Part shown: in pieces, positions 1-64,000 of the stretch
How the letters are laid out: the number at the start of each line of letters is the position of its first letter
Position numbering within the stretch: position 1 is the first letter of the stretch
Virus record (IMG/VR): IMGVR_UViG_3300029957_000007
Coordinates: 58,759-122,758 of that record
Length of the DNA stretch: 64,000 nucleotides
Reading direction: 5' to 3' (one strand)
Source of the DNA: a virus
Notes under the pieces: model-generated
The model's database searches: none
Seen by the model: only the letters and a program-made list of their open reading frames with translations
What the model was told of the DNA's origin: nothing
Made by a program: the position numbers and the translations under genes

Positions 1-2
1 AG

Positions 3-1016
3 AATGGCAGCATTGCGTTGTACTACTACGCTTATGCTCAAGTGCTACAGCCTTCTGTTGAAACGGTGTTGGAGGTTCGAGGCGTTTCAGTTGGCAACAA
101 CCTGACACTGGTCTACAACTACAGTCAGAAGAACATGCGGATCTATTACAACGGCAAGCCAGGCGGTGCTGCTGTTTACATCGATTCGCCGTTGTTGAAT
201 ACGTCTACTTGGAACATCGTGCAGATCAATCACAACGAGAACGGCGTTGGGATCAGCATCAACGGAAGCCTCTACGCTACCAACTCAACAGTTTGGCAAA
301 CTGGAACTGTGAGCCAAGTGAACATCGGTGGTTCAGCTTCCTACTTCCCGATGACGTCAACCAACATCATCGACTCAGTGTTGTTCAGCAATGAGATCAA
401 TGAGGGTTACCCACCTACCCTTGCGACTCCGACGAACACACCAACAATCACAAAGACAAGTACACCAACAGCTACGAACACGTTCACGTTCAGCCCAACA
501 ACTACACCAACACCTACGATCAGCAATACGTTCACGATCTCACCGACGTTCTCTGCGACTTTGACGATCAGTCAAACGATCACGCCAACCAACACACCAA
601 CTGCGACACCGACGATCAGTCAGACAGCAACACCAACAGCGACGCCTTCTTCAACGCCAACAGCTACACCAACACAGATTCCGAGCTACAGCAGCCTTTC
701 GCTTGTGCAGGAATCTGCGATCTTGAACTTCCCAGGGACTGGGACGCAGTACAAGACGCACTTCTCACGTAACATCGTTCAAGTGATCAACGTGTACTTC
801 AGAGATACGACGGTGGCTGGCTATCCGAACATTGGTTCGGACTTGACAGTGGCTGGTCCAGTTGACTCGGTGGATGCATTCACCTACTCAACTCCACATC
901 AAGTCGTGTCATGGGATACCAACAAAAACATGATCTTCAGTTCGAGCGGTGGAAGCGTGATGAACTCATCACACACGTACATCGTCACATTGCAGTACTT
1001 GACTGATAACCGCTAG
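3..1016 (+). CDS. 5'-truncated LamG/concanavalin-like domain protein with Thr/Pro-rich linker (putative virion appendage or surface protein)
   Basis: Frame is open from the window edge. LamG-like strands (WNIVQINHN...ISINGSL...VNIGG...IIDSVLFS) followed by TPT/SPT repeats and a ~100 aa C-terminal domain. Same architecture as 20864-23776. Confidence 0.6.
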
Positions 1017-1025
1017 GAGGCTGAC

Positions 1026-1196
1026 ATGACACTCGTTCGCTATGGCGTCAACAAAAGCGTGAAGAAGCCTGATCTTGCGTCAGATCTTCCTAGCACTGCT
1101 AAGAAGCACGTTGCTGAGGTCAAGCAAGCTGAACTGAAAGGAGATAAGCATGGCAAAGCCGCTGAACGACCTGCTGGCGAGCTTCGCAGAGGCTGA
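1026..1196 (+). CDS. Small basic hypothetical protein (56 aa), absent from ORF track
   Basis: AGGAGG 5 nt before ATG 1026; translates MTLVRYGVNKSVKKPDL...GELRRG*; overlaps the start of the next gene. Confidence 0.5.
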   Translation: MTLVRYGVNKSVKKPDLASDLPSTAKKHVAEVKQAELKGDKHGKAAERPAGELRRG

Positions 1197-2922
1197 GCAA
1201 AAAGTCGCTGACATGGCTCCTTCGGTGAACATGCCTCAGAACGATTCGCTGCAGAACACGACTGGGATTGAGGATCATGACGATCAAGATCCCAATCACA
1301 AGATCGAAGAGTTCCGCGAGGATGCGCAGGACGAACCAACCAATCTTCGTCGTAACGACTTAGATGAAGAGATCAAGCTCCTCGAAGCAGCGATCAAGAA
1401 ACTCGCCGCGTACGTCCTGCAGACGAACGACCCGGACGCATTCATGATCTATAGGACAATCAAGCGATTGCTCACAGACATGAAGCTGAAAGAAAAAGCG
1501 GCAGCTGTTGATCTCGAGCAAGGTCGCTACGATCATGAATCACAAGAACGCTATGGCTCGAAGAAGTTTAAGCGAGTTGCTTTCTTCAAGCCTGGGACGA
1601 TGATCGACTTCAAGCACAACGATGAGATCTGGACTGGAACTGTCATTGGTAATGATGGCGTCATGTTGTTGGTTGATCATCCGCCGACAGATGCCGCTGG
1701 GCCAATGAAGGTCGATCCGTACTCAGTTGTCGATCATGGTGAAGAGGATGACGAAGCAGAAGAGGTTCTTGAGTACAACAAGAGGCAGGAACTTTTGGAT
1801 TGGCCTGACCGCGATCATTTGTACGTTGGGTCTCGTCACTTCAATGCTGAAGAACTGTCTGACCTCAATGGCGAAGCTCAAACAGATAAGACGAAGGCTC
1901 CACAGCCAGTTGATATGCGAGCCAACTCACAGCATACACCAACTGATTCGAATCCAAAGGCTTCAATCGGCATGAAGCGAAAAGCTGACATCACAGACAT
2001 GCAAGGACAAGACATCGATGTTCATGACGTTGTTGAGTGGGAAGGAAAACAAGTTGAAGTTGTTGATGTGATGGACAGTGGGAACATCATGATCTCATAC
2101 GACGACAAGCTTGTTGGTGTGCACCCTCAAGAGACAGTGAAAGTCGGCTTCTACAAGAAGTCAGAGAAATTCGTCAAAGCTTCATTGGCCAAGCGATTGG
2201 CCTATGATATTGGCGATGGTGCTGACATCAAAGATAAGGTAGATCAGTTCCGTAACAGCGAGAAGAACGGCTCAGTCAAGACGGCTGAAGAGACGTTCAA
2301 GCACGGTGAAGTCGTCACCGTCGATGGTGAGAAATTCAAGGTCGTTCAGCAAGATCAAAACGGCGATCTCGATCTCATGGCCATTGATGACGACACAGAC
2401 GTCATTACCGTCAATCCAAGTGAAGTCATCAGATCAGCATCAAAGAGGATTGCAATGAAGCGAACTGCGAACGACAAGCTGATGAAGCATGTCGACTTTG
2501 ACGACATTTCCTGCGGTGTGGAATGGCCGAAGGATACAATGCGTCAATACAGCGATGGCTTCAAACAGCACATGAAATGCGATTATGGCTACGTTCGCAA
2601 TTCGCTTGGCGATGATGGCGAAGATCTTGATTGCTACATCGGCGATCCGCAAACGCAGAAAGTACATCGCATCGATCAGTTGGTTCCAGAAACTGGAGAA
2701 CATGACGAGTACAAGTACATGCTTGGATTCCCAGACACCAAAGCTGCTGTCGGCATGTATCTGCAACACATGCCGCTCGAGCATTTTGGTGGGTGTGATG
2801 AACTGAGCATGGATCAATTCAGACACATCGCTCGAACTGGTGATGAGGAACTGCAACAGTACCAAGAACCAGTGAAGGAAGGCGCTGAAGACATTTCCCA
2901 CATGGAAGGCGAAGGAGCTTAG
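1150..2922 (+). CDS. Acidic multidomain protein with SH3/Tudor-like modules and C-terminal inorganic pyrophosphatase-like (InPase) domain
   Basis: DYGYVRNSLGDDGEDLDCYIG...DEYKYMLGF matches the InPase-type motif of phage/plasmid polyvalent proteins. Domains are separated by KRxA linkers. Confidence 0.7.
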   Translation: MAKPLNDLLASFAEAEQKVADMAPSVNMPQNDSLQNTTGIEDHDDQDPNHKIEEFREDAQDEPTNLRRNDLDEEIKLLEAAIKKLAAYVLQTNDPDAFMIYRTIKRLLTDMKLKEKAAAVDLEQGRYDHESQERYGSKKFKRVAFFKPGTMIDFKHNDEIWTGTVIGNDGVMLLVDHPPTDAAGPMKVDPYSVVDHGEEDDEAEEVLEYNKRQELLDWPDRDHLYVGSRHFNAEELSDLNGEAQTDKTKAPQPVDMRANSQHTPTDSNPKASIGMKRKADITDMQGQDIDVHDVVEWEGKQVEVVDVMDSGNIMISYDDKLVGVHPQETVKVGFYKKSEKFVKASLAKRLAYDIGDGADIKDKVDQFRNSEKNGSVKTAEETFKHGEVVTVDGEKFKVVQQDQNGDLDLMAIDDDTDVITVNPSEVIRSASKRIAMKRTANDKLMKHVDFDDISCGVEWPKDTMRQYSDGFKQHMKCDYGYVRNSLGDDGEDLDCYIGDPQTQKVHRIDQLVPETGEHDEYKYMLGFPDTKAAVGMYLQHMPLEHFGGCDELSMDQFRHIARTGDEELQQYQEPVKEGAEDISHMEGEGA

Positions 2923-2923
2923 C

Positions 2924-3895
2924 ATGAAGCGCATTGAAGGTGAAGGTGGTGAAGGACAGAGTTCTCAATCTGTTCCTTATTCTTCTGAACATTGGAAAGA
3001 GCTGAAGGATCGTGGTCTCACTACCTCCACACCTTCGCCTTCGATGCGTCAAACTGACTACAAGCAAGTGAATGCAGGGGATAAGTTCACCAGCTTAATT
3101 GCTGGTGAACTTACCGTTGCTTCAGTCACTGGTGAGATCACACACGTCGCTGACAAGAAAGGTCAGACGTTCATGGTCTCTACGGCGAGATTGAAAGAGC
3201 TCAAAGCCAAGCGTAGAAGCGTGAGCTTTAATATCGGTGTGAATCACGGTATGGTCATGATCTCATCTGAAGACGATCGTGACTCAGACCTGTGGAGATC
3301 AATGTGCGAGATATTCAAACGCAATGGCTACACACCTGACAGCGGCTATACGATGTTCCAGAAGCTTGACACGAACATTGAAGACGAAACTGCAAAGCTG
3401 ATCGCTGAGTTCGAGAAGGAAGGATACAAAGTTCATCAGGATTCTAGCGGTGGATTGAACAGCACTTTCTACATCTACTTCGATTCTGAAGATGCTGAGA
3501 GAGCCGCATCAAAAAGGAAGATCGTTGCAGTAATGAAAGAAAAGACGAAGACGCTGGTCTTCGATTTCGATGGCACTATCACATCGGAAAATACCTTCCC
3601 TGAGATCGCCGATCCTAATGAAGAGATCGTTGCGTACATGGAAGAAGCGAAACAGCTTGGGTTTGAGATCATCATCCATAGCTGCCGAACATCGTCTGAG
3701 CTGAATGATCAGAGCACTGCTGCTGAGCAACTCAAAGCGATGACTGACTACCTTGCACTGCACGATATTCCTTATGATGAGATCTGCACATCAGACAAGC
3801 CATTGGCCGTTGCTTACATCGACGACAAAGGCTGCAATGTGCTGGATGCGCAACGTCTTCGAAGCATCATTCATACTTCAAAGAGGATTCGATGA
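2924..3895 (+). CDS. Multidomain protein with C-terminal HAD-superfamily phosphatase
   Basis: HAD motif I LVFDFDGTI, motif II IIIHSCR, motif III/IV KPLAVAYIDDK; preceded by linker AASKRKIVA. Confidence 0.75.
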   Translation: MKRIEGEGGEGQSSQSVPYSSEHWKELKDRGLTTSTPSPSMRQTDYKQVNAGDKFTSLIAGELTVASVTGEITHVADKKGQTFMVSTARLKELKAKRRSVSFNIGVNHGMVMISSEDDRDSDLWRSMCEIFKRNGYTPDSGYTMFQKLDTNIEDETAKLIAEFEKEGYKVHQDSSGGLNSTFYIYFDSEDAERAASKRKIVAVMKEKTKTLVFDFDGTITSENTFPEIADPNEEIVAYMEEAKQLGFEIIIHSCRTSSELNDQSTAAEQLKAMTDYLALHDIPYDEICTSDKPLAVAYIDDKGCNVLDAQRLRSIIHTSKRIR

Positions 3896-6642
3896 GCAAG
3901 ATCAAGACAACGGCTGATGCCGACAACTTCGATTTGACTGAAGGGATTTTGAACGACGCTCAAGTTGCTGCTTATGGCGAGCATGCGCCGAACAAGATCG
4001 ATCAGCCGAATGATTTTGCTTCGCCAGGAGAAAAAGCTCCTGATGGTTTCACAGCCTCAAGACGAGCTGCTGTGCGAACAAATGCCCCAGAAGAATTCAA
4101 CAATGAAGATGAGCTGATCGACTACTTCACTGATGTCAATCGCACTGGCGATGCGTACATGGTGAGAGCGATCATTGATGGTGCCACCACCTACGTCAAG
4201 TACCAGCGGGATGGCAACGTCATCAAGCGTCAAGCCTCAAAGCGAACTGCTGAGTCCTATCGTGTCACGGTGGAAACTGAGAGCGGCACCGAAGAGAAGA
4301 TCCGTATCCTCGATGCTACTTCAGAGGATGATGCGAAAGAAAAAGCAATGAAGCAATACAACAACTTAAAAGGTGTCATTAGCGTTGAGAAGGTAGCTTT
4401 TAAACGCACTGCTTCAGGCGACTACGAAGTTGGTGACATCTACACCGATGTCAATGGCAACAAGTATACGATCAAGTCTTCAACAGAGGAATCGTCAGTT
4501 GCAGATGAGTATGATGAAGCCTTCTTCAAGGTGGAAGTCAACCAAGCTGTTTTTTATGATGGTCCAAAAGTTGTTGACATGGAGATGAGTGAATCAGCGT
4601 TGGACGATCTTGGCTTGGTTCGAGTCGGTTCAAAGCGCACTGCTTCACGATACAAGGACTGGAATGGCAGAGAATTTGATGTGCTCAATGGCATCGAAGA
4701 TGACGACACAGTCACCGTCAAGTACGTTGATGACGGCAGTGAATCGAATGTCGATGCAAGGTCTCTCGCCAATTCGGTCAAAAAAGGAGACGTCGTGAAA
4801 GTCGCTTCAAAGCGCAAGGCTTCAATCGATAATGACGATGAGAGACAGAAATATCTTGCCTACATCAAGCATAACTTAGTCAGCTCACCGCCAAATGAGA
4901 TCAAGAATGATCTGCGCAAAGATGGCCTCTCAGAAGAAGAGATTAGCGGTCTCTTTGAAGAACTGAGAAACACTGTGACTGGTGCCAAAGGCATTCGTGT
5001 TGGCAAGCTTAAGCGCAAGGCGTCTTTTCAAGTTGGCGATCTTGTGAAGAACAAGATCGGTGAAGAAGGAAAAGTTGTTGAAGGTGATGAAGGCGATGGA
5101 ATGGTTGGTGTTGATTTTGGTGGGCCAATTGAGCTTATCGAAGTCACCGACCTACAGGCGTGGAATCCTTCAGGAACCGAGAACGACGTTGACAGCTTCA
5201 CGGAGAAGGGTACTTACGGTGTCAAGAGCAAGAACGCTCCAGATCCTGAGGACGCTGCTCACTCAACTGATGTGGACTACATCGCTTCAAAGAGAACCGC
5301 TTCAATGTCTGTTGGTGATAAAATCACTGATGGTAATGGAGAAACGTTCATTATCACCGGCTTTGCAGATAATGGTCGTGTGCTGGGTACGATTGATGGA
5401 GAAGAAACAGAATTTACTGAGAAAGAGCTTTATAACAAAGTTCAGAATGGTGAAGCCACTCGAGTTACTGGTTCAAAGCGAACCGCTGCTAAGATCGAAT
5501 GGAACAGTCAAACAATTTGGGCAACTCAAAACCCAGATGATGGCTCATATGAATTCGAATTTGGTGGTAAGGAGTTTTATCTGGAAGGTGACCAAGTCTA
5601 CAGGGCTATAGATGGTTCACCAATTGGCACTGGTAAAGTGATAGAAGCTTCAAAGCGAACAGCTTCATTCAAAGGTCAGCAAGTTGTTGTTGATGCTGAA
5701 GGTTTCAACTACGTCGAAGGTCTTGTTGCTGATGAAGGCACCATTGAAGAGTTGATGCAACGCAACGATGCAGCTGCTGCTCAAGGCGATTCGCTGATCG
5801 ATGATGGTATGGGCTTCGGTGCCGACACGCAAGCAGTGATCATCAACACGGAAGAAGGTGACGTGCTTGTGCCTTCAGAATTTGTGAGACAGCAAGTTGA
5901 ATCTGGCACAGTGGTCGGCCGTCTGTTCAAGAAAGCTGATGAACAACCACAAATTGGCGATACTCTTGTCGATGCTGAAGGTCGCAAAGCTCGTGTTATT
6001 GCATTTGGAGATGATGGGTCAGTGGAAGTTGAAGGGCCAGATGGCGAAACATATCACACTTGGCCAGATGGAGTGAAGATCATTAAACATAAAAATGTTG
6101 TTGATGCATCAACAAAACGCACCGCCAAAGGTTTCGGCATTGGTGACAAAGTGGAATGCGAGCAAGGCTTCGGTGTCGTGAAGGATATCGACTTCGATGG
6201 CGATGGCAATTCAATCTACACCATCTCGCTTGAAGGCGGCGGTGAAGATGATTACCAAGAAGGAATGCTTTCAAAAGCTGCTTTAAAACGTCTTGCTTCA
6301 GATGAATACGATTTTGAAGTCGGTGATCGATTCAGAGACAAAAACGATCTTGAATGGATTGTGATCGAGTCAACTGATAGCAACGATCCAAACGCTGACA
6401 ATCGCATCGGATTGATGGAGCCACTCACTGGCACGAAGATTTATCCTGATGCTGACAGCCTCGAAGCGAAGATCTCTTCTGGTGAGATGGTCAGAACATC
6501 AGCCAAACGTACAGCTGATGAAGCTCATGAAAAAGAAGAGATGGGTGAGGAACAACGCATCAAGAAAGATCTGGAAGAGATCGATGAGATCATCGATCAC
6601 ATGTTCGATGCTGACTCTAAGCAAGTGAAAGGAGTTGAGTGA
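3892..6642 (+). CDS. 916-aa acidic tandem array of small beta-barrel (SH3/KOW/Tudor-like) domains separated by SKRTAS-type linkers; putative internal head protein
   Basis: 12 [KR]RxA linkers plus one variant, spaced 54-93 aa. Many units begin F/Y-x-VGD-x-V/I. Lies in the head gene cluster. Confidence 0.6.
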   Translation: MSKIKTTADADNFDLTEGILNDAQVAAYGEHAPNKIDQPNDFASPGEKAPDGFTASRRAAVRTNAPEEFNNEDELIDYFTDVNRTGDAYMVRAIIDGATTYVKYQRDGNVIKRQASKRTAESYRVTVETESGTEEKIRILDATSEDDAKEKAMKQYNNLKGVISVEKVAFKRTASGDYEVGDIYTDVNGNKYTIKSSTEESSVADEYDEAFFKVEVNQAVFYDGPKVVDMEMSESALDDLGLVRVGSKRTASRYKDWNGREFDVLNGIEDDDTVTVKYVDDGSESNVDARSLANSVKKGDVVKVASKRKASIDNDDERQKYLAYIKHNLVSSPPNEIKNDLRKDGLSEEEISGLFEELRNTVTGAKGIRVGKLKRKASFQVGDLVKNKIGEEGKVVEGDEGDGMVGVDFGGPIELIEVTDLQAWNPSGTENDVDSFTEKGTYGVKSKNAPDPEDAAHSTDVDYIASKRTASMSVGDKITDGNGETFIITGFADNGRVLGTIDGEETEFTEKELYNKVQNGEATRVTGSKRTAAKIEWNSQTIWATQNPDDGSYEFEFGGKEFYLEGDQVYRAIDGSPIGTGKVIEASKRTASFKGQQVVVDAEGFNYVEGLVADEGTIEELMQRNDAAAAQGDSLIDDGMGFGADTQAVIINTEEGDVLVPSEFVRQQVESGTVVGRLFKKADEQPQIGDTLVDAEGRKARVIAFGDDGSVEVEGPDGETYHTWPDGVKIIKHKNVVDASTKRTAKGFGIGDKVECEQGFGVVKDIDFDGDGNSIYTISLEGGGEDDYQEGMLSKAALKRLASDEYDFEVGDRFRDKNDLEWIVIESTDSNDPNADNRIGLMEPLTGTKIYPDADSLEAKISSGEMVRTSAKRTADEAHEKEEMGEEQRIKKDLEEIDEIIDHMFDADSKQVKGVE

Positions 6643-7019
6643 TGAGCTTCACACCATTGAACGTGAAGATCGATGCGACGGTGGTCGTCACACAGGCTAA
6701 CCCATTGAATCCAGCTGTTTCAAAGCCAGTGTACCAAGGTGTTGATTTCTCTGGGTTTGCTGATGCTCAAGCATCAAATGCAGATAACCAAGGGAATCTC
6801 AATATTCCGGCTAACACATCTGCGAATGTTCCACTTCCGGCAGGTACTACGAACTCCAAGTTCCTGTTCTATCGCTTCAACAACCCAGTGAATCTGTCTG
6901 GACTTGTGAGTGCGCAGAACACGAGATACGGGATTTTGGAGATCACATCGGCTGTTGCACTGACTGTTGCCGCAGGAATCAACGACACACAAGGCTTCGT
7001 GATGATCTTAGGAGCCTAA
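6642..7019 (+). CDS. Hypothetical beta-rich (likely virion structural) protein
   Basis: TGATG overlap with upstream gene, GGAG RBS, small-residue beta-rich composition. Confidence 0.45.
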   Translation: MSFTPLNVKIDATVVVTQANPLNPAVSKPVYQGVDFSGFADAQASNADNQGNLNIPANTSANVPLPAGTTNSKFLFYRFNNPVNLSGLVSAQNTRYGILEITSAVALTVAAGINDTQGFVMILGA

Positions 7020-7709
7020 ATGAAAGTTCAGACAAAGAAAGCTTTTATGACGATCATCCTCGCTTTGGTGCTCATGAATCTCACAACAGTATGCGTTATA
7101 CTTGTTGTGCTTGATCGGAACACCAAAGCGCTGGAAGATGCAAAGGCTGAAGAAGTACTTGCACGAATTGGGGACAATAGGATGTTAAGGGCACGGAGTA
7201 ACTTTGAACTGCCGGGCTTTACACCTACCCACCTCGAACGTGTCACGAGGAACGCTGACACGATGGGAATACCGTGGTGGGTACCAGCCGGTATTGCAAA
7301 GCACGAAAATGGAGGTGACACGCTCGAGGTTGGGATGCAAATCATCCCAATGAACATCCGCATGAACACTCCAGTAATGGAGTGGCAGTACGTTGCACTC
7401 ATGCGAATGCTCAACCAACAGGCGTGGAGAGTGATACTCTCTGACCCTGAACTTCTGCCGAAGGTCCTCATACCTTTCGCTCAGAACTACAAATCGTCTG
7501 ACCCTCAACTGTGGCTGAAGCAAACCAACAATGCAATGATCGACTTCAGAAGCAGAGAGGAGATCTCGAAAGTAGCACATGACACGGTGGTGTCTGATCC
7601 ACCTTCACCTTCGAAGTTGAAGAAAAAGAAACCTTCGACTAAGAAGTTTCACAGGAAGTTTAGGATCAACCCTAAACTCAAACGAACACAAGGAGAAAAC
7701 AAACAATGA
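7020..7709 (+). CDS. N-terminally membrane-anchored protein, possible lytic transglycosylase-like domain
   Basis: Hydrophobic helix at aa ~8-31; GIAKHENGG...GMQII loosely resembles SLT motifs I (catalytic Glu) and II (GLMQ); basic C-terminal tail. Confidence 0.35.
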   Translation: MKVQTKKAFMTIILALVLMNLTTVCVILVVLDRNTKALEDAKAEEVLARIGDNRMLRARSNFELPGFTPTHLERVTRNADTMGIPWWVPAGIAKHENGGDTLEVGMQIIPMNIRMNTPVMEWQYVALMRMLNQQAWRVILSDPELLPKVLIPFAQNYKSSDPQLWLKQTNNAMIDFRSREEISKVAHDTVVSDPPSPSKLKKKKPSTKKFHRKFRINPKLKRTQGENKQ

Positions 7710-8263
7710 AGAAGATTCTGCTGGCTTTGCTGATCGCCGCTACCACAACCTTCGCTACCACCTCGTTGAAGGCCGATCAGGCCGTGACGACTGCCGCTGC
7801 CGTGGCTCCTGCCTCGGATCAGGTGCAGTTGGACGGCGCCAAGTTCGTCGATGGCAATTGGTTCCAGATCGCTGGGTTCACCGGCGATGTGTCGAACTAC
7901 GGTGGCCCTGGTGACAGCACCATCACCGACCTGAAGAAGCAGCTGGACGACTATGCTGCTGCCAAGGCCAAGGCCGAGGGTGACGACAGCGACATCGCGA
8001 GCCGTGAGGATTGCGAGAAGTTGGCTGTTCGCTCAGCTGTTCGTGGCCAGTACGCCCTGGAAGTCGGTCGACTGTACGCCAAGGCTGGTGACACCGTCAA
8101 GGCGAAGGCTGCTTGGCTGCGAGCCTTGGCCTGGGGCAAGACCGCAGTGAAGGCGACCTACGACACCGACAACGATGTGGAGAACGGCAAGATCGCTGAT
8201 AACCAGAAGACCGGCGAGTTCGTGGTGAACACCGCCAAGCGTTGGTTGAAGAAGATCAAGTAA
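7706..8263 (+). CDS. Secreted protein with Sec signal peptide, helical/TPR-like C-terminal part
   Basis: MKKILLALLIAATTTFATTSLKA signal peptide; strong AAGGAG RBS; GC3-rich codons like the capsid gene. Confidence 0.6.
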   Translation: MKKILLALLIAATTTFATTSLKADQAVTTAAAVAPASDQVQLDGAKFVDGNWFQIAGFTGDVSNYGGPGDSTITDLKKQLDDYAAAKAKAEGDDSDIASREDCEKLAVRSAVRGQYALEVGRLYAKAGDTVKAKAAWLRALAWGKTAVKATYDTDNDVENGKIADNQKTGEFVVNTAKRWLKKIK

Positions 8264-8275
8264 AAGGGACCTAAA

Positions 8276-8338
8276 AGTCACCTCAGGGATCCATCTCGTA
8301 CCCCACAGGTTGGTCCCTGAGGCACCATTTAAGTGACT
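8276..8338 (+). promoter_or_regulatory. Nested intergenic stem-loop upstream of the head morphogenesis genes
   Basis: CCTCAGGGA 8281-8289 pairs with TCCCTGAGG 8314-8322; AGTCAC 8276-8281 pairs with GTGACT 8333-8338. Confidence 0.5.
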
Positions 8339-8371
8339 GTGCATAATCAAACGGACTGACCGAGGAGCATC

Positions 8372-8710
8372 ATGCCTGACATAGCGATCACATGTGATGG
8401 TGAAGAGGTAAACATCACTCGACTTGATAAAGCATTCGGCTTCAATACTCTCACTGATCTCGTGGAACATGCTTCTGGTGAGGAACTAAGCTACACTCCA
8501 GAACTTTACGAGAACGGTGAAAGGCTCACCATCAAATGCTTCACATTGGAAGATGCTCAAAGGTTAACGAAGCGAATCCAGTCGGAAGTGCCGAACCACA
8601 TCATTGGAAGTGCTGTTGAAAAGACAGAGATCAAGAAAGAGGATGCCAATCCTCCGGATGACGATGAAGGTCCGAAGGAAGAGCTTCCAAAGGACGAGAT
8701 CCAGTCCTAA
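8372..8710 (+). CDS. Small acidic hypothetical protein
   Basis: GAGGAG RBS, 112 aa ORF directly upstream of the protease gene. Confidence 0.65.
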   Translation: MPDIAITCDGEEVNITRLDKAFGFNTLTDLVEHASGEELSYTPELYENGERLTIKCFTLEDAQRLTKRIQSEVPNHIIGSAVEKTEIKKEDANPPDDDEGPKEELPKDEIQS

Positions 8711-8724
8711 ACACGGAGGAAGGC

Positions 8725-11601
8725 GTGTTACTGAGATATGCGAAAGCCAAGATAACACGAATCGCCTCGTGGGATGAGATCTTTATCAGAGACAGAAAGG
8801 TCAGAACAGCTTCCATCCTGGAAGACAAAGCACTTGATCGTACCATTCAGATCAAGCCAATCGCATTGAACCCACAGAAGTATTTGTATGTTCAAGCGAG
8901 AGCAGTGAGTGGCGGTGAAGTACATGGTCCAAACGACAACGGCGACTACTTTCGTTGGGAGGAGCTGCAAGAACGGTACATGACGTTCATTGGAGCTGCT
9001 GTCAACATCGACCACAAGAACAACGCACCAGAATGGGCTTGTGGTATCATCATCGACGCACAACTCAATCCTGAACAATGGGTTGAGATCGTCATGGCTA
9101 TCGATAAAGCAAAAGCAGAGAAGTTGTACCCTGGAGTCATCAAGAAAATTGAGGCTGGAGCTATCACAGACGTCTCAATGGGCTGCTTGGTAGAATGGTC
9201 GATCTGCTCAACTTGCTTGAGAACGAAGGCCGATGGCGATGAATCGAAGCTTGTGCAGGGTCAAGGGCTTGCAATGGAGCCTGAAGATTATTGCGAGCAT
9301 GTCGATGAAGATTCGCCTGCATTCTGTAAAGGAATGCCTGATCCGGATGGAGAGATCTGCCATGAAGATAATCGTGGCGTGACCTTCTTTGAAGAGAGCA
9401 TCATCACAACTCAAGGCGCAGATCCAGACGCCAAACTCGGACAACGCTTTGCGTCTGTCAAGATCAACGAAAAAATTCGAATCGCTTCATTCGCTCCACC
9501 TCAGCACACACCTTCAGACAAGTCGGCATTAGCGCCGTACATCAACTTTCGGTCACTCGACAATGTGCGACTTGCACATTTGAAACGGATCTCAAAAGGA
9601 GAAGATAGCATGGGTGCTGAGAAGAAGCCAGTGGTTGCTGCTGGTCCGGGGAATCCAACGGATACAGAGCAGGACAGAGGCGATTACGGCAAAGCCAGCG
9701 AGAAGGACAAGGCTCTCTTCGATCAAAGCAAGCAGAAGAGCCAGAAGGAAGACGAGAAGCGAGGCAATGAGGTGGAGACCATGATCGACCGTGGCGACTA
9801 CACACTCGCTGCTTTGGCTGCAGTGCAAGTCCTTCGCAAAGCTGGTAAGGCCGATCCAAAGCTGATCGCTTCCCTGCTGCCACTCATCGCCTCGGAAGAG
9901 GAAGTTGAGAAGCCAGGCGAGAAGAAGGCTGATGAGGTCGACATGCACAAGGACAAGGCGAAGCCCGGTGAGGAAGAGGGCGTCGAGGAAGTCCCTGAGA
10001 AAAAGGAAGTCGGTGAGAAGCCAGGCATGGTTGAGAAGGGCGAAGAGGAATATGTCGAGCCAACAGCTGCCACTGCTGCTAAGAAAGATGTGAAGCTGAG
10101 CGGCAAGGATTCCAAGTTCGCTCAGGCCAAGGCTGTTTTGGCTGATGCAATGAGCAAAATTGGTGCCATCCTTGGCAATCCTTTAGAGACCGCAAAGGAT
10201 GCTGGCGATTACGATGCTGGCGATGTGAACAAAGAGACCAAGTCAGTGGCTGACAGCAATGCTGGTGCCACTGAGAAAGAGAAGAAGGCGCAAGATGCCG
10301 CTGGCAATTCGACCAAAGAGGATCGTGAGAAACAGGTCGAGCTGGCCAAGCGTGCTGCTGCCAAACAGCGCAAAGCTGATAACGAAGACAAGAAAGTGGA
10401 CTTCATCACGAGTGAGATGATGAAGGGCAAGAACTTCGACGACTCCAAGCAAGAAGCTGATGAGCGCTATAAAGAAGACGAGACTCGTCAAGCCGCTGCT
10501 GAGCCAGAGATGAAGGACGGCACAGACAAGACGCAGAAGTCACCAGCCACTGAAGACAAGGCTGAAGGCGAGAACAAGATGCAAGACAAAGAATTGGATC
10601 AAGAGAAAGCTGGTTCCTCAGTCGAGAAGCCTGAAGTCGAGCGAGAGATCGCTGCTGGCAAGAAGGTGAAAGCTGAGAGCACCGAAGAGGAAATGCAAAA
10701 AGGCACTGAAGAGACCAAGGACAGCAAGAAGGAAGCCGCTGCTGAAGAGGCTCCCGAGTCGAAGGAAGAGAAAGAGGTCGAAGGCGCCAAGGAAGAGAAA
10801 TCCGAGAAGCCAGAGGAAGTGGTTGGGAAGCTCGACACCGCTGCTGCCGCCTTTGAGGACGAGGAGAAGAAGCTGAAGGAAGAGGCCGCAAACCTCGCCT
10901 CCCTCGGCCTGAAGGAAGAGGCGAAGCTGATCGTCAAGCGGATCTCTTCACTTCAAGAGAAAGTCGCTGTGCTGAACAGCCTGGCGAACAAGATCGAGGA
11001 CAACGGCAAGCGCGTTGCTTCGGTTGCGAACATTGCTCAGCGGAAGAAAGCGCTGGGTCAGTTCTCCATCATGGTCAAGAAGGCCTCGGTGATCCTGGCT
11101 GAGGTCTGCAAGGGCGATGATGAGGAGAAGAAGACGGTCGAGTCTTCGATGCAGAAGTCGGCTTCGGCCAAGCGGCTTGCTTCAGAGAATGCTCAACTGA
11201 AGGCCTCCCAATTGAAGCAGCAAGCGGCTATCCAGCGCATTGCTCGCTCTCAAGCGGTCTCCAGCCTGATCAAGATGGCGAAGGAGAAGGGGCTGATCGA
11301 CGAGACACAGGTTGCGAGCACCATCGAACGCTGGTCTAAACTCTCGGATCCTGCTTTTGCCGAGATCAAGGCCCACTTCGCTGCTGCAAAGCCTGTTCGA
11401 GTGGCTGGTGTGCAGGGTCTGCGCAAGAATCTCCGTGAGGCTGCTGCGGGCTTGACCCGTGTCGCCAATGGAGAACTTGAAGGCGTGGAAGCTCCTGTGG
11501 CTGGCTTGATGAAGCAATCGGACCTTGACGAACAGCTGGCGGACATGTTCATGGACGATGCTCGTGCCATGGGCAGCAAAGGACCCCGCGGAAGCTTCTA
11601 A
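8725..11601 (+). CDS. Prohead (capsid maturation) protease fused to scaffolding protein
   Basis: N-terminal protease domain (YLYVQARAVS, NIDHKN His, DVSMGC Ser, CSTC/CEH Zn-like site, FFEESI...ADPDA); long Glu/Lys/Ala-rich coiled-coil scaffold; upstream of decoration and capsid genes. Confidence 0.85.
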   Translation: MLLRYAKAKITRIASWDEIFIRDRKVRTASILEDKALDRTIQIKPIALNPQKYLYVQARAVSGGEVHGPNDNGDYFRWEELQERYMTFIGAAVNIDHKNNAPEWACGIIIDAQLNPEQWVEIVMAIDKAKAEKLYPGVIKKIEAGAITDVSMGCLVEWSICSTCLRTKADGDESKLVQGQGLAMEPEDYCEHVDEDSPAFCKGMPDPDGEICHEDNRGVTFFEESIITTQGADPDAKLGQRFASVKINEKIRIASFAPPQHTPSDKSALAPYINFRSLDNVRLAHLKRISKGEDSMGAEKKPVVAAGPGNPTDTEQDRGDYGKASEKDKALFDQSKQKSQKEDEKRGNEVETMIDRGDYTLAALAAVQVLRKAGKADPKLIASLLPLIASEEEVEKPGEKKADEVDMHKDKAKPGEEEGVEEVPEKKEVGEKPGMVEKGEEEYVEPTAATAAKKDVKLSGKDSKFAQAKAVLADAMSKIGAILGNPLETAKDAGDYDAGDVNKETKSVADSNAGATEKEKKAQDAAGNSTKEDREKQVELAKRAAAKQRKADNEDKKVDFITSEMMKGKNFDDSKQEADERYKEDETRQAAAEPEMKDGTDKTQKSPATEDKAEGENKMQDKELDQEKAGSSVEKPEVEREIAAGKKVKAESTEEEMQKGTEETKDSKKEAAAEEAPESKEEKEVEGAKEEKSEKPEEVVGKLDTAAAAFEDEEKKLKEEAANLASLGLKEEAKLIVKRISSLQEKVAVLNSLANKIEDNGKRVASVANIAQRKKALGQFSIMVKKASVILAEVCKGDDEEKKTVESSMQKSASAKRLASENAQLKASQLKQQAAIQRIARSQAVSSLIKMAKEKGLIDETQVASTIERWSKLSDPAFAEIKAHFAAAKPVRVAGVQGLRKNLREAAAGLTRVANGELEGVEAPVAGLMKQSDLDEQLADMFMDDARAMGSKGPRGSF

Positions 11602-11652
11602 CATTAGTGAGCGAAGCTCATTAGTGTCCTTGAGCTGGATGATCTAGCTCAA
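11602..11652 (+). promoter_or_regulatory. Two intergenic hairpins before the decoration/capsid genes
   Basis: TGAGC-GAA-GCTCA flanked by a CATTAGTG direct repeat; TTGAGCTGGA-TGA-TCTAGCTCAA (10 bp, one G.U pair). Confidence 0.5.
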
Positions 11653-11672
11653 ATGCAATGGAGGAAAGAACA

Positions 11673-12143
11673 ATGGGTATGCAGGTCCTGCAACTCAGCT
11701 TCAAGGATGGCAACATCCCGTTGGATCCCACCGTGGCTGCGAACGGCTACTTCGGTGGTCAGCCCGCTGCCATCAATTCGCTCGGTCAGGCCACGAAGGC
11801 TACCAGCGGTGGTGGTTCACCGGCTTACATCGGCATGTTCAAGAACTCACAGTACGAGGACGCTCAGAACGGCAACGTGACGATCGTCTTCGGCGCTAGC
11901 AAGGTGCAGTTCATGAACGGTTCGGACCAGGTGGAGAACACTGACCTGTCAGGCAATGTGATCGAAGGCGCTCCGTATGATACCACTCAGACGTACGCCA
12001 ACGCTCAGTACCTGTACATCGATCACGTGTCCGGCCTGTGGACCAACCAGAGCGCTGGCAACGGCACTGCGAAGGGCATCATCACCAAGGCCCCGACGTC
12101 GACAGACTCGACGCTGGAAGCCTACATGTTCGCCGTCGCCTAA
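11673..12143 (+). CDS. Capsid decoration/cement protein
   Basis: Between protease and MCP; GGAGG RBS favours ATG 11673; strong codon bias; G/A/T-rich beta composition. Confidence 0.65.
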   Translation: MGMQVLQLSFKDGNIPLDPTVAANGYFGGQPAAINSLGQATKATSGGGSPAYIGMFKNSQYEDAQNGNVTIVFGASKVQFMNGSDQVENTDLSGNVIEGAPYDTTQTYANAQYLYIDHVSGLWTNQSAGNGTAKGIITKAPTSTDSTLEAYMFAVA

Positions 12144-12185
12144 GCCAACTCAACCGACATAACTGTCACCGGAGGAATCACAACA

Positions 12186-13154
12186 ATGGATCCGAGAATG
12201 TCACGTGCCATGCAGGCTTTCGCTTCGGCTTACAACGGCGACCCTGCTACTGCCGGCAAGCACCCCGGCCAGGTGAGCTCTGAGAAGCGTGAGGCTGCCA
12301 AGCGCATGCATCTTCGTCGTGAGGCTGCTCTCACCCAGGCTCTGCAAACCGAGGCTGGTCTGAAGCGCATCGCCGCGAACATGTCGAACCCTGTCCGCTT
12401 CAAGTTGGACTACAAAGGGATCTTCCGCAAGTTCGTCATTGTGGAACAGATGCCCGATGGCGTCCCGCTGATCTGGGACAAGGATCAGCCGCTGGCTCCT
12501 GCCGTGAAGGTCGGCAAGGGCGGTTCACCTCGCATGATCGAGATGCGAGGCAAGCGTGTGGAGCTCCAGGCCTTTGAGATCGCCAGCCGTGTGAAGGTTC
12601 CTTACGAGGAGCTGTTCACTCGCCGGTACAGGGCCCTGGATCGTGCCAAGGATCGTCTGATCGAAGGCATGGAGCTGCGTGAGGATCTGATCGGCTTCTC
12701 GCTGATCGAGACCGCGAGCTCCCTGGTTAACACCCCGGTGGTGACGGCCGGTGCTTTCGACCGTGATCTGCTGGCCAAGATGTTCGTGCAAGTGGAAGCC
12801 AATCGCTTGCCTGTTGCGACGGTTCTGATGTCGCCATACGGCACGATGGGCATCCGTCGTCTGCAGTTCCAGAACCTGGACCAGGTCGGCATGCAGGAAG
12901 TCCGGGAGACCGGGTACCTCGGCAACATGTGGGGTGCTGACTTCTACGTGTCAGATCAGATCCCGGCTGGTACGGCTTACGCCTTCACCGGTCCAAAGTT
13001 CTTCGGCTGGATGCCGATCCGCAAAGACACCGACGTCATCCCTGCTGATGACCCGGACAATCTGCGCCTCGGCTTCGTCGGCTATGAGCTCCTGGCCATG
13101 ACGATCTTCAACGCCCTGGGCGTGGTGAAGGGCAGCTTCAACATCGCTGCCTAA
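12186..13154 (+). CDS. Major capsid protein (HK97-like fold)
   Basis: Position after protease/decoration genes; strongest codon bias in the window; KRIAANMSNPVRFKLDYKGIFRK..VEQMPDG motif recalls capsids of Bxz1-like myoviruses (from memory, unverified). Confidence 0.85.
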   Translation: MDPRMSRAMQAFASAYNGDPATAGKHPGQVSSEKREAAKRMHLRREAALTQALQTEAGLKRIAANMSNPVRFKLDYKGIFRKFVIVEQMPDGVPLIWDKDQPLAPAVKVGKGGSPRMIEMRGKRVELQAFEIASRVKVPYEELFTRRYRALDRAKDRLIEGMELREDLIGFSLIETASSLVNTPVVTAGAFDRDLLAKMFVQVEANRLPVATVLMSPYGTMGIRRLQFQNLDQVGMQEVRETGYLGNMWGADFYVSDQIPAGTAYAFTGPKFFGWMPIRKDTDVIPADDPDNLRLGFVGYELLAMTIFNALGVVKGSFNIAA

Positions 13155-13180
13155 GATCGACTGACGCAATGTGGAAGGAG

Positions 13181-13206
13181 GAGGAGGAGCTATCAGCCTC
13201 CTCCTC
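13181..13206 (+). terminator. Hairpin after MCP (attenuator or 3' stabiliser)
   Basis: GAGGAGGAGCT-ATC-AGC(C)TCCTCCTC, 11 bp with one bulge; no clear U-tract. Confidence 0.45.
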
Positions 13207-13243
13207 TAACCATTATCCTCTGACTCAAACAAAAGGAACTACC

Positions 13244-13696
13244 ATGTCGAATGCTAAAGTCGTGACACGTGAGATGATCGAGAACATCCGCTTCGTTCAG
13301 AACACGTTGAACGCTCAGCTGATGATCCCTGACCTGGGCAAGAACGGCATCGTTCTGACGCCTTACGAGATCGTGGACTTCTCTCGCTTCTTCTCCAAGC
13401 GTGAGCTCGGTCAGTCATCGCACTTGGATTACTGCCTGAAGGAAGGGCATCTGAAAGTGCTGGAGACTCCTGCCAATGTTGCCGAGGCAACTGGCGAGAA
13501 TCTCAAGTTCAAGGACGCTGTGCAGGAAGAGGACAAAGAGAAGCTGCGTGGTGAAGAGCTCCCGAAGGACACGCCGGTCACTGATCGTGTTGAGACCAAG
13601 TTCGATGAGGGTCTGGACAAGGTTGAGGACAAGGAAGACCAGGAAGACGAAGAGACCAAGCTCAGCAAGAAGCGTCGCAAAGCCAGCCAGGAATAG
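13244..13696 (+). CDS. Hypothetical head-associated protein
   Basis: AAGGA RBS favours ATG 13244 over 13169; strong codon bias; ends KKRRKASQE. Confidence 0.65.
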   Translation: MSNAKVVTREMIENIRFVQNTLNAQLMIPDLGKNGIVLTPYEIVDFSRFFSKRELGQSSHLDYCLKEGHLKVLETPANVAEATGENLKFKDAVQEEDKEKLRGEELPKDTPVTDRVETKFDEGLDKVEDKEDQEDEETKLSKKRRKASQE

Positions 13697-13711
13697 GTGG
13701 ACAGCGATTAA

Positions 13712-13748
13712 GGATCTCCCTCAGCAAAGAGGGAGATCCCTTTGTGTT
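13712..13748 (+). terminator. Rho-independent terminator closing the capsid operon
   Basis: Perfect 11-bp stem GGATCTCCCTC/GAGGGAGATCC, loop AGCAAA, followed by CTTTGTGTT. Confidence 0.8.
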
Positions 13749-13817
13749 GTGAAACAGCGAATTCACAACACAAATGGATCTACCACGTTTTTTTTCCACC
13801 CACAAGGGAGACAAGCA

Positions 13818-16013
13818 ATGAAGAGAACAGCGCTGCTCATTGGCTTGCTGATGTGCACCATCAGCGCATGGGCCAATCCATCAACACCAACGGGACTTGC
13901 CGTTGTGACAAACACAGCGACAAGTGCTAATCTGACTTGGAATTCAGTCAGCGGCATTGGTATCAAGTACAACATCTATCAGAATGGAACATTACTCGGA
14001 AACAATGGCGGCACAAATGCTCAAGTGTCTGGCCTTGTAACTGGCGTGAGTTATGGATTCGGCGTTCAAGCTTTTGACATCAACAACCTCGCATCAGCGG
14101 TTTCGCCATATGTGACGATCACTGCTGGATCTGGTGTCACGCCAACTGGTCAAGTACAGAATGTCTATTGCGTGAATTGTTCCTCTGGGTCAGGTGGCGG
14201 AGGTGGTTCCGTCACACAGGGGACTTCACCATGGGTTACGAGCGGAACAATTACAGGATCTATTCCAACTGGTAACAATACAATAGGTGCCGTTGGTGTG
14301 ACAAGTATGCCAACTATTTCAATTAATCCGGCCAATGTCTACATCACTGGCACGGTGAATGCTAATGTCACCTCTTCTACTGCGCAACAGATTACGATTA
14401 CTGCTTCGAGTATCACGTTACCAGTTAGTGTGACGGCGGCATTACCAGCTGGAACAAACTACATTGGTGCAATAAATATTAGCAATACATCAGCAATTAG
14501 CATTAGCGCCACCGGCGGGGCATTTGGAGTGAACAACTTCCCAACCTCACTGACAAACGGCGATTGGGTCTCAGGTGATACGCCAGAAGCTCAACTTGCA
14601 TCAGTGGAAGCCTACTTGAAGATGTCGAACACGGCTGGTACTGCTGACAACGTAATGGGTGACACCACCAATGGTCTGTGGGTTAATCTGAAGAATGCAG
14701 TCGCTTTGACTGTGAATACCCATGCCGTTACGCAGTCTGGAGCATGGGCTGCATTCGTCACACCAAGCGTTGGTACGTCCAGTGGTTCTCCTGCTTTCAT
14801 CTCCGTGACAGGTCAGGTTCCAGTGACTTGCTCTAATTGTACTAGCGGAAGCAGTGGAGCTTCTTCTGGGCTGAGTCTGGGAGCGCAGACTACAACTGCC
14901 GTTGTCGGATGGTTTGGCGGCATCACGAGTTCGGTATCCGTAAATACACATGCAGTGACTCAAAGCGGAGCATGGGCTGCATTCGTCACACCAAGCGTTG
15001 GTGTTGTGGCTGCAACTCCAGTATTTGTTTCCATACCAGCGGGAACTTACCTGACAGCCAATCCGGTGGGAGGTGCATTCCTTGGTTCTGTTTCCTTCGT
15101 TGCAGGTGCGATTGGAACTTCTTCTGGCAATCCACAATATGTCAATCAAGCTGGACTCACTTACTACAACAGTGTGAGTAACAATAGTTCTGTTCAACTT
15201 GCTTCATCTGCTACATTCACTGGAGCTATCGAAGGAGCTTTTAACCAACCAGCTGCACAGGTTATGGTCTTCGGCGACCAACCCATGACCATCTATTGTG
15301 ACCAGTTTAACGCCCTAAACAACGTTGTGGAAACAGATACTTTTACTTATGTGACATTCACTACTGGCATCGCAAGTCAGGGATTCAATCGTAACATTAT
15401 GATTACTGGAGACGCCTTTAGGGTGCGGTGTCAGAATACGGGGGCAGGCACCACTACTACATTTAATTTAGAAACCACTTACGGTACCTTACCACCAGAA
15501 CCCAACGCCATCACGAGTTTAGGTAATAAAAAGATTGCTTTGATGGAATTAGGAGGCCTTCTCCTGAACGCTGCTGGAATTCCTATTTCAGGAACGGTCA
15601 ATTCAAATCTGTACGTCGCAGGTGCTGCCAATAATGCAACTAACGGCGCGTTCTTCAGCAACCTTGGCAACTACTCTACCGGGCGATACGTCACCACAGC
15701 CGCTGGGGCTACGAATGCAACTTCCATTAAAGCCAGCAGTGGCATGATTACTGGATTGTGGGCCAGCAACACCAATGGCAGTACACAATATATTAAACTT
15801 TATGACGTGTCATACACGCCACAAGTCGGTGTTACTGTACCGATGCTAACCATAGGCGTCCCAGCAAATGGTGGTTTTCTCAATCCAGTTGGAGCATCTG
15901 CCTGTCTGACATTTACATCTGGGATTGCAACCGCTACTACAGCTAACAGTGGTGATACAGACGCAACGAGCATTGCTGCTTCAACATTGAAATTTATCAT
16001 TAACTGGAAATAG
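13818..16013 (+). CDS. Signal-peptide protein with N-terminal fibronectin type III domain and long low-complexity beta-rich body
   Basis: GGGAG RBS and ATG 13818; MKRTALLIGLLMCTISAWA signal; FN3 pattern PSTPTGL...LTWN...YNIY...GLVTGVSYGFGVQAFD; C-terminal IKASSG...YIKLYD...TFTSGIA domain. Confidence 0.7.
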   Translation: MKRTALLIGLLMCTISAWANPSTPTGLAVVTNTATSANLTWNSVSGIGIKYNIYQNGTLLGNNGGTNAQVSGLVTGVSYGFGVQAFDINNLASAVSPYVTITAGSGVTPTGQVQNVYCVNCSSGSGGGGGSVTQGTSPWVTSGTITGSIPTGNNTIGAVGVTSMPTISINPANVYITGTVNANVTSSTAQQITITASSITLPVSVTAALPAGTNYIGAINISNTSAISISATGGAFGVNNFPTSLTNGDWVSGDTPEAQLASVEAYLKMSNTAGTADNVMGDTTNGLWVNLKNAVALTVNTHAVTQSGAWAAFVTPSVGTSSGSPAFISVTGQVPVTCSNCTSGSSGASSGLSLGAQTTTAVVGWFGGITSSVSVNTHAVTQSGAWAAFVTPSVGVVAATPVFVSIPAGTYLTANPVGGAFLGSVSFVAGAIGTSSGNPQYVNQAGLTYYNSVSNNSSVQLASSATFTGAIEGAFNQPAAQVMVFGDQPMTIYCDQFNALNNVVETDTFTYVTFTTGIASQGFNRNIMITGDAFRVRCQNTGAGTTTTFNLETTYGTLPPEPNAITSLGNKKIALMELGGLLLNAAGIPISGTVNSNLYVAGAANNATNGAFFSNLGNYSTGRYVTTAAGATNATSIKASSGMITGLWASNTNGSTQYIKLYDVSYTPQVGVTVPMLTIGVPANGGFLNPVGASACLTFTSGIATATTANSGDTDATSIAASTLKFIINWK
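14739..15002 (+). repeat. 36-nt exact direct repeat (14739-14774 and 14967-15002) within a 21-aa peptide duplication
   Basis: GGAGCATGGGCTGCATTCGTCACACCAAGCGTTGGT occurs twice; peptide VNTHAVTQSGAWAAFVTPSVG occurs twice. Confidence 0.9.
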
Positions 16014-16023
16014 GGAGTCTATT

Positions 16024-16641
16024 ATGAAAAAAATCAGTCTTCTAGTTCTACTGCTCGGCTTGAGTTCTTTAAGCCTAGCTCAAATGCCAGTTAGCGTCAG
16101 TGCTACCGCTAATGCAACTTATGCTTGGACCACCAGCAATACCGGTTACAGTTTAGTGGTAGCTGGTTTGGGCATGGCAGATACAGGCCAAGGTGCATTG
16201 TCTGGTACTATTGGTTTTACAATGGTCTCCTTGGTGAACAACTCAGCTTCTACCAATCTTGTTTTGGATGAGTCGAATGTCTATGGCGGTTTGAATGGCA
16301 ATCCAGTTTCTGGCAGAGTGGATTTCTATTTGACCAATGCGGTAACGTTCCCAGCCAACGTTTCCAGTGCTGTGGTTCCAGTTGCCAATGATACTAAATT
16401 TACAAGTACACCAAGTACCATTACGGCGCAGGCCAACTTTATCGGGACTGGCGCTTTGGTGGTTTCTGGGTCAAAGGTCTGGATGGGAGTTTTTCAGCCA
16501 GGGCAGACAGCTTTTAAAAATTGGAATGAAAAACTTATTATCTCCCCTGGGTGGCGCCTTGACGTGCAGATCTATCCAATCAATGGAAACACCGGCCTGG
16601 TGACATACTTGAAGTGGTTTGAACAGCCAATAATTCCATAA
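16024..16641 (+). CDS. Signal-peptide beta-rich protein
   Basis: MKKISLLVLLLGLSSLSLA signal peptide ending in an SLA cleavage motif; GGGAG RBS. Confidence 0.65.
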   Translation: MKKISLLVLLLGLSSLSLAQMPVSVSATANATYAWTTSNTGYSLVVAGLGMADTGQGALSGTIGFTMVSLVNNSASTNLVLDESNVYGGLNGNPVSGRVDFYLTNAVTFPANVSSAVVPVANDTKFTSTPSTITAQANFIGTGALVVSGSKVWMGVFQPGQTAFKNWNEKLIISPGWRLDVQIYPINGNTGLVTYLKWFEQPIIP

Positions 16642-16650
16642 GGAGACGAC

Positions 16651-17403
16651 ATGACCAAAGACAAAGCCTTCGAGACGGCATTCAAAATTACATCATGGTT
16701 CGAAACTGGCGATCAACCATTTACACAAGCTAGTGGTAACTTTGATGGGCAAGGGTTGTCGTGGGGTCCTCGTCAGACTTGCATTGGACAAGGCTCCCTT
16801 CAACCGTTGCTGCAAAGAATGTCTGTCAGTTGCCAAGCAATATTGGTTGCTGAGCTCGGGAGCTTGAAGGCTTCCTTTGATCAAATGTTGGCGATCGGTG
16901 ATACGAAGAAACAGACAGCGTTTGTTGTCACAAACTGGAACTCAGCAACAAATAGATTGCTTCCACAATGGAATGTAGCTTTTGCTGCACTAGGAAAACA
17001 TCAAGAGATCCAAGACATTTTCATGGCAGAAGCAAAGAACGCGATCCTAGCTGTTGATGATCTCGCCAAATTCATCAATGGGTCAGGTCCAGTACCTTTC
17101 AGAACTTGGTGCTTGGCATTTGACATCAACACGCAAAATGGAGGCTTTGCTTCTTGGTTCAAAGCTGTGCTGACGGTCATCAAACCCATGCTTGCTCCAC
17201 TGAAGCAAGATGATAGGGATTGGATGAGAACTGTCGTTTGGCTTCGAGCTGCTCAAAGCTATATCAAAGGGAATCGACCCTTTGCATTAGATGTCTTGTC
17301 TCGAAAGCTTCTCATCGTGGAAGGACACGGCAAGTTCCGCGGTGGATATGTAGATCTTGACGCAACGTTGGGCGTCACTGATGAACCAGTCGAAGGCTTA
17401 TAG
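16651..17403 (+). CDS. Lysozyme-like peptidoglycan hydrolase (endolysin or virion muralytic enzyme)
   Basis: ITSWFETG...SGNFDGQGLSWG..Q..IGQGSLQPLL motif typical of a phage/bacterial muramidase-like family. Confidence 0.65.
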   Translation: MTKDKAFETAFKITSWFETGDQPFTQASGNFDGQGLSWGPRQTCIGQGSLQPLLQRMSVSCQAILVAELGSLKASFDQMLAIGDTKKQTAFVVTNWNSATNRLLPQWNVAFAALGKHQEIQDIFMAEAKNAILAVDDLAKFINGSGPVPFRTWCLAFDINTQNGGFASWFKAVLTVIKPMLAPLKQDDRDWMRTVVWLRAAQSYIKGNRPFALDVLSRKLLIVEGHGKFRGGYVDLDATLGVTDEPVEGL

Positions 17404-17411
17404 GAGAAACC

Positions 17412-17864
17412 ATGTCGATCGCGGCTTCTGATCTACTCTACTACCAGTCGAACAATGCTGGAAGCACTGGCGGTACAATTTCAGCTCTTCAGATCGTTGA
17501 TGCAACACTCAACAATCTATTTCCTGACGTTTCTGGTGACGGCGCTGTGACTGGCCAAAAGGACTATCGCAAGGTCTTCGTCAAGAACAATCACTCAACT
17601 CTGACGTTGATGAATCCACTCCTGTGGTTGCTGCGTCAAGCTCAAGATGACGATGTATGTTCTATAGCTCTTGGGACAGTGAATGATAGCAATCCAACGA
17701 GCCTGAATTTCGTCTCGCCGCTGGACAAGACATCTGGACTTTCGTTCCCAGATCTAGCTCCAGGACAATCACAAGGCTTCTGGATCTTGAGAACAACGCC
17801 ACCAAATGCGAAAGCGTTTCCGGCGGCATCAATTCAAGTCGTCGTTGAAGGCGACACGCTTTAG
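17412..17864 (+). CDS. Virion structural protein (conserved phage beta-sandwich type)
   Basis: GG.IS...I....NNLFPDVSG....G.KDYRKVFVKN motif common in myovirus structural loci. Confidence 0.5.
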   Translation: MSIAASDLLYYQSNNAGSTGGTISALQIVDATLNNLFPDVSGDGAVTGQKDYRKVFVKNNHSTLTLMNPLLWLLRQAQDDDVCSIALGTVNDSNPTSLNFVSPLDKTSGLSFPDLAPGQSQGFWILRTTPPNAKAFPAASIQVVVEGDTL

Positions 17865-17872
17865 AGGAAACG

Positions 17873-19432
17873 ATGTCACTCACTGTTTATCCAGCAGCAT
17901 TTGATCAGTTTCCAGAACGTGTTGATGGGCCAGGTCAATGGATCATGGCTGAACACGTAAACTTCATTCAAGACGCTGTCACATCAATTGAACAGATCCT
18001 TGGTACCAATCCACAAGGATCCTATTCAACTGTGTCCGCAAGAATTGCTGCAGCTGGCGGTGGTGGTGAAGGAACTCGTTTAGTGAGAGAGAGCTTTTCA
18101 GTTGCTCATTCAAACAGCGAAGTTGCTTTGACGCTTCATTACACACCATTGGCCATCGAATCGTTCACTGCGTTCATGAACAATCTCTATGTTCAAGAGA
18201 CGTTCTTCCAATTGCTTGTAGGAAATAGCAGTGGATATATGTCATTTGACACGGTCACTGGAAACATTTTGTTGGTTCCAAACTACAATGGCGTCAATGA
18301 GATCAATCAGATTCTGCAAATAGAGCCAAGTGGAAAGATCTCGGCTCTTTGTGGCAATGGCACGACTGGGTTTTCAGGAGATGGTGGATTAGCAATCAAC
18401 GCTCAATTCAATAATCTTCAATGTGTGAAAGCGTATCCAACAGCGATATTCGTTCTTGATGCAGGAAATAATCGGATCAGAAAAATCGATAGATCAACTG
18501 GTATTGTGACAACTGTCGCTGGCAATGGATCTAACGGTACCACTGGTGATGGTGGACAAGCAACATCAGCTTCAATAAACCCAGGTGATTTAGCATGGGA
18601 CCCAGCCAGAAATTTTCTTTACATGGGTTCATATACGAACATGCGAAAAGTCGATCTAAACACAGGCGTCATAGATAGATTTGCTGGGATATACAATTCT
18701 TCTGGATATTCTGGTGATGGTGGCCAAGCGCTTTCTGCTACATTTACTTTTTGCAATAGCATAGCTATAGACAGCCATGGCAATGTTTATTTCAGCGATC
18801 TATCAAGCGCTGTGATAAGAAAGATCACACAAACTACCAACATCATAACTAAATATGCTGGTGGTAATGGCCAAGGCTACAATGGTGATGGTGTCGCTGT
18901 CAATGTCGAGATCAATACAGCATTTGCATTGACATTTTCAAGTGGTGATGTTTTGTACTTCGTCGATGAAGGTAACGACATCATCAGAAAAATAGATCCA
19001 GGCACTGGGCATATCATAACAATTACCGGTACTCCGTTACAATCTGCGGCTAACGGTTATGGCCCGTGGCCGATGCCAATTACGACACCACAAACAGTAG
19101 CTGGCATTGCATTTGATGAAACAAACAACAAGATTTACGTAAATGAAAACAACACTGGCTTCGGCATCTTCGATCTTACAGCTGGAACGTGGGATATTTT
19201 TGCAAAAGGCGCTACGATGTCTATCTCTACAAATAAAAAGACATCACAATGGCCAGTGCTTCCAGATGCAACTGAATATGCCAATGTCAAAGATGCACTT
19301 CAAAAGTACTCTCTACAAAATGGCGTGTTCTATCCAGGCGCTGGGAAGGTTGTGAATGCATTTTCAAAGATCGCTCCATTCTATTCAATTGACACGTACC
19401 ACGTTTCATACCTCACGAACGACGCTCCATAG
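17873..19432 (+). CDS. NHL-repeat beta-propeller protein with N-terminal virion-anchoring segment
   Basis: Three GDGGxAxxA blades plus GYNGDG, each followed by IRKID-type strands; N-terminal YP..FD.F..RVDG...IMAEHVN.IQDAV..IE motif. Confidence 0.75.
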   Translation: MSLTVYPAAFDQFPERVDGPGQWIMAEHVNFIQDAVTSIEQILGTNPQGSYSTVSARIAAAGGGGEGTRLVRESFSVAHSNSEVALTLHYTPLAIESFTAFMNNLYVQETFFQLLVGNSSGYMSFDTVTGNILLVPNYNGVNEINQILQIEPSGKISALCGNGTTGFSGDGGLAINAQFNNLQCVKAYPTAIFVLDAGNNRIRKIDRSTGIVTTVAGNGSNGTTGDGGQATSASINPGDLAWDPARNFLYMGSYTNMRKVDLNTGVIDRFAGIYNSSGYSGDGGQALSATFTFCNSIAIDSHGNVYFSDLSSAVIRKITQTTNIITKYAGGNGQGYNGDGVAVNVEINTAFALTFSSGDVLYFVDEGNDIIRKIDPGTGHIITITGTPLQSAANGYGPWPMPITTPQTVAGIAFDETNNKIYVNENNTGFGIFDLTAGTWDIFAKGATMSISTNKKTSQWPVLPDATEYANVKDALQKYSLQNGVFYPGAGKVVNAFSKIAPFYSIDTYHVSYLTNDAP

Positions 19433-19435
19433 GAG

Positions 19436-19642
19436 TTGAAAATGGGAGCTTACGGTAAATCACCATATGGTGTGGCAGCGTATGGTGTTGACACAACGGC
19501 TGTCAAAAGAATTCTCACTTTAAGCTGGGATGTTAAAAGCTCCATACCAGCGACAACACCGAAGCTCCCAGTCGTGAGTGATATCCTTCAGCGACCCCAA
19601 ACACCAGAACTCACTGGTCTTGAGAAGAGAGGCGAACGATGA
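19436..19642 (+). CDS. Small hypothetical protein with YGxxxYGxxxYG motif
   Basis: GGAG RBS; start TTG 19436 or ATG 19442; ATGA overlap with the next gene. Confidence 0.5.
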   Translation: MKMGAYGKSPYGVAAYGVDTTAVKRILTLSWDVKSSIPATTPKLPVVSDILQRPQTPELTGLEKRGER

Positions 19643-20391
19643 GCGTCGTGGTTTCTTGGATTCCACCTGATCAGATCCTCGACATCGGTGAGAAGAACAC
19701 CGTTGTTAGAGTCATGATCAATCGTTCGCCTCTAGCTGGCGGACCATTCGCAAATATTGCGAACGTCGATGCCGTCGATCAGACCGGCTGCAAAGTCACG
19801 ATGTTTGAAGATCTTGACGGGACTCTTGACCATTGGTATACCATTCAATTCCAGAATCAAACTGGTCAAGTGAGTGCACCAACAGCACCAGGTCAAGCTG
19901 GTTACATAGATAAGAAATACGAGATGCTTCAAGATGTGAGATACCGATTGTTTGATTTTGATCCGACGAAATATCGTCTTGATGACGAGACTTTCATTTG
20001 GGTCACAGGACAATTGAACTCATTCCTGCAACAAGCTCTCAATCGCGTCAATCAAACGCCTCCTCGCTTAACCAATCTCAGTTTTGAAGATCAGGTGCTT
20101 CCAACTGAATTGGTCAAGGACTGGACAGTGTTTTACGCATTGAAGTCGAGAGCTATCTTGGAGAACTTCAATGCCTTCCAATTTAGCGATGGCGTCAGCT
20201 TGACATATGAACGTGCTTCGAAGCTTTTTCAAGCTTCTGATGGTACGTTCAGCAACATTGATACAGCTACTCAAAGATGGAAGAGAGCTTATCGCCCAAG
20301 AGCCATTGGCTTCGGTACGAGCAGACTTCCATTCCGTGTTCTTCGTCCGCTCAGCTTCCTGCCTAACATGAAGAATGTGTTCGGCATCTAG
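19639..20391 (+). CDS. Head-tail adaptor/neck protein (N-terminal Ig-like domain)
   Basis: Position; LQDVRYRLFD...LQQALNRVNQTPP...FSDGVSLTYER helical adaptor-like region. Confidence 0.55.
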   Translation: MSVVVSWIPPDQILDIGEKNTVVRVMINRSPLAGGPFANIANVDAVDQTGCKVTMFEDLDGTLDHWYTIQFQNQTGQVSAPTAPGQAGYIDKKYEMLQDVRYRLFDFDPTKYRLDDETFIWVTGQLNSFLQQALNRVNQTPPRLTNLSFEDQVLPTELVKDWTVFYALKSRAILENFNAFQFSDGVSLTYERASKLFQASDGTFSNIDTATQRWKRAYRPRAIGFGTSRLPFRVLRPLSFLPNMKNVFGI

Positions 20392-20399
20392 AGGTGAAC

Positions 20400-20867
20400 A
20401 TGTCTACAGCTTTCCCAAATGGCATCGACACCTTTAATGATAAGGTGGATGAAGATGTCCCACAAGAAGAAACACAATCCATTCCGGCGACCACACCATT
20501 CACAATCCAACTAGGTGAAAAGCCTAAGGGCCCATCACGTGGAACGAATGGTGTGATCAACTCTTCTACTGTCTTTGTCTTCGGATTCAAAGAGGTAGAA
20601 GGTACACCGCAGGTGAAAGGTCAATACAACGTCGACTACAATTCAGGCATTGTGACCTTTCATCCTGACAACAAGAGTCAAACGATCACAGTGCAGTATC
20701 TCACGGCTGGTGATCCAATCACTGCAGAGGACTTCAATACTGTTCAAGATGCGATAGTTGCTCTTGAACAGTTTTGCCTTGCTCCATATCTGAAAGACGT
20801 GAACAACGTCAAGTGGTACTTAAAGGTAGATGCAACTGGCGCTCTCTTCACGAGCAACCAACCATGA
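20400..20867 (+). CDS. Virion structural protein with split anchor motif
   Basis: GAGGTG RBS favours ATG 20400; FPNGIDTF.DKVD...ITAEDFNTVQDAIVALE resembles the N-terminus of 17873. Confidence 0.55.
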   Translation: MSTAFPNGIDTFNDKVDEDVPQEETQSIPATTPFTIQLGEKPKGPSRGTNGVINSSTVFVFGFKEVEGTPQVKGQYNVDYNSGIVTFHPDNKSQTITVQYLTAGDPITAEDFNTVQDAIVALEQFCLAPYLKDVNNVKWYLKVDATGALFTSNQP

Positions 20868-23776
20868 AGACGATCAAGATCTTGGCACTATTGTTGATGG
20901 CCGTTGTGTCTTCAGCAATAGCTATGCCAACACAAACATCTCCAGTAGCCACAGTCAACTTCACTGGTGATGGTACTGGCAACTACATCGACTTTATGAC
21001 TGGATCTGGTTCTAACAGAGTCCTGATCGTAACGTCAACACAGTACGATCCATCACTGACTACGCTGACCAGTGTAACTTGGAATGGCTTGCCATTGACA
21101 AAGTACATTGACAGACATCACACTGATGGAATCAGCTATGCAAATGTTGAGTTTTGGTATTTGCTGAATCCACCAGCGAATACTGATGCTCACGTGTTGT
21201 TTAACTACAGTAATAGCGCTGGTTCATATCTCATTGGAGCCATCGAATATTCTGGTTGCAATACTGGATCTCCATTCCTTCAAAACGCAAATGATGAAGG
21301 AGTAGGCACAAACAGCACTATCTCGATGTTTCCAGCATCTGGCGATAGCCTTATGTTGGATGCTGTTATATCGAATGGTGGACCAGGCTCGGTTTCTCCA
21401 GCTGGATTCCTTGGCACTATATACAACTCTTCATTTTTCTCGAATGCAGCTGCTGGCGCTTTGGAATGGTCAACGCCTTCAGGCTTTTCATACGCATCAA
21501 ATTTTGGTTCAAATTCAAACTATGAAAATGTGTTAGTAGAACTTGCTCCAGCACCAGCACCAATTGCTGGCATCAATGGTCTCTACTATGGTGATGCGTC
21601 TGGCGGTCAGATACATGACTACTCGAACAATGGCAATGATCTGACGATGTACGGGACTGTTGCTAACCCATCGTCACCAACACCTCCGCAAGGTGATCAT
21701 TGGCTTGGTGGTGACAATTGGTCTACAACAAACTACATGACGGTTCCAACTGTTGTGTACAACAACGGTCAAGGTTCAATTGGCTTCTGGTTTCGACAAA
21801 CGATTCCAGCGACAGGTCAAGTCAATAAGTTCATCATGAGAATTGGTGGAACAGATCTAAGCTCCAATCCAATTGAGATCATGAGGATCTCGTACATAAA
21901 CGATCAAACGTCACTGCATTATATTGAGATTCCAAGATACACAACGGGATCTTGTACTCTCAATGGTTACATAGCTGCGAATTTCAATTCAATAAATACC
22001 AATCACTACTTCAGATACGAATGGGGTTCATTCGGCGCAAGACTCCGAATGGATGGCGTTGTAGTAAGCTCAACTACTGTGCAGAATGGAGCTATTTCAA
22101 CTGTCACTGACATTGAGATTGGTGGTTATCCACCTGGTACTTTCCCAATGTGCTATGGCAGTACACCAATCGGTTGGATTGGATTGCTTGATGGTGTGAT
22201 GTTTAGCAGCGATCCAAATCAACTTGATCCTAGCGGTCCGACTGCTACACCAACGTATTCTGTGTCGCCTACAATTTCGGCGACACCATCGAATACACCT
22301 TCACCAACATCAACACCAACATCAACACCATCGAATACACCAACGATCACTCCAACTGCTCTTTATGCAGATGCTGATCAATACAATGTGAACACAGCGT
22401 TCATGTTGAATGGAAGTCTTGCAACTCAGCCATACAATATCTCTTTGGCTGTGAGCTTCTATCCAAATCAGATTGGGCCACAAAGTAAGGTGTGGCTCTA
22501 TCTGAAGAGGATAGGGATTGGAATGGCAATTGGGAATCTTCAATTGCGTATCCATCAGAATGATTCGAGTAGTGGAACAGATAAACCACTTGGACAAGGA
22601 ACTATCATCGGTGCAATTCCAGCATCATCTGTGCCAACGTCATATCAATACATGACATTCACGGTGATGACGAATTCTGTCTCCCTGATTCCAGGTCAGA
22701 AGTACTGGATGTCATTGTCCAAAGCAACACCTTCAATCGACGCATCTAATTACGTTCAATGGCGATTGAACAACGTGAACACATTCCCATCAGTTCAAGG
22801 GAATGGAACATACACAAATGCTGGTTGGATCTTGATCTCGCCGGATTTCATGTTCGTTGATTACTCGACGAATACATCTCCAACGATCACTCAGACATGG
22901 ACATCAACATCAACTGTGTCTCCAACACCAAGCATTACTCAAACGTTCACGTTCACGAATACGAAGACAGTGACACTCACTCGTTCACCAACGCCAACAT
23001 CAAGTCCAACAGCTACTAGCACGGTGACGCTCACTTCTTCACCAACGCCAACAAGCACGAAGTCGCCAACTATTACGAAGACAGCGACAGCGACACCAAC
23101 GCTTCCAGGAACATATACTGACACGCCGACATTGACAGTCACAAGAACCCTGGTAGCAACAAAGACCTGGACGATGTCGTCAACGCCAAGTTCGACGATC
23201 AGTCCAACATTCACATTGTCGTCTACACGTACCATCACAAAGACGAAGACTGTGACACCAACATATACAGCAACACCAACTGCAACGCCAACTGCAACGC
23301 CAACCAATTCACCGACAAGAACAATCACAGCCACATACACGTCGAGTCCGACAATTTCTCCGACATTCACAGCAAGTCCGAATTTGTCGAGTACTCAAAC
23401 GCAAACAGTTACACCGTCGGCAACGCCAACGATCACGGCAACATTTACGATCACGGCGACATTTACATCGTCACCAACTGCAACACCTTCATGCACACCA
23501 ATCATCAATCACGTCTATGTCAATCCAGCGAATTATCTCCTTGGTGTTGCTGCATTTAGCAATGTGTCGGTTGTGACACAAACATTGAGCGGATTGAACC
23601 GTTGGTTGCCATCAACGTACTTGGTGACAGTGACTGCTCAAACTTATGATGCATCAACGTTCTATCAGATCACAAATGGAACGAAGCAGTTCACAATCAC
23701 AGCAATCGATACAGGAACTTCACTACCAAAGACGGTGACAGCTAACGTCAATTGGACAGCGAGGATCTTGTACTAG
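20864..23776 (+). CDS. Signal-peptide multidomain protein: beta-sandwich, LamG, Thr/Pro-rich linkers, C-terminal small domain
   Basis: ATGA overlap gives start 20864; MKTIKILALLLMAVVSSAIA signal; LamG-like GSIGFWF...DIEIGG...LLDGVMFS; over 200 aa of T/P/S repeats. Confidence 0.7.
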   Translation: MKTIKILALLLMAVVSSAIAMPTQTSPVATVNFTGDGTGNYIDFMTGSGSNRVLIVTSTQYDPSLTTLTSVTWNGLPLTKYIDRHHTDGISYANVEFWYLLNPPANTDAHVLFNYSNSAGSYLIGAIEYSGCNTGSPFLQNANDEGVGTNSTISMFPASGDSLMLDAVISNGGPGSVSPAGFLGTIYNSSFFSNAAAGALEWSTPSGFSYASNFGSNSNYENVLVELAPAPAPIAGINGLYYGDASGGQIHDYSNNGNDLTMYGTVANPSSPTPPQGDHWLGGDNWSTTNYMTVPTVVYNNGQGSIGFWFRQTIPATGQVNKFIMRIGGTDLSSNPIEIMRISYINDQTSLHYIEIPRYTTGSCTLNGYIAANFNSINTNHYFRYEWGSFGARLRMDGVVVSSTTVQNGAISTVTDIEIGGYPPGTFPMCYGSTPIGWIGLLDGVMFSSDPNQLDPSGPTATPTYSVSPTISATPSNTPSPTSTPTSTPSNTPTITPTALYADADQYNVNTAFMLNGSLATQPYNISLAVSFYPNQIGPQSKVWLYLKRIGIGMAIGNLQLRIHQNDSSSGTDKPLGQGTIIGAIPASSVPTSYQYMTFTVMTNSVSLIPGQKYWMSLSKATPSIDASNYVQWRLNNVNTFPSVQGNGTYTNAGWILISPDFMFVDYSTNTSPTITQTWTSTSTVSPTPSITQTFTFTNTKTVTLTRSPTPTSSPTATSTVTLTSSPTPTSTKSPTITKTATATPTLPGTYTDTPTLTVTRTLVATKTWTMSSTPSSTISPTFTLSSTRTITKTKTVTPTYTATPTATPTATPTNSPTRTITATYTSSPTISPTFTASPNLSSTQTQTVTPSATPTITATFTITATFTSSPTATPSCTPIINHVYVNPANYLLGVAAFSNVSVVTQTLSGLNRWLPSTYLVTVTAQTYDASTFYQITNGTKQFTITAIDTGTSLPKTVTANVNWTARILY

Positions 23777-23796
23777 CCATTCGCTCTGGATCAGTG

Positions 23797-24684
23797 ATGT
23801 CTACCAAATTTGGGACCTCACGGTTCGGCACTTCTGTCTTTTCAGAGGTGCCGGACCAGAGCGGTGTAGTTGTACAACCAGAAAGCTACACCCCAAAGCA
23901 TTCAAAATTCTTCACGCCAAAAATGGCGAAAGAGATCAGGCGTCGCCACAACATGGCTGTGAAGAATTGGGGCACTGAATATGTGCTCTATTCTAGAAAG
24001 CTGAATGGTGAGCATCTGACCTTCAAGATCTCGGAGTTTGATACCACGAGTCCATACAGCAAGACCATTTGGACTCGTGGTGTTGGGCGCAATGCGAATT
24101 TCGGACATCCAAACACACAGAAACTTGTCGTGAAGGCCAATGGTCTTTTCTTATCTCAAGTGAATGATGAGAAAGCGCTGTTTGGGACCTTCTCATTCTA
24201 CATCAAAGTGATGCAGGACAAGTCGATCGTGTTGCTATTCAGTCCAAACTTCGATCCAACTGGCAAGTTGATCGTTGTAGAATATGATTCCATTTGCCAT
24301 TGTACAGACCCAGTCTCAATGCAGTCTTCAAATCCAAGATGTCCGCTCTGTTTTGGTACCACCTTTGAAGGTGGCTATGATCGTTACTACAATCCAGAAC
24401 ATCCATTTGGTTACGTGAGCATCAGAAAGCGCTTCAGTGCAAGAGCTCAACAGTTGAAGGAACAAGGCTTCGCTGTTTCTAACCAAGCAGAATTCTGGAC
24501 GATCCCAGAACCAGGCATGAAGGATAAGGACATCGTTGAGCAAGTGGATGGCAATGAAAAAAGCAAACGTTTCTTCATCACAAACTGGAATATGCATAAT
24601 GTTGGAGTGCATGATACATCGCAGGTTTTCCAAATGACTGAACTGACGTCAACGGATCCTGCCTATGCTATGTCATTCCTATGA
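23797..24684 (+). CDS. Neck/head-completion protein with Cys cluster
   Basis: CHC...CPLCFGTTFEGGY motif seen in myovirus neck proteins; position before tail completion genes. Confidence 0.55.
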   Translation: MSTKFGTSRFGTSVFSEVPDQSGVVVQPESYTPKHSKFFTPKMAKEIRRRHNMAVKNWGTEYVLYSRKLNGEHLTFKISEFDTTSPYSKTIWTRGVGRNANFGHPNTQKLVVKANGLFLSQVNDEKALFGTFSFYIKVMQDKSIVLLFSPNFDPTGKLIVVEYDSICHCTDPVSMQSSNPRCPLCFGTTFEGGYDRYYNPEHPFGYVSIRKRFSARAQQLKEQGFAVSNQAEFWTIPEPGMKDKDIVEQVDGNEKSKRFFITNWNMHNVGVHDTSQVFQMTELTSTDPAYAMSFL

Positions 24685-25196
24685 TGGGATTCAAAGTTTC
24701 TTTGCAGATGAAAAAGAGCGCTATAGCAAAATTAGTAGTCGGTACAACACTCACTGAGGTTACGGAAAAAGCTCTTGATCTCATTAGACAAGATCTTATG
24801 CGCAACCTACAACTTGAAGCAGCTCAAGCCGACTTCAAACAGACCAGCGGCAAGTACGTTCAGTCGATCAAGGTAGAGAGAAGACGAGGCTACCTCAGGA
24901 TCTACTCAATACACCCAGCAGCGTCAGCTATTGAGTATGGCTTCAAAGAAGAGAGGCCAATGACGTGGTTGGTCACTGGTAACGCTATTGCATTCAAAAC
25001 GGAAGATGGAAAGACGATCATCAGGCACGTGACTGCTGAAATGATTGGTCGACCATCTGATCATTCTAAGTCTGGTAAGTCATGGACTTATCCGATCATG
25101 GAAGGCAAGTTCATCTTCACAAGAGCTTTGAAGAAGACAATGCCAGATGTCAGAAGACATCTTTCAAGGATCTATAAGATCATCGTAGAGGATTGA
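24681..25196 (+). CDS. Tail completion/neck protein (HK97 gp10-like)
   Basis: SGKYVQSI...A.AIEYG...P...F..AL pattern; basic composition; position. Confidence 0.5.
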   Translation: MMGFKVSLQMKKSAIAKLVVGTTLTEVTEKALDLIRQDLMRNLQLEAAQADFKQTSGKYVQSIKVERRRGYLRIYSIHPAASAIEYGFKEERPMTWLVTGNAIAFKTEDGKTIIRHVTAEMIGRPSDHSKSGKSWTYPIMEGKFIFTRALKKTMPDVRRHLSRIYKIIVED

Positions 25197-25197
25197 C

Positions 25198-25908
25198 ATG
25201 GCCAACGATCAAGCAGCTTTCGTCTTCGGTGAGCAGTTGATCCTTACTGGTGTTTCGATTTTGCAAGATGCATTTAAGAATTCCGGCTTTGAGCCAAATG
25301 CATTTAGCAAGAACGATCCAAACTGCACTGGTGAAGACAAATCCTCAGCGACAGACGAGGATGATAGGCTTTTGACATGGAACAACAACAGAGAAGAGAC
25401 TGAAGGTCTCGTGATCACAGAGAAAGAGCCATTCGACATTCAAAGATTTCCAACCATCACAACTTCGATATCCAATGGTGACATGAAGAATCTCGACTTT
25501 GGTCAGTTCATGAGACCATATGTCAAAGATGGTGTTCATGTCGGTGACGTACTTGGAGGTGGAGGTGAGTTCGATATGGTCTTCAGATGCATGGCTGAGT
25601 CCACTGCCATGAGGAAGAAGATGACAGATCGAGTGATGGCAGTCCTCTTGATCAAACGAGAGGAATTCTGGAAATATGGTGTCACACTTCAAACTGTTCG
25701 ACTCGGCGGATACAACTCAATCCCCTACATCAATAACGATAAGAGCATCTATTACTCAGACATCGTTGCGCATTGCTGGGGAGAGTGGGAATTCCCGTTC
25801 GACAAACGCCTTCCGCTACTCAAACAGTTCAAATTGGCTTTTCAACTCGTCAGAGGCCAAGTTCAAAGCTCTACAAAACTTCTCTGGAACGTTGAGAACA
25901 ATCCATAA
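25198..25908 (+). CDS. Tail terminator/completion protein
   Basis: Immediately upstream of the sheath; RFPTIT...DMVFRCMAES...KMTDRV pattern. Confidence 0.5.
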   Translation: MANDQAAFVFGEQLILTGVSILQDAFKNSGFEPNAFSKNDPNCTGEDKSSATDEDDRLLTWNNNREETEGLVITEKEPFDIQRFPTITTSISNGDMKNLDFGQFMRPYVKDGVHVGDVLGGGGEFDMVFRCMAESTAMRKKMTDRVMAVLLIKREEFWKYGVTLQTVRLGGYNSIPYINNDKSIYYSDIVAHCWGEWEFPFDKRLPLLKQFKLAFQLVRGQVQSSTKLLWNVENNP

Positions 25909-25919
25909 AGGAGGATAGC

Positions 25920-27713
25920 ATGTCAAGTCCGATCTTCAGGGATCTTGGAGTGTTTTCCAAGACCATCATCAACACCGTGCCAGTGCAGCAAGGTGGTGTA
26001 CTGGTTCCTGGCGTCATTGGCTTTGGTCGTGACTGGTTCATCGTCACTTCAGAAGCTGTGACCAAGTCGCCGTCAAGCAACAATGACAACACAGCGAATC
26101 CGATCACGAAGGTGCTCAACCGAGTGGGTGACACACCGACCAGCAGCGATTATGTGATTGGCACTGACGTGTCGATCCAATCGCCTACGCCAACTGGAGT
26201 CGTGTGGAACAACACGGTGATCTTACCTCCGACGATCACTTCATCGACTGTGATCCCCAGTGGTGGAAGCTTTGCTTCTGGAACTTGGTTCTTCGTGATC
26301 ACATCGAAGAATGCATGGGGTGAGACTATCGCTTCGACTGAAGTTGAAGTTGATATTGCTGCTGGCATTACCAACTCGATCCAGTTGAACTGGAGCCTCG
26401 TTCCCAAGGCTTCTTCGTACACTGTGTATGGCACTTTGGTGAGTGGCACCTACGGTGCGACATCATTGATCGCCACCACAGCGAACACATCTATCACGAT
26501 CACGTCCTTTGCTCCGACCGCTGGGCAACCTCCAGTTTCGAGCACTGCGTACAACAAGCCGGCTGCCAACGCGACGTTCTATGTCACGTATGACCGCTTC
26601 AAGATCGCCACCGATTACGCTCCACAGTTCGTCACATCGTTCTCAGATGTTCAGACAAGCTATGGTGGTGACACAATCAACACTGGCACTTTCAGCTCAC
26701 CAGTGTACACGCTGAATCCTCTGGGCTTGGCTGCCGATCTGATCTTTGCCAACGGTGCACAGGGCATGTACATGGTTCAGCTGAACAACGTCACAGTGAA
26801 CAACCCAGTGAACACTCTCACTCCAGCTTCAGGTGACGGTGACATTCGGAATGCTTTCAAGAATGCGCTGGCTCAGCTTGAAGGCAAGAATGTGTACTAC
26901 ATCGTCGGACTCTCAACCAACGCCAACACGAGACAAGACATCTTCAATCACGTCACGAACATGTCGAGTGAACAGCGTCGTGCAGAGCGAGTCATGTTCT
27001 ACAGCTTCCCACAGGGTGAGATCATCGGCGATCCATCAACCGGTGGAACGATGACAGGCACTGCGAAGGCCTACTCACTTTTGGGTGGAGCTTTAGCTGG
27101 TCGCATCATCTTGATCGGCAACAATCAAGGCACCAAGCAGATCGCGAATGATGATGGCTCATCGCAGACACTCACTTTGACTGGTGAGTACTTTGCTGCT
27201 GCTTTGGCTGGCAAGCAGAGTGGCATGCAGCGCATCACTTTCCCGATCAATCGCAAGCCGATCAGCGGTATCGATACAATGGTGCCGTTCAGCGAAGAGA
27301 ACAGGTTGTTCCTGCAAAACAACGGCGTGTCAGTGCTCTACTACGTCGGTGAGACGATCATCTCGGTTTCACGTCTGTTGACGTGTGCCAATGATCTGAT
27401 CGAATACCAGGAGCTCACCACTCTGCAGCAGATCGATGTTGTTGGTTCGGACATGAGACAAACACTGGAGAATATCTTCATCGTCTCCGGTGATGCCATC
27501 ATTGATGAGACCACACCGATCCTGGTTCAGAACATGGTGAATGTGATCTTGAAACGTGACAAGCAGAACAAGCTGATCAGCGATTGGTTCCCTGACTCAA
27601 CGAAAGCGACTCAGGATCCAAACACGCCGACGCTCATCAACATCACCTACAAGATGAAGTTGGTGTATCCACTGCTGAACGCCGAGATCACCCAGGTTAT
27701 CTCACTGACATAG
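25920..27713 (+). CDS. Tail sheath protein with inserted Ig/FN3-like domain
   Basis: 597 aa; GIF..T..N N-terminus; C-terminal sheath core (AAALAG...I.G......LQNNGV); insert GGSFASGTWFFVITSKNAWGET...LNWSLVPKASSYTVY. Confidence 0.85.
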   Translation: MSSPIFRDLGVFSKTIINTVPVQQGGVLVPGVIGFGRDWFIVTSEAVTKSPSSNNDNTANPITKVLNRVGDTPTSSDYVIGTDVSIQSPTPTGVVWNNTVILPPTITSSTVIPSGGSFASGTWFFVITSKNAWGETIASTEVEVDIAAGITNSIQLNWSLVPKASSYTVYGTLVSGTYGATSLIATTANTSITITSFAPTAGQPPVSSTAYNKPAANATFYVTYDRFKIATDYAPQFVTSFSDVQTSYGGDTINTGTFSSPVYTLNPLGLAADLIFANGAQGMYMVQLNNVTVNNPVNTLTPASGDGDIRNAFKNALAQLEGKNVYYIVGLSTNANTRQDIFNHVTNMSSEQRRAERVMFYSFPQGEIIGDPSTGGTMTGTAKAYSLLGGALAGRIILIGNNQGTKQIANDDGSSQTLTLTGEYFAAALAGKQSGMQRITFPINRKPISGIDTMVPFSEENRLFLQNNGVSVLYYVGETIISVSRLLTCANDLIEYQELTTLQQIDVVGSDMRQTLENIFIVSGDAIIDETTPILVQNMVNVILKRDKQNKLISDWFPDSTKATQDPNTPTLINITYKMKLVYPLLNAEITQVISLT

Positions 27714-27720
27714 TTCAACA

Positions 27721-27771
27721 GGTCGTGAAACATGATCCACTCAGGAGTCACCTGGGTGGATCTGCACGGCC
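27721..27771 (+). promoter_or_regulatory. Long intergenic hairpin between sheath and tube genes
   Basis: GATCCACTCAGG/CCTGGGTGGATC (12 bp, one G.U) extended by GGTCGTG/CACGGCC. Confidence 0.6.
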
Positions 27772-27798
27772 CCTAGAACCCACTTTTAGGAGCAAGAC

Positions 27799-28230
27799 AT
27801 GGCCAATCCGAACATGAACCATGTCGTTTCTCAGTCGGCGACATTCATCGCCTCTGGACGACGGGTCGGTTCAGTTCAATCGGTGAGCCCTTCAGAGAAT
27901 CTCACAACGATCCTCATCCGTGAATTGGATGCTGATATCGCTGGTGAGATCATCGAGATCGGCATCGGTGTTCCGAGCTTTAGCTTGGGGCTGACGAAGT
28001 TCATGCTTTACCAGCAGACCTTCTTCGCTGCCTTGGGCTACGTGGTTCGCAACATCGGCGACATCACTGATCCACTGGATCTGCAAGTCGCTTTCCGTTC
28101 TGCCAAGACTGGCAACACGGTTGCGAAGACATTCATCGATGGTGTGCTGAAGAGCCTGACTTCGTCAGTGAACATCGGCACCATCTTGATCACGGAAAAC
28201 GGCAACTTCGACGTGCGTTCCATTGTCTAA
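27799..28230 (+). CDS. Tail tube protein
   Basis: 143 aa after the sheath; VGSVQSVS.SE...RELD....EI..G pattern; strong codon bias. Confidence 0.8.
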   Translation: MANPNMNHVVSQSATFIASGRRVGSVQSVSPSENLTTILIRELDADIAGEIIEIGIGVPSFSLGLTKFMLYQQTFFAALGYVVRNIGDITDPLDLQVAFRSAKTGNTVAKTFIDGVLKSLTSSVNIGTILITENGNFDVRSIV

Positions 28231-28252
28231 CTAAAAGCTTGAGGACAAAGAA

Positions 28253-28690
28253 ATGATGGTCAAAAATGACTTGAAAAAGGCTTTGAGCCTTGACGACTTC
28301 ATCCTTTTTGGTTCAGTGAAAGATGAAGTCGAAGTGTTCGGACAGAAAGTGACGATGAAAACTCTTGAATCCGGTTTCCTGCGAAACTTAGCTGTTGAAA
28401 CTTCCGGACTCGATCTGCTAGCCAGGGATCGAGTCTGGAAGATCAACGTGCTTGCAAGAGCGATCAAATCATTGAATGGTAATTCATTGGTGCCAGAAGA
28501 TCCAGATGATGAATTGAAAGATCGATCAGATCGCACTGATGTGGTCAAAGAGGCGATCAAGAAGATCAGCAAATGGGAGCAGTTCGTTGTTGATGCTTTC
28601 TACAATGAGTACGCTAAACTCGAGAAGCAGCAAAGCGAATTCGCCGAGGAAATGAGAAAAAAATACGAGAAAAAGACGTCCCAATCCTGA
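28253..28690 (+). CDS. Tail assembly chaperone
   Basis: Between tube and tape measure genes; LARAIKSLNG...VVDAFYNEY helical chaperone pattern. Confidence 0.75.
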   Translation: MMVKNDLKKALSLDDFILFGSVKDEVEVFGQKVTMKTLESGFLRNLAVETSGLDLLARDRVWKINVLARAIKSLNGNSLVPEDPDDELKDRSDRTDVVKEAIKKISKWEQFVVDAFYNEYAKLEKQQSEFAEEMRKKYEKKTSQS

Positions 28691-29142
28691 GATGGTGGAC
28701 GCTTCTTCGGCGCGAATTGCCGTTTCCCTGGGGAGTCAAAAGAGCTTCTCATCTACAAGCATGGCAAGTCGAGTATATGCAGTACGCTGAGTATCGCGAA
28801 AAGAAAAGCGATGATAAGCGATTCAAACAATTCCTCGACTACCTTGGATCTTACACGGACCCAAAACGTGCTAATGAGGAGCTGAAGGCTTCCTACGAAT
28901 CAGGGCCCGATGGGTCCGAAGAATCCTCAACACAAGTCGTTTATAGAAACGACAACTTCGGCAAGGAAGATCAACCAATTGTCAAGATGGAGAGTGAGGA
29001 AGCTAAAGTGAAGTTCCTCACAAACTTTGACAAAGCGATGCGTGAGAAATTCGGCGACACTTACGAGGAAGTTGAAGTCGTTACTCCAGCAAAGGTTGAA
29101 GATCCAGACGATAACGAGCCGGACGAGATCATCGTGAGGTAA
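28657..29142 (+). CDS. -1 frameshift extension of the tail assembly chaperone (G/GT type)
   Basis: Slippery A AAA AAA at 28657-28663 in the chaperone frame; -1 frame is open 28618-29142; the only in-track start is a weak TTG. Confidence 0.65.
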   Translation, partial: KKIREKDVPILRWWTLLRRELPFPWGVKRASHLQAWQVEYMQYAEYREKKSDDKRFKQFLDYLGSYTDPKRANEELKASYESGPDGSEESSTQVVYRNDNFGKEDQPIVKMESEEAKVKFLTNFDKAMREKFGDTYEEVEVVTPAKVEDPDDNEPDEIIVR

Positions 29143-29143
29143 T

Positions 29144-30796
29144 ATGGCATCCCCAAATGAAAAGATCGTTCAGGAACTCGGCCTTGTCTTCACGACCGAT
29201 GAACAATCGAAAGAACAGGTGCTGAGATCTCTTGATGAGATCAACAGCAAAGCCAAGTCAGTCAACGACAATATGGCGGCTGGTAGTGAAGGTGCTTCTA
29301 AGCTCTCTGAGACATTGAGGAAAGATCTTGGTGGTGCTCTTGATAAGTTCTCGCCTGCTTTAGGTGAGATCGGCGGCTTGTTGAAAGCAGCTGGGCCAGT
29401 GACTGCACTGGTCACTGGTTTTATCTTGGTAGTCGATAAGATGGCTGACTTGAATAAAGAAGCTGTTGATGTCAATCGCCAATTCTCTTCGATGTACTCA
29501 ACGATCAAAGACATTGCTGATCTTCAGAATCATATGTCCATGATGGGCTATGATAAAGAGGAGACAAACAACATCACTAGCCGTTTGGCTAGGAATGGGG
29601 CAGCTTCGACAGCTGAACAGCTCACAGATGCTACTATCACGACTGGTGCCTTTGCAAAGATGACTGGCATGGAGACATCATCTGTCGCCAATATGATTGC
29701 GATGGCAGTTAAGAGCGGTGCTCTTGATGCCAACAATTTGCAAGGTGGCGTGTTTGGTGAAGGTGGAAAACCTGGTCTATTCCAGAACATGACTAAAGGC
29801 GCTGCAGAAGCTTCAATGTCGATGGAGCAATACTCCAAGTCTTTGTTTGATCTTTGGGGAACCACACGCAACTACAATATCAGTTTTGAAGATACACAAA
29901 AGCTGATGGGTCGTTGGGGTGATTCGCTGAACAAAGGCATTGTGTCGTTAAATGACATTGCCGCTTTGTCGACTGGCAGCAAGTTCAGCGATGGTCAGAA
30001 GATCTTCATGGCTCAACAAATGGGCATTGAAGGATCGCCACTTGAGATGATGACGAAGTTCGAAGCTAGCCTGAGTAAACCTGAATTCCAAGAACGACTT
30101 GGAACGAAGGTCTATGACATGGCTAAGCAAAGAGCTAAGAGCCCAACAGAGATGGTTGAATGGGTTCGAATGATGAATGATACGCTGACTGGTGGTTCAA
30201 TTCCCGGTCTAAACTCATTGGGTGGAGCTCTTTCATTTTTAGAGTCTCATGCATCTGATCAAGATCGTGGCAAGTATTTTGCTGCGTTCCCAGGCGTTGT
30301 TAACAACCAGAATGAAGAACAGCGCGTCATTGCTAGAATGCAAAATGAAAGTTTGGCTAATGATAGGGCAAAGCGTTTGAATAGTCCAGAAGCGATCAAA
30401 GATCAATTGGGCATCGATGTGATGAGCACTTCAGGCGTTTTGTCTCTGGCAAAACGAGCAGTTGGGCTTCTCTACAATGACATTGGTGCTGGAGCTGACC
30501 AAGAAGGAACGATGAGACATGCGATGGGATTTGATTCTCAACGCGGTTTGAAAGCGTTTCAAGGTCTTGATCCACATCAACAAGCTGAAGCATTGAGAGA
30601 AATGTCAAAGTTCACTGGTGCTACTCAATCGAAGCCAATTGAATTGAAACTTGACAATCACCAATCACTTGACATCAACATCAAGATGAATGGTCAGCAA
30701 GTCAGTACACAACGATTGAACAGCAAACCTGGAACCCAATCGTTCACGCTACCAGCTGGGATGGATATGGGTATCACAGTTGAAGGGCATAAGTGA
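29144..30796 (+). CDS. Tape measure protein
   Basis: Helical Ala/Gly/Met-rich 550 aa protein after the chaperones; its short length suggests a short tail. Confidence 0.8.
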   Translation: MASPNEKIVQELGLVFTTDEQSKEQVLRSLDEINSKAKSVNDNMAAGSEGASKLSETLRKDLGGALDKFSPALGEIGGLLKAAGPVTALVTGFILVVDKMADLNKEAVDVNRQFSSMYSTIKDIADLQNHMSMMGYDKEETNNITSRLARNGAASTAEQLTDATITTGAFAKMTGMETSSVANMIAMAVKSGALDANNLQGGVFGEGGKPGLFQNMTKGAAEASMSMEQYSKSLFDLWGTTRNYNISFEDTQKLMGRWGDSLNKGIVSLNDIAALSTGSKFSDGQKIFMAQQMGIEGSPLEMMTKFEASLSKPEFQERLGTKVYDMAKQRAKSPTEMVEWVRMMNDTLTGGSIPGLNSLGGALSFLESHASDQDRGKYFAAFPGVVNNQNEEQRVIARMQNESLANDRAKRLNSPEAIKDQLGIDVMSTSGVLSLAKRAVGLLYNDIGAGADQEGTMRHAMGFDSQRGLKAFQGLDPHQQAEALREMSKFTGATQSKPIELKLDNHQSLDINIKMNGQQVSTQRLNSKPGTQSFTLPAGMDMGITVEGHK

Positions 30797-31500
30797 TGGC
30801 ACGACACAGAGTGATCTTCGTCGCCGGTCTGGGCAACTACTTGCCAGGACAACTCTCAAGTCCAGCACAAGCTGCTTCATTTGTCGCTGGTGTAGCATCT
30901 CTTGGAAATCCTGTTTCAGCTGCTACTGTTGCACAGTCAGGATCTCTTATCAATCCAGCGGTTGGATTGGGATCTCAGATCGCAACAGCGGCTTTGTTGA
31001 AAAACGCTGGATCGCTTGGTATCCCACAGAATCTACAGAACTTCATCTCAGCGTCATTGAACACTGGCGGTCTATTTGTTGAACTGCTTTTGAATCCACA
31101 GCGGATCAAAGAAGAGCAACAGAAGATCATTACAAAGCAACCTACGGCGAATGGTTACGCCTACTTCCATTGGGGTCTCGAGCCTAAGAAAATAACGTTT
31201 GAGATCATCACCAAATCGCTGAGACCGAAGATCAGCGACAATGGAGTGAGTGCTTCAGATGCACAAAGCAATTTGGATCAGATGGAGAAGTTCTTTCAAG
31301 TCAACAACTTCAATGTGGGGCTGATCTACCAAAATAAGATCTACGTTGGACACTTTGAAGGCGTTTTCATGAAGACCAGAGATGTGAACAATCCGAACAT
31401 CACTAGCGCAAGTTTCACATTCATCGTGGATAAGATCCCGAGTGTGATGGTGCCTGGTTTTGGATCGTTCAACATCAACACCATCCCTTTCAATGTGTGA
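30796..31500 (+). CDS. Baseplate/tail tube initiator protein
   Basis: Follows TMP; KIITKQPTANGYAYFHWG...ITFEI...YVGHFEG...ASFTFIV pattern. Confidence 0.55.
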   Translation: MARHRVIFVAGLGNYLPGQLSSPAQAASFVAGVASLGNPVSAATVAQSGSLINPAVGLGSQIATAALLKNAGSLGIPQNLQNFISASLNTGGLFVELLLNPQRIKEEQQKIITKQPTANGYAYFHWGLEPKKITFEIITKSLRPKISDNGVSASDAQSNLDQMEKFFQVNNFNVGLIYQNKIYVGHFEGVFMKTRDVNNPNITSASFTFIVDKIPSVMVPGFGSFNINTIPFNV

Positions 31501-33362
31501 TCATGGTTGACTTCGCATCTATCGACCCAGGTTCTCAGCCATCTGCTAGAAAAGCACAAGCTGACGACGACGCAAGGACCGGCTTCATTAGGAATACTAT
31601 CCCAACCATTCTACACTATATTGCGAATATGGTGCAGAATGCGTTGCCAGTTCCTACCAGTGTTCATGTTGCACCTGACTTCTACATTCAAGTGTTCAAG
31701 CTTCGATTCAATTACGATGCAATAACGAATGCATTAGCTAGTGGATCAACATCAACAGACATTTCAGCTATCATTCAAGGCATTGACATCTTTCAATTGA
31801 ATGACTTGAGAAATGTCACATCAGCAATGAGCTGTGGTAAAAATCCAGGCTCTGCTGGATTCACATTGAACCAGCTGCTGATCAATGATAAACTTGTTGA
31901 GACGATCGATGTGCATGGTCAGAAGTTTCTCACGCCAAGAGAGACGCTGAAGAATGTGAAGAATCCAGATGTCACGATCGATTATATGGACATCGTCAAG
32001 GTTTTCATTCGTAATAGATTTCCGGATCCTACGAATGGAGCCAACAACTATTCGTGCACATTCACTGGTTTCATCACATCAGTCACGCACATTGATCAAC
32101 CAAAAGTAGACTTTGCTTATCAATATGGTGCTCACGATATCAGCACTGCACTGCGGTTAGCCCCGGTCCCATCACAGATCAATCTTCAACAGATGGTCAA
32201 TGGTGGCCCAGGTTATCAACAACTTCAGAAGAATATCTATTGGAATAATCCACTGGTCGTCAATCAATCGGCCATTGATACTATCAAGACGCTGATCGAT
32301 TCGAGTTGGTGGACATATCCAAACTCAGCTCAAGTGCTTACCAAAACACAACCGTCAGATAATGCAAAGGTATCAAGGGTTCAGATCTTGAATCCATCAA
32401 GTTTAGGTTTGTTGAATCTCAACATCTTCCCAGCTAACTTGCCAAACATCAGAGCGTACGGTTCAGTGTTCAATCGCAATATGAATCTTGCATTCTATCA
32501 ACAAAGCGACAAATTGCCATATGAGGTGTGTAAGGATCTTGCTGACGTCATCGGTCTCGAATTCTACGCTACACCCGAAGGCAATCTGTACTTTGGCATT
32601 CCAAAGTGGGATATCGATATTGACGGATCCTACTATGCCATAGAAAATAGCATCATCACGAGAACTGGTTTCTTTGATCTGAATGGAACGCTGTCTAGTA
32701 TCCCATCACAATCATACGTTTCTGAGATTGATGCTTACACCATCAATCAAGAAGACGTAATTGGCTATGAGGAAACTGGATCAGTAGAAAACATCTACAC
32801 AAGAGTCGATGTTGGTTTTGTCAGTTGGGATGAAGATCTTTTGGCAACACTCAACCCATCCGTTTCACAGAGCGTCTTCAAAGAGAAATTCTTCTTCTCA
32901 TTCCCAGACATCAAGTTCTGGGATCCATCGTCAATGGACAACAACTCTGAATTCCTCAGAGAGATGACGAGGTATGGAGTTCGTCCATTCCCAGTGAGTG
33001 GCAAAGCTTTTCTTCAGACGGATGAAGCTATCAAAGCTTATGCTCAATTTGTTTATGACAAATTGAAAGGTCAACGCACTCAAGCAAAATTGACGATTGT
33101 TCCACGACCAGAGATCAGAGCTGGTAGAACGATTCGTATACCATATAAGAACTTGATAGCCTATGTGACGAGTGCTACGAACTCAGTGGTACCAAAGAAG
33201 AGCGCTTCAACGACATTGCAATTATCGTTCATCCGCTCTGCTGAGTACGATCCAGAGAAAAGTCGTTTTTCATTTGATGGATTGACTAGCATCGTCGAAC
33301 AAAAGTACGGGTCGTTCATTCCGGCTGGAACTTTCGACTTCACTGCCCTTCAGGAGAACTAA
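31497..33362 (+). CDS. Baseplate hub protein (T4 gp27/VgrG-like)
   Basis: 621 aa; EFYATPEGNLYF and C-terminal AKLTIVPRPEIRAGRTI...VTS..NS...STTLQLSFIR hub signature. Confidence 0.7.
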   Translation: MIMVDFASIDPGSQPSARKAQADDDARTGFIRNTIPTILHYIANMVQNALPVPTSVHVAPDFYIQVFKLRFNYDAITNALASGSTSTDISAIIQGIDIFQLNDLRNVTSAMSCGKNPGSAGFTLNQLLINDKLVETIDVHGQKFLTPRETLKNVKNPDVTIDYMDIVKVFIRNRFPDPTNGANNYSCTFTGFITSVTHIDQPKVDFAYQYGAHDISTALRLAPVPSQINLQQMVNGGPGYQQLQKNIYWNNPLVVNQSAIDTIKTLIDSSWWTYPNSAQVLTKTQPSDNAKVSRVQILNPSSLGLLNLNIFPANLPNIRAYGSVFNRNMNLAFYQQSDKLPYEVCKDLADVIGLEFYATPEGNLYFGIPKWDIDIDGSYYAIENSIITRTGFFDLNGTLSSIPSQSYVSEIDAYTINQEDVIGYEETGSVENIYTRVDVGFVSWDEDLLATLNPSVSQSVFKEKFFFSFPDIKFWDPSSMDNNSEFLREMTRYGVRPFPVSGKAFLQTDEAIKAYAQFVYDKLKGQRTQAKLTIVPRPEIRAGRTIRIPYKNLIAYVTSATNSVVPKKSASTTLQLSFIRSAEYDPEKSRFSFDGLTSIVEQKYGSFIPAGTFDFTALQEN

Positions 33363-34189
33363 TGCAGATCTTCGAAGGGGAAGAACTAGTTCAAGATATG
33401 AAAAAAGAGTTGAACAAAGGGGTACGTTATGCTATCATCGCAGCTGTTCATGATGATCTCATTCAGAACCCACAATCAGAGGTTGATGAACGCTTAAGAT
33501 ACATGACGGTTGATTTGACATTCATCGACTTTCCTGGTGTTCAAACTCGAGTTGCCATTACAGGCTTTGAAGCATCAAGTGGCGAGGTAACAGTTCCACA
33601 AGTCAATTCAATTTGCATGTGCATCTTCTTACCAAATAGAAAAGCCTTGCTCTTGACGCAAGTATCTGGTGGAGACGTTGGTGCCACCAGAACAATGAGA
33701 GATCTCGTCAAGAGTGGTGTTGTCCTTCCAATTCAACGTGGAGAACAGTTGAAGTGGAATGGAAGCACATATTGGTATTTAAGATCATGTGCTAAAAAGA
33801 TCGTTCATACGATCGGCACGGTTCTTGATGCCACGCTGGCTAAGGTGTTACTTGATGGCAAGGAAATTCACTACCAAGTTGAACATGAATCTGGGACTAA
33901 GATCTCGATCGATGCAAGTGGCAACATCATCTTGAGTCCAGGAAGCGGAGCAAAGATGTTTGAAGGATTGGTGCCATCAGGAGCTACTGATGAGAATGCA
34001 CTGGTCACTCGAAAGTTCTTGCTCGATTTCTACAATGACTTAGTGCAGAAATTCAATTTGCATACACATCCATATGTGAATGTGACAACGCCATCTACAA
34101 CTTCAGTTACTGCTACATTAGCAACAGAAGTTTCGCCGTCCCTTCCGGACACGGTGTCAACACCAGACATCAGAGCTAAGAGCGCATAA
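33362..34189 (+). CDS. Baseplate central spike (gpV/gp5-like)
   Basis: N-terminal OB-like region (PQVNSICMCIF), beta-helix segment KISIDASGNIIL, tip metal motif FNLHTH. Confidence 0.75.
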   Translation: MQIFEGEELVQDMKKELNKGVRYAIIAAVHDDLIQNPQSEVDERLRYMTVDLTFIDFPGVQTRVAITGFEASSGEVTVPQVNSICMCIFLPNRKALLLTQVSGGDVGATRTMRDLVKSGVVLPIQRGEQLKWNGSTYWYLRSCAKKIVHTIGTVLDATLAKVLLDGKEIHYQVEHESGTKISIDASGNIILSPGSGAKMFEGLVPSGATDENALVTRKFLLDFYNDLVQKFNLHTHPYVNVTTPSTTSVTATLATEVSPSLPDTVSTPDIRAKSA

Positions 34190-34905
34190 TGGCCACTGTA
34201 GCGATCCAGCAAAAATTGCAGTGTGACCACTCGTTTATCATCGAGGGTCAAGCACAATCCTCAACTGCTAATTCTCTCACGGATCTCACGAAAAATTGGC
34301 CCTTGAACCTCCTAGTTGGTAAAACACTGATGATCTGGTATGGTACTGGGGCTGGACAGTCAGTGAATGTGAACGCAAATGCTCACAACCAACTTTGGAT
34401 CGATGGACAATGGGCCATTCAACCGGATAGGTCCTCACTCTATCGAATCCGAGTGAATTCAACTGAAGACTACTGTGCTAAATGCAATGGTTCAAATGCC
34501 TATCGTGATCTTCAATTTGCGAGCGGGAGACGTAAGACTTTGACTGGCATTCAAAAGCTTGCACAGTCAGTTGACACGGTTTTGCTCTCACCACATGGTG
34601 CTTCAATATTCAATCCTGACTTTGGGAGTGGTATTGAACTTGCACTCACAGCAGATATTGATGATGACGATGAGCTGTCGATGTATGTTGAGAACAACAC
34701 GGTATCTGCGTTGAATGTGCTGACAAATGCACAATCAGCTGCAGTACCGTTCTTGTCATTCGACAACTCAGAGCTACTGAACCAATTGGTGAGCGTCGAC
34801 GTCGCTAGAGATACGGTTGATCCAAGAGATCTTGAATTGACGGTCGATGTTAACTCCGCAAGTGGACAGCAAACCACTGTGACCGCCCCACTCAACACTA
34901 GGTGA
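34189..34905 (+). CDS. Baseplate wedge protein, gp25-like, with inserted N-terminal module
   Basis: KLAQSVDTVLLSP.G.S.F.P.FGS gp25 core; CDH and CAKC separated by a GTGAGQ-containing insert. Confidence 0.7.
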   Translation: MATVAIQQKLQCDHSFIIEGQAQSSTANSLTDLTKNWPLNLLVGKTLMIWYGTGAGQSVNVNANAHNQLWIDGQWAIQPDRSSLYRIRVNSTEDYCAKCNGSNAYRDLQFASGRRKTLTGIQKLAQSVDTVLLSPHGASIFNPDFGSGIELALTADIDDDDELSMYVENNTVSALNVLTNAQSAAVPFLSFDNSELLNQLVSVDVARDTVDPRDLELTVDVNSASGQQTTVTAPLNTR

Positions 34906-34909
34906 TAGC

Positions 34910-36571
34910 ATGTCAATTGATACTTCCGGGATCAGAACACAAGCTCAAGTCCTTGGGAATGTCGATGGTAGTGGGGATGGCTTCAGAGAATTCATCCTTG
35001 CACTGAACATTACCACTGACGGGATCGATGGCAAAACCATCGACATCACTGACCCTGAGTTCTTGATCCAAGCTGAATTAGCGCCAGTGTCTCTTGAATT
35101 CGCGAATGTCTACATCATCGACGACTTCAAGAACAGAGCGATCGATATCAACAAGCTTCTTGAAGTTGACAACGATCCTTCATACAAATCGAATTTGCAA
35201 GCGGCGCTTCACATGACAGCCGTTCAAACACAAGCGCTCATCGACATGTTGTTTGATTATCACGGCTCAAATGTTGGGAAGCCAAGAAAAGGTACGACTC
35301 AAGCCATTGGCACACAGGTCTTTTCCTCAACATCAGCACCAACAGCCGATGCTGTCATTTTAGCTGGGACTCGTGTTTCAACTGAACCAACATCAACAAA
35401 CCCAGCAGTTGTATTCGCTACAACTTCGACTGTGACGATGTACGCCGCTTTAGCAGCAAGCTATTTGAATCCAGCTAATGGACTCTGGGAGATCCCAGCT
35501 AACATCAAAGCTGTTTCTCCTGGCGCTAATGGTAATCAGATCGCTGGTTCTGTTAAAGTCTTGGTCAATAGCGTCAATGGCATCTCTGCAACACGCAACA
35601 TTGCCAAGACTGAAGGCGGTCAAGATCAAGAATCGAATGCTGCATATGCGGCACGTATCAGTGCTGCTTACGCTGGTTCAAACATCTACACGCTGAGCGG
35701 TAGACAAGGCATTGTGCTCAATCAATCGAATGTGAGCGCTTGCGATGTAGTTGGCAGTGGTGATCCATTGATGCTTCGTGATCTTGGCAATGGTGGTAAA
35801 GTAGACATCTATGTTCAAACCAACAACAATGATGTTCAACAGGTGACTGATGAGCTCCAACCATATGTGAACACTCAAACGACATATGTGATGGAAAATC
35901 AGCCAGTCGAAGCGAATCCTGCCGTCAATCCAGTTGGCGTTGATGTCTACAACAATGGTGCTGTCGTTGGAACACTGACGATAGGCACGCACTTCAATTT
36001 TGTGAAGTCAAGAGATAACACTCCTCTGAATGTATATGTGGAGTGGTCGAGCTTTGCGAGTGATGCGATTGTCCTGACACCAGCTGGTGTCACATACATC
36101 TCTGGTCTTGGAACAGTCACTCACCTCGGCCTTTCATATTCATATGACAAGAGAATCGGTGCAATTCAAACAATCTTCAGTGCACCAGATGGACACGCTC
36201 TGACTGAAGACATTCAAGTCAGAAAGGCTAAGTACGCTGAATTGAATGTTGCTGTGACTGTGAAGCTGCTCACTGGCTACCAGCTCATTGATGTGCAGAA
36301 TTCAGTGGCAACACTGTTGTCTGATCTTTACGACATCAGTAAAGATATCCTTGGTCTTGGTGGCATTGAATCTATCATCACAACAACGATTCAGAATGGT
36401 GGATCCGCAATTGGCGTTTCACAAGTTGAGCTTGGCACATTGGTGATGACACTGTCGAATGGCAACGATCTTGTAGCGAATTATGCCTACACTGTCGATG
36501 TTTACGGCAACATCATCATCCCAACGAACGAGTTCCTTCAATTGGGAACCGTCACGCTAACGGCGGCGTAA
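34910..36571 (+). CDS. Baseplate J-like wedge protein
   Basis: AIGTQVF...ILAGTRVST...FATT...IKAVSPGANGN...GGQDQESNAAYAARI signature. Confidence 0.85.
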   Translation: MSIDTSGIRTQAQVLGNVDGSGDGFREFILALNITTDGIDGKTIDITDPEFLIQAELAPVSLEFANVYIIDDFKNRAIDINKLLEVDNDPSYKSNLQAALHMTAVQTQALIDMLFDYHGSNVGKPRKGTTQAIGTQVFSSTSAPTADAVILAGTRVSTEPTSTNPAVVFATTSTVTMYAALAASYLNPANGLWEIPANIKAVSPGANGNQIAGSVKVLVNSVNGISATRNIAKTEGGQDQESNAAYAARISAAYAGSNIYTLSGRQGIVLNQSNVSACDVVGSGDPLMLRDLGNGGKVDIYVQTNNNDVQQVTDELQPYVNTQTTYVMENQPVEANPAVNPVGVDVYNNGAVVGTLTIGTHFNFVKSRDNTPLNVYVEWSSFASDAIVLTPAGVTYISGLGTVTHLGLSYSYDKRIGAIQTIFSAPDGHALTEDIQVRKAKYAELNVAVTVKLLTGYQLIDVQNSVATLLSDLYDISKDILGLGGIESIITTTIQNGGSAIGVSQVELGTLVMTLSNGNDLVANYAYTVDVYGNIIIPTNEFLQLGTVTLTAA

Positions 36572-36572
36572 C

Positions 36573-37913
36573 ATGTCAAAAGTCCGATCATCCATCTCGA
36601 TTGAATGGAATACTCGCAATCTCGTTGATGCAGTCCTGACCTTGAGCTACAAGGTCTGCAATCAAAATATCCATTTAGCGAGATATGTCCAGGACTTATA
36701 TGGTGTTCTGAATCGCTTGCGATCTCAGAACATATACAACATCTACTACAGAATGGTCGGCAAAGAATTCTGTCGTGTGAATCAAGGACAGATGGCCGGC
36801 CTCTTCAACTTGTTCATGGACTCTGCTGACTTCGACACGATCAAAGGCAAATGGTCAGATCTTGTTGGATTCACATTCAGAGCCAATTTCACAGAGCCAG
36901 AATATCGACAGTTCATCTACAGCTTCAGAGCAATGATCTTTGGGAACTCCACACCTGCTGAACTTCAACTTGCGCTGCAACAGATGCTGCAGTTGGATAG
37001 CAACAAGGTGAAGATCTTAGAGTACTTCAAAGACTCTGCGATCATGACGTTCTTCACAAACGATTGGGCGATTCGAAACAACGCTCAATTGATCCATGCA
37101 GGAACAACTGACGGAAGCAACGTTACCAACTCACCAAATAAACTCGGTGATTCAACGTTCCTTGCTTCCGCAACACCAAATCAGTACATTGGAATGAAGA
37201 TCGTCATCACATCAGGAGCTGGTCAATCTCAAGTAGCGACTGTAGTTGGTAACGATACGTCGTTCTTCACATTAGATACGAATTGGACAACTGTGCCAAA
37301 CACAGGCGATGGATATGTGCTTAGCATCTTCCATTCAATGCGTGACGATCTTAGAAGTCTTCGTCCAAACTTGGTAGATTACACTAACTTTGGATTGTCG
37401 AATTATGGCTTCCAGGTTTGGGTATCTGTCGACAACTACCTTGGTGTTTTGGGATTCATCAGTGATTACTTGAGGATTGTGAAGTTGGACTACATCAAGT
37501 ATTCCATCGCTTACATTCTTCATCGTCATTTCGCTGGCTCCCTCACTGCGGCTTTATTGAATCCAGCAACTAATCCAACATACGTGGCTATTGGTACCGG
37601 TAATCCTGCATGGGATCCTTATAACCCACAACCAACTGGTACTGAAACATCACTGTATGCTGAATCGGCTAGAAGAGTTGCTTTGGTGAATTACATCGAT
37701 TCAAATGAGAATCCAACTCTCACACCAACGCAATTTCTTGAAGCGAATGGATTCTTTGAAACTGGAGTTTCCACTTCACCACGTGTCATGGAAGTAGGGT
37801 TGTACGCTGAAGATGGTACAACGCTTCTTGCATATCAAGCTTTCTCAGCAATCAAGAAAAACGCTGATGAAGCTTTCATTTGGAAGTGGAGACTAAACTA
37901 CGATTCCCTCTGA
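36573..37913 (+). CDS. Baseplate wedge/tail-fibre attachment protein
   Basis: Follows J; C-terminal YVAIGTG...W....P.P..TETSL..E..R...EVGLY domain; internal GAGQ module. Confidence 0.65.
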   Translation: MSKVRSSISIEWNTRNLVDAVLTLSYKVCNQNIHLARYVQDLYGVLNRLRSQNIYNIYYRMVGKEFCRVNQGQMAGLFNLFMDSADFDTIKGKWSDLVGFTFRANFTEPEYRQFIYSFRAMIFGNSTPAELQLALQQMLQLDSNKVKILEYFKDSAIMTFFTNDWAIRNNAQLIHAGTTDGSNVTNSPNKLGDSTFLASATPNQYIGMKIVITSGAGQSQVATVVGNDTSFFTLDTNWTTVPNTGDGYVLSIFHSMRDDLRSLRPNLVDYTNFGLSNYGFQVWVSVDNYLGVLGFISDYLRIVKLDYIKYSIAYILHRHFAGSLTAALLNPATNPTYVAIGTGNPAWDPYNPQPTGTETSLYAESARRVALVNYIDSNENPTLTPTQFLEANGFFETGVSTSPRVMEVGLYAEDGTTLLAYQAFSAIKKNADEAFIWKWRLNYDSL

Positions 37914-37922
37914 GGGTGAACC

Positions 37923-39821
37923 ATGGGCATTCCGCAAACAGACACCATTCGCTCAGGATCCTTGATTGGCTGGGCATTTGGTGGACAGAACCACATCTCA
38001 ACTGGTGTTGTCAAACAGAATCTTCCAGTGGTTGACGCTGAAGATGGTCAACTATGGGATGTGCAGAAGTATGAGAGACAAGAACTGACGAAGTCTTTAG
38101 CGTTTGATGGTGTGCTCATTGGCAACATCTGGCGTGATGGGATCTCGAGAAATAGCTTCTTGACGACATACGCTGCAGGATCTTTGACAGTTGCCCCAGG
38201 TCGTGCGATTGTCGGTGGCAAACGTGTTGATCTTGGGCTTGGTGTCTCTTACGACGCCGGGCTTTCAGTTGCTACTCCAGTTCCAAGTGGCGGCAATGAG
38301 AAGATCATCTACCTCGATGTGTATGAGAGAAAGTACACACCACCACCGGCCTTTGCACCAGGCGGCGTTGGTATGGATCTTAGCATCTATGCTGATTTCT
38401 CAACGTACAACGTTTCAACATCGACGCTGAAAGAATACTCAGTTGCCATTGGTGGTTCACTGCCAGCCCCAGGTGCTGGGCACTTCTTCCTTGAGATTGG
38501 ACGTCTGCAAAATTCTGGGAGTGTGACAGACACTCGAGTGTCTGTTGCTATTTTCTTGAAGCAGACACCAAACTCAGGCGATTACACAGCTTTGACTATC
38601 GCTGCCAATGCTGTACAACTCACACAATGGGCTCACACATTCGCGGCTGGTGGAACGATCAACACGATCAATTCATCACCGACAATGAAGGCCGGAAGTA
38701 TTGTGTACTTCAAAGGAACGACTGGTCAGACTGTACAATTCACAGCTGGTTCTTCAATCGTTCCGAAGAACAATGCTAACGCCTATCTCAAGTACAATTT
38801 TGATGTTATTGCATTCCAATTGGGAACTGATGGCATTTATCGTGAGATCTACAGGTCAATGACTCAGAACAAACATGCGTACACAATGACAACTACGCCA
38901 GTGACAATTGGCGAAGACATCGCAAATGGTTACGATGCTGTTGTTGTTGCGTCTTCGTTGTCTGGTGCCGTGTCACTCACGCTTCCCGATGCAACTGGCT
39001 ACAACACTGGTCGTAAGATCGATATCAAACTTCTTGCATCAGCGGCAACATTGACCATCAACACGACTGGTGGGCAACTGATCAATGATAACGGCTCAAC
39101 TTCAATGCAATTGACGAAGCAAAATGATTTTGTTACGCTGTTAAGCGATGGTTCAAATTGGAATGTGATTGGTTCTTCTCTCCCAACGCAAACATATCCA
39201 ACTGGTATGTTTGCACCATTTGGTGGAACAGTTGCACCACTTGGCTTCTTGTTCTGCAATGGCACAGCCGTTTCACGTACTACTTATGCTGCTTTGTTTG
39301 GTGTGATTGGAACGAACTACGGAGTCGGTGACGGTAGCTCTACATTCAATCTGCCAAACATGCAGAACGTTTATCCACGTGGTGTGAATGGATTAACACC
39401 ATCCGTAAATACAAACGCTGGTGTCACTGGAGCTGGGACCGCACAAGCCGTTGCAATGCTCACCAATCCGATCACCGCTGGTTTCTGCACTGGCAAATAT
39501 GCTCTTGTTTCTGATGGAGCAAGTACAGAATCAGTTTTGATCACGGCTGTGTCAAGCACAACGATCACTGGTATCTTTGTGAACAATCACTCATCTGGTG
39601 TCAATGTCAGTCAAGCTCCGGATGTACCAGGTTTGTCGCTCACAGCGATATCAGATATAGAAACTGCACACGAACACGGCTATCCGACGCATCAGGAAGG
39701 ATCCGGTTCTAATACTAACGGCTGGAAAGTTGACTCACAAGTAACAACTAGCAACACTGGACATAAGCATTTGATCCTTCAACCCGCTAACGTTGGCGTG
39801 AATTGGGCCATTCATATCTAA
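37923..39821 (+). CDS. Tail fibre protein with tail-collar domain
   Basis: PTGMFAPFGG..AP.GFLFCNGTAVSRTTYAALFGVIGTNYGVGDGSSTFNLP collar motif; C-terminal H.H motifs. Confidence 0.85.
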   Translation: MGIPQTDTIRSGSLIGWAFGGQNHISTGVVKQNLPVVDAEDGQLWDVQKYERQELTKSLAFDGVLIGNIWRDGISRNSFLTTYAAGSLTVAPGRAIVGGKRVDLGLGVSYDAGLSVATPVPSGGNEKIIYLDVYERKYTPPPAFAPGGVGMDLSIYADFSTYNVSTSTLKEYSVAIGGSLPAPGAGHFFLEIGRLQNSGSVTDTRVSVAIFLKQTPNSGDYTALTIAANAVQLTQWAHTFAAGGTINTINSSPTMKAGSIVYFKGTTGQTVQFTAGSSIVPKNNANAYLKYNFDVIAFQLGTDGIYREIYRSMTQNKHAYTMTTTPVTIGEDIANGYDAVVVASSLSGAVSLTLPDATGYNTGRKIDIKLLASAATLTINTTGGQLINDNGSTSMQLTKQNDFVTLLSDGSNWNVIGSSLPTQTYPTGMFAPFGGTVAPLGFLFCNGTAVSRTTYAALFGVIGTNYGVGDGSSTFNLPNMQNVYPRGVNGLTPSVNTNAGVTGAGTAQAVAMLTNPITAGFCTGKYALVSDGASTESVLITAVSSTTITGIFVNNHSSGVNVSQAPDVPGLSLTAISDIETAHEHGYPTHQEGSGSNTNGWKVDSQVTTSNTGHKHLILQPANVGVNWAIHI

Positions 39822-39831
39822 AGGAATCTTC

Positions 39832-40251
39832 ATGAGCGATGAGCTGACGCCAGAAGATCGACGGTTGCTCTCAGAAGTCGGCTTTCAAGTTCAGGCTATG
39901 AACAAGCGCTTGGATGAAGTGAAGACGCTTCTGTTCGGAGATCATGCCGATGGGTTCATGTACAAATTCGCAAGAATGGAACCCGACATCGAAAGGATCC
40001 CAGAGATCAAGAAAGTGCTTGACGACATGGTGAGAGAAGCCGGCAATCTTTCAGATAAGATTGGTCCGCTTCTGACGATGGCCCAAAAGCATGACGATTA
40101 CATCAAGACACAGACAGTGTACAAAAATGTGATCGTCATCTTGATCTCGACAGCAACTTCTGCAGCTGTAGCTGTTTTGACAGCATGGACTCTTTACAAC
40201 CAGCTGTTAGAGCAACTTGCAAAACAAGCGGTGAAGGGTGGGACACCATGA
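39832..40251 (+). CDS. Coiled-coil protein with C-terminal transmembrane helix (holin-like)
   Basis: VIVILISTATSAAVAVLTAWTLY hydrophobic helix; located right after the tail fibre. Confidence 0.5.
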   Translation: MSDELTPEDRRLLSEVGFQVQAMNKRLDEVKTLLFGDHADGFMYKFARMEPDIERIPEIKKVLDDMVREAGNLSDKIGPLLTMAQKHDDYIKTQTVYKNVIVILISTATSAAVAVLTAWTLYNQLLEQLAKQAVKGGTP

Positions 40252-40811
40252 GTGATGAAAAGGGACCAACACAAACCACAGAAGATGGTCAAGAAGCACA
40301 TCACGCTGAGGAGCTGATAGAAAATCTTACACCAGAAGAAAAGAAGATCTGGACTGAGAAATTTTTGAAGCTTGAGTACTACAAAGCAATTTCTCAGACG
40401 ATCTTCCAGGTTGTAAAGGACTTCAGCAAATGGGCAGCTATGCTAGTTTCTGGTGTAGGTGCTTTGGTTGGCGGCTGGTTTTCCCTTCAGAAAATGGCTA
40501 AGAAGAACAAGGCTGAACTGACGCTAATGAAGGAACACCAGCTAGGCCGAGCGCGCCTCGACTCAGGAGATAGATCCGTCCAAGCGCCTGTTAACACTCT
40601 TGGTTTTAGTAATAAAGGAACCAAGGACTTGGCGGACGTCGTGCGTAAGGAACAAGTTAACGTTGAAAATCAGACATCGTCTTTTCTTCAATCGCCACTT
40701 GTTCTACCGGACACGACAATGCTGTTGACGATCATAAGCGTTATTGTGTTTCTCATGTTGACAGTCAAAACTCTGATCCTCGACAAACGCAAAAAGAAGG
40801 GAGTGTCATGA
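40248..40811 (+). CDS. Two-transmembrane protein (holin/lysis accessory candidate)
   Basis: ATGA overlap start; TM1 WAAMLVSGVGALVGGWFSL, TM2 MLLTIISVIVFLMLTV; basic C-terminus. Confidence 0.5.
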   Translation: MSDEKGPTQTTEDGQEAHHAEELIENLTPEEKKIWTEKFLKLEYYKAISQTIFQVVKDFSKWAAMLVSGVGALVGGWFSLQKMAKKNKAELTLMKEHQLGRARLDSGDRSVQAPVNTLGFSNKGTKDLADVVRKEQVNVENQTSSFLQSPLVLPDTTMLLTIISVIVFLMLTVKTLILDKRKKKGVS

Positions 40812-41773
40812 CAACTGCTCTACTGAAACTGCAACCAAAGATCCAAGTGGACGACATCCTTGCAGCCTTTGATGCAAAGGCTAAAGGTGGGAAAGAGAAA
40901 CTTGCTCTCACAATGGTTGGTGGTGGAGCAAAGGGTCGTTGGCAAGCTGGTTTCAACTACCGGCTTTATGAGCTTGGACTCCTTTCACGCATTCAACTGT
41001 TTGGTGGAACTTCGGTTGGTGGTCTGAATTCAGTGATCACATCGAAGTATCAAAACGATCCTGACAAGATCTTGGAAGTTTGGGACAGCATCGATTCCAA
41101 CGCCAAGATCTACAACGGCTCTTTGCCAAGTGGTGTGTGGGGAATCTCGAAGTTCATCCTCTCATTCCAATTCCTTCGTTCACGCAATTTGCTGACAGTT
41201 GAGCCGCTGACGGCCATCATCGAGAAGATTTTCGGTTCAACGATGAAGATGAAGGATTTTGCTACTCCAACTTACACTTGCACTGGCGACATTTACGTTG
41301 GTAGCCAAGTGGTGATGGATGATGAAGCCTTCGTCAAGGACGCAGCCTTGTCGACATGTGCCATTCCAATCGCATTCCCGATTTATGCAGATCGCTATGT
41401 TGATGGCGGTGTCTTCGACAATGAGCCATTCGACATCACAGTACAAAAAGGTGGAACAAAGATCATTGGTCTCTTCTGCGAACCAGAAAGCAGCAGCACA
41501 ACTGTGACACTGAAGAACATGATCGATGTTGCCATGCGCTGCTTCAACATGATCTACGCTACCAATGAACTGCGGATGTGGAACAAGGTCAAAGCTCAAC
41601 AGGACTTGAACAAAGCTACTGGCGGTGAACAAGTTGAGTTCGCATTGTTCTACCCACAGCAGTCAACTGGCGATGTGCTGAACTTCGCAAACAAGCCAGT
41701 CATGCAGCAAGGTTATGATGATGCATGCAAGTTCTTGACACGTGAGAAACTGCAGGAATTCCTGCTCTCATAA
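40808..41773 (+). CDS. Patatin-like phospholipase
   Basis: GGGAKG oxyanion loop, GTSVG catalytic Ser, VDGG catalytic Asp. Confidence 0.9.
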   Translation: MTTALLKLQPKIQVDDILAAFDAKAKGGKEKLALTMVGGGAKGRWQAGFNYRLYELGLLSRIQLFGGTSVGGLNSVITSKYQNDPDKILEVWDSIDSNAKIYNGSLPSGVWGISKFILSFQFLRSRNLLTVEPLTAIIEKIFGSTMKMKDFATPTYTCTGDIYVGSQVVMDDEAFVKDAALSTCAIPIAFPIYADRYVDGGVFDNEPFDITVQKGGTKIIGLFCEPESSSTTVTLKNMIDVAMRCFNMIYATNELRMWNKVKAQQDLNKATGGEQVEFALFYPQQSTGDVLNFANKPVMQQGYDDACKFLTREKLQEFLLS

Positions 41774-41822
41774 CAAGCTGGTAACCCATGTCCCAGCTTG
41801 AGTCTGTGCCCAACAGACCGTT

Positions 41823-41860
41823 AAGGCCCAAGTCCGCAAGGACTTGGGCCTTTGGCGTTT
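41823..41860 (+). terminator. Terminator ending the morphogenesis/lysis operon
   Basis: Perfect 13-bp stem AAGGCCCAAGTCC/GGACTTGGGCCTT with GCAA tetraloop, T-rich tail; preceded by two smaller hairpins (41774-41818). Confidence 0.75.
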
Positions 41861-41981
41861 GGTGTTGGTTTTAGGCAAAAACACAGTTAACAAATAGTTT
41901 CCAAACCACAGCCTAACCACCAACGAACCGGATACTATATAGTACAGGATCAAATGGGACCAGGCTATCAAGGAGAATCAC

Positions 41982-42206
41982 ATGCACATCTCAGAATTTC
42001 GAACCTTCTTTCAAACCGCTGGGTTGGAGGTTCATGAGTTCCAACTCTCAGAACTTGAAGAAGAGGCAATGGTGTTCTATCCAACAACATCGCATACTGT
42101 GATTACAGCTGTTGGTACCAACTTCATCTTCACAGAAGCAGGCAATTTCATCGGTGCAATGTCAGACGAATCCGGCTACTTCTACCAAGTGAAACAGGAG
42201 GGCTGA
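41982..42206 (+). CDS. Hypothetical protein (74 aa)
   Basis: AAGGAG RBS; TGATG-coupled to the next gene. Confidence 0.65.
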   Translation: MHISEFRTFFQTAGLEVHEFQLSELEEEAMVFYPTTSHTVITAVGTNFIFTEAGNFIGAMSDESGYFYQVKQEG

Positions 42207-44536
42207 TGGGAAAGCAGAAGACATATCCACTCAAGCTCTCTGCATCGAGCATGGACTGCCTCGATGGTTGTGGCTTGAGATTCAGACTGAAGTTCATTGA
42301 AGGAATGCGTGAAGAAGGATTCAACGCTTCAGGGGCATTTGGTACCGCATTCCATAAAGTTGCTCAGATCATGTACGAGGTCCAGCAGTTCGATCGACGT
42401 TTTATGCTAGCACAATGGCCTGACGTCTTCAATGAGGTGTTCTCTAATCCGAACATTGAGAAGCAGACAAAAGAGCAATTGGATGGCTGGAAAAAAGCTG
42501 GGTATCCTCTACTCCAAACGTTCTACTCCCGTGAGGAGAAGGACGGCATGCTTAAGCCTGCGATTGCATTAGAAAAGCGGTTTGAGATACCGTACAAGCA
42601 ATTGGCAGATGGACGTGATGTTGTACTGGTTGGTTCAATCGATCGCATCATCAGAGCCAAGCCGCAACTTGTAGAGATCACAGACTACAAAACGACTGTG
42701 TCAAAGCCGATGACGCCAGAACAGTTGAAGGCTACAATTCAAATGCCTTTGTACTCGCTGGCATATCGCTACCTCAACAAAATGGGCGAACCAGGCTTTG
42801 AGATCGAAGAACACTACATCAACATGTTCTACAACCGTCACAATCAGAAAGTCATTGCAACTGTTGATAAAGACGATCGCATCAATCTAAAGCGTAAGAT
42901 CAATCGCTTCATTGAACGCATTGAAGATAAGGACTTCAAACCGACACCAGCGGATACTTGGGCTGCTTGCAAAGGGTGCACGTTTAAGGACATCTGCCCA
43001 GCGAAGGGTGGAAAGCTTCCTGACTTTGCAAAGATTCGAGCAGAACGTGAAGCTGAGCGGCTTAAGTACGAAAAAGCTGACATCAAGCTTGGTAGACTGC
43101 GTGAATGGGTAGATGAGAATAGCATGGTAAAGAAGATCAAACCAGAGCAGATCAAAGATGTTGCTCACATCTCTCGCAACAAAGTGGTCCTGAATGCCAA
43201 CGGCGTTGGTTCTGGTAAGACAGTAGAGTCCATTGCATTGGTGGAACATCTGCATCAAGAGCAAGGTTTGAAGAGGGTTTTGCTGCTGCTTCCTAAAGCG
43301 CTGCGAGGTCAATGGAGAGAACAGATCAAAAACTGGACTGGGACGAAGGGTCTCGTTCAGATCGTCAAAGATGTGAGTGTTAAAGAACGAGCTGAGATGT
43401 ATGGTAAGAAGTTGTGGACGATCTCCAATTACGACAAGGTGCTCACTGACTACGACGCAATGAGTGCTGTTGATTGGGATCTGATCATCTGCGATGAGTG
43501 TCAGAGACTTGCAGGAACAAGCAAGAGCAGTAAGGCGATCAAGTCTCTTCGTTCACCAAGACGACTTGCTCTTTCAGCTACGCCAATTGCTGCAAAGTTG
43601 GACAAGCTGTTTCGCATCATGGCGTTTGTGAAACCAGGGCATATGGGTCCATGGTCAGAGTTTCAGAAGCATCACTTCATCTTTGATGGTGGCGGCACAC
43701 TGACAGGATTCAAGAATCTCAATGAGATCAGAGAGAAGCTTGGGCCACATCTCATTCGCAGAAGTAGGAAGGACATCTTCCCTGATGCGAAGGATCCAGT
43801 GATCGAAGCAGTGTTACTGGACATGAGCAAACGTCAGAAGGCGTTGTATCAAGAGAACATTGAAGAGCTTGAAGAACTGCTGAAGAGCGATAAGCTGAAC
43901 GAGGAGAAAACAGTCTCATTCATCGACACGCCAGCTGGAGCCAAGTGGATCAAACTGCGTCGAATGCTCGACTTTACGCAATTGATCGATGGTGGCAAGT
44001 TCGATTCTCCTAAGTACGACTTCACGAAGGAGATCGTGCAAGAGGTCATTGAAGCTGAAGAGAAGATCATCATCTTCAGCCAGTACCTCACAGTGATCGA
44101 TGAGCTTAAGAAACAGCTCACAAAGGATGGGTACAAGAACATCCTTGAGATCAGTGGTCGTGATAAGCAGAACAGAGATGAAGTGCGCAACATCTTCAAC
44201 AAATCAAAGAAACACAGGATCTTGTTGATGACGGACTCAGGCAAGTTTGGTTTGAACTTGCAAGGTGCGAACAACATGATCAACTTCGAATTGCCAGAAG
44301 ATCCTGAAGTGATCACTCAACGCATTGGTCGTATCACTAGACCTGAGCAGATGAGAGACATGAGGGTCTGGAACTTGATGATGAAGAAATCCATCGAGGT
44401 CAAGATGCACAAGCGTCGTCACCTTCGAGCTCAAGTAAGTTCAGTGGTCATCGATCAATCACTGAAAAAGGATGTTGTGAACTTGAAGGATGCCAGCATC
44501 TTGACGGTGAGAGGTCTGAAGGAGATCCTGCTGTGA
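42206..44536 (+). CDS. Fusion of RecB/AddB/Cas4-like PD-(D/E)XK nuclease (Fe-S type) and SNF2-family helicase
   Basis: N-terminal SASS...C..RF, GSIDRI..ITDYKT, CKGC..KDIC; C-terminal GSGKT, IICDECQ, LSATP, KIIIFSQY, FGLNLQGA, QRIGRITR. Confidence 0.85.
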   Translation: MGKQKTYPLKLSASSMDCLDGCGLRFRLKFIEGMREEGFNASGAFGTAFHKVAQIMYEVQQFDRRFMLAQWPDVFNEVFSNPNIEKQTKEQLDGWKKAGYPLLQTFYSREEKDGMLKPAIALEKRFEIPYKQLADGRDVVLVGSIDRIIRAKPQLVEITDYKTTVSKPMTPEQLKATIQMPLYSLAYRYLNKMGEPGFEIEEHYINMFYNRHNQKVIATVDKDDRINLKRKINRFIERIEDKDFKPTPADTWAACKGCTFKDICPAKGGKLPDFAKIRAEREAERLKYEKADIKLGRLREWVDENSMVKKIKPEQIKDVAHISRNKVVLNANGVGSGKTVESIALVEHLHQEQGLKRVLLLLPKALRGQWREQIKNWTGTKGLVQIVKDVSVKERAEMYGKKLWTISNYDKVLTDYDAMSAVDWDLIICDECQRLAGTSKSSKAIKSLRSPRRLALSATPIAAKLDKLFRIMAFVKPGHMGPWSEFQKHHFIFDGGGTLTGFKNLNEIREKLGPHLIRRSRKDIFPDAKDPVIEAVLLDMSKRQKALYQENIEELEELLKSDKLNEEKTVSFIDTPAGAKWIKLRRMLDFTQLIDGGKFDSPKYDFTKEIVQEVIEAEEKIIIFSQYLTVIDELKKQLTKDGYKNILEISGRDKQNRDEVRNIFNKSKKHRILLMTDSGKFGLNLQGANNMINFELPEDPEVITQRIGRITRPEQMRDMRVWNLMMKKSIEVKMHKRRHLRAQVSSVVIDQSLKKDVVNLKDASILTVRGLKEILL

Positions 44537-44928
44537 GCAAAGATCTAACTCCAAAACAGATCAAGGAGATTGAACAAAGGATCTTCGAGCAATCTAAGAT
44601 CATTAGCTGGATGTATGCCAAGTTCACAGATGTTGAAGACAACTCTGTAGTGAGGAAAATCCCATACAAAGTTGTGTATCGACAAGGTGATGGAGGCAAG
44701 ACAACGAAGATCACCGTCTTTGACACGAAGACTTTCAAGCTGAAAGGTGAGAGGGTTTTCCGTGGCAAAGATCCAATTGAACCTTGGAGTTTTTATGCAG
44801 TGATTGAGATCCAAGGCTTTCAAGAAGGCTGGTTTGATCCACGTAAGATCAAAGTGCATGTTGAACCAACTACCAAAGAGGATATCCTCGATAGGTACTT
44901 GCAATATAACGACTGGTTCGGCAAGTAA
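44533..44928 (+). CDS. Hypothetical protein
   Basis: GTGA overlap with upstream stop; AAGGAG RBS. Confidence 0.6.
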   Translation: MSKDLTPKQIKEIEQRIFEQSKIISWMYAKFTDVEDNSVVRKIPYKVVYRQGDGGKTTKITVFDTKTFKLKGERVFRGKDPIEPWSFYAVIEIQGFQEGWFDPRKIKVHVEPTTKEDILDRYLQYNDWFGK

Positions 44929-45474
44929 ATGGCCATCGTGCAAAAGCAAGAACGCATAGTGGTAGATCCATCAACTCCAATTTCTGCTAAGGATATTCAG
45001 CTGGCCATCAAAACACTTTGCTTAGACAAATACAGCAAGGTGTTTGTGCCAGAATTCACCTTTAAGAATTGGAGAGCAGACGCAATCATTGTCGACATAC
45101 AGAGACAATTGGTTGAAGGTTTTGAGATCAAGGTCAGAAGAACAGATTGGCTCAGAGATAAGAAGTACCATCACTACACGAGATTCTGCAGTTCAGTATT
45201 CATCGTTGCAGAAAAGAGTGTAGTGAAGAGAAGCGAAGTAAAGGAGCCGTTCGGCCTCATCAGACCAAGCAGAAATGAGCGCGGCGAGGTCGTGCTTGAG
45301 ATAAAAAAGAAACCATCTCAAATGAGCAACAGTGAATCGCTTGCTTGGACATGGATATATCTCGAAGTTTTAGAACTAGAGATAAGACGTCTAGCAGATG
45401 AAAATGAAAAGCTGACTCTCATCAAAGGACTACAACATGGCAACTCTAGTGCTGTTCCACCGTCATTGCATTGA
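44929..45474 (+). CDS. MmcB-like PD-(D/E)XK nuclease
   Basis: PEF...RADAI...FEIKVRRTDW..DKK...Y..FC...FIV motif. Confidence 0.7.
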   Translation: MAIVQKQERIVVDPSTPISAKDIQLAIKTLCLDKYSKVFVPEFTFKNWRADAIIVDIQRQLVEGFEIKVRRTDWLRDKKYHHYTRFCSSVFIVAEKSVVKRSEVKEPFGLIRPSRNERGEVVLEIKKKPSQMSNSESLAWTWIYLEVLELEIRRLADENEKLTLIKGLQHGNSSAVPPSLH

Positions 45475-46285
45475 TGGCTTTGCGTCTGCTCATGTGTGGT
45501 GGAAGAAACATGGCGACGAAGGCCATGTCTACCGTAACTATCAGAGCGGCGAGCAAGTGAACATTGAAGGTTTCGATCGCTTCGTTTTCTTAGATGTCTC
45601 TCCGAAAGCTCGAGACGTGAGAAACATCCTGGCGGCGAAAGGCAAAATCGTGATCATTGATCATCATCCAATGGCTGGCGAAACACTCAACAGACTCTAC
45701 AGCAATGAGCGTGAAGCTTTATCCTTTGTCAAGTTTGATGCGAACAGATCAGCTTGCACAATGGTAGCTGAGTATCTTGAAGTCACAGATGAAGTGTGGT
45801 TGAAGTTCTTGCAGTACATCGAGGATCGTGATCTTTCTCGTTTCGCACTTGAGAACACAAGAGAGATCAACATCGCCATCTCAAATCATGGTAAGGATTT
45901 CAAGCAATGGGACAAGTTGATCGAAGGATTGAAGGATGGCTACCATGATCTTCTGAACGCTGGAAAGACGTTGGTGGACTATCAAGACTCAATTGTCAAG
46001 ATCTTGGTGAAGAGAGATCACATCGTTTGGTTCAAGCATGACGAAGGCTTTGAGGTGCCATTGATCAACTCAAACCTTTACCAGTCAGAGATCGGTCATA
46101 CTCTCTGTCGATTACTTGACGTGAAACTTGCTGGTTGCTTTGCTATCAGAGGCAACATGGTGAATGTTCATGTTCGTGGTGAGAAGGCAGAAGACTTCGC
46201 ATGGTTGTACAAGGGCAGTGGGAACTTCCGCTATGCTACCTTCATGATCCCATTGAAGGATTTCTATGAGAAGCTGAAAAAATGA
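45437..46285 (+). CDS. DHH-family phosphoesterase
   Basis: FHRHCIDGF, FLDVSP, IIDHH, YIEDRDL motifs plus DHHA1-like C-terminus. Confidence 0.85.
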   Translation: MATLVLFHRHCIDGFASAHVWWKKHGDEGHVYRNYQSGEQVNIEGFDRFVFLDVSPKARDVRNILAAKGKIVIIDHHPMAGETLNRLYSNEREALSFVKFDANRSACTMVAEYLEVTDEVWLKFLQYIEDRDLSRFALENTREINIAISNHGKDFKQWDKLIEGLKDGYHDLLNAGKTLVDYQDSIVKILVKRDHIVWFKHDEGFEVPLINSNLYQSEIGHTLCRLLDVKLAGCFAIRGNMVNVHVRGEKAEDFAWLYKGSGNFRYATFMIPLKDFYEKLKK

Positions 46286-46674
46286 GAAAGCTCTCTGACA
46301 TCAAACGAGAACGAGTTCAAGATGAGCAAGACAAGAAAGATAGAAAGCTTTATAGAGATCAAACTGGTGAGGTGCCAGTCAGGCTTTGGACAGCACCTCA
46401 GATGCTTGAATACTTCAACGAAGTGAAGAAAAAGCATGGACAGAAGATCCAAAAGGTCTTCGACAAGCGAACGATCTTCACTCAACTATCAGGCATTAAA
46501 CGACTCAGGATCAAAGGCGATGTGTTCGTTGAGTTCGTTCATTGGGCTGAACGGACAAACAAGACATTTCCAATAGACATCTACCATCTCATCAACCAGA
46601 TCGAGAAATTCAAAAAAGTCAGAAAGGATCTCTTCAATGAAGTTCATCTATCTGTGGAAGAACAAGATCAATAA
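46282..46674 (+). CDS. Hypothetical protein (possible replication initiator partner)
   Basis: Coupled ORF upstream of the helicase loader; no clear motif. Confidence 0.5.
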   Translation: MRKLSDIKRERVQDEQDKKDRKLYRDQTGEVPVRLWTAPQMLEYFNEVKKKHGQKIQKVFDKRTIFTQLSGIKRLRIKGDVFVEFVHWAERTNKTFPIDIYHLINQIEKFKKVRKDLFNEVHLSVEEQDQ

Positions 46675-47167
46675 GAAATTGTACATTGGTAGAAACAAGA
46701 CTAAGAAAGATCTTCAAGGCATTTTTGATCGATATAAAAGAGAAATGAAAAAAGGAAAACGTGTTATCAACATAGCAATGAGAAAATACGGGATAGAGAA
46801 TTTTGAACTGACAGCTATTCAAAGATGTTACACAGATAAATCTTTGGAAGCAGCAAAAAAGAAGCTTGCGAAAAAGTATAATTCCTATGTACCAAATGGA
46901 TACAATGTTTTTCCATGTGGCGCTTTAGGTGGTAGTCCAAAAGGCATTTACAATAAGAATTACAAGAGACCAAAAACAAAAGAACATCGCAATGCAATAA
47001 GAAATGGTTTAAAAGGCAAACCAAAGTCAGAGCAACATAGGAAAAATATTAGTAATGGAATGAAAGGCAAAAAAGGTAATCACACTGGCCACAAGCATAC
47101 TCCAGAAAGTTTAAAAAAGATGTCTGAATCTTTAAAAAGAGCTTTCAAAGCAAGGAGGATGAAGTGA
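46637..47167 (+). mobile_element. Free-standing GIY-YIG homing endonuclease with NUMOD3-like repeats
   Basis: FIYLWKNKINKKLYIG, KYGIENF...E...YN; repeated KTKEHRNAI/KSEQHRKNIS/HTPESLKKMS; markedly AT-rich; overlaps both neighbours. Confidence 0.85.
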
Positions 47168-47967
47168 CCAATTCAACTCTCGATTATTTGTTAAAAGACG
47201 AAGACTGGAAGGTCTTAGAGGACATGAAGGAGAGGATGCTTGGTGAGTGCGATGAGTGTGATCACACCGGTCACCGCCTTGCGAAGGATCAATCACGAAA
47301 GGCAGCATGGACTAAGACTGAAGAGTGCTCTTGCCTCAAGCGATTCAAGAGGTACAAAGAGTACTACAAGTCTAGGATCCCAGAGATCTATTGGAAGTTG
47401 AATGATAAGAACTTTGAAGGTGACAAGTCCGCATTGAAGCTGGTGATGCGCTACAACGAGAAGATCCACAACGCTGTTGCTAAAGGCTTAGGCTTCTTGT
47501 TTTATGGCAATAATGGCAATGGTAAGACGACGTTGTCATGCATCATCGCAAAGCATGCCATCAAGAATGGTTACTCGGTTCTTTATGGGACTTTGCAATC
47601 GTATCTCAATATGGTCATGGACTCGTTTGGCTCTGATGCGCAGACAGAGAAGGTCCGCGATCTGATCAAGAATGTCGATGTGTTGATCATCGATGAACTC
47701 GGAAAAGAGCATGTAAAAAGGAACGAAGCCACTGGAACTGTGTTCGGCTTTTCTGAGTTTGAGCAGATCCTTCGTCATCGTGAAGGCAAGAATAAAGTCG
47801 TGATTGAGATCACGAACTTGCGTCCACAGCAATTAGAATCGCAATATGGCGCTAGCATTGCCTCGCTGTTTGAAGGTGCTCTGAAGAAAGTTGAAGTGAC
47901 AGGACCAGACATGAGAAGAACGTTGAAGAGCAAGAGTTGGGAAAAACGCTTGGAGGGCAAGGAATAA
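47164..47967 (+). CDS. DnaC/IstB-like AAA+ helicase loader
   Basis: CDEC...ECSC Zn site, GNNGNGKT Walker A, LIIDELGKE Walker B, ITNL. Confidence 0.85.
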   Translation: MTNSTLDYLLKDEDWKVLEDMKERMLGECDECDHTGHRLAKDQSRKAAWTKTEECSCLKRFKRYKEYYKSRIPEIYWKLNDKNFEGDKSALKLVMRYNEKIHNAVAKGLGFLFYGNNGNGKTTLSCIIAKHAIKNGYSVLYGTLQSYLNMVMDSFGSDAQTEKVRDLIKNVDVLIIDELGKEHVKRNEATGTVFGFSEFEQILRHREGKNKVVIEITNLRPQQLESQYGASIASLFEGALKKVEVTGPDMRRTLKSKSWEKRLEGKE

Positions 47968-49310
47968 TGGACGCCTACAAGCACCCACTAACAGAGAGAA
48001 AGATCTTAGCTCTCCTTCTTCGTAGCAAAACAGCTTCGATCAGGATTCTACCTCGTCTGAGAAAAGAATTGTTCTCAGTCAAGGAGTATCGCAATCTTTT
48101 CCCTGCGATAGAGCAACATTGGAAGACGTACCAAACGTATCCTAAGAAGTCCGCTTGCATGACCGGACTCAGAACGCTTGGTGTCAAAGAAAAGGAACTT
48201 GAAAAGTACGAGCAAGTGATCGACAAGCTTTACGATACAGACATCGACAAGGGAGACGATCGATTCTATGTCGATAAGATCACTGAAGCTTGGAAGGCTC
48301 GTAGGATTCTGCGTTTAATTGAAACATCGATGGACTTGGTTGAACAGGGAAAGATCCCGAACTCGATCGAGCACATTCAAACTGAAATCGCAAAGCTGCA
48401 ATATAGAGCTGGCGACTCAGTTATTCAAGAAGGCGATTACCTTGACAGCTTCAGTGAGCGTTTGAAGTTGATCAAAGATCGTAGAGACAATCCTGAAAAA
48501 TACCGTGGTGTTCCAACTGGCATTCGTCAATTTGATGAATACTACGGTGGGTTGATGAACAGCGAACTTGGTATCATCGTTGGTGGTACCGGTCGTGGTA
48601 AATCAATCGCTTTGATGAACTTTGCAGTGGCGGCGTGGTTGAAGAACCATGATGCTATGATCTTTACGATCGAAATGAGCAAGAAGGAGTATGAGTACCG
48701 CATTGATTCTAGACTTGCTGGTATCATGCACCGGAAGTTCAGAACAGGTGAAGTTGATGAAGAGGAGTTGGCGAAGTGGAAGATGAAGATCGCCAACTTG
48801 AAAGAAAAGCGCAATAACAAGCTCATGATCATCGACACACCTGAAGGCTGCACTACTGACTTCATCGAAATGACATTGATGAAGCATCGTGATCAGTTCA
48901 AGCAGAAGCCAGTGGTCTTGGTCGACTACTTGAACATCATGTTCTCGAAGAATGCTAGCAAGTACGAAGCAGATCATGAGCAACAGGGCAAGATCGCTCG
49001 TGAGTTGAAGACGCTTGCTAGAGCTTGGGATATCCCTCTGTGGACTGCAGCACAGCCAAACAGAGGTGGACAGCGAAAGCGCAACATTGATGTTGAGGAC
49101 ATCGGTCGATCAATCGGCATCATTGAGAATGCTAACTTCGTTTTGGGTCTTGCTCAAACGAAGGACGAAGAACTGAATGGTACCATGCGACTGACGAGTG
49201 TCAAAGGTCGTGATGGTAAGATGCCAGACGTCATTTTGCATCCTGATCTTGCTCGCATGAAGCTCAATATTGCGTGGAGCAAAGATGACGAAAAAGAAAA
49301 GAAGAAGTAG
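47967..49310 (+). CDS. dnaB: Replicative DNA helicase, DnaB family
   Basis: GVPTGIRQFD...GG....EL, GGTGRGKS, FTIEMS, VLVDYL, LKTLARAWDIPLWTAAQ, KGRDG; TAATG overlap start. Confidence 0.9.
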   Translation: MDAYKHPLTERKILALLLRSKTASIRILPRLRKELFSVKEYRNLFPAIEQHWKTYQTYPKKSACMTGLRTLGVKEKELEKYEQVIDKLYDTDIDKGDDRFYVDKITEAWKARRILRLIETSMDLVEQGKIPNSIEHIQTEIAKLQYRAGDSVIQEGDYLDSFSERLKLIKDRRDNPEKYRGVPTGIRQFDEYYGGLMNSELGIIVGGTGRGKSIALMNFAVAAWLKNHDAMIFTIEMSKKEYEYRIDSRLAGIMHRKFRTGEVDEEELAKWKMKIANLKEKRNNKLMIIDTPEGCTTDFIEMTLMKHRDQFKQKPVVLVDYLNIMFSKNASKYEADHEQQGKIARELKTLARAWDIPLWTAAQPNRGGQRKRNIDVEDIGRSIGIIENANFVLGLAQTKDEELNGTMRLTSVKGRDGKMPDVILHPDLARMKLNIAWSKDDEKEKKK

Positions 49311-49494
49311 CTACTGCAGATTGTGCAGAGACAAGATCAAAGGTCATGCCAATCGACACTACTGCGATAAAACGGAGTGTCAAACAAGATTCAAATCAAT
49401 TCGAAAGAAGCAAGTGAAGGCTGCAAAGAGAAAATTCCTGGAGAAATTGAAGAAAGAGAAACGGTCACTTCTACGAGCAACGGTGAAACAATGA
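49285..49494 (+). CDS. Small basic zinc-finger protein
   Basis: CRLC...HYCDKTEC; coupled to dnaB and primase. Confidence 0.55.
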   Translation: MTKKKRRSSYCRLCRDKIKGHANRHYCDKTECQTRFKSIRKKQVKAAKRKFLEKLKKEKRSLLRATVKQ

Positions 49495-50519
49495 GCACCA
49501 ATCAGCTGCTTTGGGAAAAGATCCTACGCAATATGAAGTGGGATCGATTCTTCAAGTTCGTCAAACTCGAGAATGGTGATGAAAGGAAGAATGGTGAGGT
49601 GTGGATGCCGTGTCCTTTCCATGGGGAAGACACTGCATCATTCTCTGTGTCTAAAGAGAAAGGCACCTACTATTGCTTTGGCTGTCAAGAGCGTGGCAAT
49701 CTCATCACGTTGATCTCCTCTCAAAGAGAGATGGACAACGATGAAGCTTTTGAGAAAGTCCTTAGTCTTGCTGGCATGTCTGACTATGAGATCAGCATGC
49801 AAGATCTGCGAGAGATGTTGAAACGCTTGCAGTTGCCAAAGTTCAAAAGGAAGGTAGAAGACATCGAACCAAACGACCTACCAGCGACATCACGTTTAGA
49901 TGAGAATGCGTTTGAGTACTTGAAAAAGCGGCACATCAGTCGAGCAACAGCGATCGAGTACAACATCAGACGTTGCAAGACTGGGTACTATAAAGACTAC
50001 ATCATCATTCCAATCTGCGATGAGAATGGAAGAGTGGTGACATTCGAAGCAAGGTACGTTGGTACAGAAAAGAAGAAGAAAGTGTTGTACCCAAAAGATT
50101 CTCCAGATAAGCTGTGCATCTTCAATCTGGAGAAGGCGAAGAAGTATGACTCAGTGGTAGACGTTGAAGGGATCATGGATTGTTTGTCAATGGTCTCGAG
50201 AGATATGGAGAACACTATCACGATGTTCGGTGTGTCTATGTCTTCTCACCAACGTGAATTGATCAAGAACAATTTTGAAGAAGTGATCTTGTTCTTGGAC
50301 CCAGATGAAGCTGGGAGGATTGGTTCTTCCAAACTGAAAGAAGATCTTGCTGCTTTGGTGAGCGTGAAGGTTGCGAAGTCCTATGTCAAAAAGGACGTCA
50401 AGTACCTAACTACCTCTGACATTAGAGATGCGCTCTCACAGGCGTCTGCGTACGAGTTAAAGAAAGCGCTTTGGCCTCTCAGACGGCGTTTGGCTACAAT
50501 GAAAGGAGTATTGGTATGA
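49491..50519 (+). CDS. dnaG: DNA primase (CHC2 zinc finger + TOPRIM)
   Basis: CPFH.EDTASF...YYCFGC, IIIPI, VDVEGIMD, FLDPDEAG. Confidence 0.9.
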   Translation: MSTNQLLWEKILRNMKWDRFFKFVKLENGDERKNGEVWMPCPFHGEDTASFSVSKEKGTYYCFGCQERGNLITLISSQREMDNDEAFEKVLSLAGMSDYEISMQDLREMLKRLQLPKFKRKVEDIEPNDLPATSRLDENAFEYLKKRHISRATAIEYNIRRCKTGYYKDYIIIPICDENGRVVTFEARYVGTEKKKKVLYPKDSPDKLCIFNLEKAKKYDSVVDVEGIMDCLSMVSRDMENTITMFGVSMSSHQRELIKNNFEEVILFLDPDEAGRIGSSKLKEDLAALVSVKVAKSYVKKDVKYLTTSDIRDALSQASAYELKKALWPLRRRLATMKGVLV

Positions 50520-50770
50520 GTGCGAAACAGGTGCTGGCTGAGGCTAGGAAAACAGCCAAGAAGGTTGGCGGTTATCCAGAAGCAATTGAAGTCGGTAAGT
50601 ACAGACTCGAAGGCTTCACACTTCAAGCAATAGCTGAACATAAAAAGCAATCCAAACCGTGGATCTACAAACTTGAGAATGCATTCAAATGTTTGCTTAG
50701 TGAAGATGCATGCAAAGAGTTTGAGCAGCTAGTAGAAGAAGCTAGAAAACAACGTGGATCAATCTCATAG
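50516..50770 (+). CDS. Hypothetical protein
   Basis: ATGA overlap; AAGGAG RBS. Confidence 0.55.
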   Translation: MSAKQVLAEARKTAKKVGGYPEAIEVGKYRLEGFTLQAIAEHKKQSKPWIYKLENAFKCLLSEDACKEFEQLVEEARKQRGSIS

Positions 50771-50778
50771 AGGATACG

Positions 50779-51021
50779 ATGGCCGAATCAGTAAACCATC
50801 CGCAGCACTATGGCGGCGACACAACATACGAAACGATCAAAGTGATCGAAGCGTGGGAGCTCGACTTCTGTCTTGGCAACACTGTCAAGTACATAAGCAG
50901 AGCTGGAAAGAAGGATCCAAAGAAAGAGCTTGAAGATCTGAAGACGGCTGAGTGGTACCTACAACGACGCATCCATCAACTTGAATATGTTGCACCAGTC
51001 GATAAGGAGAAGAGATCATGA
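50779..51021 (+). CDS. DUF3310 family protein
   Basis: VNHPQHY...ETIKVI...FCLGNTVKYISRAGKK...EDLKTAEWYL. Confidence 0.85.
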   Translation: MAESVNHPQHYGGDTTYETIKVIEAWELDFCLGNTVKYISRAGKKDPKKELEDLKTAEWYLQRRIHQLEYVAPVDKEKRS

Positions 51022-51749
51022 AGAAGATCGCGAAGAAAGAAAAGCCGAATGTACTGACACGTAAACAACGTGAAGCACTTCGTGCTCAGATCAGAGAAGA
51101 CAACGCGCTTCTGAATGATGCTCAGTTCTTGGCACTGCGACAAGGTGCGGTTCCGATGAAGAAGCAGATGCAAGACATTCGTGAGTTCTACAAGATCACA
51201 GGCGCTGAGAGCCAATTCACAGCGCTTCCGACTGGCGAAGTGTCTGATCAACTCAAAAGCGTTAGACAGAACTTGATCTTAGAAGAAGTCGCTGAACTGT
51301 TCAGAGCAATGAACTCGAAGAATAAGATCGAGATCTTCGACGCATTACTAGACATCGAGTATGTCGTGCTTGGAACAGCGCTGACTTATGGCTTTGAGCA
51401 TCGTATGGCTGCTGGGTGGGATGAAGTGCATCGCAGCAACATGGCGAAAGTCGGCGAGGATGGCAAAGTGCATCTTCGTCCTGACGGTAAGATCTTGAAG
51501 CCCGCTGGTTGGCAGCCACCTGATCTGAGAAAGATCTTGGCAGGTGACATCCTAGAAGAGCTGGAACTGGACTACAACATCACAAAGCAAAGAGCCGACT
51601 CTGCTAGAGCGAGTTACTCAATGGCCGATCACCAAACATCTTCTGAACGTGATGGCGTTGAGTGGCTGGAAAGACTCGCAACAGAAAAGAAGAAGCGACT
51701 CGACACATTCAAGATCCGTTTGACTCAGCGCAAGGAGGACAAGAAATGA
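51018..51749 (+). CDS. MazG/PRA-PH-like nucleoside triphosphate pyrophosphohydrolase
   Basis: LILEEVAEL...[13 protein letters not shown]...EVHRSNMAK...GKILKP. Confidence 0.85.
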
Positions 51750-52549
51750 AGAATTATCTCGAGACGCTGCAGTATATCATGGCCAATGGCGAAGATAGAA
51801 CAGATCGTACTGGTACCGGGACGCGATCTGTCTTTGGCTATCAGATGAAGTTCAATCTCAAAGAAGGGTTTCCTCTACTCACGACAAAGAAGATCCATTT
51901 GAGAAGCTTGATCATAGAACTGCTTTGGTTCTTGCGTGGTGACACAAATGTCAAGTTCCTCCAAGATCATGGTGTTACCATTTGGGATGAATGGGCTGAT
52001 GCTAAAGGAAATCTCGGTCCTGTGTACGGCAAGCAGTGGAGAGATTTTGGTGGTCTTGAAGGCTATCATAAAGGCATAGATCAGATAGCCAACGTGATAG
52101 AGATGATCAAGAATAGACCAGATGGTCGTCGCCACATCGTTAGCGCTTGGAATCCTGCTGAAGTCGATAAGATGGCGTTACCGCCGTGTCACACGCTCTT
52201 TCAATTCTATGTGCATACCGATGGGCGACTTGATTGCCATCTCTATGCTCGCAGCATCGATACGTTCCTAGGCTTGCCGTTCAATATCGCTTCTTACGCG
52301 CTGCTCACGCAGATCGTAGCGCAAGTGTGCGGTTTAACGCCTGGGACGCTCATTATCTCTTTCGGCGATATCCACATCTATAAGAACCACTTTGATCAAG
52401 TGGCTGAGCAACTCACCAGAACACCGAAGTCTCTGCCGAAGATGATCATCAATCCAGAAGTGAAAGACATCTTGGCATTCAAGTACGAGGATTTCAAATT
52501 GGAGGGGTATGATCCGGATCCCTCCATCAAAGCTCCAATCGCAGTGTGA
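51746..52549 (+). CDS. thyA: Thymidylate synthase
   Basis: [66 protein letters not shown]. Confidence 0.97.
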
Positions 52550-52550
52550 G

Positions 52551-52925
52551 ATGAGAATGCATACAATACAAGTGACATTCGACTGTGAAATAAAAGATCG
52601 ACCAGTGATCGTTTGTCTCTGTGGTAGTACAAGATTTATAGAGGCCTGGCAAAAGGCAAATCTTGAAGAGACCTTAGCTGGTAGAATTGTATTACAGATA
52701 GGGTGTAATACAAAAAGCGATGCTGATCTTCAAAGTATCGGCGTACTGACAGAAGAAACTAAAAAGGCTTTAGATGTTCTTCACAAAAGAAAAATTGATA
52801 TTGCTGATGAGATCCTCGTTTTGAATGTAAACGGATACATCGGCGATTCAACACGTTCAGAGATAGAATACGCTAAAGCTCATGGAAAGAAAGTTAGATG
52901 GCTTGAATCTGTGGAGAAACGATGA
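52551..52925 (+). CDS. Nucleoside deoxyribosyltransferase-like/DUF4406-like small Rossmann protein
   Basis: VCLCGSTRF...LHKRKIDIADEILVLNVNGYIGDSTRSEIEYA. Confidence 0.65.
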   Translation: MRMHTIQVTFDCEIKDRPVIVCLCGSTRFIEAWQKANLEETLAGRIVLQIGCNTKSDADLQSIGVLTEETKKALDVLHKRKIDIADEILVLNVNGYIGDSTRSEIEYAKAHGKKVRWLESVEKR

Positions 52926-54001
52926 AGATCATGATCGTGACAGGCAGCGGTGGATTGATCGGCGGCGAAGTAGTCGAGCACTTCATCAAGCTCGGTTGGA
53001 TGGTGCATGGCATTGACAACAATAACAGAAAGCGATTCTTCGGAGAAGCTGGTGACACAGCGTGGCGAGTGAATCAGCTTCTTGAGAAGTATCAAGGATC
53101 TTACTTCCACTATGATGCCGACATCAGCATGGCCACTGAGCTGGAAGAGGTATTCACAGTTGTCGATTCGCAAGACAAGATCTCAGCCATCGTTCACTGC
53201 GCTGCTCAACCATCTCATGATCTCGCAGCTCAGATCATGAGAAAGGACTTTGGTACCAATGTTGTTGGAACCTTCAACATGCTTTCTCTAGCCAAGAAGT
53301 ATTGTCCTGAGGCTCCTTTTGTTTTCACGAGCACAAACAAGGTCTACGGCGACAATCCGAACAAACTGAACTACTACGAGACAGAGACACGTTGGTCTCC
53401 ACTTGACAACTACGATCGAAAGATAGCTGAGTTTGGCTTCGATGAGACACTGAGCATTGACAACTGCAAGCACTCGCTCTTTGGAGCTGGGAAAGCAGCA
53501 GCTGATCTCTACGTTCAAGAGTTCGGTAGGTACTTCAACATGCCTACTGCTTGCTTGAGAGGTGGATGTCTCACAGGTCCCAATCACAGTGGTGTTGAGC
53601 TGCATGGATTCCTCAACTACTTGATCAAGTGCAATTTGGAAGGAAAGAAGTACACTGTGTTCGGCTACAAGGGTAAGCAAGTGAGAGACAACATCCATGC
53701 TTACGACGTGGCACGCTTCATTGAGGAGTTCATCGCTGCTCCGAAATGCGCTGAGATCTACAACATCGGAGGTGGGATGTCAAACTCCATCTCGATCTTG
53801 GAGAGCTTCAAGCTCATTGAGCAGATCACTAGTAAGCCAATGGAGTACGAGATCACAGATGCTGTGAGGAGTGGAGATCATCAGTGGTACGTCAGCGATC
53901 TGCACAAGATGCGAGTCCACTATCCGAAGTGGGAGATCACGAAGACGTTGAAGGACATCTTCAACGAGACAGTCGAGACGTGGCATCAACGTACTGCGTA
54001 G
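52922..54001 (+). CDS. NAD-dependent sugar-nucleotide epimerase/dehydratase (CDP-paratose 2-epimerase-like SDR)
   Basis: VTGSGGLIGG, HCAAQPSHD, STNKVYGD, LFGAGKAAAD, KQVRDNIH, YNIGGG. Confidence 0.9.
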   Translation: MKIMIVTGSGGLIGGEVVEHFIKLGWMVHGIDNNNRKRFFGEAGDTAWRVNQLLEKYQGSYFHYDADISMATELEEVFTVVDSQDKISAIVHCAAQPSHDLAAQIMRKDFGTNVVGTFNMLSLAKKYCPEAPFVFTSTNKVYGDNPNKLNYYETETRWSPLDNYDRKIAEFGFDETLSIDNCKHSLFGAGKAAADLYVQEFGRYFNMPTACLRGGCLTGPNHSGVELHGFLNYLIKCNLEGKKYTVFGYKGKQVRDNIHAYDVARFIEEFIAAPKCAEIYNIGGGMSNSISILESFKLIEQITSKPMEYEITDAVRSGDHQWYVSDLHKMRVHYPKWEITKTLKDIFNETVETWHQRTA

Positions 54002-54005
54002 TGCA

Positions 54006-54045
54006 CAGCTGTGCTTGTGGCGGTTAACCGCCACAAGCACAGCTG
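54006..54045. repeat. Perfect 40-bp palindrome
   Basis: CAGCTGTGCTTGTGGCGGTT|AACCGCCACAAGCACAGCTG is self-reverse-complementary. Confidence 0.95.
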
Positions 54046-54077
54046 CTTCGTATGGCGAAAAAAGCCCAACTTTTGGG

Positions 54078-54106
54078 TGTACAAAAAGTTTCCCTATCAG
54101 TATAAT
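54078..54106 (+). promoter_or_regulatory. Sigma70-type promoter of the early-type region
   Basis: TGTACA (4/6 to TTGACA), 17-bp spacer, perfect TATAAT; predicted start near 54113. Confidence 0.75.
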
Positions 54107-54112
54107 AGGTTC

Positions 54113-54625
54113 ACATTAAACCACGGTCTTTGACAAGCGGCTACCAACAAACGCCTCACGGCAAACGATTCGACGAGTTGGCACCTTCAGTAGTTAAGCA
54201 TACCTGCAATCTATACTGCACAGTGAACTCACTCGAAACCTGACTCCATCGATACCTGGTTGAAAACCCAGTGGTAGAGCTAAACAGCTTCCAAACGGCC
54301 CATATGCCAAGCCAAGTAGGATGAGGGAACAACTCACCTCATGATAACACCCAAACGAGTAGCCATATGGCAAAACCGAGGCATCAACCAACCCGGACCA
54401 TATGCGAGGTTAAAGGACCTTCCGGAAGGAAATCCCTGAGATAACTGAACACCAGCTGACCCGATGTGAGATCGGTACTTGCAGACTGGAAGATCGAATG
54501 GATCGAGTAAGTGAATCTCAGAGAACGAGAAAAAACAGTGAGGACCGAAGGAGCGGCTTCGACGACATCGACGCTTCTTCGGTCCCATTCAATGGAGTCG
54601 AGCATTGAGCTCGACTCCATTGATG
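54113..54625 (+). ncRNA. Putative large structured non-coding leader RNA
   Basis: No credible + strand gene; helices ATGAGG/CCTCAT, CTGAGAT/ATCTCAG, CCGAT/ATCGG and two tandem 14-bp stems (54542-54585, 54590-54622). Confidence 0.5.
54125..54136 (+). promoter_or_regulatory. boxA-like antitermination element
   Basis: GGTCTTTGACAA ~12 nt after the predicted start; resembles rrn boxA TGCTCTTTAACA. Confidence 0.45.
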
Positions 54626-54651
54626 CTTTGACTCACTCTCACGGAGCAACA

Positions 54652-54852
54652 ATGTTCAACAAATCATTGAGCACTCTCAGCCGCAAGGTCACCGTCCAAT
54701 CGATCAACAATAACATCGTTGCTGCTGAGATGCGAGATGGTACCAAGATCGAGTTCACCTTCAACGATGATCTGCAGAATCCTCCTTGCATCGGCGATCG
54801 AGTCGTCGTCGAGAAGACAGACAAGTGCAAGTGGATCCTGCCGCTCAAGTAG
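54652..54852 (+). CDS. Small OB-fold-like hypothetical protein (66 aa)
   Basis: ACTCACTC box + GGAG RBS favour ATG 54652 over GTG 54511. Confidence 0.65.
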   Translation: MFNKSLSTLSRKVTVQSINNNIVAAEMRDGTKIEFTFNDDLQNPPCIGDRVVVEKTDKCKWILPLK

Positions 54853-54884
54853 CGCACCACTCACTCATTTAATGGAGCACTGCA

Positions 54885-55334
54885 ATGAAGAAAGTGTCAA
54901 TCACTTCCAAAAACGGAAAGCTTGGTGAAACTATCATCCATACAAAGAAGGATGAATTGAACATCATCATCAACGTGAAGATGAAGGTGATCGCCAGTCA
55001 CTTGATCGGTGCCTTCGAAGGTGGATCGAACTATTGGTACGAGATCAAGAGCTACGTGATGCCGAAGAGGATCACGTTCCGCATCGACAAAGCTCATGTG
55101 TACGAATACGTCGACTTCCCAATGAGCGAAGGTGGTGCTGTGGTGTTGACCAGCACCGAAGAGAAAAAGAGCAAGGAGTACCGTCTAGATCTGCCGTCGA
55201 TCAGACGTGGTATCGCCATCATGGCGAAGAAGTACCCAAAGCACTTTGCTGATCTGATGGTGGAAGACGGCGACGCCACTACCAGCGATGTGCTGCTGCA
55301 GTGCTGCGTTTTTGGTGATGCGATCTACGGCTGA
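54885..55334 (+). CDS. Conserved phage hypothetical protein
   Basis: AFEGGSNYW...DGDATTSDVLLQCCVFGDAIYG motif typical of phage early proteins. Confidence 0.65.
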   Translation: MKKVSITSKNGKLGETIIHTKKDELNIIINVKMKVIASHLIGAFEGGSNYWYEIKSYVMPKRITFRIDKAHVYEYVDFPMSEGGAVVLTSTEEKKSKEYRLDLPSIRRGIAIMAKKYPKHFADLMVEDGDATTSDVLLQCCVFGDAIYG

Positions 55335-55338
55335 AACA

Positions 55339-55433
55339 GCAGCCGAGGGGAACCACACAGGTTGGTCGCTACGAGGCTGCCTGGCTGGACTGATTATCCA
55401 TATGGTCCAGCCAGGCAGTATCAACCTGCAGCC
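55339..55433 (+). promoter_or_regulatory. Structured intergenic element
   Basis: Perfect 14-bp stem 55377-55390/55405-55418; outer CAGGTTG/CAACCTG; GGCTGC has two alternative GCAGCC partners. Confidence 0.6.
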
Positions 55434-55470
55434 ACCTACAAACCAGACGAACTCACTCAGGAGCACAGCC

Positions 55471-55833
55471 GTGGCACTCAACAAGACGATCATCCAGATC
55501 GGCACTATCCGCAAAGCAGTTGAGGATGGCGTTGCCAACATCCAACTGACTTTCGACTGCATGCCGCCTCATGATATGAATCATGAGATGTTGACCATCA
55601 TCAAGAAGCACTTCAGCACTGACAACATGAACGATGGTCTCTACCCGACTGGTGTTGCCATCTTCTACTTTGGTGCTTGGGCTGAGGTGGAAGGCGAGTT
55701 CGAGTCGAAGTACATTCCGCCATTGATGGCTGGGATGCTGTGCAACAACATCCTCGAAGAACTGAAGAAGATCCAGATGGTTGCTGATGTGATCAACAGC
55801 TTTGAGACTGAGCGGAAGATGGTGAAGTCATGA
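55471..55833 (+). CDS. Hypothetical protein
   Basis: Box + GGAG RBS before GTG 55471; the longer track start runs through the hairpin. Confidence 0.65.
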   Translation: MALNKTIIQIGTIRKAVEDGVANIQLTFDCMPPHDMNHEMLTIIKKHFSTDNMNDGLYPTGVAIFYFGAWAEVEGEFESKYIPPLMAGMLCNNILEELKKIQMVADVINSFETERKMVKS

Positions 55834-56042
55834 AGCGAATGCTCATCATCGCTGCTATCCTCAAGGTCTTTTGGGGATCAGCACCAGATCAGAATGGCGT
55901 CTACCTTGGCAGGAAGGAACTGATCGCTGGTGGTAGCGTGAAGATCAACTACTTCGTCGTCAGACTCAAAGACGGCACTGTTGCTTTCATCGAACCGGAG
56001 ATGATCGAAAAGGTGAAAGCTGTGGAGGAACGTCATGGCTAA
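55830..56042 (+). CDS. Small SH3-like hypothetical protein with hydrophobic N-terminus
   Basis: ATGA overlap; FVVRLKDGTVAFIEP. Confidence 0.55.
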   Translation: MKRMLIIAAILKVFWGSAPDQNGVYLGRKELIAGGSVKINYFVVRLKDGTVAFIEPEMIEKVKAVEERHG

Positions 56043-56682
56043 AGCGGTGAAGATGGAGAAGGACAACATCGTTGTCTGCCTCAATGATGCTCACAACGAT
56101 TTGAACAACACCAACGTCCGCTTGACAAATGGCAAGGTATACGTTGTTAAAGGCGTGACGGAAGCCAAGGAAGCTCCTGGAGACGAGACGGTCTTGGTCG
56201 TGTGTGATGACGGTGAAGAGCGATGGGTGTATGCTTCTCGCTTCAAGTTGAAGATCAACTTTCGAAAGTTGATGGCCAACAACATCGATGGCTCTTCTGA
56301 TGATGTGAACTTCTGCATCAAGTTCGCTGAAGAGCATCAGCTCAAAGGCGACATGGAAGATGATGAGATCATGGAGGGCCTCATCGGCATATTGGCGATG
56401 AACAGCAATCGCAACAAGTCACGTGAGATCATCCGCTTCAATGAGATGATTGTTGAAGGGATCCAAGGTCTCAGATTCATGGGACACTGGCCGAATCTCG
56501 GAAGAGCAGCGAAGCATGCTCTGTCAGAGGAGGTCAAGTGTCTTGAAGCCGAGCCTGATAAGCCGTTCATCAAACTGGTCGCCGGTCACAAGGTTCGACT
56601 CGCCGTGTTGGAAGCAGGAAGCAACGAGTTCAAGAACATCTTCAATGAGGAGTTTCTCCTCAAGCATGGTTTCACAGAATAG
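56035..56682 (+). CDS. Hypothetical protein, N-terminal SH3-like domain
   Basis: GAGG RBS; LTNGKVYVV...VVCDDGEERWVYASRF. Confidence 0.6.
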   Translation: MAKAVKMEKDNIVVCLNDAHNDLNNTNVRLTNGKVYVVKGVTEAKEAPGDETVLVVCDDGEERWVYASRFKLKINFRKLMANNIDGSSDDVNFCIKFAEEHQLKGDMEDDEIMEGLIGILAMNSNRNKSREIIRFNEMIVEGIQGLRFMGHWPNLGRAAKHALSEEVKCLEAEPDKPFIKLVAGHKVRLAVLEAGSNEFKNIFNEEFLLKHGFTE

Positions 56683-56691
56683 GAGATCCAC

Positions 56692-56964
56692 ATGGCTAAG
56701 AGCTATCTGTTCCACGATCTCAAAGCTGTCAAGACCTTTGTGAAGAAGAGCAAGGGCAAGACGCTAAGGGTATGGTTCATCAAAGATGATGAGACCATTC
56801 GTAAGATGAAGTGCAACGTCGATCTCGACTACAAGCCGAAGCCTAGAGCTGATGGTCAACCGAACAAGAAGTTGCCGGAGACTTCTGTCTTCATCTTCGA
56901 TCAGGAGAAGGAACAGTACCGCAGCTTTCGTGCAGATCGCGTCATTTACATGGCTCTGCTGTAG
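56692..56964 (+). CDS. WYL_2/DUF2693-like SH3-fold protein
   Basis: FIKDDETIRKMKC...FIFDQEKEQYRSFR motif. Confidence 0.65.
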   Translation: MAKSYLFHDLKAVKTFVKKSKGKTLRVWFIKDDETIRKMKCNVDLDYKPKPRADGQPNKKLPETSVFIFDQEKEQYRSFRADRVIYMALL

Positions 56965-56993
56965 ACACAACACTCACTCATTAGGATGGCAGC

Positions 56994-57521
56994 ATGGTTC
57001 AGATGATACAAGCAAGATCACACAGTGGTCGTCCTTTTGAGACCATGAACGATCGTAAGGTTCCACTCGCTAAAGCAATACAGTCAGTGATCGAGTTCGA
57101 GCTTGGCTTTGGTGGGAAGCTCATCAAAGTCGATGAGAAGGAAATGAGCGTCGTGACGGAGACCCTGCTCTTCGCTTGCAGAGACACGACGAAGGTTGTC
57201 TGTGAGAAGATGGATGAGTTCAAGCTTCTGTTGGAAGCGTGCTATGCTCATCATCAAGTCTTCGGCATCAAAGACGACAACGATCTGAGCAAGGTCGCCG
57301 AGCAGCTGATCGACATCACCGGCGGCAATGCGCTGATGCTCACCACGATGGCCGGCCCTTTCATTGGTGGAACGCTCACCAGGAAGAAGGGACTCAACAA
57401 GCTCATCGCATCGTACTCAATGGCTGCTGCTGGAATGAGCGAGCAAGACATTTTGACGATGTTGGAGATGGCAACAGACAATGAGATCAAGGAATGGATC
57501 GAAGCAGCTTGCGCTGCATAA
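56994..57521 (+). CDS. Hypothetical protein
   Basis: Box + AGGA RBS; 175 aa. Confidence 0.65.
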   Translation: MVQMIQARSHSGRPFETMNDRKVPLAKAIQSVIEFELGFGGKLIKVDEKEMSVVTETLLFACRDTTKVVCEKMDEFKLLLEACYAHHQVFGIKDDNDLSKVAEQLIDITGGNALMLTTMAGPFIGGTLTRKKGLNKLIASYSMAAAGMSEQDILTMLEMATDNEIKEWIEAACAA

Positions 57522-57543
57522 CACTCACTCACGGAGGTAGACA

Positions 57544-57861
57544 GTGGAAATCACAGCCACTGAAGAGCAGATTAAGAAGATCGCTGCTGCTGCAGCTCAA
57601 GCGTCGTCACCGGTAGGAATGGGCCTGCTTCATTTCAATCCGGACTTTAAGTTCCAACCAGAACAATTCAACTTCGTTCATCTCGACGGTAAAAAGTTCT
57701 TGGACTTGGATTACGTTCAAGGCCGTTGTGTGAAAATCACCATCAAGCAGGTCGATGGTGACCGATGGAACATCAGTGGTGACCAGCCACGTGCTGACTA
57801 TCAGACGTGGTGCACTACCTACAAGACGAACGCTGACTTGGTGGCATCCGTCATCAAGTAG
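57544..57861 (+). CDS. Conserved phage hypothetical protein
   Basis: Box + GGAGG RBS; SSPVGMGLLHF...LDYVQGRCVK...YQTWCTTY. Confidence 0.65.
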   Translation: MEITATEEQIKKIAAAAAQASSPVGMGLLHFNPDFKFQPEQFNFVHLDGKKFLDLDYVQGRCVKITIKQVDGDRWNISGDQPRADYQTWCTTYKTNADLVASVIK

Positions 57862-57891
57862 TTGTACCATCACCTCAATTCGGAGGCAGTC

Positions 57892-58176
57892 GTGGCAGAA
57901 GACAAGTTCGAACCGATCGAGAATGACGTCATCGTTCAGAAGAGCGCTGATCAGAAGCAGTGGGAAGCTCTCCACTACAGCAAGGGCACCAAGCCGAAAT
58001 TAGTCTACCGTGACACGAATCGTTCTTTGGTTCGTCGTAAGGGCAGTGAGTTCGCTGCTCAACACGGTACGAAGTGCTACATGAGGTTGCCGAGTGGCAG
58101 TATCATCCTCGAAGACAAAGACAACAAGCATCTCGTCGCTGCTGTTTCCGATGGTGGTGTCGAACAGGAGGCTTGA
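57892..58176 (+). CDS. Hypothetical protein
   Basis: GGAGG RBS favours GTG 57892. Confidence 0.55.
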   Translation: MAEDKFEPIENDVIVQKSADQKQWEALHYSKGTKPKLVYRDTNRSLVRRKGSEFAAQHGTKCYMRLPSGSIILEDKDNKHLVAAVSDGGVEQEA

Positions 58177-58325
58177 TGTTCTCTAAGAAATGGGAACGTC
58201 GCATCAACAACGCGTTCTACATCGTCATTGGTGTTCTGCTGCTGATGAACACCATCGCACAAACAGTCATCTACTTCAAGTACAAAGGAGAAAAACATAG
58301 TGAATATCACTCAATGCAGCGGTAG
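58176..58325 (+). CDS. Small single-TM protein
   Basis: TGATG overlap; AFYIVIGVLLLMNTIAQTVIYF helix. Confidence 0.55.
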   Translation: MFSKKWERRINNAFYIVIGVLLLMNTIAQTVIYFKYKGEKHSEYHSMQR

Positions 58326-58680
58326 GATCAGCGGCGACAAAGTCTTCTTCACTCATCTGCTCCTGACCGGCGATGCGATGAGGAATGAAGGCTGGGCTGC
58401 TCAACAGCAATCGTTGGATGGCTACAAGCCGAAGTTCCATGGCTTCTTCGACTTCGGAGTCGTTGAGAAGAAGCCTTGGAGAGAGATCCAATGGTGGTGC
58501 TTCAAGGACAAGCAAGACGAAGAGGCATTGGCTCCTTTCCGAAAGATCGAGGAAGAGCGAGCTGCGAAGAAGGCCGAGGATCTGCGAAAGCAGTTGATCG
58601 ACGAGGAGAAACACAAGGAGCAAGCTTGGGCTGAAGGGAAGAAGCGAGTTGCCAAGCTGAAGGAACCTGCTCACGTCTAG
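58300..58680 (+). CDS. Hypothetical protein with C-terminal coiled coil
   Basis: AAGGAG RBS before GTG. Confidence 0.55.
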   Translation: MNITQCSGRISGDKVFFTHLLLTGDAMRNEGWAAQQQSLDGYKPKFHGFFDFGVVEKKPWREIQWWCFKDKQDEEALAPFRKIEEERAAKKAEDLRKQLIDEEKHKEQAWAEGKKRVAKLKEPAHV

Positions 58681-58686
58681 AAAAAT

Positions 58687-58702
58687 GGGAGCTTCGGCTC
58701 CC
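58687..58702 (+). terminator. UUCG tetraloop hairpin directly before tRNA-Thr
   Basis: GGGAGC-TTCG-GCTCCC; no U-tract, so may be a processing/stability element. Confidence 0.5.
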
Positions 58703-58705
58703 TAT

Positions 58706-58780
58706 GCCCAGATAGTATAACGGTTATTACAGTGGATTTGTAATCCTCTAATCCGAGTTCGACTCTCGGTCTGGGCTCCA
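58706..58780 (+). tRNA. trnT: tRNA-Thr(UGU)
   Basis: Acceptor GCCCAGA/TCTGGGC, anticodon loop TT-TGT-AA, TTCGA T-loop, encoded CCA. Confidence 0.9.
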
Positions 58781-58797
58781 ACTTTCTAGGTGATGTA

Positions 58798-59184
58798 ATG
58801 AGATCCACACACAAAAAAGGAATTATTGCAGAATTGAAAGTTCAAGAATATTGCATCAGACATGGATATGAAGTGTATACGCCTTTGTCTCCATTTTCAA
58901 GCGTAGACTTGATAGTTTTACGAAAATGTAAGCTTGAAAGGCTACAAGTAAAATATGTCAATCATGAAGAGAGAACAGCAGTCAAGTTCTTTTCTAATGG
59001 CAAAAAATACTCACATGAAATTTTTGATTGGATAGCCACATATAATCGAGCTACCGATCAATGCTATTTTGTTCATATATCTGAGATTCCAATTGGTGCC
59101 GCAGGGATAACATTGAGAATGACTAAAACAAAAAATGGACAAAAGAAACATGTGAGAAAGGCTAAGAACTACTTAGACTGGTAA
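58798..59184 (+). mobile_element. PD-(D/E)XK homing endonuclease of the group I intron-associated type, free-standing in the tRNA cluster
   Basis: KGIIAELKV...GYEVYTP...VDLIV...LQVKY motif; AT-rich; adjacent to tRNA. Confidence 0.75.
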
Positions 59185-59205
59185 TCAATCACTAGAGGTC
59201 CCATC

Positions 59206-59580
59206 ATGAAAGCAAAGGACATGGCGAAGATCTTGTCGGAGGCTGGTGATGATCCTGACAAGCGGAAGGAAGCGATCAAGACAGTGTTCTTCCAGCATAA
59301 CAAAGACCTTCATGAACTCGTGAAGGTTAGGAATCCTCAGAGCATTGAGGCGATGGTGTCTATCGTTAAAGAGATCGACAACAAATGGCAAGCGATGTGT
59401 CGTATGGCTCCAGGATTTTGCAATCCTATGGGCTATCGTGAGGTGTTGAAGGCTGATCACAACCTTCTTTATGAAGTGGCATTCAACGATTACATCAAGA
59501 AGCACCAAGAACTTGAGAGCGCAATGAATGCACTAAGGATCTCCGCACTTCGTTCGATCTTTGGAGGACGCGGTGATTGA
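59206..59580 (+). CDS. Hypothetical protein
   Basis: GAGG RBS; 124 aa helical. Confidence 0.6.
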   Translation: MKAKDMAKILSEAGDDPDKRKEAIKTVFFQHNKDLHELVKVRNPQSIEAMVSIVKEIDNKWQAMCRMAPGFCNPMGYREVLKADHNLLYEVAFNDYIKKHQELESAMNALRISALRSIFGGRGD

Positions 59581-59821
59581 TGACATTGACAGTAAATGGA
59601 GAAGAACAGCAGACAATATCATAAGCGTTCGTCGATTGTATAGATTCGCAAAGCAAAGTGGTAAGCTTACAAAAGCTGAATTGAAAGATCTAGAACTTTG
59701 CGCTAACAATCACATGAATCTTTTGAAAGAACTTTTTGAGAGGATCGTAAAAAAACTTGGTGATGAGTGGGAAACTTGGGTGGATCCGCATCCAGCCAGA
59801 GATAAATTTAAGAAATACTAA
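59573..59821 (+). CDS. Hypothetical protein
   Basis: GGAGG RBS 5 nt before GTG 59573. Confidence 0.5.
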   Translation: MIDDIDSKWRRTADNIISVRRLYRFAKQSGKLTKAELKDLELCANNHMNLLKELFERIVKKLGDEWETWVDPHPARDKFKKY

Positions 59822-59827
59822 CAACTT

Positions 59828-59904
59828 GACCACGTAGCTCAGTTGGATAGAGCAACAGATTTCTAATCTGTTGGCCACCGGTTCGAGTCCGGTCGTGGTC
59901 ACCA
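59828..59904 (+). tRNA. trnR: tRNA-Arg(UCU)
   Basis: GACCACG/CGTGGTC acceptor, ACAGA-TTTCTAA-TCTGT anticodon arm, TTCGAGT loop, CCA. Confidence 0.95.
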
Positions 59905-59907
59905 AAT

Positions 59908-59983
59908 GGTTCCATCGTCCAGCGGTCTAGGACACTGCCCTTTCACGGCAGGAACACGGGTTCAAATCCCGTTTGGACCTCCA
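59908..59983 (+). tRNA. trnE: tRNA-Glu(UUC)
   Basis: CTGCC-CTTTCAC-GGCAG anticodon arm, TTCAAAT loop, CCA; one C.U mismatch in the acceptor stem. Confidence 0.9.
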
Positions 59984-60002
59984 CTTATTAAAGGAGACGT
60001 GC

Positions 60003-60143
60003 GTGGGAACTTTAAAGATCAAGAAACAAGTACACAAAAGCAGAGGATCAGTTAAGAGGATCCATGGTAAAGTCACTGGTCATGTGAAGCTGTTGACTAG
60101 TGAAGATGCTAAGCAGAAGAAAGAATTGAATATCACTTTCTAA
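60003..60143 (+). CDS. Small basic protein (46 aa), absent from ORF track
   Basis: AAGGAG RBS, GTG start, TAATG-coupled to the next gene. Confidence 0.5.
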   Translation: MGTLKIKKQVHKSRGSVKRIHGKVTGHVKLLTSEDAKQKKELNITF

Positions 60144-60535
60144 TGGAGAAAAACGTGGCTCATATCACTGAGGCAGTGCAGTTCATCAGAGACAAGCACA
60201 ACATCAAGCGAGGCGTGATGGTTGCTATCTTGCTTCCCGGAACGAATCAAGTTCGCTTTGGTTGGAGCTTGTGCAGTCGTCAAAAAGGTAGGGCTGACGT
60301 CTTCGACCCGGAGTTCGGCAAGCAGCTTGCCATCGGCCGTACCAAACGAGACAGTGAAGTGCCTAGGTCGATGATCAAAGACATGCGCAATTTCTATCAT
60401 CGCTGGTTGAAGTACTTCAAGGACAAAGAGATCGCTACGACGATCGTTGATGAGCACACAGCACACCACAACTTCGATGGTGAGCGTGACTATCCCACTG
60501 GCCTTCATATGAGGCTCATTCAAGGCGCTGAGTAA
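60143..60535 (+). CDS. Conserved phage protein with GWSLC...D.F...G..LA..R motif
   Basis: Motif resembles the Phage_gp49_66-like pattern G.S.C..P..FD..IG..IA (from memory). Confidence 0.55.
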   Translation: MEKNVAHITEAVQFIRDKHNIKRGVMVAILLPGTNQVRFGWSLCSRQKGRADVFDPEFGKQLAIGRTKRDSEVPRSMIKDMRNFYHRWLKYFKDKEIATTIVDEHTAHHNFDGERDYPTGLHMRLIQGAE

Positions 60536-60544
60536 TCAGCGTTC

Positions 60545-60617
60545 GGTTCGGTAGCTCAGTTGGTAGAGCAATTGGCTTTTAACCAATGGGTCGTGAGTTC
60601 GAACCTCACCCGAGCCA
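60545..60617 (+). tRNA. trnK: tRNA-Lys(UUU), CCA not encoded
   Basis: ATTGG-CTTTTAA-CCAAT anticodon arm, GCTCAGTTGGTAGAGC D-arm, TTCGAAC loop; followed by AAA. Confidence 0.93.
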
Positions 60618-60632
60618 AAATCTTTAGAGCTT

Positions 60633-60723
60633 CCTGTGAACTGATTGAGTGTAGTAGCTAACCCATGAAAATATCGAATTGTCGATGTCATCTCCATGGG
60701 TAGAAACTCAGTCAGATTGCAGG
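60633..60723 (+). ncRNA. Unassigned rod-like structured RNA between tRNA-Lys and tRNA-Gln
   Basis: CCTG/CAGG, CTGATTGAGT/ACTCAGTCAG, ACCCATG/CATGGGT and ATCGA/TCGAT nested helices. Confidence 0.5.
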
Positions 60724-60724
60724 A

Positions 60725-60750
60725 CACCAGTCAGTGCAAACTGACTGGTG
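60725..60750 (+). other. Perfect hairpin just before tRNA-Gln
   Basis: CACCAGTCAG-TGCAAA-CTGACTGGTG. Confidence 0.7.
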
Positions 60751-60755
60751 CACAT

Positions 60756-60829
60756 TGGGAGGTCGTTCAATGGTAGGACACTACACTTTGACTGTAGTAA
60801 TGTAGGTTCGATTCCTACTCTCCCAGCCA
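60756..60829 (+). tRNA. trnQ: tRNA-Gln(UUG)
   Basis: TGGGAGG/TCTCCCA acceptor (U1-A72), CTACA-CTTTGAC-TGTAG anticodon arm, CCA. Confidence 0.95.
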
Positions 60830-60856
60830 ACTATCAACTCACTCATTGAGGTCAAC

Positions 60857-61351
60857 ATGGAAATCCTAAAAGAAGAAAAACCGAAGTTCGAGTTCAAGAC
60901 TCCATTTATGACTGGAGAAGGGCCGTGTCATTTGACATTCTTTGAAGATCATGTGAAGGTTTACGTCGACAGTCGAGATGCGACGGTCAAGATTGAGTAC
61001 GAACAAATTGCCCAGACCGCGATCAACTTCATCAAAAAACCATGGAAGCCTACCATCAAAGATCAGAATGAACCGAGAAAGAAAAGGCAGTTCACTGCTG
61101 AAGATCTCAAGTTCCACACATTCCTGACAATCGCCAAAGTATGTGATGTCTCTTATGAGACAATCAGGCGATTCATCAATGAAAATAAGAAAGACTACCC
61201 GATGCTCAGCACATCAAATCCTAAATCTTTCTCAATGGAGATCGGGAGGAAGATCATTGAGGATTATAGCATCCATCGAAGCTTGGTAAAGGAAGCCAAC
61301 GTTGAACGGATCAGCAAAGCCAGAGCCAAGAAAAAGAAACTCACTAACTGA
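60857..61351 (+). CDS. Hypothetical protein, possible C-terminal helix-turn-helix
   Basis: Box + GAGG RBS; TIAKVCDVSYETIRRFI resembles an HTH. Confidence 0.55.
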   Translation: MEILKEEKPKFEFKTPFMTGEGPCHLTFFEDHVKVYVDSRDATVKIEYEQIAQTAINFIKKPWKPTIKDQNEPRKKRQFTAEDLKFHTFLTIAKVCDVSYETIRRFINENKKDYPMLSTSNPKSFSMEIGRKIIEDYSIHRSLVKEANVERISKARAKKKKLTN

Positions 61352-61359
61352 GGTGTGAG

Positions 61360-63168
61360 ATGGATATCCAACTTCATAGATTCGTCTGCAGAGCTCTTCC
61401 GAAGGAGATCTGTGAAAGCATAGGTATCAATCAAGACGACATGCGTTTCAGAGAAAGCACAGCTGTTGATCTTGATGATCTCACAATCAAAGTGATCGAA
61501 AAGTTGGCCGCTGCTTTGAAGCCGCTTGTGTACGAAAAAGGGTTGAAGGTCAAAGAAGCAAATCAGCCCTACAAGGACGTAACGACGTGGATCAGGATCT
61601 TGAAGAAAGGCACTGAGAAAGAGATCCTCATCAAAGATGCTAAGACATTCACGTCTATCCTTAAGGCGGCTCTGTCAAAGATGCAAGGTCATCGCATCTT
61701 TGTGAAGTCGAGATCAGATGATGAATGGCTGAGCTACTATGTTGGTAGTGTCGAATATGAGCCGATCAAGCATCATCGTGGTGGTGGTGTCACACCTGCT
61801 CACACGGTCATGAAGCTCTACCACTATGTTCTTGGTAAGCTGAGAGAGACAAGCATAAACATTTGGGAGAGTTCTTTCTATGGCAAAAATGTTTATGATG
61901 GTCTTCTAGCTAACAACATAGTTGTTGAAGATGAAGATCTGCGGAATGAGTACCTTGAAGAAAAGAAGTTGTTCATGGAAACATTTGAGAAGATCGGTCG
62001 CCAATACTTGGCAGAGGGTTCGGCGACTGACGATGTAGATGGCAATGATGATACCAACGATGAAGAAGACAGCTGGTGGAGAGGGTACAATGAGCACACT
62101 ATCTTTCTTTCTAAGGATGGTGAACCAGCTCATGTTGTCATTGATGTCTTCAATGAGAAGGACAGCGTCAAAACGAAATCGAAGTCTGATGATGAAGACG
62201 ACGATATCGATTGGTCATTTTGGGGTGACATGAACGAGAAAGGTGAAGCGAATGATGGTCCAGAATATGAAGATGAAGAAGAACGTGATGATGATGTGAA
62301 ACGTCGTAAGAAGAAGAACGCCGCTGATCGAACTGAAGTTGTCAAGATCGGTGAAGTGCCGATTCACCCTTACGTGGTTTGTTTTGATCTTCGTCGTCAG
62401 ATGCGATTGAAGATCCATGTCAATCAACTCACTAAGTATTCTTACGACACAACGCTTGGTGAAAGCTTAGAGCTGCCAAAGAATCAGAAAGATCTTATCG
62501 ATGCTCTTCTATCAGCGAAGAGCGGTTTCAAAGATGTGATCAAAGGCAAAGGTGGTGGAGCTATCATCTTAGGTGTTGGTGGCCCTGGTCTTGGCAAGAC
62601 TTTGACAGCTGAAGTCTACGCTGAAGTTGCAAAGCGTCCTCTCTACTCAGTTCAATGCTCACAATTAGGAACTGAGCCAGAAGAGCTTGAAAAGAACCTT
62701 CTGAAGACGTTTGCTAGAGCAATACGATGGAGAGCAATTCTGCTTCTTGATGAAGCTGATGTATACATTCACAAACGTGGCAATGATCTCAAGCAGAATG
62801 CTGTCGTTGGTGTATTCCTCAGAACGTTGGAGTACTATCGCGGCGTCATGTTCATGACCTCTAATCGTAAGGCATTGATCGATGATGCGATCGCTTCACG
62901 ATGCGTGGCGCTCATTGAATACAAGATCCCTGACAGGGATGGTCAACTTCGTCTTTGGGAGAAAATCTCTAAGAAAGCGGAGATTGAGTTAAGTGCTAAA
63001 GATATCGCCAAGATAGTTGATAAGTATCCATCACTCTCCGGTCGAGATGTGAAGAACCTTCTCAAACTAGCTTTGATGGTGTCTAGCTCTAAAGACGAGA
63101 AGATCACTCTCGCTACTATAGATGCAGTGAAACAGTTCAAACCGACTGCTGATCTGAAGGAGGACTGA
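61360..63168 (+). CDS. AAA+ ATPase with long N-terminal region
   Basis: GGPGLGKTLTAE Walker A, ILLLDEADV Walker B, FLRTLEYY.G..F.TSNR, IDDAIASR arginine finger, LSGRDVKN lid. Confidence 0.9.
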   Translation: MDIQLHRFVCRALPKEICESIGINQDDMRFRESTAVDLDDLTIKVIEKLAAALKPLVYEKGLKVKEANQPYKDVTTWIRILKKGTEKEILIKDAKTFTSILKAALSKMQGHRIFVKSRSDDEWLSYYVGSVEYEPIKHHRGGGVTPAHTVMKLYHYVLGKLRETSINIWESSFYGKNVYDGLLANNIVVEDEDLRNEYLEEKKLFMETFEKIGRQYLAEGSATDDVDGNDDTNDEEDSWWRGYNEHTIFLSKDGEPAHVVIDVFNEKDSVKTKSKSDDEDDDIDWSFWGDMNEKGEANDGPEYEDEEERDDDVKRRKKKNAADRTEVVKIGEVPIHPYVVCFDLRRQMRLKIHVNQLTKYSYDTTLGESLELPKNQKDLIDALLSAKSGFKDVIKGKGGGAIILGVGGPGLGKTLTAEVYAEVAKRPLYSVQCSQLGTEPEELEKNLLKTFARAIRWRAILLLDEADVYIHKRGNDLKQNAVVGVFLRTLEYYRGVMFMTSNRKALIDDAIASRCVALIEYKIPDRDGQLRLWEKISKKAEIELSAKDIAKIVDKYPSLSGRDVKNLLKLALMVSSSKDEKITLATIDAVKQFKPTADLKED

Positions 63169-63254
63169 TGGGAGTTCCTGAAGGTTTCTTCCTCGTAGGG
63201 TTCGTGGTTGGATTGCTCGTTGGAATTGGGATCTGCATTGTATGGAGGCCATGA
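63168..63254 (+). CDS. 28-aa membrane peptide, absent from ORF track
   Basis: AGGAGG RBS, TGATG overlap; MGVPEGFFLVGFVVGLLVGIGICIVWRP*. Confidence 0.55.
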   Translation: MGVPEGFFLVGFVVGLLVGIGICIVWRP

Positions 63255-63472
63255 TGAAGTTGTTCTTCGAGAAAACAGAGTACAAAGGCGAAGATGAAGT
63301 CAGGGTTTGTTTGGTCGCTGACAATGGCTGTGGTGTTGCTGAAGGTTATGGCACCACTAAGCAAGAGGCGAAGGACAACATGATCAAACAGATGAATGAT
63401 GAACTCAACACTGAAATAAGGAGAGTGACGCGAAGGATTCATACGGCTCTTAAATTGACGGTGCCGAAATGA
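63251..63472 (+). CDS. Small hypothetical protein
   Basis: GGAGG RBS; AEGYGTTKQEAKDN resembles HicB/dsRBD-like small folds (weak). Confidence 0.55.
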   Translation: MMKLFFEKTEYKGEDEVRVCLVADNGCGVAEGYGTTKQEAKDNMIKQMNDELNTEIRRVTRRIHTALKLTVPK

Positions 63473-63660
63473 TGGGCGGTAGACCAGCAGGGCGTTCTGA
63501 TCAAGAGGTTAGAGCCATCGCAGCAATGAGACGACAAGCGAAGGCATTGAAGAAAGCTGGTTTAATGCCTGACAAGGATGCTTTGAAGCTCATCAACGAA
63601 TTGGCAAAAGAAAAGCTGTTCTATCGGAAAGACGAAAGAGAAATGGCGTTGTTCGGATAA
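63469..63660 (+). CDS. Small hypothetical protein
   Basis: ATGA overlap; fills the gap between coupled genes. Confidence 0.5.
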   Translation: MMGGRPAGRSDQEVRAIAAMRRQAKALKKAGLMPDKDALKLINELAKEKLFYRKDEREMALFG

Positions 63661-63678
63661 CTCACTCAAGGAGATCAG

Positions 63679-63846
63679 ATGGCTGCATTCACTCTGCAAG
63701 TCGATATTAGCATCGACATCGATGCCAAGAACAAGACGGAAGCTAAGAAGAAATTGGCTGCCTTCAATAAGTTCTTGAAAGCTCAAGCATTTGAGGGTTC
63801 TCGCATTGAGACCTTCTCTCCTCAAGTCTTCAAAGAGGAGAACTGA
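63679..63846 (+). CDS. Small hypothetical protein (55 aa), absent from ORF track
   Basis: ACTCACTCA box + AAGGAG; MAAFTLQVDISIDIDAKNK...KEEN*. Confidence 0.6.
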   Translation: MAAFTLQVDISIDIDAKNKTEAKKKLAAFNKFLKAQAFEGSRIETFSPQVFKEEN

Positions 63847-64000
63847 TGAGACCACTTTGCATCTATCACAGCAGCTGCACTGATGGTTTTGGAAGCGCGT
63901 TGATCGTCCACAATCACTTCAAAGGTGATGTGGACATTTGGCGTGGTCGGTACCAAAGTGAGAAGCTGCCAAGCACCAAGGATCGCGATGTCTACATCGT
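63846..64000 (+). CDS. Second DHH-family phosphoesterase, 3'-truncated by the window
   Basis: TGATG overlap; MRPLCIYHSSCTDGFGSALIV...RDVYIV matches the DHH N-terminal motif I. Confidence 0.7.
   Translation, partial: MRPLCIYHSSCTDGFGSALIVHNHFKGDVDIWRGRYQSEKLPSTKDRDVYI

Follow-up and report, generated by a model that had tools for sequence, protein, structure and literature searches.

Proteases of the assemblin type cleave herpesvirus substrates in the register (V/L/I)-x-A↓S (the arrow marks the scissile bond), and the UL26/UL80 precursor of herpesviruses is said, in work attributed to Welch et al. in 1991, to be cut at this motif at its release and maturation sites. Motif-directed head proteolysis by phiKZ gp175 and SPN3US gp245 was reportedly described by Thomas et al. 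in 2012. The cleavage register P3-x-P1 applies to tailed phages as well, reading L/I-x-E↓ in T4 and S/A/G-x-E↓ in phiKZ (PMC10052503, and general knowledge). For the polyvalent proteins that phages and conjugative elements encode, packaging, perhaps injection, and processing into units have been predicted (Iyer, Burroughs, Anand, de Souza, Aravind 2017; PMC5512222); among phage proteins with predicted packaging and injection, InPase counts as a hallmark domain (PMC5512222).

To these systems we compare a window of 64,000 nt, by which we mean the whole stretch of DNA analyzed, taken from positions 58,759 to 122,758 of the IMG/VR record IMGVR_UViG_3300029957_000007. The record, which belongs to an uncultured phage, spans 122.7 kb and is ~76% complete. 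This phage is a distant relative of Bacillus phage G, and the window carries its head-assembly locus, from which 11 proteins were counted for the motif statistics (features in Table 1).

Table 1. Features of the head locus, in window coordinates (↓, predicted scissile bond)
Feature	Position	Strand	Basis or remark
590-aa multi-module protein with C-terminal InPase	1150..2922	+	Pfam PF18823, E 2.2e-23; phrog_4660, minor head protein
323-aa protein with C-terminal HAD-type phosphatase module	2924..3895	+	phrog_1238, E 1.8e-19, aa 192-306
916-aa acidic "beads on a string" polyprotein	3892..6642	+	motif and piece mapping
958-aa prohead protease-scaffold fusion	8725..11601	+	phrog_18299, head maturation protease, E 9e-11
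TRIA↓S (aa 11-15) and VRTA↓S (aa 26-30)	8755..8814	+	disordered N-terminal extension of protease
Folded protease core, aa 46-241	8860..9447	+	AF2
QRFA↓S (aa 240-244) and IRIA↓S (aa 251-255)	9442..9489	+	C-terminal end of protease fold
Scaffold sites KRVA↓S (aa 762-766) and KRLA↓S (aa 816-820)	11008..11184	+	sequence
Major capsid protein, 322 aa, HK97-type	12186..13154	+	phrog_2522, E 2e-44
Capsid N-terminal region: KREA↓A (aa 34-37), RREA↓A (aa 44-47), KRIA↓A (aa 60-63)	12186..12374	+	
175-aa acidic protein, after capsid gene	13169..13696	+	ends KKRRKA↓SQE

A Lys-Arg-x-Ala signal, often followed by Ser, is confirmed as real, and it marks the capsid protein, the scaffold, the protease and several multi-module head proteins. 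The initial annotation had proposed such a motif as shared among the head proteins, and its count across the genome bears this out: the 11 head-locus proteins hold 25 copies of [KR]RxA where within-protein shuffles predict 2.3 (maximum 9 in 2000 shuffles), and counts match the shuffled expectation both in the remaining 157 genes of the record (14 vs. 12.6) and in the window outside the head locus (6 vs. 5.4). Similarly, RxAS is found 17 times in the head locus (0.9 expected) and 0 times in the rest of the window (3.0 expected). In an unbiased scan of all 8000 "ab-x-c" patterns, KRxA ranks at the top (22 vs. 1.5, Poisson p 1.5e-18) and is still first when the 916-aa protein is left out (10 vs. 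1.25, p 8e-7). The codons used at the sites are varied, with six Arg, three Thr and four Ala codons in use, and the signal therefore reflects selection at the protein level rather than a DNA repeat. Ser directly follows Ala in 11 of the 25 sites. In a logo built from 47 sites, homologues included, the unconstrained positions P7-P5 and P2 carry 1.0-1.9 bits and positions P1'-P5' 0.2-0.8 bits, so that conservation extends over P7-P1 and ends at Ala; the residue after it is variable (S in 13, A in 8 and D in 8 of 47), whereas Ala itself is invariant. Conservation on the P side only is the asymmetry that a protease site with its end at P1 should show. The invariant Ala also justifies the contrast that had been drawn with the Glu-ending motifs of T4 and phiKZ, the Ala↓Ser rule of herpesvirus assemblin being closer. 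Among relatives the signal is basic-(basic)-x-Ala, not strictly KR. A single KRTA downstream (13818) belongs to a signal peptide.

In the 958-aa protein, whose gene precedes the capsid gene in the head module, a protease is fused to a scaffold. It shares 36% identity with phage G gp19 and has 8 full-length homologues. Judged from an AF2 model, its N-terminal 240 residues form a prohead serine protease with the T4 gp21/assemblin fold (MEROPS clan SH). Mean pLDDT of the model is 69.5, with 80-94 in the core and <50 for aa 1-45, and the fold ends at aa 241. The best PDB match of the core (VIA-align) is T4 gp21 (5jbl; Z 9.8, rmsd 3.1, 131 aa), about 35 PDB entries of herpes proteases score Z 6.9-9.2 at ~11% sequence identity, and the top 50 Foldseek matches are all assemblins or gp21. 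H97 (in NIDH) and S151 (in DVSMG) are invariant in 12 sequences and lie 54 aa apart, a spacing that presumably resembles that of H85/S140 in T4 gp21. No match to Pfam S77, S78 or S21 was found, even at E≤1; because phrog_18299 alone matches, the protease is a distinct sequence family within the fold. The C-terminal 700 aa are low-complexity, charged and scaffold-like.

All five sites reported earlier in this protein (TRIAS, VRTAS, IRIAS, KRVAS and KRLAS) are present, together with QRFAS, which had been missed. Both sites in the N-terminal extension are retained in the four closest homologues. QRFA↓S is kept as [RK]-[LF]-A-[SAH] in 8/8 homologues and as K-V-A-S in phage G gp19, and the region of QRFA↓S and IRIA↓S is a candidate self-release site of the protease. 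The two scaffold sites are partly kept in homologues, as SRIA/SRFA and [RK]-x-A-A.

The capsid family profile matches phage G gp27 (PDB 6wkk) with E 1e-74, and the capsid protein itself is 36% identical to gp27 over aa 44-319. Its first ~43 aa form an extension missing from gp27. Across 120 capsid homologues, [RK]-[KR]-E-A-A-L closes the variable N-terminal extension, and x-K-I-A-A-N is kept. Three motifs within the first 63 aa (KREA, RREA and KRIA) had been noted, and all are there; the third, KRIA, aligns with the body of gp27. Because 280/282 residues are present in the PDB entry of gp27, the region aligned to KRIA may stay in the mature capsid, and this site may be left uncut. Between the protease-scaffold gene (8725-11601) and the capsid gene (from 12186) lies a 161-aa gene; its product was tested for homology to gp26, the decoration protein of phage G, and none was detected. 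The 175-aa protein has no family match (Pfam, E≤1 included); RRKAS is present 3 residues from its C-terminus, as had been described, though in a tail rich in Lys this match may be due to chance.

In the 590-aa protein, four N-terminal modules precede the InPase domain (aa 445-559). It contains the five sites listed in the initial annotation (KRVA, KRKA, KRLA, KRIA and KRTA), at aa 141, 276, 348, 432 and 437, the last two of which directly precede the InPase domain. In the 323-aa protein, Pfam HAD matches are weak and the module starts at ~aa 192; R-A-A-S (aa 193-196) is found at its border, followed by "KRKIVA", which had been taken as a variant of the motif and does not match it. Searches of the 590-, 323- and 916-aa proteins for a peptidase domain (Pfam, E≤1 included; PHROGs) found none. 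Since the PHROGs search named no sheath, tube or baseplate, the earlier statement that the motif is absent from such tail proteins holds by position only.

The 916-aa protein, for which 12 copies had been counted, bears these 12 KRxA sites plus one RRAA, that is 13 [KR]RxA sites, after an N-terminal leader of ~56 aa. The sites split it into pieces of 41-154 aa, plus one 5-aa piece between tandem sites, and their extended consensus is V-x-[AGT]-S-K-R-T-A-S. The basic motif separates acidic modules (net charge -1 to -16), several of which resemble small beta-barrels with a G-D-x-V start. In the AF2 model of the whole protein, modules begin just after sites, but confidence is low (pLDDT 41), so the term "module border" relies here on the sequence and a few confidently modelled blocks. 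No polyvalent hallmark domain was recognised (Pfam, E≤1 included). Sub-threshold SH3/Tudor/DUF1653-like hints for modules (Pfam at E≤1, ESM Atlas) make "SH3-like" a guess.

To explore whether the signal is kept in other phages, a check suggested in the initial annotation, we compared the 916-aa protein with its homologues P0130-P0133, in which leader and signal are retained and the modules are not. The leader, which ends at the first site, is the best-conserved part in P0130 and P0133; a similar leader was sought in the other motif-bearing proteins of the phage genome and none was detected. Sites number 11 in P0130 (1.4 expected), 7 in P0131 (1.0 expected) and 9 in P0133 (0.64 expected). P0130, P0131, P0133 and the L002 partial ORF have ≤13% of modules in common, and the signal is retained at their module borders. 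The signal is kept in five related polyproteins, with variants by lineage (KRTA, KKKA and KK[TK]A), but no such pattern is strongly enriched upstream of the capsid gene in the distant relatives L007-L014. When ten related IMG/VR loci were scanned for patterns without bias, a comparable signal was found only in L016 (KKxA 13 vs. 2.8; KxAA 15 vs. 3.5), and L017 shows a weak one (KxAS 7 vs. 1.0). An IMG/VR search for relatives of P0133 returned none, and that for relatives of P0131 only a widespread small module.

We consider it probable, at roughly 0.65, that a prohead protease of the gp21/assemblin type cuts after Ala in K-R-x-A↓S, by which it would release itself, trim the capsid protein and cut the InPase/HAD-bearing and other cargo polyproteins. 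This reading is supported by the fold, the conserved flanking sites, the capsid border site, a signal that outlasts the modules, and the P-side logo, and further by the confinement of the enrichment to head genes, with varied codons, by the lack of any trypsin-like, subtilisin or ClpP gene in the 122.7-kb record, by the P3-x-P1 register common to T4, phiKZ and assemblin, and by the presence of InPase, a hallmark of proteins with predicted packaging. Against it speak the poor model of the 916-aa protein, the lack of strong enrichment in L007-L014, the near-complete gp27 in its PDB entry, the missing Pfam S77/S78/S21 match and the incompleteness of the record. From the observed enrichment, site positions, fold and signal conservation we infer both the scissile bond and the acting enzyme. 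The basic R-x-A protease site suggested in the initial annotation is supported in part on these grounds, although its strict KR form fails in relatives and the third capsid site may be an exception.

The protease would read a basic P4/P3 pair together with a P1 Ala, in the form [A/G/T]-S-K-R-x-A↓S. Its predicted cuts within the procapsid would detach it from the scaffold (aa 12, 27, 241 and 252), cleave the scaffold itself (aa 763 and 817) and trim the N-terminal extension off the capsid protein. Co-assembled cargo precursors, namely the 916-aa protein with its about 13 small acidic modules and the InPase and HAD proteins, would be cut at module borders, and three proteins encoded outside the window near the terminase and portal genes would likewise be cut. 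Packaging is predicted for these precursors, and their modules may end up as internal proteins, injected proteins or expelled scaffold-like debris.

The signal might instead go uncut, as a basic inter-module linker acting as a tag for encapsidation or scaffold docking or as a DNA-contacting patch, with the long proteins staying whole in the virion. A basic motif between acidic modules would suit such a role, and the N4 vRNAP is a large protein packaged without processing (PMC5512222). We hold this to be unlikely, because a tag need not occur 13 times in one protein and is not expected to flank a protease fold or to mark the border of the capsid N-terminal extension; moreover, a small residue, Ala, that never varies at P1, with conservation dropping sharply beyond it, is better explained by a scissile bond than by a binding patch. 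Cutting after K-R by another, dibasic enzyme (kexin-, OmpT- or trypsin-like), whether from the host or an unseen one of the phage, seems quite improbable. K-R is a classic dibasic site, and because the record is incomplete another protease is possibly encoded in the missing 24%; however, the gene classes searched for are absent from the record, an invariant Ala two residues past the pair and conserved P7-P5 would be needless for an enzyme reading only the dibasic pair, and the sites flank the gp21-like protease itself. That the pattern is a functionless by-product of composition or of a duplicated module plus linker is very improbable, despite the look of several modules as small beta-barrels of common start: the motif occurs in at least six unrelated proteins with varied codons, leads the scan even without the 916-aa protein, persists while homologues swap modules and exceeds every shuffle, and modules and linkers are not recent tandem copies at the DNA level. 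Phosphorylation of head proteins at K-R-x-A-S by a basophilic kinase (R at -3 of Ser) is scarcely credible, for Ser is frequent behind Ala but gives way to other residues in homologues while Ala is invariant, and no kinase was noted near the locus.

Beyond cleavage by the prohead protease, we tentatively raise a broader and rather doubtful idea, that a basic-x-Ala "punctuation code" together with this protease is a general loading platform of the phage-G-like lineage. Modules placed between KRxA signals behind the ~56-aa leader would be packaged and then released as separate internal or injected proteins, relatives would swap cargo freely, and the code would co-drift with the protease (KRTA, KKKA, KKTA). 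Swappable cargo might then include InPase or HAD enzymes, and acidic mini-domains as DNA mimics or anti-defence factors.

If cleavage by the prohead protease is true, the gp21/assemblin fold has a third specificity class, with basic P4/P3 and Ala at P1. This class would be intermediate between the Glu rule of phages and the Ala↓Ser rule of herpesviruses, and would bear on the common ancestry of capsid assembly in tailed phages and herpesviruses. It would also mean that polyvalent-type proteins can be split into many separate cargo proteins by a prohead protease acting in trans instead of a metallopeptidase in cis, and that a simple sequence rule predicts the mature virion proteome and cargo across a clade of uncultured phages, for which >120 metagenomic capsid homologues are at hand. 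The portable cut signal could further serve as a tool to load foreign proteins into phage capsids.

The nearest cultured relatives of the protease and the capsid protein are phage G gp19 and gp27, at 36% identity each. K-x-A-[AS] sites flank the fold in gp19, but the phage G protease stands alone (300 aa). Neither KRxA enrichment nor a polyprotein is seen in the phage G head region, the 2025 paper on phage G lists no cleavage sites, and our literature searches found no basic-x-Ala site of a phage protease. As with T4 gp21 and phiKZ gp175/SPN3US gp245 (PMC10052503), there is one prohead protease of the same fold, the P3-x-P1 register, and a short motif common to capsid protein, scaffold, protease and internal or ejection proteins, with several sites per substrate. 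In contrast to T4 and phiKZ, Ala takes the place of Glu at P1, basic residues stand at P3/P4 instead of hydrophobic or small ones, one predicted substrate has 13 sites and would yield ~60-aa modules, and the protease is fused to the scaffold.

Like polyvalent proteins (PMC5512222), the 590- and 916-aa proteins are multi-module, lie among virion genes and shuffle modules fast between relatives, and the former has the hallmark effector domain InPase (PF18823). Unlike them, they have no cis peptidase (MPTase), the prohead protease being predicted to process them in trans at a signal that is explicit and repeated, and most modules are tiny, acidic and without known family. The herpesvirus assemblin-scaffold precursor shares with the 958-aa protein an N-terminal protease fused to a scaffold, a site directly after the fold and a predicted Ala-Ser scissile pair, but differs in having hydrophobic residues where Arg/Lys occupy P3/P4 here, in sequence (~11% identity), and in the many extra substrates predicted here, cargo polyproteins included. 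The KRxA system is a variation on the motif-directed head proteolysis of T4 and phiKZ, on polyvalent proteins and on the herpesvirus A↓S rule.

The initial annotation had drawn attention to a [KR]-R-x-A-(S) motif shared by the proteins of the head locus and had proposed a system of protease-processed virion polyproteins. All the motif instances that it listed are found in the sequence, and a genome-wide count against shuffled controls shows an excess in the head locus and values near expectation outside the head blocks. Among the 11 head-locus proteins (4097 aa), [KR]RxA occurs 25 times versus 2.3 expected from within-protein shuffles, whereas there are 6 in the remaining window (5.4 expected) and 14 in the record's 157 genes that lie beyond both head blocks (12.6 expected). 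RxAS is found 17 times in the head locus (0.9 expected) and 0 times in the remaining window (3.0 expected). When every 'ab-x-c' pattern is counted without bias, KRxA ranks first (22 vs. 1.5, P = 1.5e-18). Mild enrichment also extends to the terminase-portal block, which lies outside the window (7 vs. 2.1 expected); the sites fall in three proteins of 225 aa (genome position 29002), 296 aa and 399 aa; the gene for the last stops shortly 5' of the portal gene. The top-enriched pattern outside the head blocks is PTxT (46 vs. 8.9 expected), found in Pro/Thr-rich linkers, of which the window's first ORF (18-1016) is a clear example. We predict, with a probability of roughly 65%, that K-R-x-A↓S (↓, proposed cut point) is the cleavage site of the prohead protease fused to the scaffold.

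Head-locus genes in the window
Feature	Coordinates	Strand	Annotation
InPase protein, 590 aa	1150-2922	+	C-terminal 115 aa = Pfam InPase domain, E 2e-23
HAD protein, 323 aa	2924-3895	+	HAD-type phosphatase module at C-terminus
Acidic protein, 916 aa	3892-6642	+	no family match
Four small genes	6639-8710	+	two products with membrane anchor or signal peptide
Protease-scaffold protein, 958 aa	8725-11601	+	N-terminus matches 'head maturation protease' phrog_18299, E 9e-11
161-aa protein	11658-12143	+	
Major capsid protein	12186-13154	+	phrog_2522, E 2e-44
Acidic 175-aa protein	13169-13696	+	

The window is the final 64 kb of a 122,758-bp IMG/VR virus record with an estimated completeness of 76%, and its head-assembly genes are co-oriented. 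The closest cultured relative is Bacillus phage G, whose protease (gp19) and capsid protein (gp27) are each 36% identical to those here; the capsid family profile matches PDB 6wkk (E 1e-74), and the record also contains, 20-30 kb further upstream, terminase, portal and a MuF-like gene. Two genes at 7020-8263, unusual in their position between the cargo genes and the protease gene, encode a 229-aa protein carrying a membrane anchor at its N-terminus and a 185-aa protein whose signal peptide is of the lipoprotein or secretion type; both have no family match and zero KRxA sites. A 731-aa protein (13818-16013) carries a signal peptide, MKRTALLIGLLMCTISAWA, as well as near-repeats in its interior, with NTHAVTQSGAWAAFVTPSVG present twice; the start at 13476 given by a longest-ORF call overlaps the 175-aa gene and was rejected as an artefact of an in-frame upstream ATG. 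Residues 193-260 of the capsid protein are 35% identical (E 8e-8) to a 136-146-aa ORF upstream of the window (locus L004, G000:C1:46556-46762), which appears to be a stand-alone, fragment-like capsid-protein paralogue among small early/middle genes.

The 13 sites of the 916-aa protein delimit segments 41-154 aa long, together with one of 5 aa where two sites lie in tandem; most segments are acidic. The whole-protein model is poor (pLDDT 41), but each of the five better-modelled blocks (121-166, 312-359, 379-423, 476-524 and 531-584) starts no more than a few residues past a site. The small acidic modules may end up as internal or injected proteins, or they may be a scaffold-like filler and be degraded. 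When 1.8 billion representatives were searched exhaustively without a profile, only four relatives (P0130-P0133) emerged; they share with the 916-aa protein an N-terminal leader of ~56 aa and a few modules, and P0130 spans 13% of the query. The motif, sought in these relatives, is present with variants in all four, each punctuated like the 916-aa protein: P0130 has 11 [KR][KR]xA sites (1.4 expected), mostly G-S-K-R-T-A, P0131 has 7 (KK[TK]A, 1.0 expected) and P0133 has 9 (S-x-K-K-K-A, 0.64 expected). Likewise, IMG/VR contig L002 has, upstream of its protease, an incomplete ORF with ASL-K-[RK]-K-A between modules. Modules are thus exchanged between relatives, whereas the signal at their borders persists. 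Upstream of the capsid genes of more distant IMG/VR relatives no comparable enrichment was found, except in L016 (KKxA, KxAA) and weakly in L017 (KxAS); dense punctuation is a sub-clade feature. A small module (…PEGWE-TVKKMK…NPWALSWWMKNKGY…) in P0131, P0132 and L002 (587-886) recurs in nine further IMG/VR phage contigs (L019-L027), one of them of 360 kb, and is a widespread phage mini-domain.

A sequence logo built from 47 sites has 1.0-1.6 bits at P7-P5 (A/T/G, S/A/G, S/L/M) and 1.9 bits at P2 (K/T), all of them unconstrained positions, and almost no information from P1' onward (0.2-0.8 bits). Such one-sided conservation, halting at a small residue, has the look of a protease site that ends at P1. 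The border signal could alternatively be a basic linker or an encapsidation tag that stays uncut, which we consider unlikely beside this profile.

Residues 1-270 of the 958-aa protein were modelled with AlphaFold2 from 12 sequences; the confident core spans aa 46-241 and both ends are disordered. All of the best Foldseek matches in the PDB are either herpesvirus proteases or T4 gp21. Re-alignment gave Z 9.8 with T4 gp21 (5jbl; rmsd 3.1, 131 residues) and Z 6.9-9.2 with ~35 assemblin entries, compared with at most 6.8 for unrelated beta-barrel proteins. H97 (NIDH) and S151 (DVSMG) are invariant throughout the alignment, and the Pfam S77, S78 and S21 models do not match the 958-aa protein; its protease is a separate sequence family inside the gp21/assemblin fold. 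In a related phage (L017:1104-6002) the protease-scaffold gene has 1632 aa, with an insert directly after the predicted active-site motif DVSMG that starts like a Hint/intein domain (...DVSMGVMCFPGETGILLSDG...) and resembles an intein-type insertion at the putative catalytic Ser. That a different enzyme, for example a dibasic-specific one, cuts the sites is still less likely than an uncut linker; trypsin-like, subtilisin-like and ClpP genes were sought in the 122.7 kb and none was found.

Candidate sites for the fused protease also lie around its own domain. TRIA↓S and VRTA↓S lie within the disordered N-terminal extension and are retained in the four closest homologues, and QRFA↓S and IRIA↓S lie at or just past the final strand of the fold. 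The post-fold site is kept as [RK]-[LF]-A-[SAH] in 8 of 8 full-length homologues (49-84% identity), and phage G gp19 has K-V-A-S and K-I-A-S at the equivalent place. The arrangement is that expected of a self-releasing protease-scaffold precursor. Among 120 capsid homologues the N-terminus varies in length (0-60 aa) until a conserved [RK]-[KR]-E-A-A-L, where the conserved body containing x-K-I-A-A-N starts. Phage G gp27 has no such extension, and its residue 8 is aligned with residue 44 here. On these grounds the maturation cut is well placed as a candidate at KREA↓A and RREA↓A, and KRIA↓A, which aligns with the gp27 body, may be left uncut. In the 590-aa protein a tandem KRIA-M-KRTA↓N ends 5 residues ahead of the InPase domain, and in the 323-aa protein R-A-A-S is found at the beginning of the HAD module. 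Tandem sites are frequent, as in K-R-Q-A-S-K-R-T-A (916-aa protein, aa 112-120), R-S-A-S-K-R-I-A-M-K-R-T-A (590-aa protein, aa 427-440) and, among relatives, x-[KR]-x-A-S-x-K-K-x-A; double cuts would free peptides of 5-6 residues.

Codon choice varies freely at KRxA sites, so selection acts on the protein sequence, and the signal is no repeat of the DNA. An artefact of duplication or composition is very improbable, as the maximum [KR]RxA count in 2000 shuffles of the head-locus proteins is 9 and KRxA still ranks first without the 916-aa protein (10 vs. 1.25, P = 8e-7). Least credible of all is that the motif is a kinase site.

Precedents exist for motif-directed head proteolysis, for protease-scaffold fusions and for polyvalent cargo proteins. 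The novelty lies in the specificity predicted for the gp21/assemblin fold in a phage, basic at P4/P3 with Ala at P1, and in its predicted role in punctuating a polyprotein with 13 sites as well as precursors that bear enzymes; a literature search for a basic-x-Ala phage protease site found no description. 'Polyvalent proteins', the multi-domain phage proteins in which the InPase domain was defined, are predicted to be packaged and injected, and their processing was mostly ascribed to a cis metallopeptidase (PMC5512222). The cargo precursors here have no such peptidase, and their processing would therefore be in trans. The fused prohead protease would act inside the procapsid on itself and the scaffold, and would cut the N-extension of the capsid protein and the co-assembled cargo precursors. 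T4 gp21 cuts at L/I-x-E↓ and herpesvirus assemblin at (V/L/I)-x-A↓S. The phiKZ/SPN3US site is S/A/G-x-E↓ (PMC10052503). Basic(P3)-x-Ala(P1) has the three-residue register of all these systems, and the frequent Ser after Ala copies the scissile pair of assemblin; it is from these two likenesses that K-R-x-A↓S is read as the site of the fused protease. K-R-x-A would be one more such code, here in a phage-G-like lineage.

What the first reader, a model, noticed from the sequence alone, without database searches (positions are those of the whole stretch)
54078..54651. ~510-nt structured non-coding leader with boxA-like element and tandem hairpins at the head of the early operon
Seen: a near-consensus sigma70 promoter, a boxA-like GGTCTTTGACAA, about 500 nt without a credible gene but with many helices, three CCATATG copies within ~110 nt, and two abutting 14-bp stems just before the first gene. 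TCGAGTAAGT (54503-54512) is 9/10 complementary to ACTCACTCGA (54227-54236), and so partly to the translation boxes. Known: boxA recruits NusB/NusE; HK022 put RNA is two adjacent stem-loops that antiterminate; phages encode large ncRNAs such as GOLLD and ROOL near tRNA arrays. Inference: a novel antiterminator RNA or large ncRNA controlling the ~10 kb early/tRNA transcript.
Basis: partly seen in the sequence, partly recalled or inferred. Interest (0 to 1): 0.75.

Follow-up and report, generated by a model that had tools for sequence, protein, structure and literature searches.

The report
Long untranslated leader of phage early operon
An uncultured 123-kb phage has about 540 gene-free bases between its one strong host-type promoter and its first early gene, ending in the two most stable hairpins of the genome; this looks like a T7-style early leader, and there is no evidence that it is a new large folded RNA.

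Summary
No frame between 54002 and 54651 looks coding, and no Pfam, PHROG or Rfam family matches.

- **Promoter.** TGTACA-17-TATAAT (54078-54106) is the only strong sigma70-like site in an intergenic stretch of the 122.8-kb record.
- **Tandem hairpins.** Those at 54542-54585 and 54589-54623 form the most stable 120-nt window in the genome.
- **Leader body.** The claim of a large structured RNA fails here. The body (54113-54535) folds no better than average for this genome (z -2.2 against a genome mean of -2.55). Its first 209 nt are less folded than 80% of genome windows. Its first 300 nt are C-rich and G-poor (C/G 1.45, top 1.4%), which resembles a Rho loading site.
- **boxA-like word.** It lies at +13 and is unique in the genome, but it has two mismatches to the published consensus.
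- **Homologues.** None could be found, so covariation is untestable.
- **Known RNAs.** There is no sequence likeness to HK022 put and no Rfam match to GOLLD or ROOL.

The best reading is a long 5' leader built like the T7 early leader: promoter, boxA, then a hairpin or processing site just before the first gene. This scan has reported similar boxA-headed phage leaders on other DNA. Interest is modest.

The parts
54006..54045 (+). Perfect 40-nt palindrome (18-bp stem, UUAA loop) 4 nt after the epimerase stop codon. It probably ends or stabilises the upstream transcript. It has no U tract.
   Evidence: fifth most stable 120-nt window of the genome
54078..54106 (+). Sigma70-type promoter TGTACA-17-TATAAT. 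The inferred start is near A54113. A6 and T4 tracts lie upstream at 54059-54074.
   Evidence: the only site of 10/12 or better in an intergenic stretch on the + strand of the 122.8-kb record
54081..54152 (+). Three collinear blocks shared only with 41890-41928, the other module boundary. Here they are split by 24-nt and 13-nt inserts.
54125..54136 (+). boxA-like word GGTCTTTGACAA at about +13 to +24 of the inferred transcript
   Evidence: the only match in the genome to G[CTG]TCTTT[AG]A[AC]AA; two mismatches to GYTCTTTAANA (PMC5725501)
54113..54406 (+). C-rich, G-poor, weakly folded 5' part of the leader, resembling a Rho loading site
   Evidence: For 54107-54406, C/G is 1.45, in the top 1.4% of 300-nt windows. 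Folding z is about 0 for 54112-54320, less folded than 80% of genome windows.
54300..54404 (+). Three CCATATG copies starting at 54300, 54363 and 54398. The second lies in the 10-nt palindrome GCCATATGGC.
54431..54526 (+). Moderately stable branched domain closed by a 9-bp helix (54433-42 with 54515-24)
   Evidence: z -3.4 for 54420-54535 against shuffles; not an outlier against the genome
54542..54585 (+). Hairpin A: 14-bp stem with one G-U, a 3-nt bulge, an inner 4-bp stem and a 5-nt loop. AAGGAG lies in its 5' arm.
54589..54623 (+). Hairpin B: 15 perfect bp and a 5-nt loop. It ends 7 nt before the ACTCACTCT box.
   Evidence: together with hairpin A it is the most stable 120-nt window of 4088, z -10
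54631..54654 (+). Translation start region of the first early gene: box ACTCACTCT, SD GGAG (54643-54646), ATG 54652
   Evidence: coding signal starts here; the public gene call is the 66-aa form

Best explanation
The stretch is the long 5' untranslated leader of the early operon, which carries small genes and tRNA genes. It is transcribed by the host RNA polymerase from the promoter at 54078-54106.

- **5' part.** It is an unstructured, C-rich, untranslated RNA of the kind on which Rho loads. The boxA-like word at +13 may recruit NusB/NusE, so that polymerase crosses the leader and the untranslated tRNA stretches without Rho-dependent termination.
- **3' end.** The two long stem-loops just before the first ribosome-binding site most likely act on the RNA. 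They could be a double-strand-specific (RNase III-type) processing site, or a 5' stabiliser that sets the end and stability of the early message.

Shown:
- the stretch is non-coding;
- the promoter is the only one of its kind;
- the hairpins are exceptional;
- the composition is skewed.

Inferred:
- transcription from this promoter;
- Nus loading at the boxA-like word;
- Rho sensitivity;
- RNA processing at the hairpins.
For: - **No gene.**
- **Promoter.** It is the only strong sigma70-like site in an intergenic stretch. It lies just after the hairpin that closes the upstream module.
- **Gene orientation.** 172 of 178 genes in my crude gene call lie on the + strand.
- **No second promoter.** None lies between the hairpins and ATG 54652, so the first gene must be read through them.
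- **Strand.** Hairpin A has a G-U, and the related hairpin at 55376 has two. These stems are therefore complete only in + sense RNA. The leader body folds at z -2.2 on + and +0.1 on -.
- **Composition.** C/G is 1.45 and folding is weak in the 5' part.
- **boxA-like word.** It is unique in the genome and lies about 13 nt after the inferred start.
- **Same layout in T7.** Promoters A1-A3 lie at 498-750, an exact GCTCTTTAACAA at 813, folded RNA follows, and gene 0.3 starts at 925. That the T7 boxA works is reported in PMC3709561.
Against: - There are no transcript data.
- The host is unknown.
- The boxA-like word has two mismatches to the gamma-proteobacterial consensus, in which single changes can abolish function (PMC5725501).
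- Part of that word belongs to a block shared with 41903, and that copy has no boxA.
- Ten words within 2 mismatches of the boxA consensus occur on the + strand by chance-like scatter.
- No homologue exists to show conservation.
- Nothing shows that RNase III or any other nuclease cuts the hairpins.
- The three CCATATG copies are not explained by this reading.
Confidence: 0.5

Rival explanations
1. The stretch is an RNA that acts in its own right. It could be a new cis-acting processive antiterminator: the tandem hairpins riding on the polymerase like HK022 put. Or it could be a discrete non-coding RNA of about 510 nt ending at the hairpins.
For: - Two abutting stem-loops spanning 82 nt lie downstream of an early promoter. 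putR also lies 270 nt from its promoter (PMC9378689).
- The hairpins are the strongest fold in the genome.
- MFE and centroid nearly coincide on the + strand.
Against: - There is no sequence likeness to the HK022 put-like elements.
- The stems are perfect rods without the bulges and triplex of put (PMC9378689).
- The body is no more folded than the genome average.
- No Rfam family matches.
- No canonical terminator downstream needs read-through.
- No separate promoter exists for the first gene.
- No homologues were found, so there is no covariation evidence.
Confidence: 0.1
2. The important parts act as DNA. The three CCATATG repeats, one of which lies in the palindrome GCCATATGGC, would be binding sites for a phage regulator that shuts off or times the early operon, or iterons of an origin. 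The palindromes would be protein or cruciform sites.
For: - The CCATATG cluster is far above chance.
- A fourth copy lies at 55398, in the next intergenic gap.
- The element sits at a module boundary, next to the replication and nucleotide-metabolism genes.
- Blocks are shared with the other module boundary.
Against: - The G-U pairs in the stems favour RNA.
- There is no AT-rich segment and no change in GC skew.
- Arms of 14-18 bp are longer than operators need.
- Two of the four CCATATG copies (54300 and 55398) lie in predicted RNA hairpin loops, which fits an RNA role equally well.
- No candidate binding protein was identified.
Confidence: 0.12
3. The stretch is mostly spacer without function, for example decayed early genes. 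Only the promoter and ordinary stabilising hairpins are under selection.
For: - Two box-like relics without SD or start lie inside the leader: ACTCACTCG at 54227 and ACTCACCTC at 54332 (read in the sequence).
- The body folds like average genome sequence.
- The genome is rich in long hairpins everywhere: 39 against 3-7 in shuffles.
Against: - No long ORF remnants remain; the + strand ORFs are at most 37 aa.
- The C/G bias is strong.
- The CCATATG cluster is non-random.
- Phage genomes seldom keep 500 nt of junk.
- The hairpins rank first in the genome.
Confidence: 0.2
4. The stretch hides one or more small protein genes.
For: ORFs of 25-37 aa on + and 58-84 aa on - exist. My crude gene caller picked one minus-strand ORF.
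Against: - No coding signal appears in any frame.
- Pfam and PHROGs give no hit.
- The atlas recognition score is low for the one ORF submitted, the 84-aa minus-strand ORF.
- No SD lies at proper spacing, by my reading of the sequence.
- Nearly all genes in my crude call are on +.
- Public gene calls start the next gene at 54652.
Confidence: 0.05

Closest known systems
Phage T7 early leader (host promoters A1-A3, boxA, RNase III site R0.3, gene 0.3)
   Same: Host-type promoter(s), a boxA word in the leader, folded RNA directly before the first early gene, and a leader of similar length. In T7 the leader is 427 nt from A1. That the T7 boxA works is reported in PMC3709561. The R0.3 site is from my own knowledge (Dunn and Studier 1983).
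   Different: - T7 has three tandem promoters and an exact host boxA 100 nt before the gene. Here there is one promoter and a 2-mismatch word at +13.
- Here the hairpins are two perfect rods, not one stem with an internal loop.
- Nothing has been measured here.
rrn-type boxA antitermination (NusB/NusE/NusA/NusG/SuhB) on untranslated RNA
   Same: A boxA-like word lies just after a promoter, ahead of a long untranslated, Rho-prone RNA and an operon that holds tRNA genes. The consensus and its roles beyond rRNA are described in PMC5725501.
   Different: - There are two mismatches to GYTCTTTAANA.
- No boxB or boxC partner was recognised.
- The host and its own boxA are unknown.
boxA-headed long leaders of phiEco32-like phages and of a Ligilactobacillus phage-plasmid
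   Same: Early promoter(s), then boxA, then a gene-free RNA of 0.5-0.9 kb before the first early gene.
   Different: Those have exact host boxA copies, tandem promoters and conserved folds among relatives. Here the boxA is imperfect, the body is not unusually folded, and no relatives are available.
HK022 putL/putR
   Same: Two adjacent stem-loops of about 70-80 nt lie downstream of an early promoter.
   Different: - There is no sequence likeness.
- put stems are irregular, with a triplex and bulges (PMC9378689).
- The hairpins here lie 430 nt from the inferred start.
- No downstream terminators were seen.
Lambda pL-N leader (nutL boxA/boxB, then an RNase III-sensitive stem before the N ribosome site)
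   Same: The order is the same: promoter, boxA, long stem, first early gene. This comparison rests on my own knowledge (Kameyama et al. 1991; Wilson et al. 1997) and was not checked with a tool.
   Different: No boxB hairpin follows the boxA-like word. No N-like protein was identified.

Membership tests
boxA (Nus factor loading site) | Match to the consensus GYTCTTTAANA (gamma-proteobacteria; PMC5725501) | tested here: not met
   GGTCTTTGACA has G at position 2 and G at position 8. As I recall, G at position 8 is usual in Firmicutes; no tool checked this.
boxA (Nus factor loading site) | Identity or near-identity with the host's own rrn leader boxA | not testable with these tools
   The host is unknown. 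The record is an uncultured virus, and no relatives are drawn for it.
boxA (Nus factor loading site) | Position in the 5' part of a transcript, just after a promoter and ahead of untranslated RNA | tested here: met
   It lies about 13 nt after the inferred start and is followed by about 515 untranslated nt.
HK022 put RNA | Sequence likeness to putL/putR | tested here: not met
   A profile of the two put-like elements located in HK022 gives no hit between 54000 and 54700, even at E up to 100. Rfam holds no put family.
HK022 put RNA | Two stem-loops of about 70 nt with irregular stems (triplex, bulged U) that bind the beta' zinc domain | tested here: inconclusive
   Two stem-loops are present (82 nt), but they are perfect helices. 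Binding cannot be tested here.
Large phage ncRNAs (GOLLD, ROOL and others in Rfam) | Match to the family covariance model | tested here: not met
   No Rfam hit at gathering score. At E up to 10, only chance-level hits on the palindromes appear.
Structured ncRNA in general | Folding energy beyond the local background, and covariation among homologues | tested here: not met
   The body has z -2.2 against a genome mean of -2.55. Only the terminal hairpins are outliers. Covariation is untestable because no homologues were found.
RNase III processing site (T7 R0.3 type) | About two turns of double-stranded RNA in an early transcript, cut by RNase III | tested here: inconclusive
   Stems of 14+4 bp and 15 bp are present. 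Cleavage cannot be tested.
Intrinsic terminator | GC-rich stem followed by a U tract | tested here: not met
   The tails CATTCAATGG and TGCTTTGACT fail the scan. True terminators of this phage do have U tracts, for example at 41823-41874.

The most novel reading that the evidence does not exclude
The 82-nt pair of perfect stem-loops, or the whole RNA of about 510 nt, is a new kind of cis-acting RNA. It would modify the host polymerase or protect the early transcript in a lineage of large phages only distantly related to Bacillus phage G. The three CCAUAUG words, one of them in a predicted loop, would be its protein or RNA contact points.
Probability: 0.08. Interest if true: 0.65.

Novelty: new member of a known kind. 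Interest (0 to 1): 0.3.

Why it matters
If the boxA-like word and the hairpins work as proposed, this extends a strategy beyond coliphages. A phage borrows the host's rRNA-type antitermination to push polymerase across a long untranslated early leader and tRNA genes. The phage here belongs to a very different, uncultured lineage: its capsid protein is only 36% identical to that of Bacillus phage G, the closest cultured phage. The stretch also marks the probable single entry point of host transcription into this genome, which helps in annotating its early, middle and late modules. As it stands it is a plausible but unproven regulatory leader, not a new RNA class.

Tried and rejected
**Search for homologues: all negative**
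- blastn of the stretch against 50,697 phage records found nothing.
- Close-relative scans of IMG/VR with the 149-aa neighbour and with the epimerase found nothing.
- An alignment of the 149-aa family brought in 80 viral and 80 metagenome loci. The best has 53% aa identity. None shares a second neighbouring gene next to its 149-aa homologue, and none resembles the leader by blastn. nhmmer, run on the first 80 loci only, also found nothing.
- The capsid protein finds one 10-kb fragment at 87% identity. Among cultured phages only Bacillus phage G matches, at 36%.
- The pattern of the shared blocks finds nothing in viral contigs or genome contigs.
- The first gene product (66 aa) is an orphan.
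The other contigs that encode the identical neighbours (two more for the 149-aa protein, one more for the 66-aa protein) could therefore not be fetched.

**Ideas rejected**
- **CsrA-type sponge:** GGA words are enriched, but they are paired in the predicted fold.
- **ACTCACTCA box as a T7-type promoter:** no single-subunit RNA polymerase gene was found in the record. However, the same search also found nothing in any of the 14 control genomes, so this negative is weak.
- **A strong hairpin before every box:** this holds for only 3 of 11 boxes.
- **N-terminal extension of the first gene into hairpin B:** there is no coding signal and no homologue.
- **Covariance model of put:** not built, because the two-sequence consensus fold was unreliable.

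Full report
**Setting**

The window is the last 64 kb of an uncultured virus record of 122,758 nt, estimated 76% complete.
- 172 of 178 genes in my crude gene call lie on the + strand.
- The closest cultured phage by capsid protein is Bacillus phage G, at 36% identity. This is an isolated lineage.
- The finding lies between an NAD-dependent epimerase gene (52922-54001, Pfam PF01370) and a run of small genes and five tRNA genes. The epimerase gene ends a block of replication and nucleotide-metabolism genes.
- The run of small genes continues over the end of the record to its start. ACTCACTCA boxes that abut the Shine-Dalgarno sequence occur at both ends.

**Check of the observation**

Every item is at its stated place.
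- The promoter TGTACA-17-TATAAT lies at 54078-54106.
- GGTCTTTGACAA lies at 54125-54136.
- CCATATG starts at 54300, 54363 and 54398.
- The stems lie at 54542-54585 and 54589-54623.
- The 9/10 complementary 10-mers are as described.
- The gap has no coding signal in any of the six frames between about 53980 and 54600. Both flanking genes score clearly.
- Nine short ORFs match nothing in Pfam or PHROGs. An atlas look-up gave only sub-threshold hits.
- The public gene call for the next gene is the 66-aa form starting at 54652. That protein has no relatives.

**What is beyond chance**

- **Hairpins.** The two terminal hairpins fold with z = -10 against shuffles. They make the most stable of all 4088 windows of 120 nt in the genome. 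The palindrome at 54006-54045 ranks fifth.
- **Clustering of long stems.** Four of the genome's longest stems (18, 14+4, 15 and 16 bp) lie within 1.4 kb.
- **Promoter.** It is one of only three + strand sites with 10/12 or better and a good -10, and the only one in an intergenic stretch.
- **CCATATG.** The three copies lie within 105 nt, against 11 on the whole + strand.
- **boxA-like word.** It is the only match in 245 kb (both strands) to a broad boxA pattern.

**What is not beyond chance**

- The leader body (54113-54535) folds at z = -2.24 on + and +0.10 on -.
- However, 423-nt windows across this genome average z = -2.55, and 57% of them fold at least as well as the body.
- The first 209 nt have z about 0, so they are less folded than 80% of genome windows.
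- 'Many helices' therefore reflects ordinary folding in a genome that is generally hairpin-rich: 39 long hairpins against 3-7 in shuffles.
- The 9/10 complementarity is of a kind expected several times in 540 nt. That figure is my own uniform-composition estimate, not a tool result. The pairing is absent from the predicted fold.

**New observations**

- **Composition.** The first 300 nt have C/G = 1.45, in the top 1.4% of the genome (mean 0.89). Being also untranslated and weakly folded, this segment has the profile of a Rho loading region.
- **Shared blocks.** Three collinear blocks (ACAAAWAGTTTCC, AAACCACRGYCT, ACCAACRAAC) occur only here and at 41890-41928. That site is the other major module boundary and also follows a strong terminator hairpin. 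In the leader the blocks are split by a 24-nt insert carrying the TATAAT and by a 13-nt insert that completes the boxA-like word. The two control regions are therefore related. The boxA-like word is not shared, which weakens but does not remove the boxA reading.
- **Fourth CCATATG.** A fourth copy lies in the 12-nt loop of a 16-bp hairpin between the second and third early genes (55376-55419). Copy 1 is also in a predicted loop.
- **G-U pairs.** Hairpin A (one) and the 55376 hairpin (two) are complete only in + sense RNA.

**Comparative evidence**

None could be obtained.
- There is no DNA match among phage records.
- The flanking proteins have no close relatives in IMG/VR.
- 160 loci carry homologues of the 149-aa neighbour. 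None has a second neighbouring gene beside that homologue, and none resembles the leader.
- One 10-kb fragment of a closer relative covers only head genes.
- Covariation, the test that would settle the RNA question, is therefore open.

**Known families**

- **Rfam:** nothing matches.
- **put:** Rfam has no put model. I therefore located the two put-like elements of HK022 by their mutual similarity and searched the window with their profile. No hit falls in the leader. put RNAs are about 70 nt, V-shaped, and carry a triplex and bulges (PMC9378689). The stems here are plain rods.
- **boxA:** the published consensus is GYTCTTTAANA, and single changes can abolish function (PMC5725501). The word here differs at positions 2 and 8.
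- **Terminators:** neither hairpin has a U tract, whereas real terminators of this phage do. No other promoter serves the first gene. The hairpins must therefore be transcribed through.

**Best reading**

The layout matches the phage T7 early leader. In T7, host promoters lie at 498, 626 and 750, an exact GCTCTTTAACAA at 813, folded RNA follows, and gene 0.3 starts at 925. The T7 boxA is functional according to PMC3709561. The RNase III site R0.3 before gene 0.3 is from my own knowledge.

I read the stretch as follows:
- It is the long 5' leader of the early operon.
- A Rho-prone 5' part is possibly guarded by a Nus-loading word.
- The two stem-loops are an RNA-level processing or stabilising element directly before the first ribosome site.
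- My confidence in this reading is about 0.5.

The CCATATG cluster remains unexplained. It could mark protein-binding sites on DNA or on RNA.

This scan has noted boxA-headed long phage leaders before on other DNA: phiEco32-like phages and a Ligilactobacillus phage-plasmid. Those notes were leads. I verified only the T7 part.

**Verdict**

Novelty is a new member of a known kind. Interest is 0.3.

Noticed in passing
window 41890-41928 and 54081-54152: Three collinear sequence blocks occur only at these two places in the record. Each set lies just after a strong hairpin that ends a gene module. The two control regions appear to be paralogous, and the leader copy carries two inserts.
   Followed up: partly
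window 55376-55419: A 16-bp hairpin with two G-U pairs lies between the second and third early genes. It shows CCAUAUGG in its 12-nt loop, the same word that is clustered three times in the leader.
   Followed up: partly
window 60756-60845 and 54589-54639: tRNA-Gln ends 7 nt before an ACTCACTCA box, the same distance as from hairpin B to its box. This could mean that processed 5' ends lie just before the box. Only 3 of 11 boxes have a strong structure upstream.
   Followed up: partly
whole record (G000): The genome as a whole folds better than dinucleotide shuffles: mean z is -2.55 for 423-nt windows. It holds 39 hairpins with stems of 11 bp or more, against 3-7 in shuffles, and many of them lie inside genes.
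   Followed up: partly
window 54885-55334: The 149-aa product belongs to a widespread phage protein family without a Pfam model. Conserved words are EGGSNYW and DDAT(T/G)SDVLLQC. At least 277 viral and 495 metagenome stretches encode a relative.
   Followed up: partly
window 13712-13774: Another pair of abutting hairpins (11 and 13 bp) lies after the head-gene cluster. Here T-rich tails follow, so these look like tandem terminators.
   Followed up: no
window 54624-54650: In the predicted fold, UGCUUUG pairs with CGGAGCA. This would hide the Shine-Dalgarno sequence of the first gene and show the ACTCACTCT box in an 11-nt loop. Other boxes do not show this.
   Followed up: partly

What the first reader, a model, noticed from the sequence alone, without database searches (positions are those of the whole stretch)
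54631..63679. ACTCACTCA box at a fixed distance upstream of early-gene start codons
Seen: six exact 9-mers and two one-mismatch copies start 21, 26, 20, 22, 21, 20, 21 and 19 nt before the starts at 54652, 54885, 55471, 56994, 57544, 60857, 61360 and 63679, always just 5' of the SD. About 0.25 exact copies are expected per strand in 64 kb at uniform composition. Genes coupled by ATGA/TGATG overlaps lack it; degenerate forms precede 57892 and 59206. Inference: a translational enhancer or operator for an RNA-binding protein, or a target for a trans-acting RNA. Caveat: related ACTCAAAC lies upstream of two late genes (7676, 13223), so it may be a general enhancer.
Basis: partly seen in the sequence, partly recalled or inferred. 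Interest (0 to 1): 0.78.

Follow-up and report, generated by a model that had tools for sequence, protein, structure and literature searches.

The report
G-free ACUCACUCA leader before early genes
An uncultured 122-kb phage puts the same guanine-free 9-base word directly in front of the ribosome-binding site of eleven early genes, most likely as an open landing strip for ribosomes on the mRNA; many unrelated phages do the same, so it is a clean example of a recurring trick, not a new kind of element.

Summary
ACTCACTCA occurs 9 times exactly on the coding strand of the whole 122,758-bp phage record (0.4-1.4 expected). Six copies are in the window and three lie past the contig join. Two further copies have one mismatch. 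All 11 sit 0-6 nt 5' of a GGAG/GAGG site and 19-26 nt before a start codon, within one ~12.8-kb early block.

Nothing upstream of the box is conserved. No known ribozyme or RNA family matches there, and no T7-type RNA polymerase, RegA, RegB or MazF homologue was detected.

The same word, or longer (ACTC)n runs, precedes the ribosome-binding site in unrelated phages. It follows twister ribozymes (11 and 13 copies in two contigs), hairpins or promoters, and occurs in Mycobacterium phage Bxz1. Across IMG/VR, (ACTC)3A lies before GGAG in 41 stretches and after it in 6.

My best reading (about 0.5) is a single-stranded, G-free mRNA leader that helps 30S subunits load at independent start sites. It resembles C/A-rich enhancers and the start-associated sequences of mycobacteriophages. 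A role as operator for an early-specific regulator is not excluded.

The "degenerate copies" and the late-gene ACTCAAAC are at chance level. This scan has noted similar reused CA-rich leaders on other phage DNA. No close relative's DNA could be fetched.

The parts
54631..54654 (+). Box copy 1 (8/9, last base T), 3-nt spacer, GGAG, ATG at 54652 (66-aa ORF). First gene after the long non-coding leader. A 15-bp hairpin ends 9 nt upstream of the box.
54859..54887 (+). Box copy 2 (exact), 6-nt spacer, GGAG, ATG at 54885 (149 aa, phrog_2355, function unknown). The box starts 6 nt after the upstream stop codon.
55451..55473 (+). Box copy 3 (exact), abutting GGAG, GTG at 55471 (120 aa). An alternative ATG at 55288 would place the box inside a coding region; this was not resolved.
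56972..56996 (+). Box copy 4 (exact), 3-nt spacer, GGATGG, ATG at 56994 (175 aa).
57523..57546 (+). Box copy 5 (exact), 1-nt spacer, GGAGG, GTG at 57544 (105 aa). The box starts 1 nt after the upstream TAA.
60837..60859 (+). Box copy 6 (exact), 2-nt spacer, GAGG, ATG at 60857 (164 aa). The box starts 7 nt after the 3' end of tRNA-Gln (60756-60829).
61339..61362 (+). Box copy 7 (8/9, base 8 A), 2-nt spacer, GAGG, ATG at 61360 (602-aa AAA+ ATPase). The box lies inside the last codons of the upstream gene.
63660..63681 (+). Box copy 8 (exact), 1-nt spacer, GGAG, ATG at 63679 (55 aa). The first A of the box is the last base of the upstream TAA. Three more exact copies follow beyond the window end, at record 1376, 2602 and 3691.
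54078..54106 (+). Sigma-70-like promoter (TGTACA, 17 nt, TATAAT; 10 of 12), the probable start of the early transcript that carries the boxes. It follows two hairpins at 54003-54077.
54107..54630 (+). About 520-nt leader without a credible + strand ORF, between the promoter and the first box. No Rfam match.
57865..57894 (+). Box-less but G-free 17-nt leader, GGAGG, GTG at 57892. A possible functional analogue by composition only.
59182..59208 (+). Box-less but G-free 13-nt leader, GAGG, ATG at 59206. A possible functional analogue by composition only.

Best explanation
ACUCACUCA, that is (ACUC)2A, is a guanine-free, single-stranded piece of mRNA leader placed directly 5' of the Shine-Dalgarno site. 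It marks the early-operon genes whose translation starts independently, rather than by coupling to the gene before.

It most likely works as a ribosome-loading (standby or enhancer) platform. The segment cannot pair with itself and lies where the 30S platform and protein S1 meet the mRNA, so 30S subunits can dock next to the SD.

Shown here: the position, strand, copy number, restriction to the early block, lack of flanking conservation, and recurrence of the same arrangement in unrelated phages.

Inferred: that it raises translation, and that the ribosome or S1 reads it.
For: Position and statistics:
- 11 copies (9 exact), all on the + strand, in one ~12.8-kb block; 0.4-1.4 exact copies expected.
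- Every copy is followed after 0-6 nt by GGAG/GAGG-type SD and a start codon. This holds even where the intergenic space is not limiting (after the 650-nt leader, after tRNA-Gln, in the 136-nt gap).
- Genes that overlap the previous stop lack the box.
- There is no information content at -30..-1 (0.9 bit or less per column), so the box is not one half of a two-part promoter. The conserved, correctly spaced SDs downstream mean the transcript must start upstream of them.

The same word is leader RNA elsewhere:
- In a 38.8-kb phage contig (G001), 11 Type-P5 twister ribozymes (48-56 bits, gathering score 37.6) are each followed after 3-6 nt by this word or a one-mismatch variant (9 of 11 exact), often extended by further G-free bases, then AAGGAG and ATG.
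- A relative of that contig has 13 such units.
- G000 and G001 share no protein at E < 1e-3.

Across IMG/VR:
- (ACTC)3A within 8 nt before GGAG: 41 stretches, 45 matches, 28 similarity groups, GC 39-70%. Thirty of the 45 are followed by a start and an open frame, and at least 6 contigs have 2-3 hits.
- The mirror order, GGAG before the repeat: 6 stretches.

A cultured phage:
- Mycobacterium phage Bxz1 has CACTCA within 8 nt before GGAG 17 times on the forward strand and once on the reverse, against 3 for the mirror order. In several cases this follows a repeated promoter-like module.

Composition and structure in G000:
- Early-block genes have longer G-free runs before the SD than the rest (mean 10.9 against 6.1 nt; runs of 12 nt or more in 11/23 against 17/136).
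- The box is predicted more unpaired (mean about 0.67 over the 11 sites) than the same position of other genes (0.49).

Literature:
- C/A-rich elements and ACA motifs just upstream of the SD are experimentally shown translational enhancers (PMC3879156).
- Unstructured, especially CA-rich, 5' tails stimulate translation through ribosome standby, with S1 as suspect (PMC5934652).
- (ACUC)n oligonucleotides are used as generic single-stranded RNA substrates (PMC3928423).
Against: No expression data exist.

Replacing the box in silico by 150 random 9-mers per site does not lower the predicted accessibility of the SD and start (mean percentile 0.52). The box is therefore not explained as an 'SD unmasker'. 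If it helps, it does so as a docking site.

A generic need for open RNA does not explain why this phage keeps one exact 9-mer with almost no intermediate forms, or why only the early block has it. Other uncoupled genes manage without it.

The box contains no ACA, the motif shown to matter in enterobacteria.

The unrelated phages were found by searching for this very word, so part of the resemblance is selected by the search. The mirror-order control addresses this only for the longer repeat.

Distant relatives (AAA ATPase 35-48% identical, 60 loci) do not carry the box.
Confidence: 0.5

Rival explanations
1. The box is an operator on early mRNAs for a trans-acting regulator made later in infection. 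A phage RNA-binding repressor or a sequence-specific endoribonuclease would bind or cut at ACUCACUCA next to the SD and shut off the early genes as a set. The logic is that of T4 RegA or RegB.
For: The 9-mer is kept exact, with a bimodal match distribution. It is restricted to the early block, while later uncoupled genes lack it. Most early proteins are ORFans that could hide a reader. In T4, RegB cuts GGAG sites of early mRNAs and needs extra sequence context (abstract of PMC1702504).
Against: No match to RegA, RegB or PemK/MazF profiles. The same word before the SD in phages that share no protein with this one, with variable repeat number elsewhere, points to a common host reader rather than private regulators. 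In G001 a ribozyme already cuts just upstream, which makes a second cutting site redundant.
Confidence: 0.2
2. The boxes are boundary or linker repeats of a gene-cassette region. Short identical words at gene junctions arise and are kept because recombination between them adds, removes or swaps early genes. Any effect on expression is secondary.
For: The box sits exactly at gene junctions, often touching the upstream stop codon, in a block of small ORFan genes. In Cluster C mycobacteriophage LRRHood a 1.35-kb gene insertion is flanked by 29-bp direct repeats (PMC3029335). Earlier notes of this scan report reused CA-rich leaders acting as deletion points (not checked here).
Against: Nine bases are very short for homologous exchange. 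The flanks are not conserved, so there is no sign of recent copying of larger units. This reading does not explain the constant 0-6 nt link to the SD, the G-free composition, or the 41:6 orientation bias across phages.
Confidence: 0.12
3. The box acts on DNA. It is either a stoperator-like site where a phage DNA-binding protein blocks elongating RNA polymerase, or a short single-element promoter for a phage-directed polymerase (the word equals positions -10 to -4 of the T7 promoter plus two bases).
For: The site is asymmetric, in one orientation, and lies in short intergenic gaps near stop codons, like L5 stoperators (as described in PMC3203893). The phage encodes a DNA-binding protein (phrog_624) and its own sigma factor near the block. 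Nine bases carry enough information to be unique in 122 kb.
Against: No T7-like RNA polymerase match in G000 or G001, although that search had no positive control. Nothing is conserved at -17..-11. With -10-element geometry the transcript would start inside or after the SD and lose it. In G001 each copy follows a ribozyme, which only makes sense within a longer co-transcript. In Bxz1 and L136 the word lies downstream of a promoter-like -10. Stoperators occur in both early and late operons of temperate phages; here the box is confined to the early block, and no integrase or repressor was noticed in the proteins scanned.
Confidence: 0.08
4. The box base-pairs with an RNA: either a phage antisense or leader RNA, or a segment of 16S rRNA (for example the conserved GGGUGAGU stretch of the 5' domain, recalled from memory), as an extra mRNA-ribosome contact.
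For: Eight consecutive pairs (one G-U) can be drawn on paper with the conserved 16S stretch (own knowledge, not tested). Recurrence across hosts would fit a universal rRNA partner.
Against: The only exact complement on the + strand (record 58163-58171) lies inside a lipoprotein-like ORF, and its local fold is unremarkable (z = -0.9). The 16S stretch is far from the mRNA exit site (own knowledge). The host and its rRNA are unknown.
Confidence: 0.05

Closest known systems
Start-Associated Sequences (SAS) of Cluster K mycobacteriophages (Pope et al. 2011, PMC3203893; function still untested in 2025, PMC12699233)
   Same: Both are short asymmetric words repeated 11-19 times per genome. Both occur in one orientation only, are confined to the non-structural part, lie immediately before start codons of otherwise unrelated genes, and sometimes overlap the upstream stop codon.
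   Different: SAS is 13 bp, GC-rich, contains the SD core itself and ends 3-7 bp from the start. The box here is 9 nt, G-free, separate from and 5' of the SD, and starts 19-26 nt from the start. There is no ESAS-like inverted repeat upstream. The phage is unrelated and the consensus is different.
C/A-rich translational enhancers and ACA motifs upstream of the SD (GcvB target sites in gltI, dppA, yifK; PMC3879156) and CA-rich ribosome standby tails (PMC5934652)
   Same: G-poor, single-stranded element placed just 5' of the SD. The position relative to the SD is flexible by a few bases. It is thought to help 30S binding.
   Different: Those elements are host-gene leaders, individually different and built around ACA or CA repeats. 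Here one exact U-containing word without ACA is reused 11 times in a phage early block. The effect on translation is not measured.
Ribozyme-punctuated phage early operons (Type-P5 twister arrays, Rfam RF02684)
   Same: The box occupies the same junction position in an operon of small early genes. In G001 and L231 the box word is physically the leader between each twister and the SD.
   Different: The window has no match to any ribozyme family and no conserved structure before the boxes. Only the leader part of such a unit is present.
Stoperators of L5-type (Cluster A) mycobacteriophages
   Same: Asymmetric sites in one orientation within short intergenic gaps, close to stop codons (as contrasted with SAS in PMC3203893).
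   Different: Stoperators are 13-bp DNA sites for a prophage repressor and are spread over early and late operons. Here the sites are 9 nt, tied to the SD and confined to the early block, and the same word sits in mature mRNA leaders of other phages.

Membership tests
Start-Associated Sequences (Cluster K mycobacteriophages) | Short asymmetric repeat, about 11-19 copies per genome, essentially one orientation | tested here: met
   11 copies on +, 1 unrelated copy on -
Start-Associated Sequences (Cluster K mycobacteriophages) | Confined to the non-structural part of the genome | tested here: met
   All copies lie between window 54631 and record 3691. None is in the head, tail or replication blocks.
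Start-Associated Sequences (Cluster K mycobacteriophages) | Repeat occupies the RBS position, contains the AGGAG core and ends 3-7 bp from the start codon | tested here: not met
   The box is G-free and lies 5' of a separate SD. The box end is 10-17 nt from the start.
Start-Associated Sequences (Cluster K mycobacteriophages) | Consensus of 13 bp (GGGATAGGAGCCC, up to 2 mismatches) | tested here: not met
   Different word (definition)
Start-Associated Sequences (Cluster K mycobacteriophages) | Conserved at orthologous genes across related phages | not testable with these tools
IMG/VR relatives at 35-48% identity lack the box.
C/A-rich / ACA translational enhancers | G-poor C/A-rich single-stranded element at or just upstream of the SD | tested here: met
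   The box has no G (4 C, 3 A, 2 U), lies 0-6 nt from the SD, and is predicted mostly unpaired.
C/A-rich / ACA translational enhancers | ACA trinucleotide(s) as the active module | tested here: not met
   There is no ACA in ACUCACUCA. Some copies in other phages continue into CACA.
C/A-rich / ACA translational enhancers | Removal lowers translation initiation | not testable with these tools
   Needs reporter or toeprint assays. In silico the box does not change SD accessibility.
Self-cleaving ribozyme junctions (twister and others) | Match to a ribozyme covariance model, or a conserved fold, at the junction | tested here: not met
   Only tRNAs match in window 53500-64000 at E up to 1. No conserved columns or consistent hairpin precede the boxes.
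T7-type single-subunit RNA polymerase promoter | Phage-encoded single-subunit RNA polymerase | tested here: inconclusive
   PF00940 finds nothing in G000 or G001, but the control genomes cannot ring for this family. None of the large proteins scanned is a polymerase of this kind.
T7-type single-subunit RNA polymerase promoter | About 17-23 bp conserved, including the -17 to -11 recognition region | tested here: not met
   Only 9 columns carry information.
L5-type stoperators | Sites spread through early and late operons of a temperate phage with a cognate repressor | tested here: not met
   Sites occur only in the early block. No integrase or repressor appeared among the proteins scanned, though not every gene was scanned.
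RegB/RegA-type early-mRNA control | Homologue of the nuclease or repressor in the genome | tested here: not met
   PF10715 and PF01818: no match at E up to 1.

The most novel reading that the evidence does not exclude
(ACUC)n before the Shine-Dalgarno site is a specific, previously undescribed ribosome-recruitment signal, read sequence-specifically by a conserved part of the bacterial 30S subunit. Unrelated phages from Actinobacteria to low-GC hosts would have converged on it. In this phage the invariant 9-mer would also serve as the tag of an early regulon that can be switched off as a set.
Probability: 0.2. Interest if true: 0.75.

Novelty: new variant of a known kind. Interest (0 to 1): 0.5.

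Why it matters
Phage early genes must be translated at once and in competition with host messages, and they are constantly swapped between genomes. A short, portable, structure-proof leader that works in front of any gene would explain how.

The data give three things:
- an unusually exact example of such a leader in this phage;
- a measurable rule across phages: (ACUC)n lies before the SD seven times more often than after it, in about 28 sequence groups;
- a cultured system, Bxz1 in Mycobacterium smegmatis, where the rule can be tested.

Why CA-rich or G-free leaders stimulate translation so strongly is still called puzzling in the literature (PMC5934652). A natural, repeated, minimal element is a good handle on that question and a possible part for gene-expression design.

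Tried and rejected
1. Close relatives, to test conservation.
- Single-protein scans of IMG/VR with the ATPase and with DnaE found nothing.
- GenBank phages reach only about 31% identity on DnaE.
- Sixty ATPase-based IMG/VR loci (35-48% identity) lack the box and have their own signals.

2. Promoter reading. Rejected for lack of flanking information and for geometry. No T7-type polymerase was found.

3. RegA, RegB and MazF/PemK homologues. None.

4. Known RNA families at the boxes. None. Also none at hairpin-plus-leader units of eight other contigs.

5. Anti-box RNA. The single complement lies in a coding region with an ordinary fold.

6. 'SD unmasking'. Random replacement of the box does not change predicted SD accessibility.

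7. Degenerate boxes and late-gene ACTCA(AAC). At chance level.

8. General G-free bias before the SD. In 60 unrelated-by-design loci the bias is only 1.8-fold (6.4% against 3.5%). ACTCA is 2.8-fold enriched there, but this is borderline after multiple testing and the instances are scattered.

9. Box as part of the twister fold in G001. The upstream flanks are not complementary except in 2 of 11 units.

Only the longer-repeat scan and its mirror control are quantitative.

11. Host identity was not determined.

Full report
WHAT IS THERE

The window is bases 58,759-122,758 of a 122,758-bp IMG/VR virus record. Nearly all genes run on the + strand. The first 296 nt of the record repeat its last 296 nt at 99.3% identity. 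The genome is therefore terminally redundant or circularly assembled, and the block at the window's end continues at the record's start.

The phage is novel. Its DnaE-type polymerase is about 31% identical to the best GenBank phage hits. Recognisable genes are:
- terminase, portal, a head protease region and SbcCD;
- primase, DnaB-type helicase and thymidylate synthase;
- a 602-aa AAA+ ATPase;
- five tRNAs;
- a sigma factor at record 6452-7069.

THE OBSERVATION

The whole record has 9 exact ACTCACTCA on the + strand and one on the - strand, against 0.4-1.4 expected per strand. Six exact copies are in the window and three lie at record 1376, 2602 and 3691. One-mismatch copies stand at window 54631 and 61339.

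Every one of the 11 is followed after 0-6 nt by GGAG, GAGG or GGATGG, and then by ATG or GTG.

The distribution is bimodal. Perfect or 8/9 matches in the right place are about 11-fold over the random rate. Matches of 7/9 occur at exactly the random rate. The 'degenerate copies' before 57892 and 59206, and the ACTCAAAC before late genes, are therefore not supported as sequence matches. The first two leaders are, however, G-free for 17 and 13 nt.

A k-mer survey of all upstream regions puts this word first in the genome, at 21.5 +/- 1.8 nt from the start.

ANATOMY OF THE BLOCK

After the epimerase-like gene (stop at 54001) come two hairpins, a sigma-70-like promoter (54078-54106, 10 of 12 consensus positions) and about 520 nt without a credible ORF.

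From the first box (54631) to the last (record 3691) there are about 29 + strand genes, mostly ORFans. Boxes stand at genes separated from the previous stop by 21 nt or more. This includes the first gene, the gene after tRNA-Gln, and a gene after a possible 136-nt gap. In two cases (61360, record 2622) the box lies inside the end of the upstream gene. Genes that overlap the previous stop (ATGA-type junctions) have none.

Where space is free, the box still hugs the SD. No column from -30 to -1 before the box carries more than 0.9 bit. Only the first copy has a strong hairpin before it. No Rfam family other than tRNA matches the region.

DNA OR RNA?

Several points argue against a promoter:
- only nine informative positions, with nothing at a -35 or -17..-11 distance;
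- well-spaced SDs directly downstream, which a transcript starting 6-8 nt after a -10-like element would lose;
- no T7-type polymerase match, although that search had no positive control.

The phage sigma factor is encoded downstream of the block. Such factors normally need two promoter elements.

The strongest argument comes from other phages. It also brought in a 38.8-kb complete contig, G001 (GC 58%), with no DNA or protein similarity to this phage. There, 11 Type-P5 twister ribozymes (RF02684, 48-56 bits against a gathering score of 37.6) stand before 11 small genes. Each is followed after 3-6 nt by the same word or a one-mismatch variant of it (9 of 11 exact), often extended by further G-free bases, then AAGGAG and ATG.

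Whatever the exact scissile bond, the word lies 3' of the whole ribozyme. It is therefore part of the mature mRNA leader. A promoter or roadblock at that spot would make no sense in that phage.

HOW GENERAL?

A complete scan for (ACTC)3A within 8 nt before GGAG found 41 stretches and 45 matches. Thirty of the 45 are followed by a start codon and an open frame. The stretches fall into 28 sequence-similarity groups with GC 39-70%. At least six contigs have two or three hits. The mirror arrangement, GGAG before the repeat, has the same composition and so the same chance rate. It found 6 stretches.

The upstream partner varies:
- twisters (L231, 13 units);
- a pair of GC hairpins (six related GC-rich contigs);
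- a terminator-like hairpin or a -10-like element (L212, L136);
- in one case 12 tandem ACTC units.

No known ribozyme matches the hairpin types.

One hit is 100% identical to Mycobacterium phage Bxz1. In Bxz1, CACTCA lies within 8 nt before GGAG 17 times on the forward strand and once on the reverse, against three for the mirror order. Several early genes (gp33, 37, 38, 39, 46, 49, 60) carry a repeated promoter-like module followed by a CA-rich leader that contains this word.

Earlier notes of this scan describe several other phages with private, reused G-free CA-rich leaders before early genes. I did not re-test those. They agree with the picture and show the scan has met this class before on other DNA.

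MECHANISM

The simplest common denominator is a G-free, non-self-pairing stretch of RNA next to the SD. Supporting points:
- (ACUC)n is what biochemists order when they want unstructured RNA.
- C/A-rich elements and ACA motifs just 5' of the SD raise translation up to 10-100-fold in Salmonella.
- CA-rich single-stranded tails act through ribosome standby, with S1 as the suspected reader.
- In this genome the box is predicted to be more unpaired than the equivalent position of other genes (about 0.67 against 0.49).
- Early-block leaders are G-free over longer runs than the rest.

A direct in-silico test failed to show that the box protects the SD. Random 9-mers in its place give the same predicted SD and start accessibility. 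If the box helps, it does so as a docking platform, not as an insulator.

Two features stay unexplained by a generic 'open RNA' model. These are the exactness of the word in this phage and its restriction to the early block. They keep alive the idea of a dedicated reader that could switch the early set off. I found no RegA, RegB or MazF homologue, and the only genomic complement of the box is an ordinary coding sequence. Most early proteins are of unknown function, so a novel reader is not excluded.

A further non-exclusive role as recombination linker for gene cassettes is suggested by the junction position and by the LRRHood example. Nine bases are short for that.

COMPARISON WITH KNOWN SYSTEMS

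The nearest described class is the Start-Associated Sequences of Cluster K mycobacteriophages. Copy number, strand rule, non-structural location, closeness to starts and the unknown reader are all the same. This box is not a member, because it does not contain the SD, lies further from the start, and has another consensus.

Functionally it resembles C/A-rich enhancers, but it lacks ACA.

It occupies the junction position that twister arrays fill in other phages, and in two contigs it is literally the leader behind each twister. The window itself has no ribozyme.

VERDICT

The operator reading is a live rival at about 0.2. DNA-level and antisense readings are unlikely.

It is a new, very exact variant of a known kind: a reused G-free ribosome-loading leader, or start-associated sequence. 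The directional (ACUC)n-SD rule across unrelated phages, and its presence in cultured Bxz1, are the most useful new points.

LIMITS
- No expression data.
- Host unknown.
- Gene calls are from my own simple ORF and SD heuristic.
- The start of the 55471 gene is unresolved.

Noticed in passing
window 63705-64000 and record 1-296: The first 296 nt of the 122,758-bp record repeat its last 296 nt with 2 mismatches (99.3%). The record is probably a complete, terminally redundant or circular genome of about 122.46 kb, although it is classed 'linear, 76% complete'. The gene starting at window 63846 continues as record 142-978 (DHH phosphoesterase).
   Followed up: partly
window 54003-54651: A long perfect hairpin (54003-54046) and a second hairpin are followed by a sigma-70-like promoter (54078-54106) and about 520 nt of non-coding leader ending in a 15-bp hairpin just before the first box. 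No Rfam match.
   Followed up: partly
record 6452-7069 (outside the window; locus L073): Phage-encoded sigma factor (Sigma70_r2 at 41 bits; phrog_351) just downstream of the box block. Its promoters were not looked for.
   Followed up: no
L201 5118-10574 (G001 = IMGVR_UViG_3300030329_004873, 24118-29580): Array of 11 Type-P5 twister ribozymes, one before each small gene, with compensatory changes in the variable stem. A relative (L231) has 13. Each is followed by the ACTCACTCA-type leader.
   Followed up: partly
L239 (Mycobacterium phage Bxz1, NC_004687 8037-21525): A repeated promoter-like module of about 45 nt (ending in a TATACT-like hexamer) stands before gp33, 37, 38, 39, 46, 49 and 60. 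Each is followed by a CA-rich leader with CACTCA and AAGGAG. I found no description of it in the papers searched.
   Followed up: partly
L228, L236, L206, L214, L086, L153 (GC 65-69% contigs): Repeated junction unit: a GC-rich hairpin, then a second conserved hairpin (stem cctgca..tgcagg), then an (ACTC)n/CACA leader and GGAGA. No Rfam ribozyme matched in the two of these contigs that were searched (L086, L153). It could be an uncatalogued processing or protective element.
   Followed up: partly
L044, L043 (relatives by ATPase), e.g. L044 7533-11515: An SD-less relative carries AAATCCAAA 0-6 nt before at least seven ATG starts. This is a different start-associated word, suggesting a host that does not use SD pairing.
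   Followed up: no
L041 (relative by ATPase): An extended RBS word, GGAGACCGAC directly before ATG, is reused five times at an invariant distance. This is SAS-like in the strict sense because the SD is included.
   Followed up: no
L038 (relative by ATPase): The 14-bp palindrome TCACGTTGACGTGA occurs 11 times on both strands in 21 kb, mostly intergenic. It is a likely operator for a dimeric DNA-binding protein.
   Followed up: no
L061 7502-7620 and L068: Five tandem copies of a roughly 22-nt unit containing GAAACTAGGGACC, iteron-like.
   Followed up: no
L222 about 3550-3640 (- strand): Twelve tandem ACTC units directly before GGAGG and an ATG. This is a microsatellite-length version of the leader whose copy number could vary.
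   Followed up: no
record 58018-58413 (just before the window): A lipoprotein-like ORF (signal peptide with Cys, LysM-like C-terminal part) lies upstream of the head genes. It happens to contain the only + strand complement of the box.
   Followed up: partly
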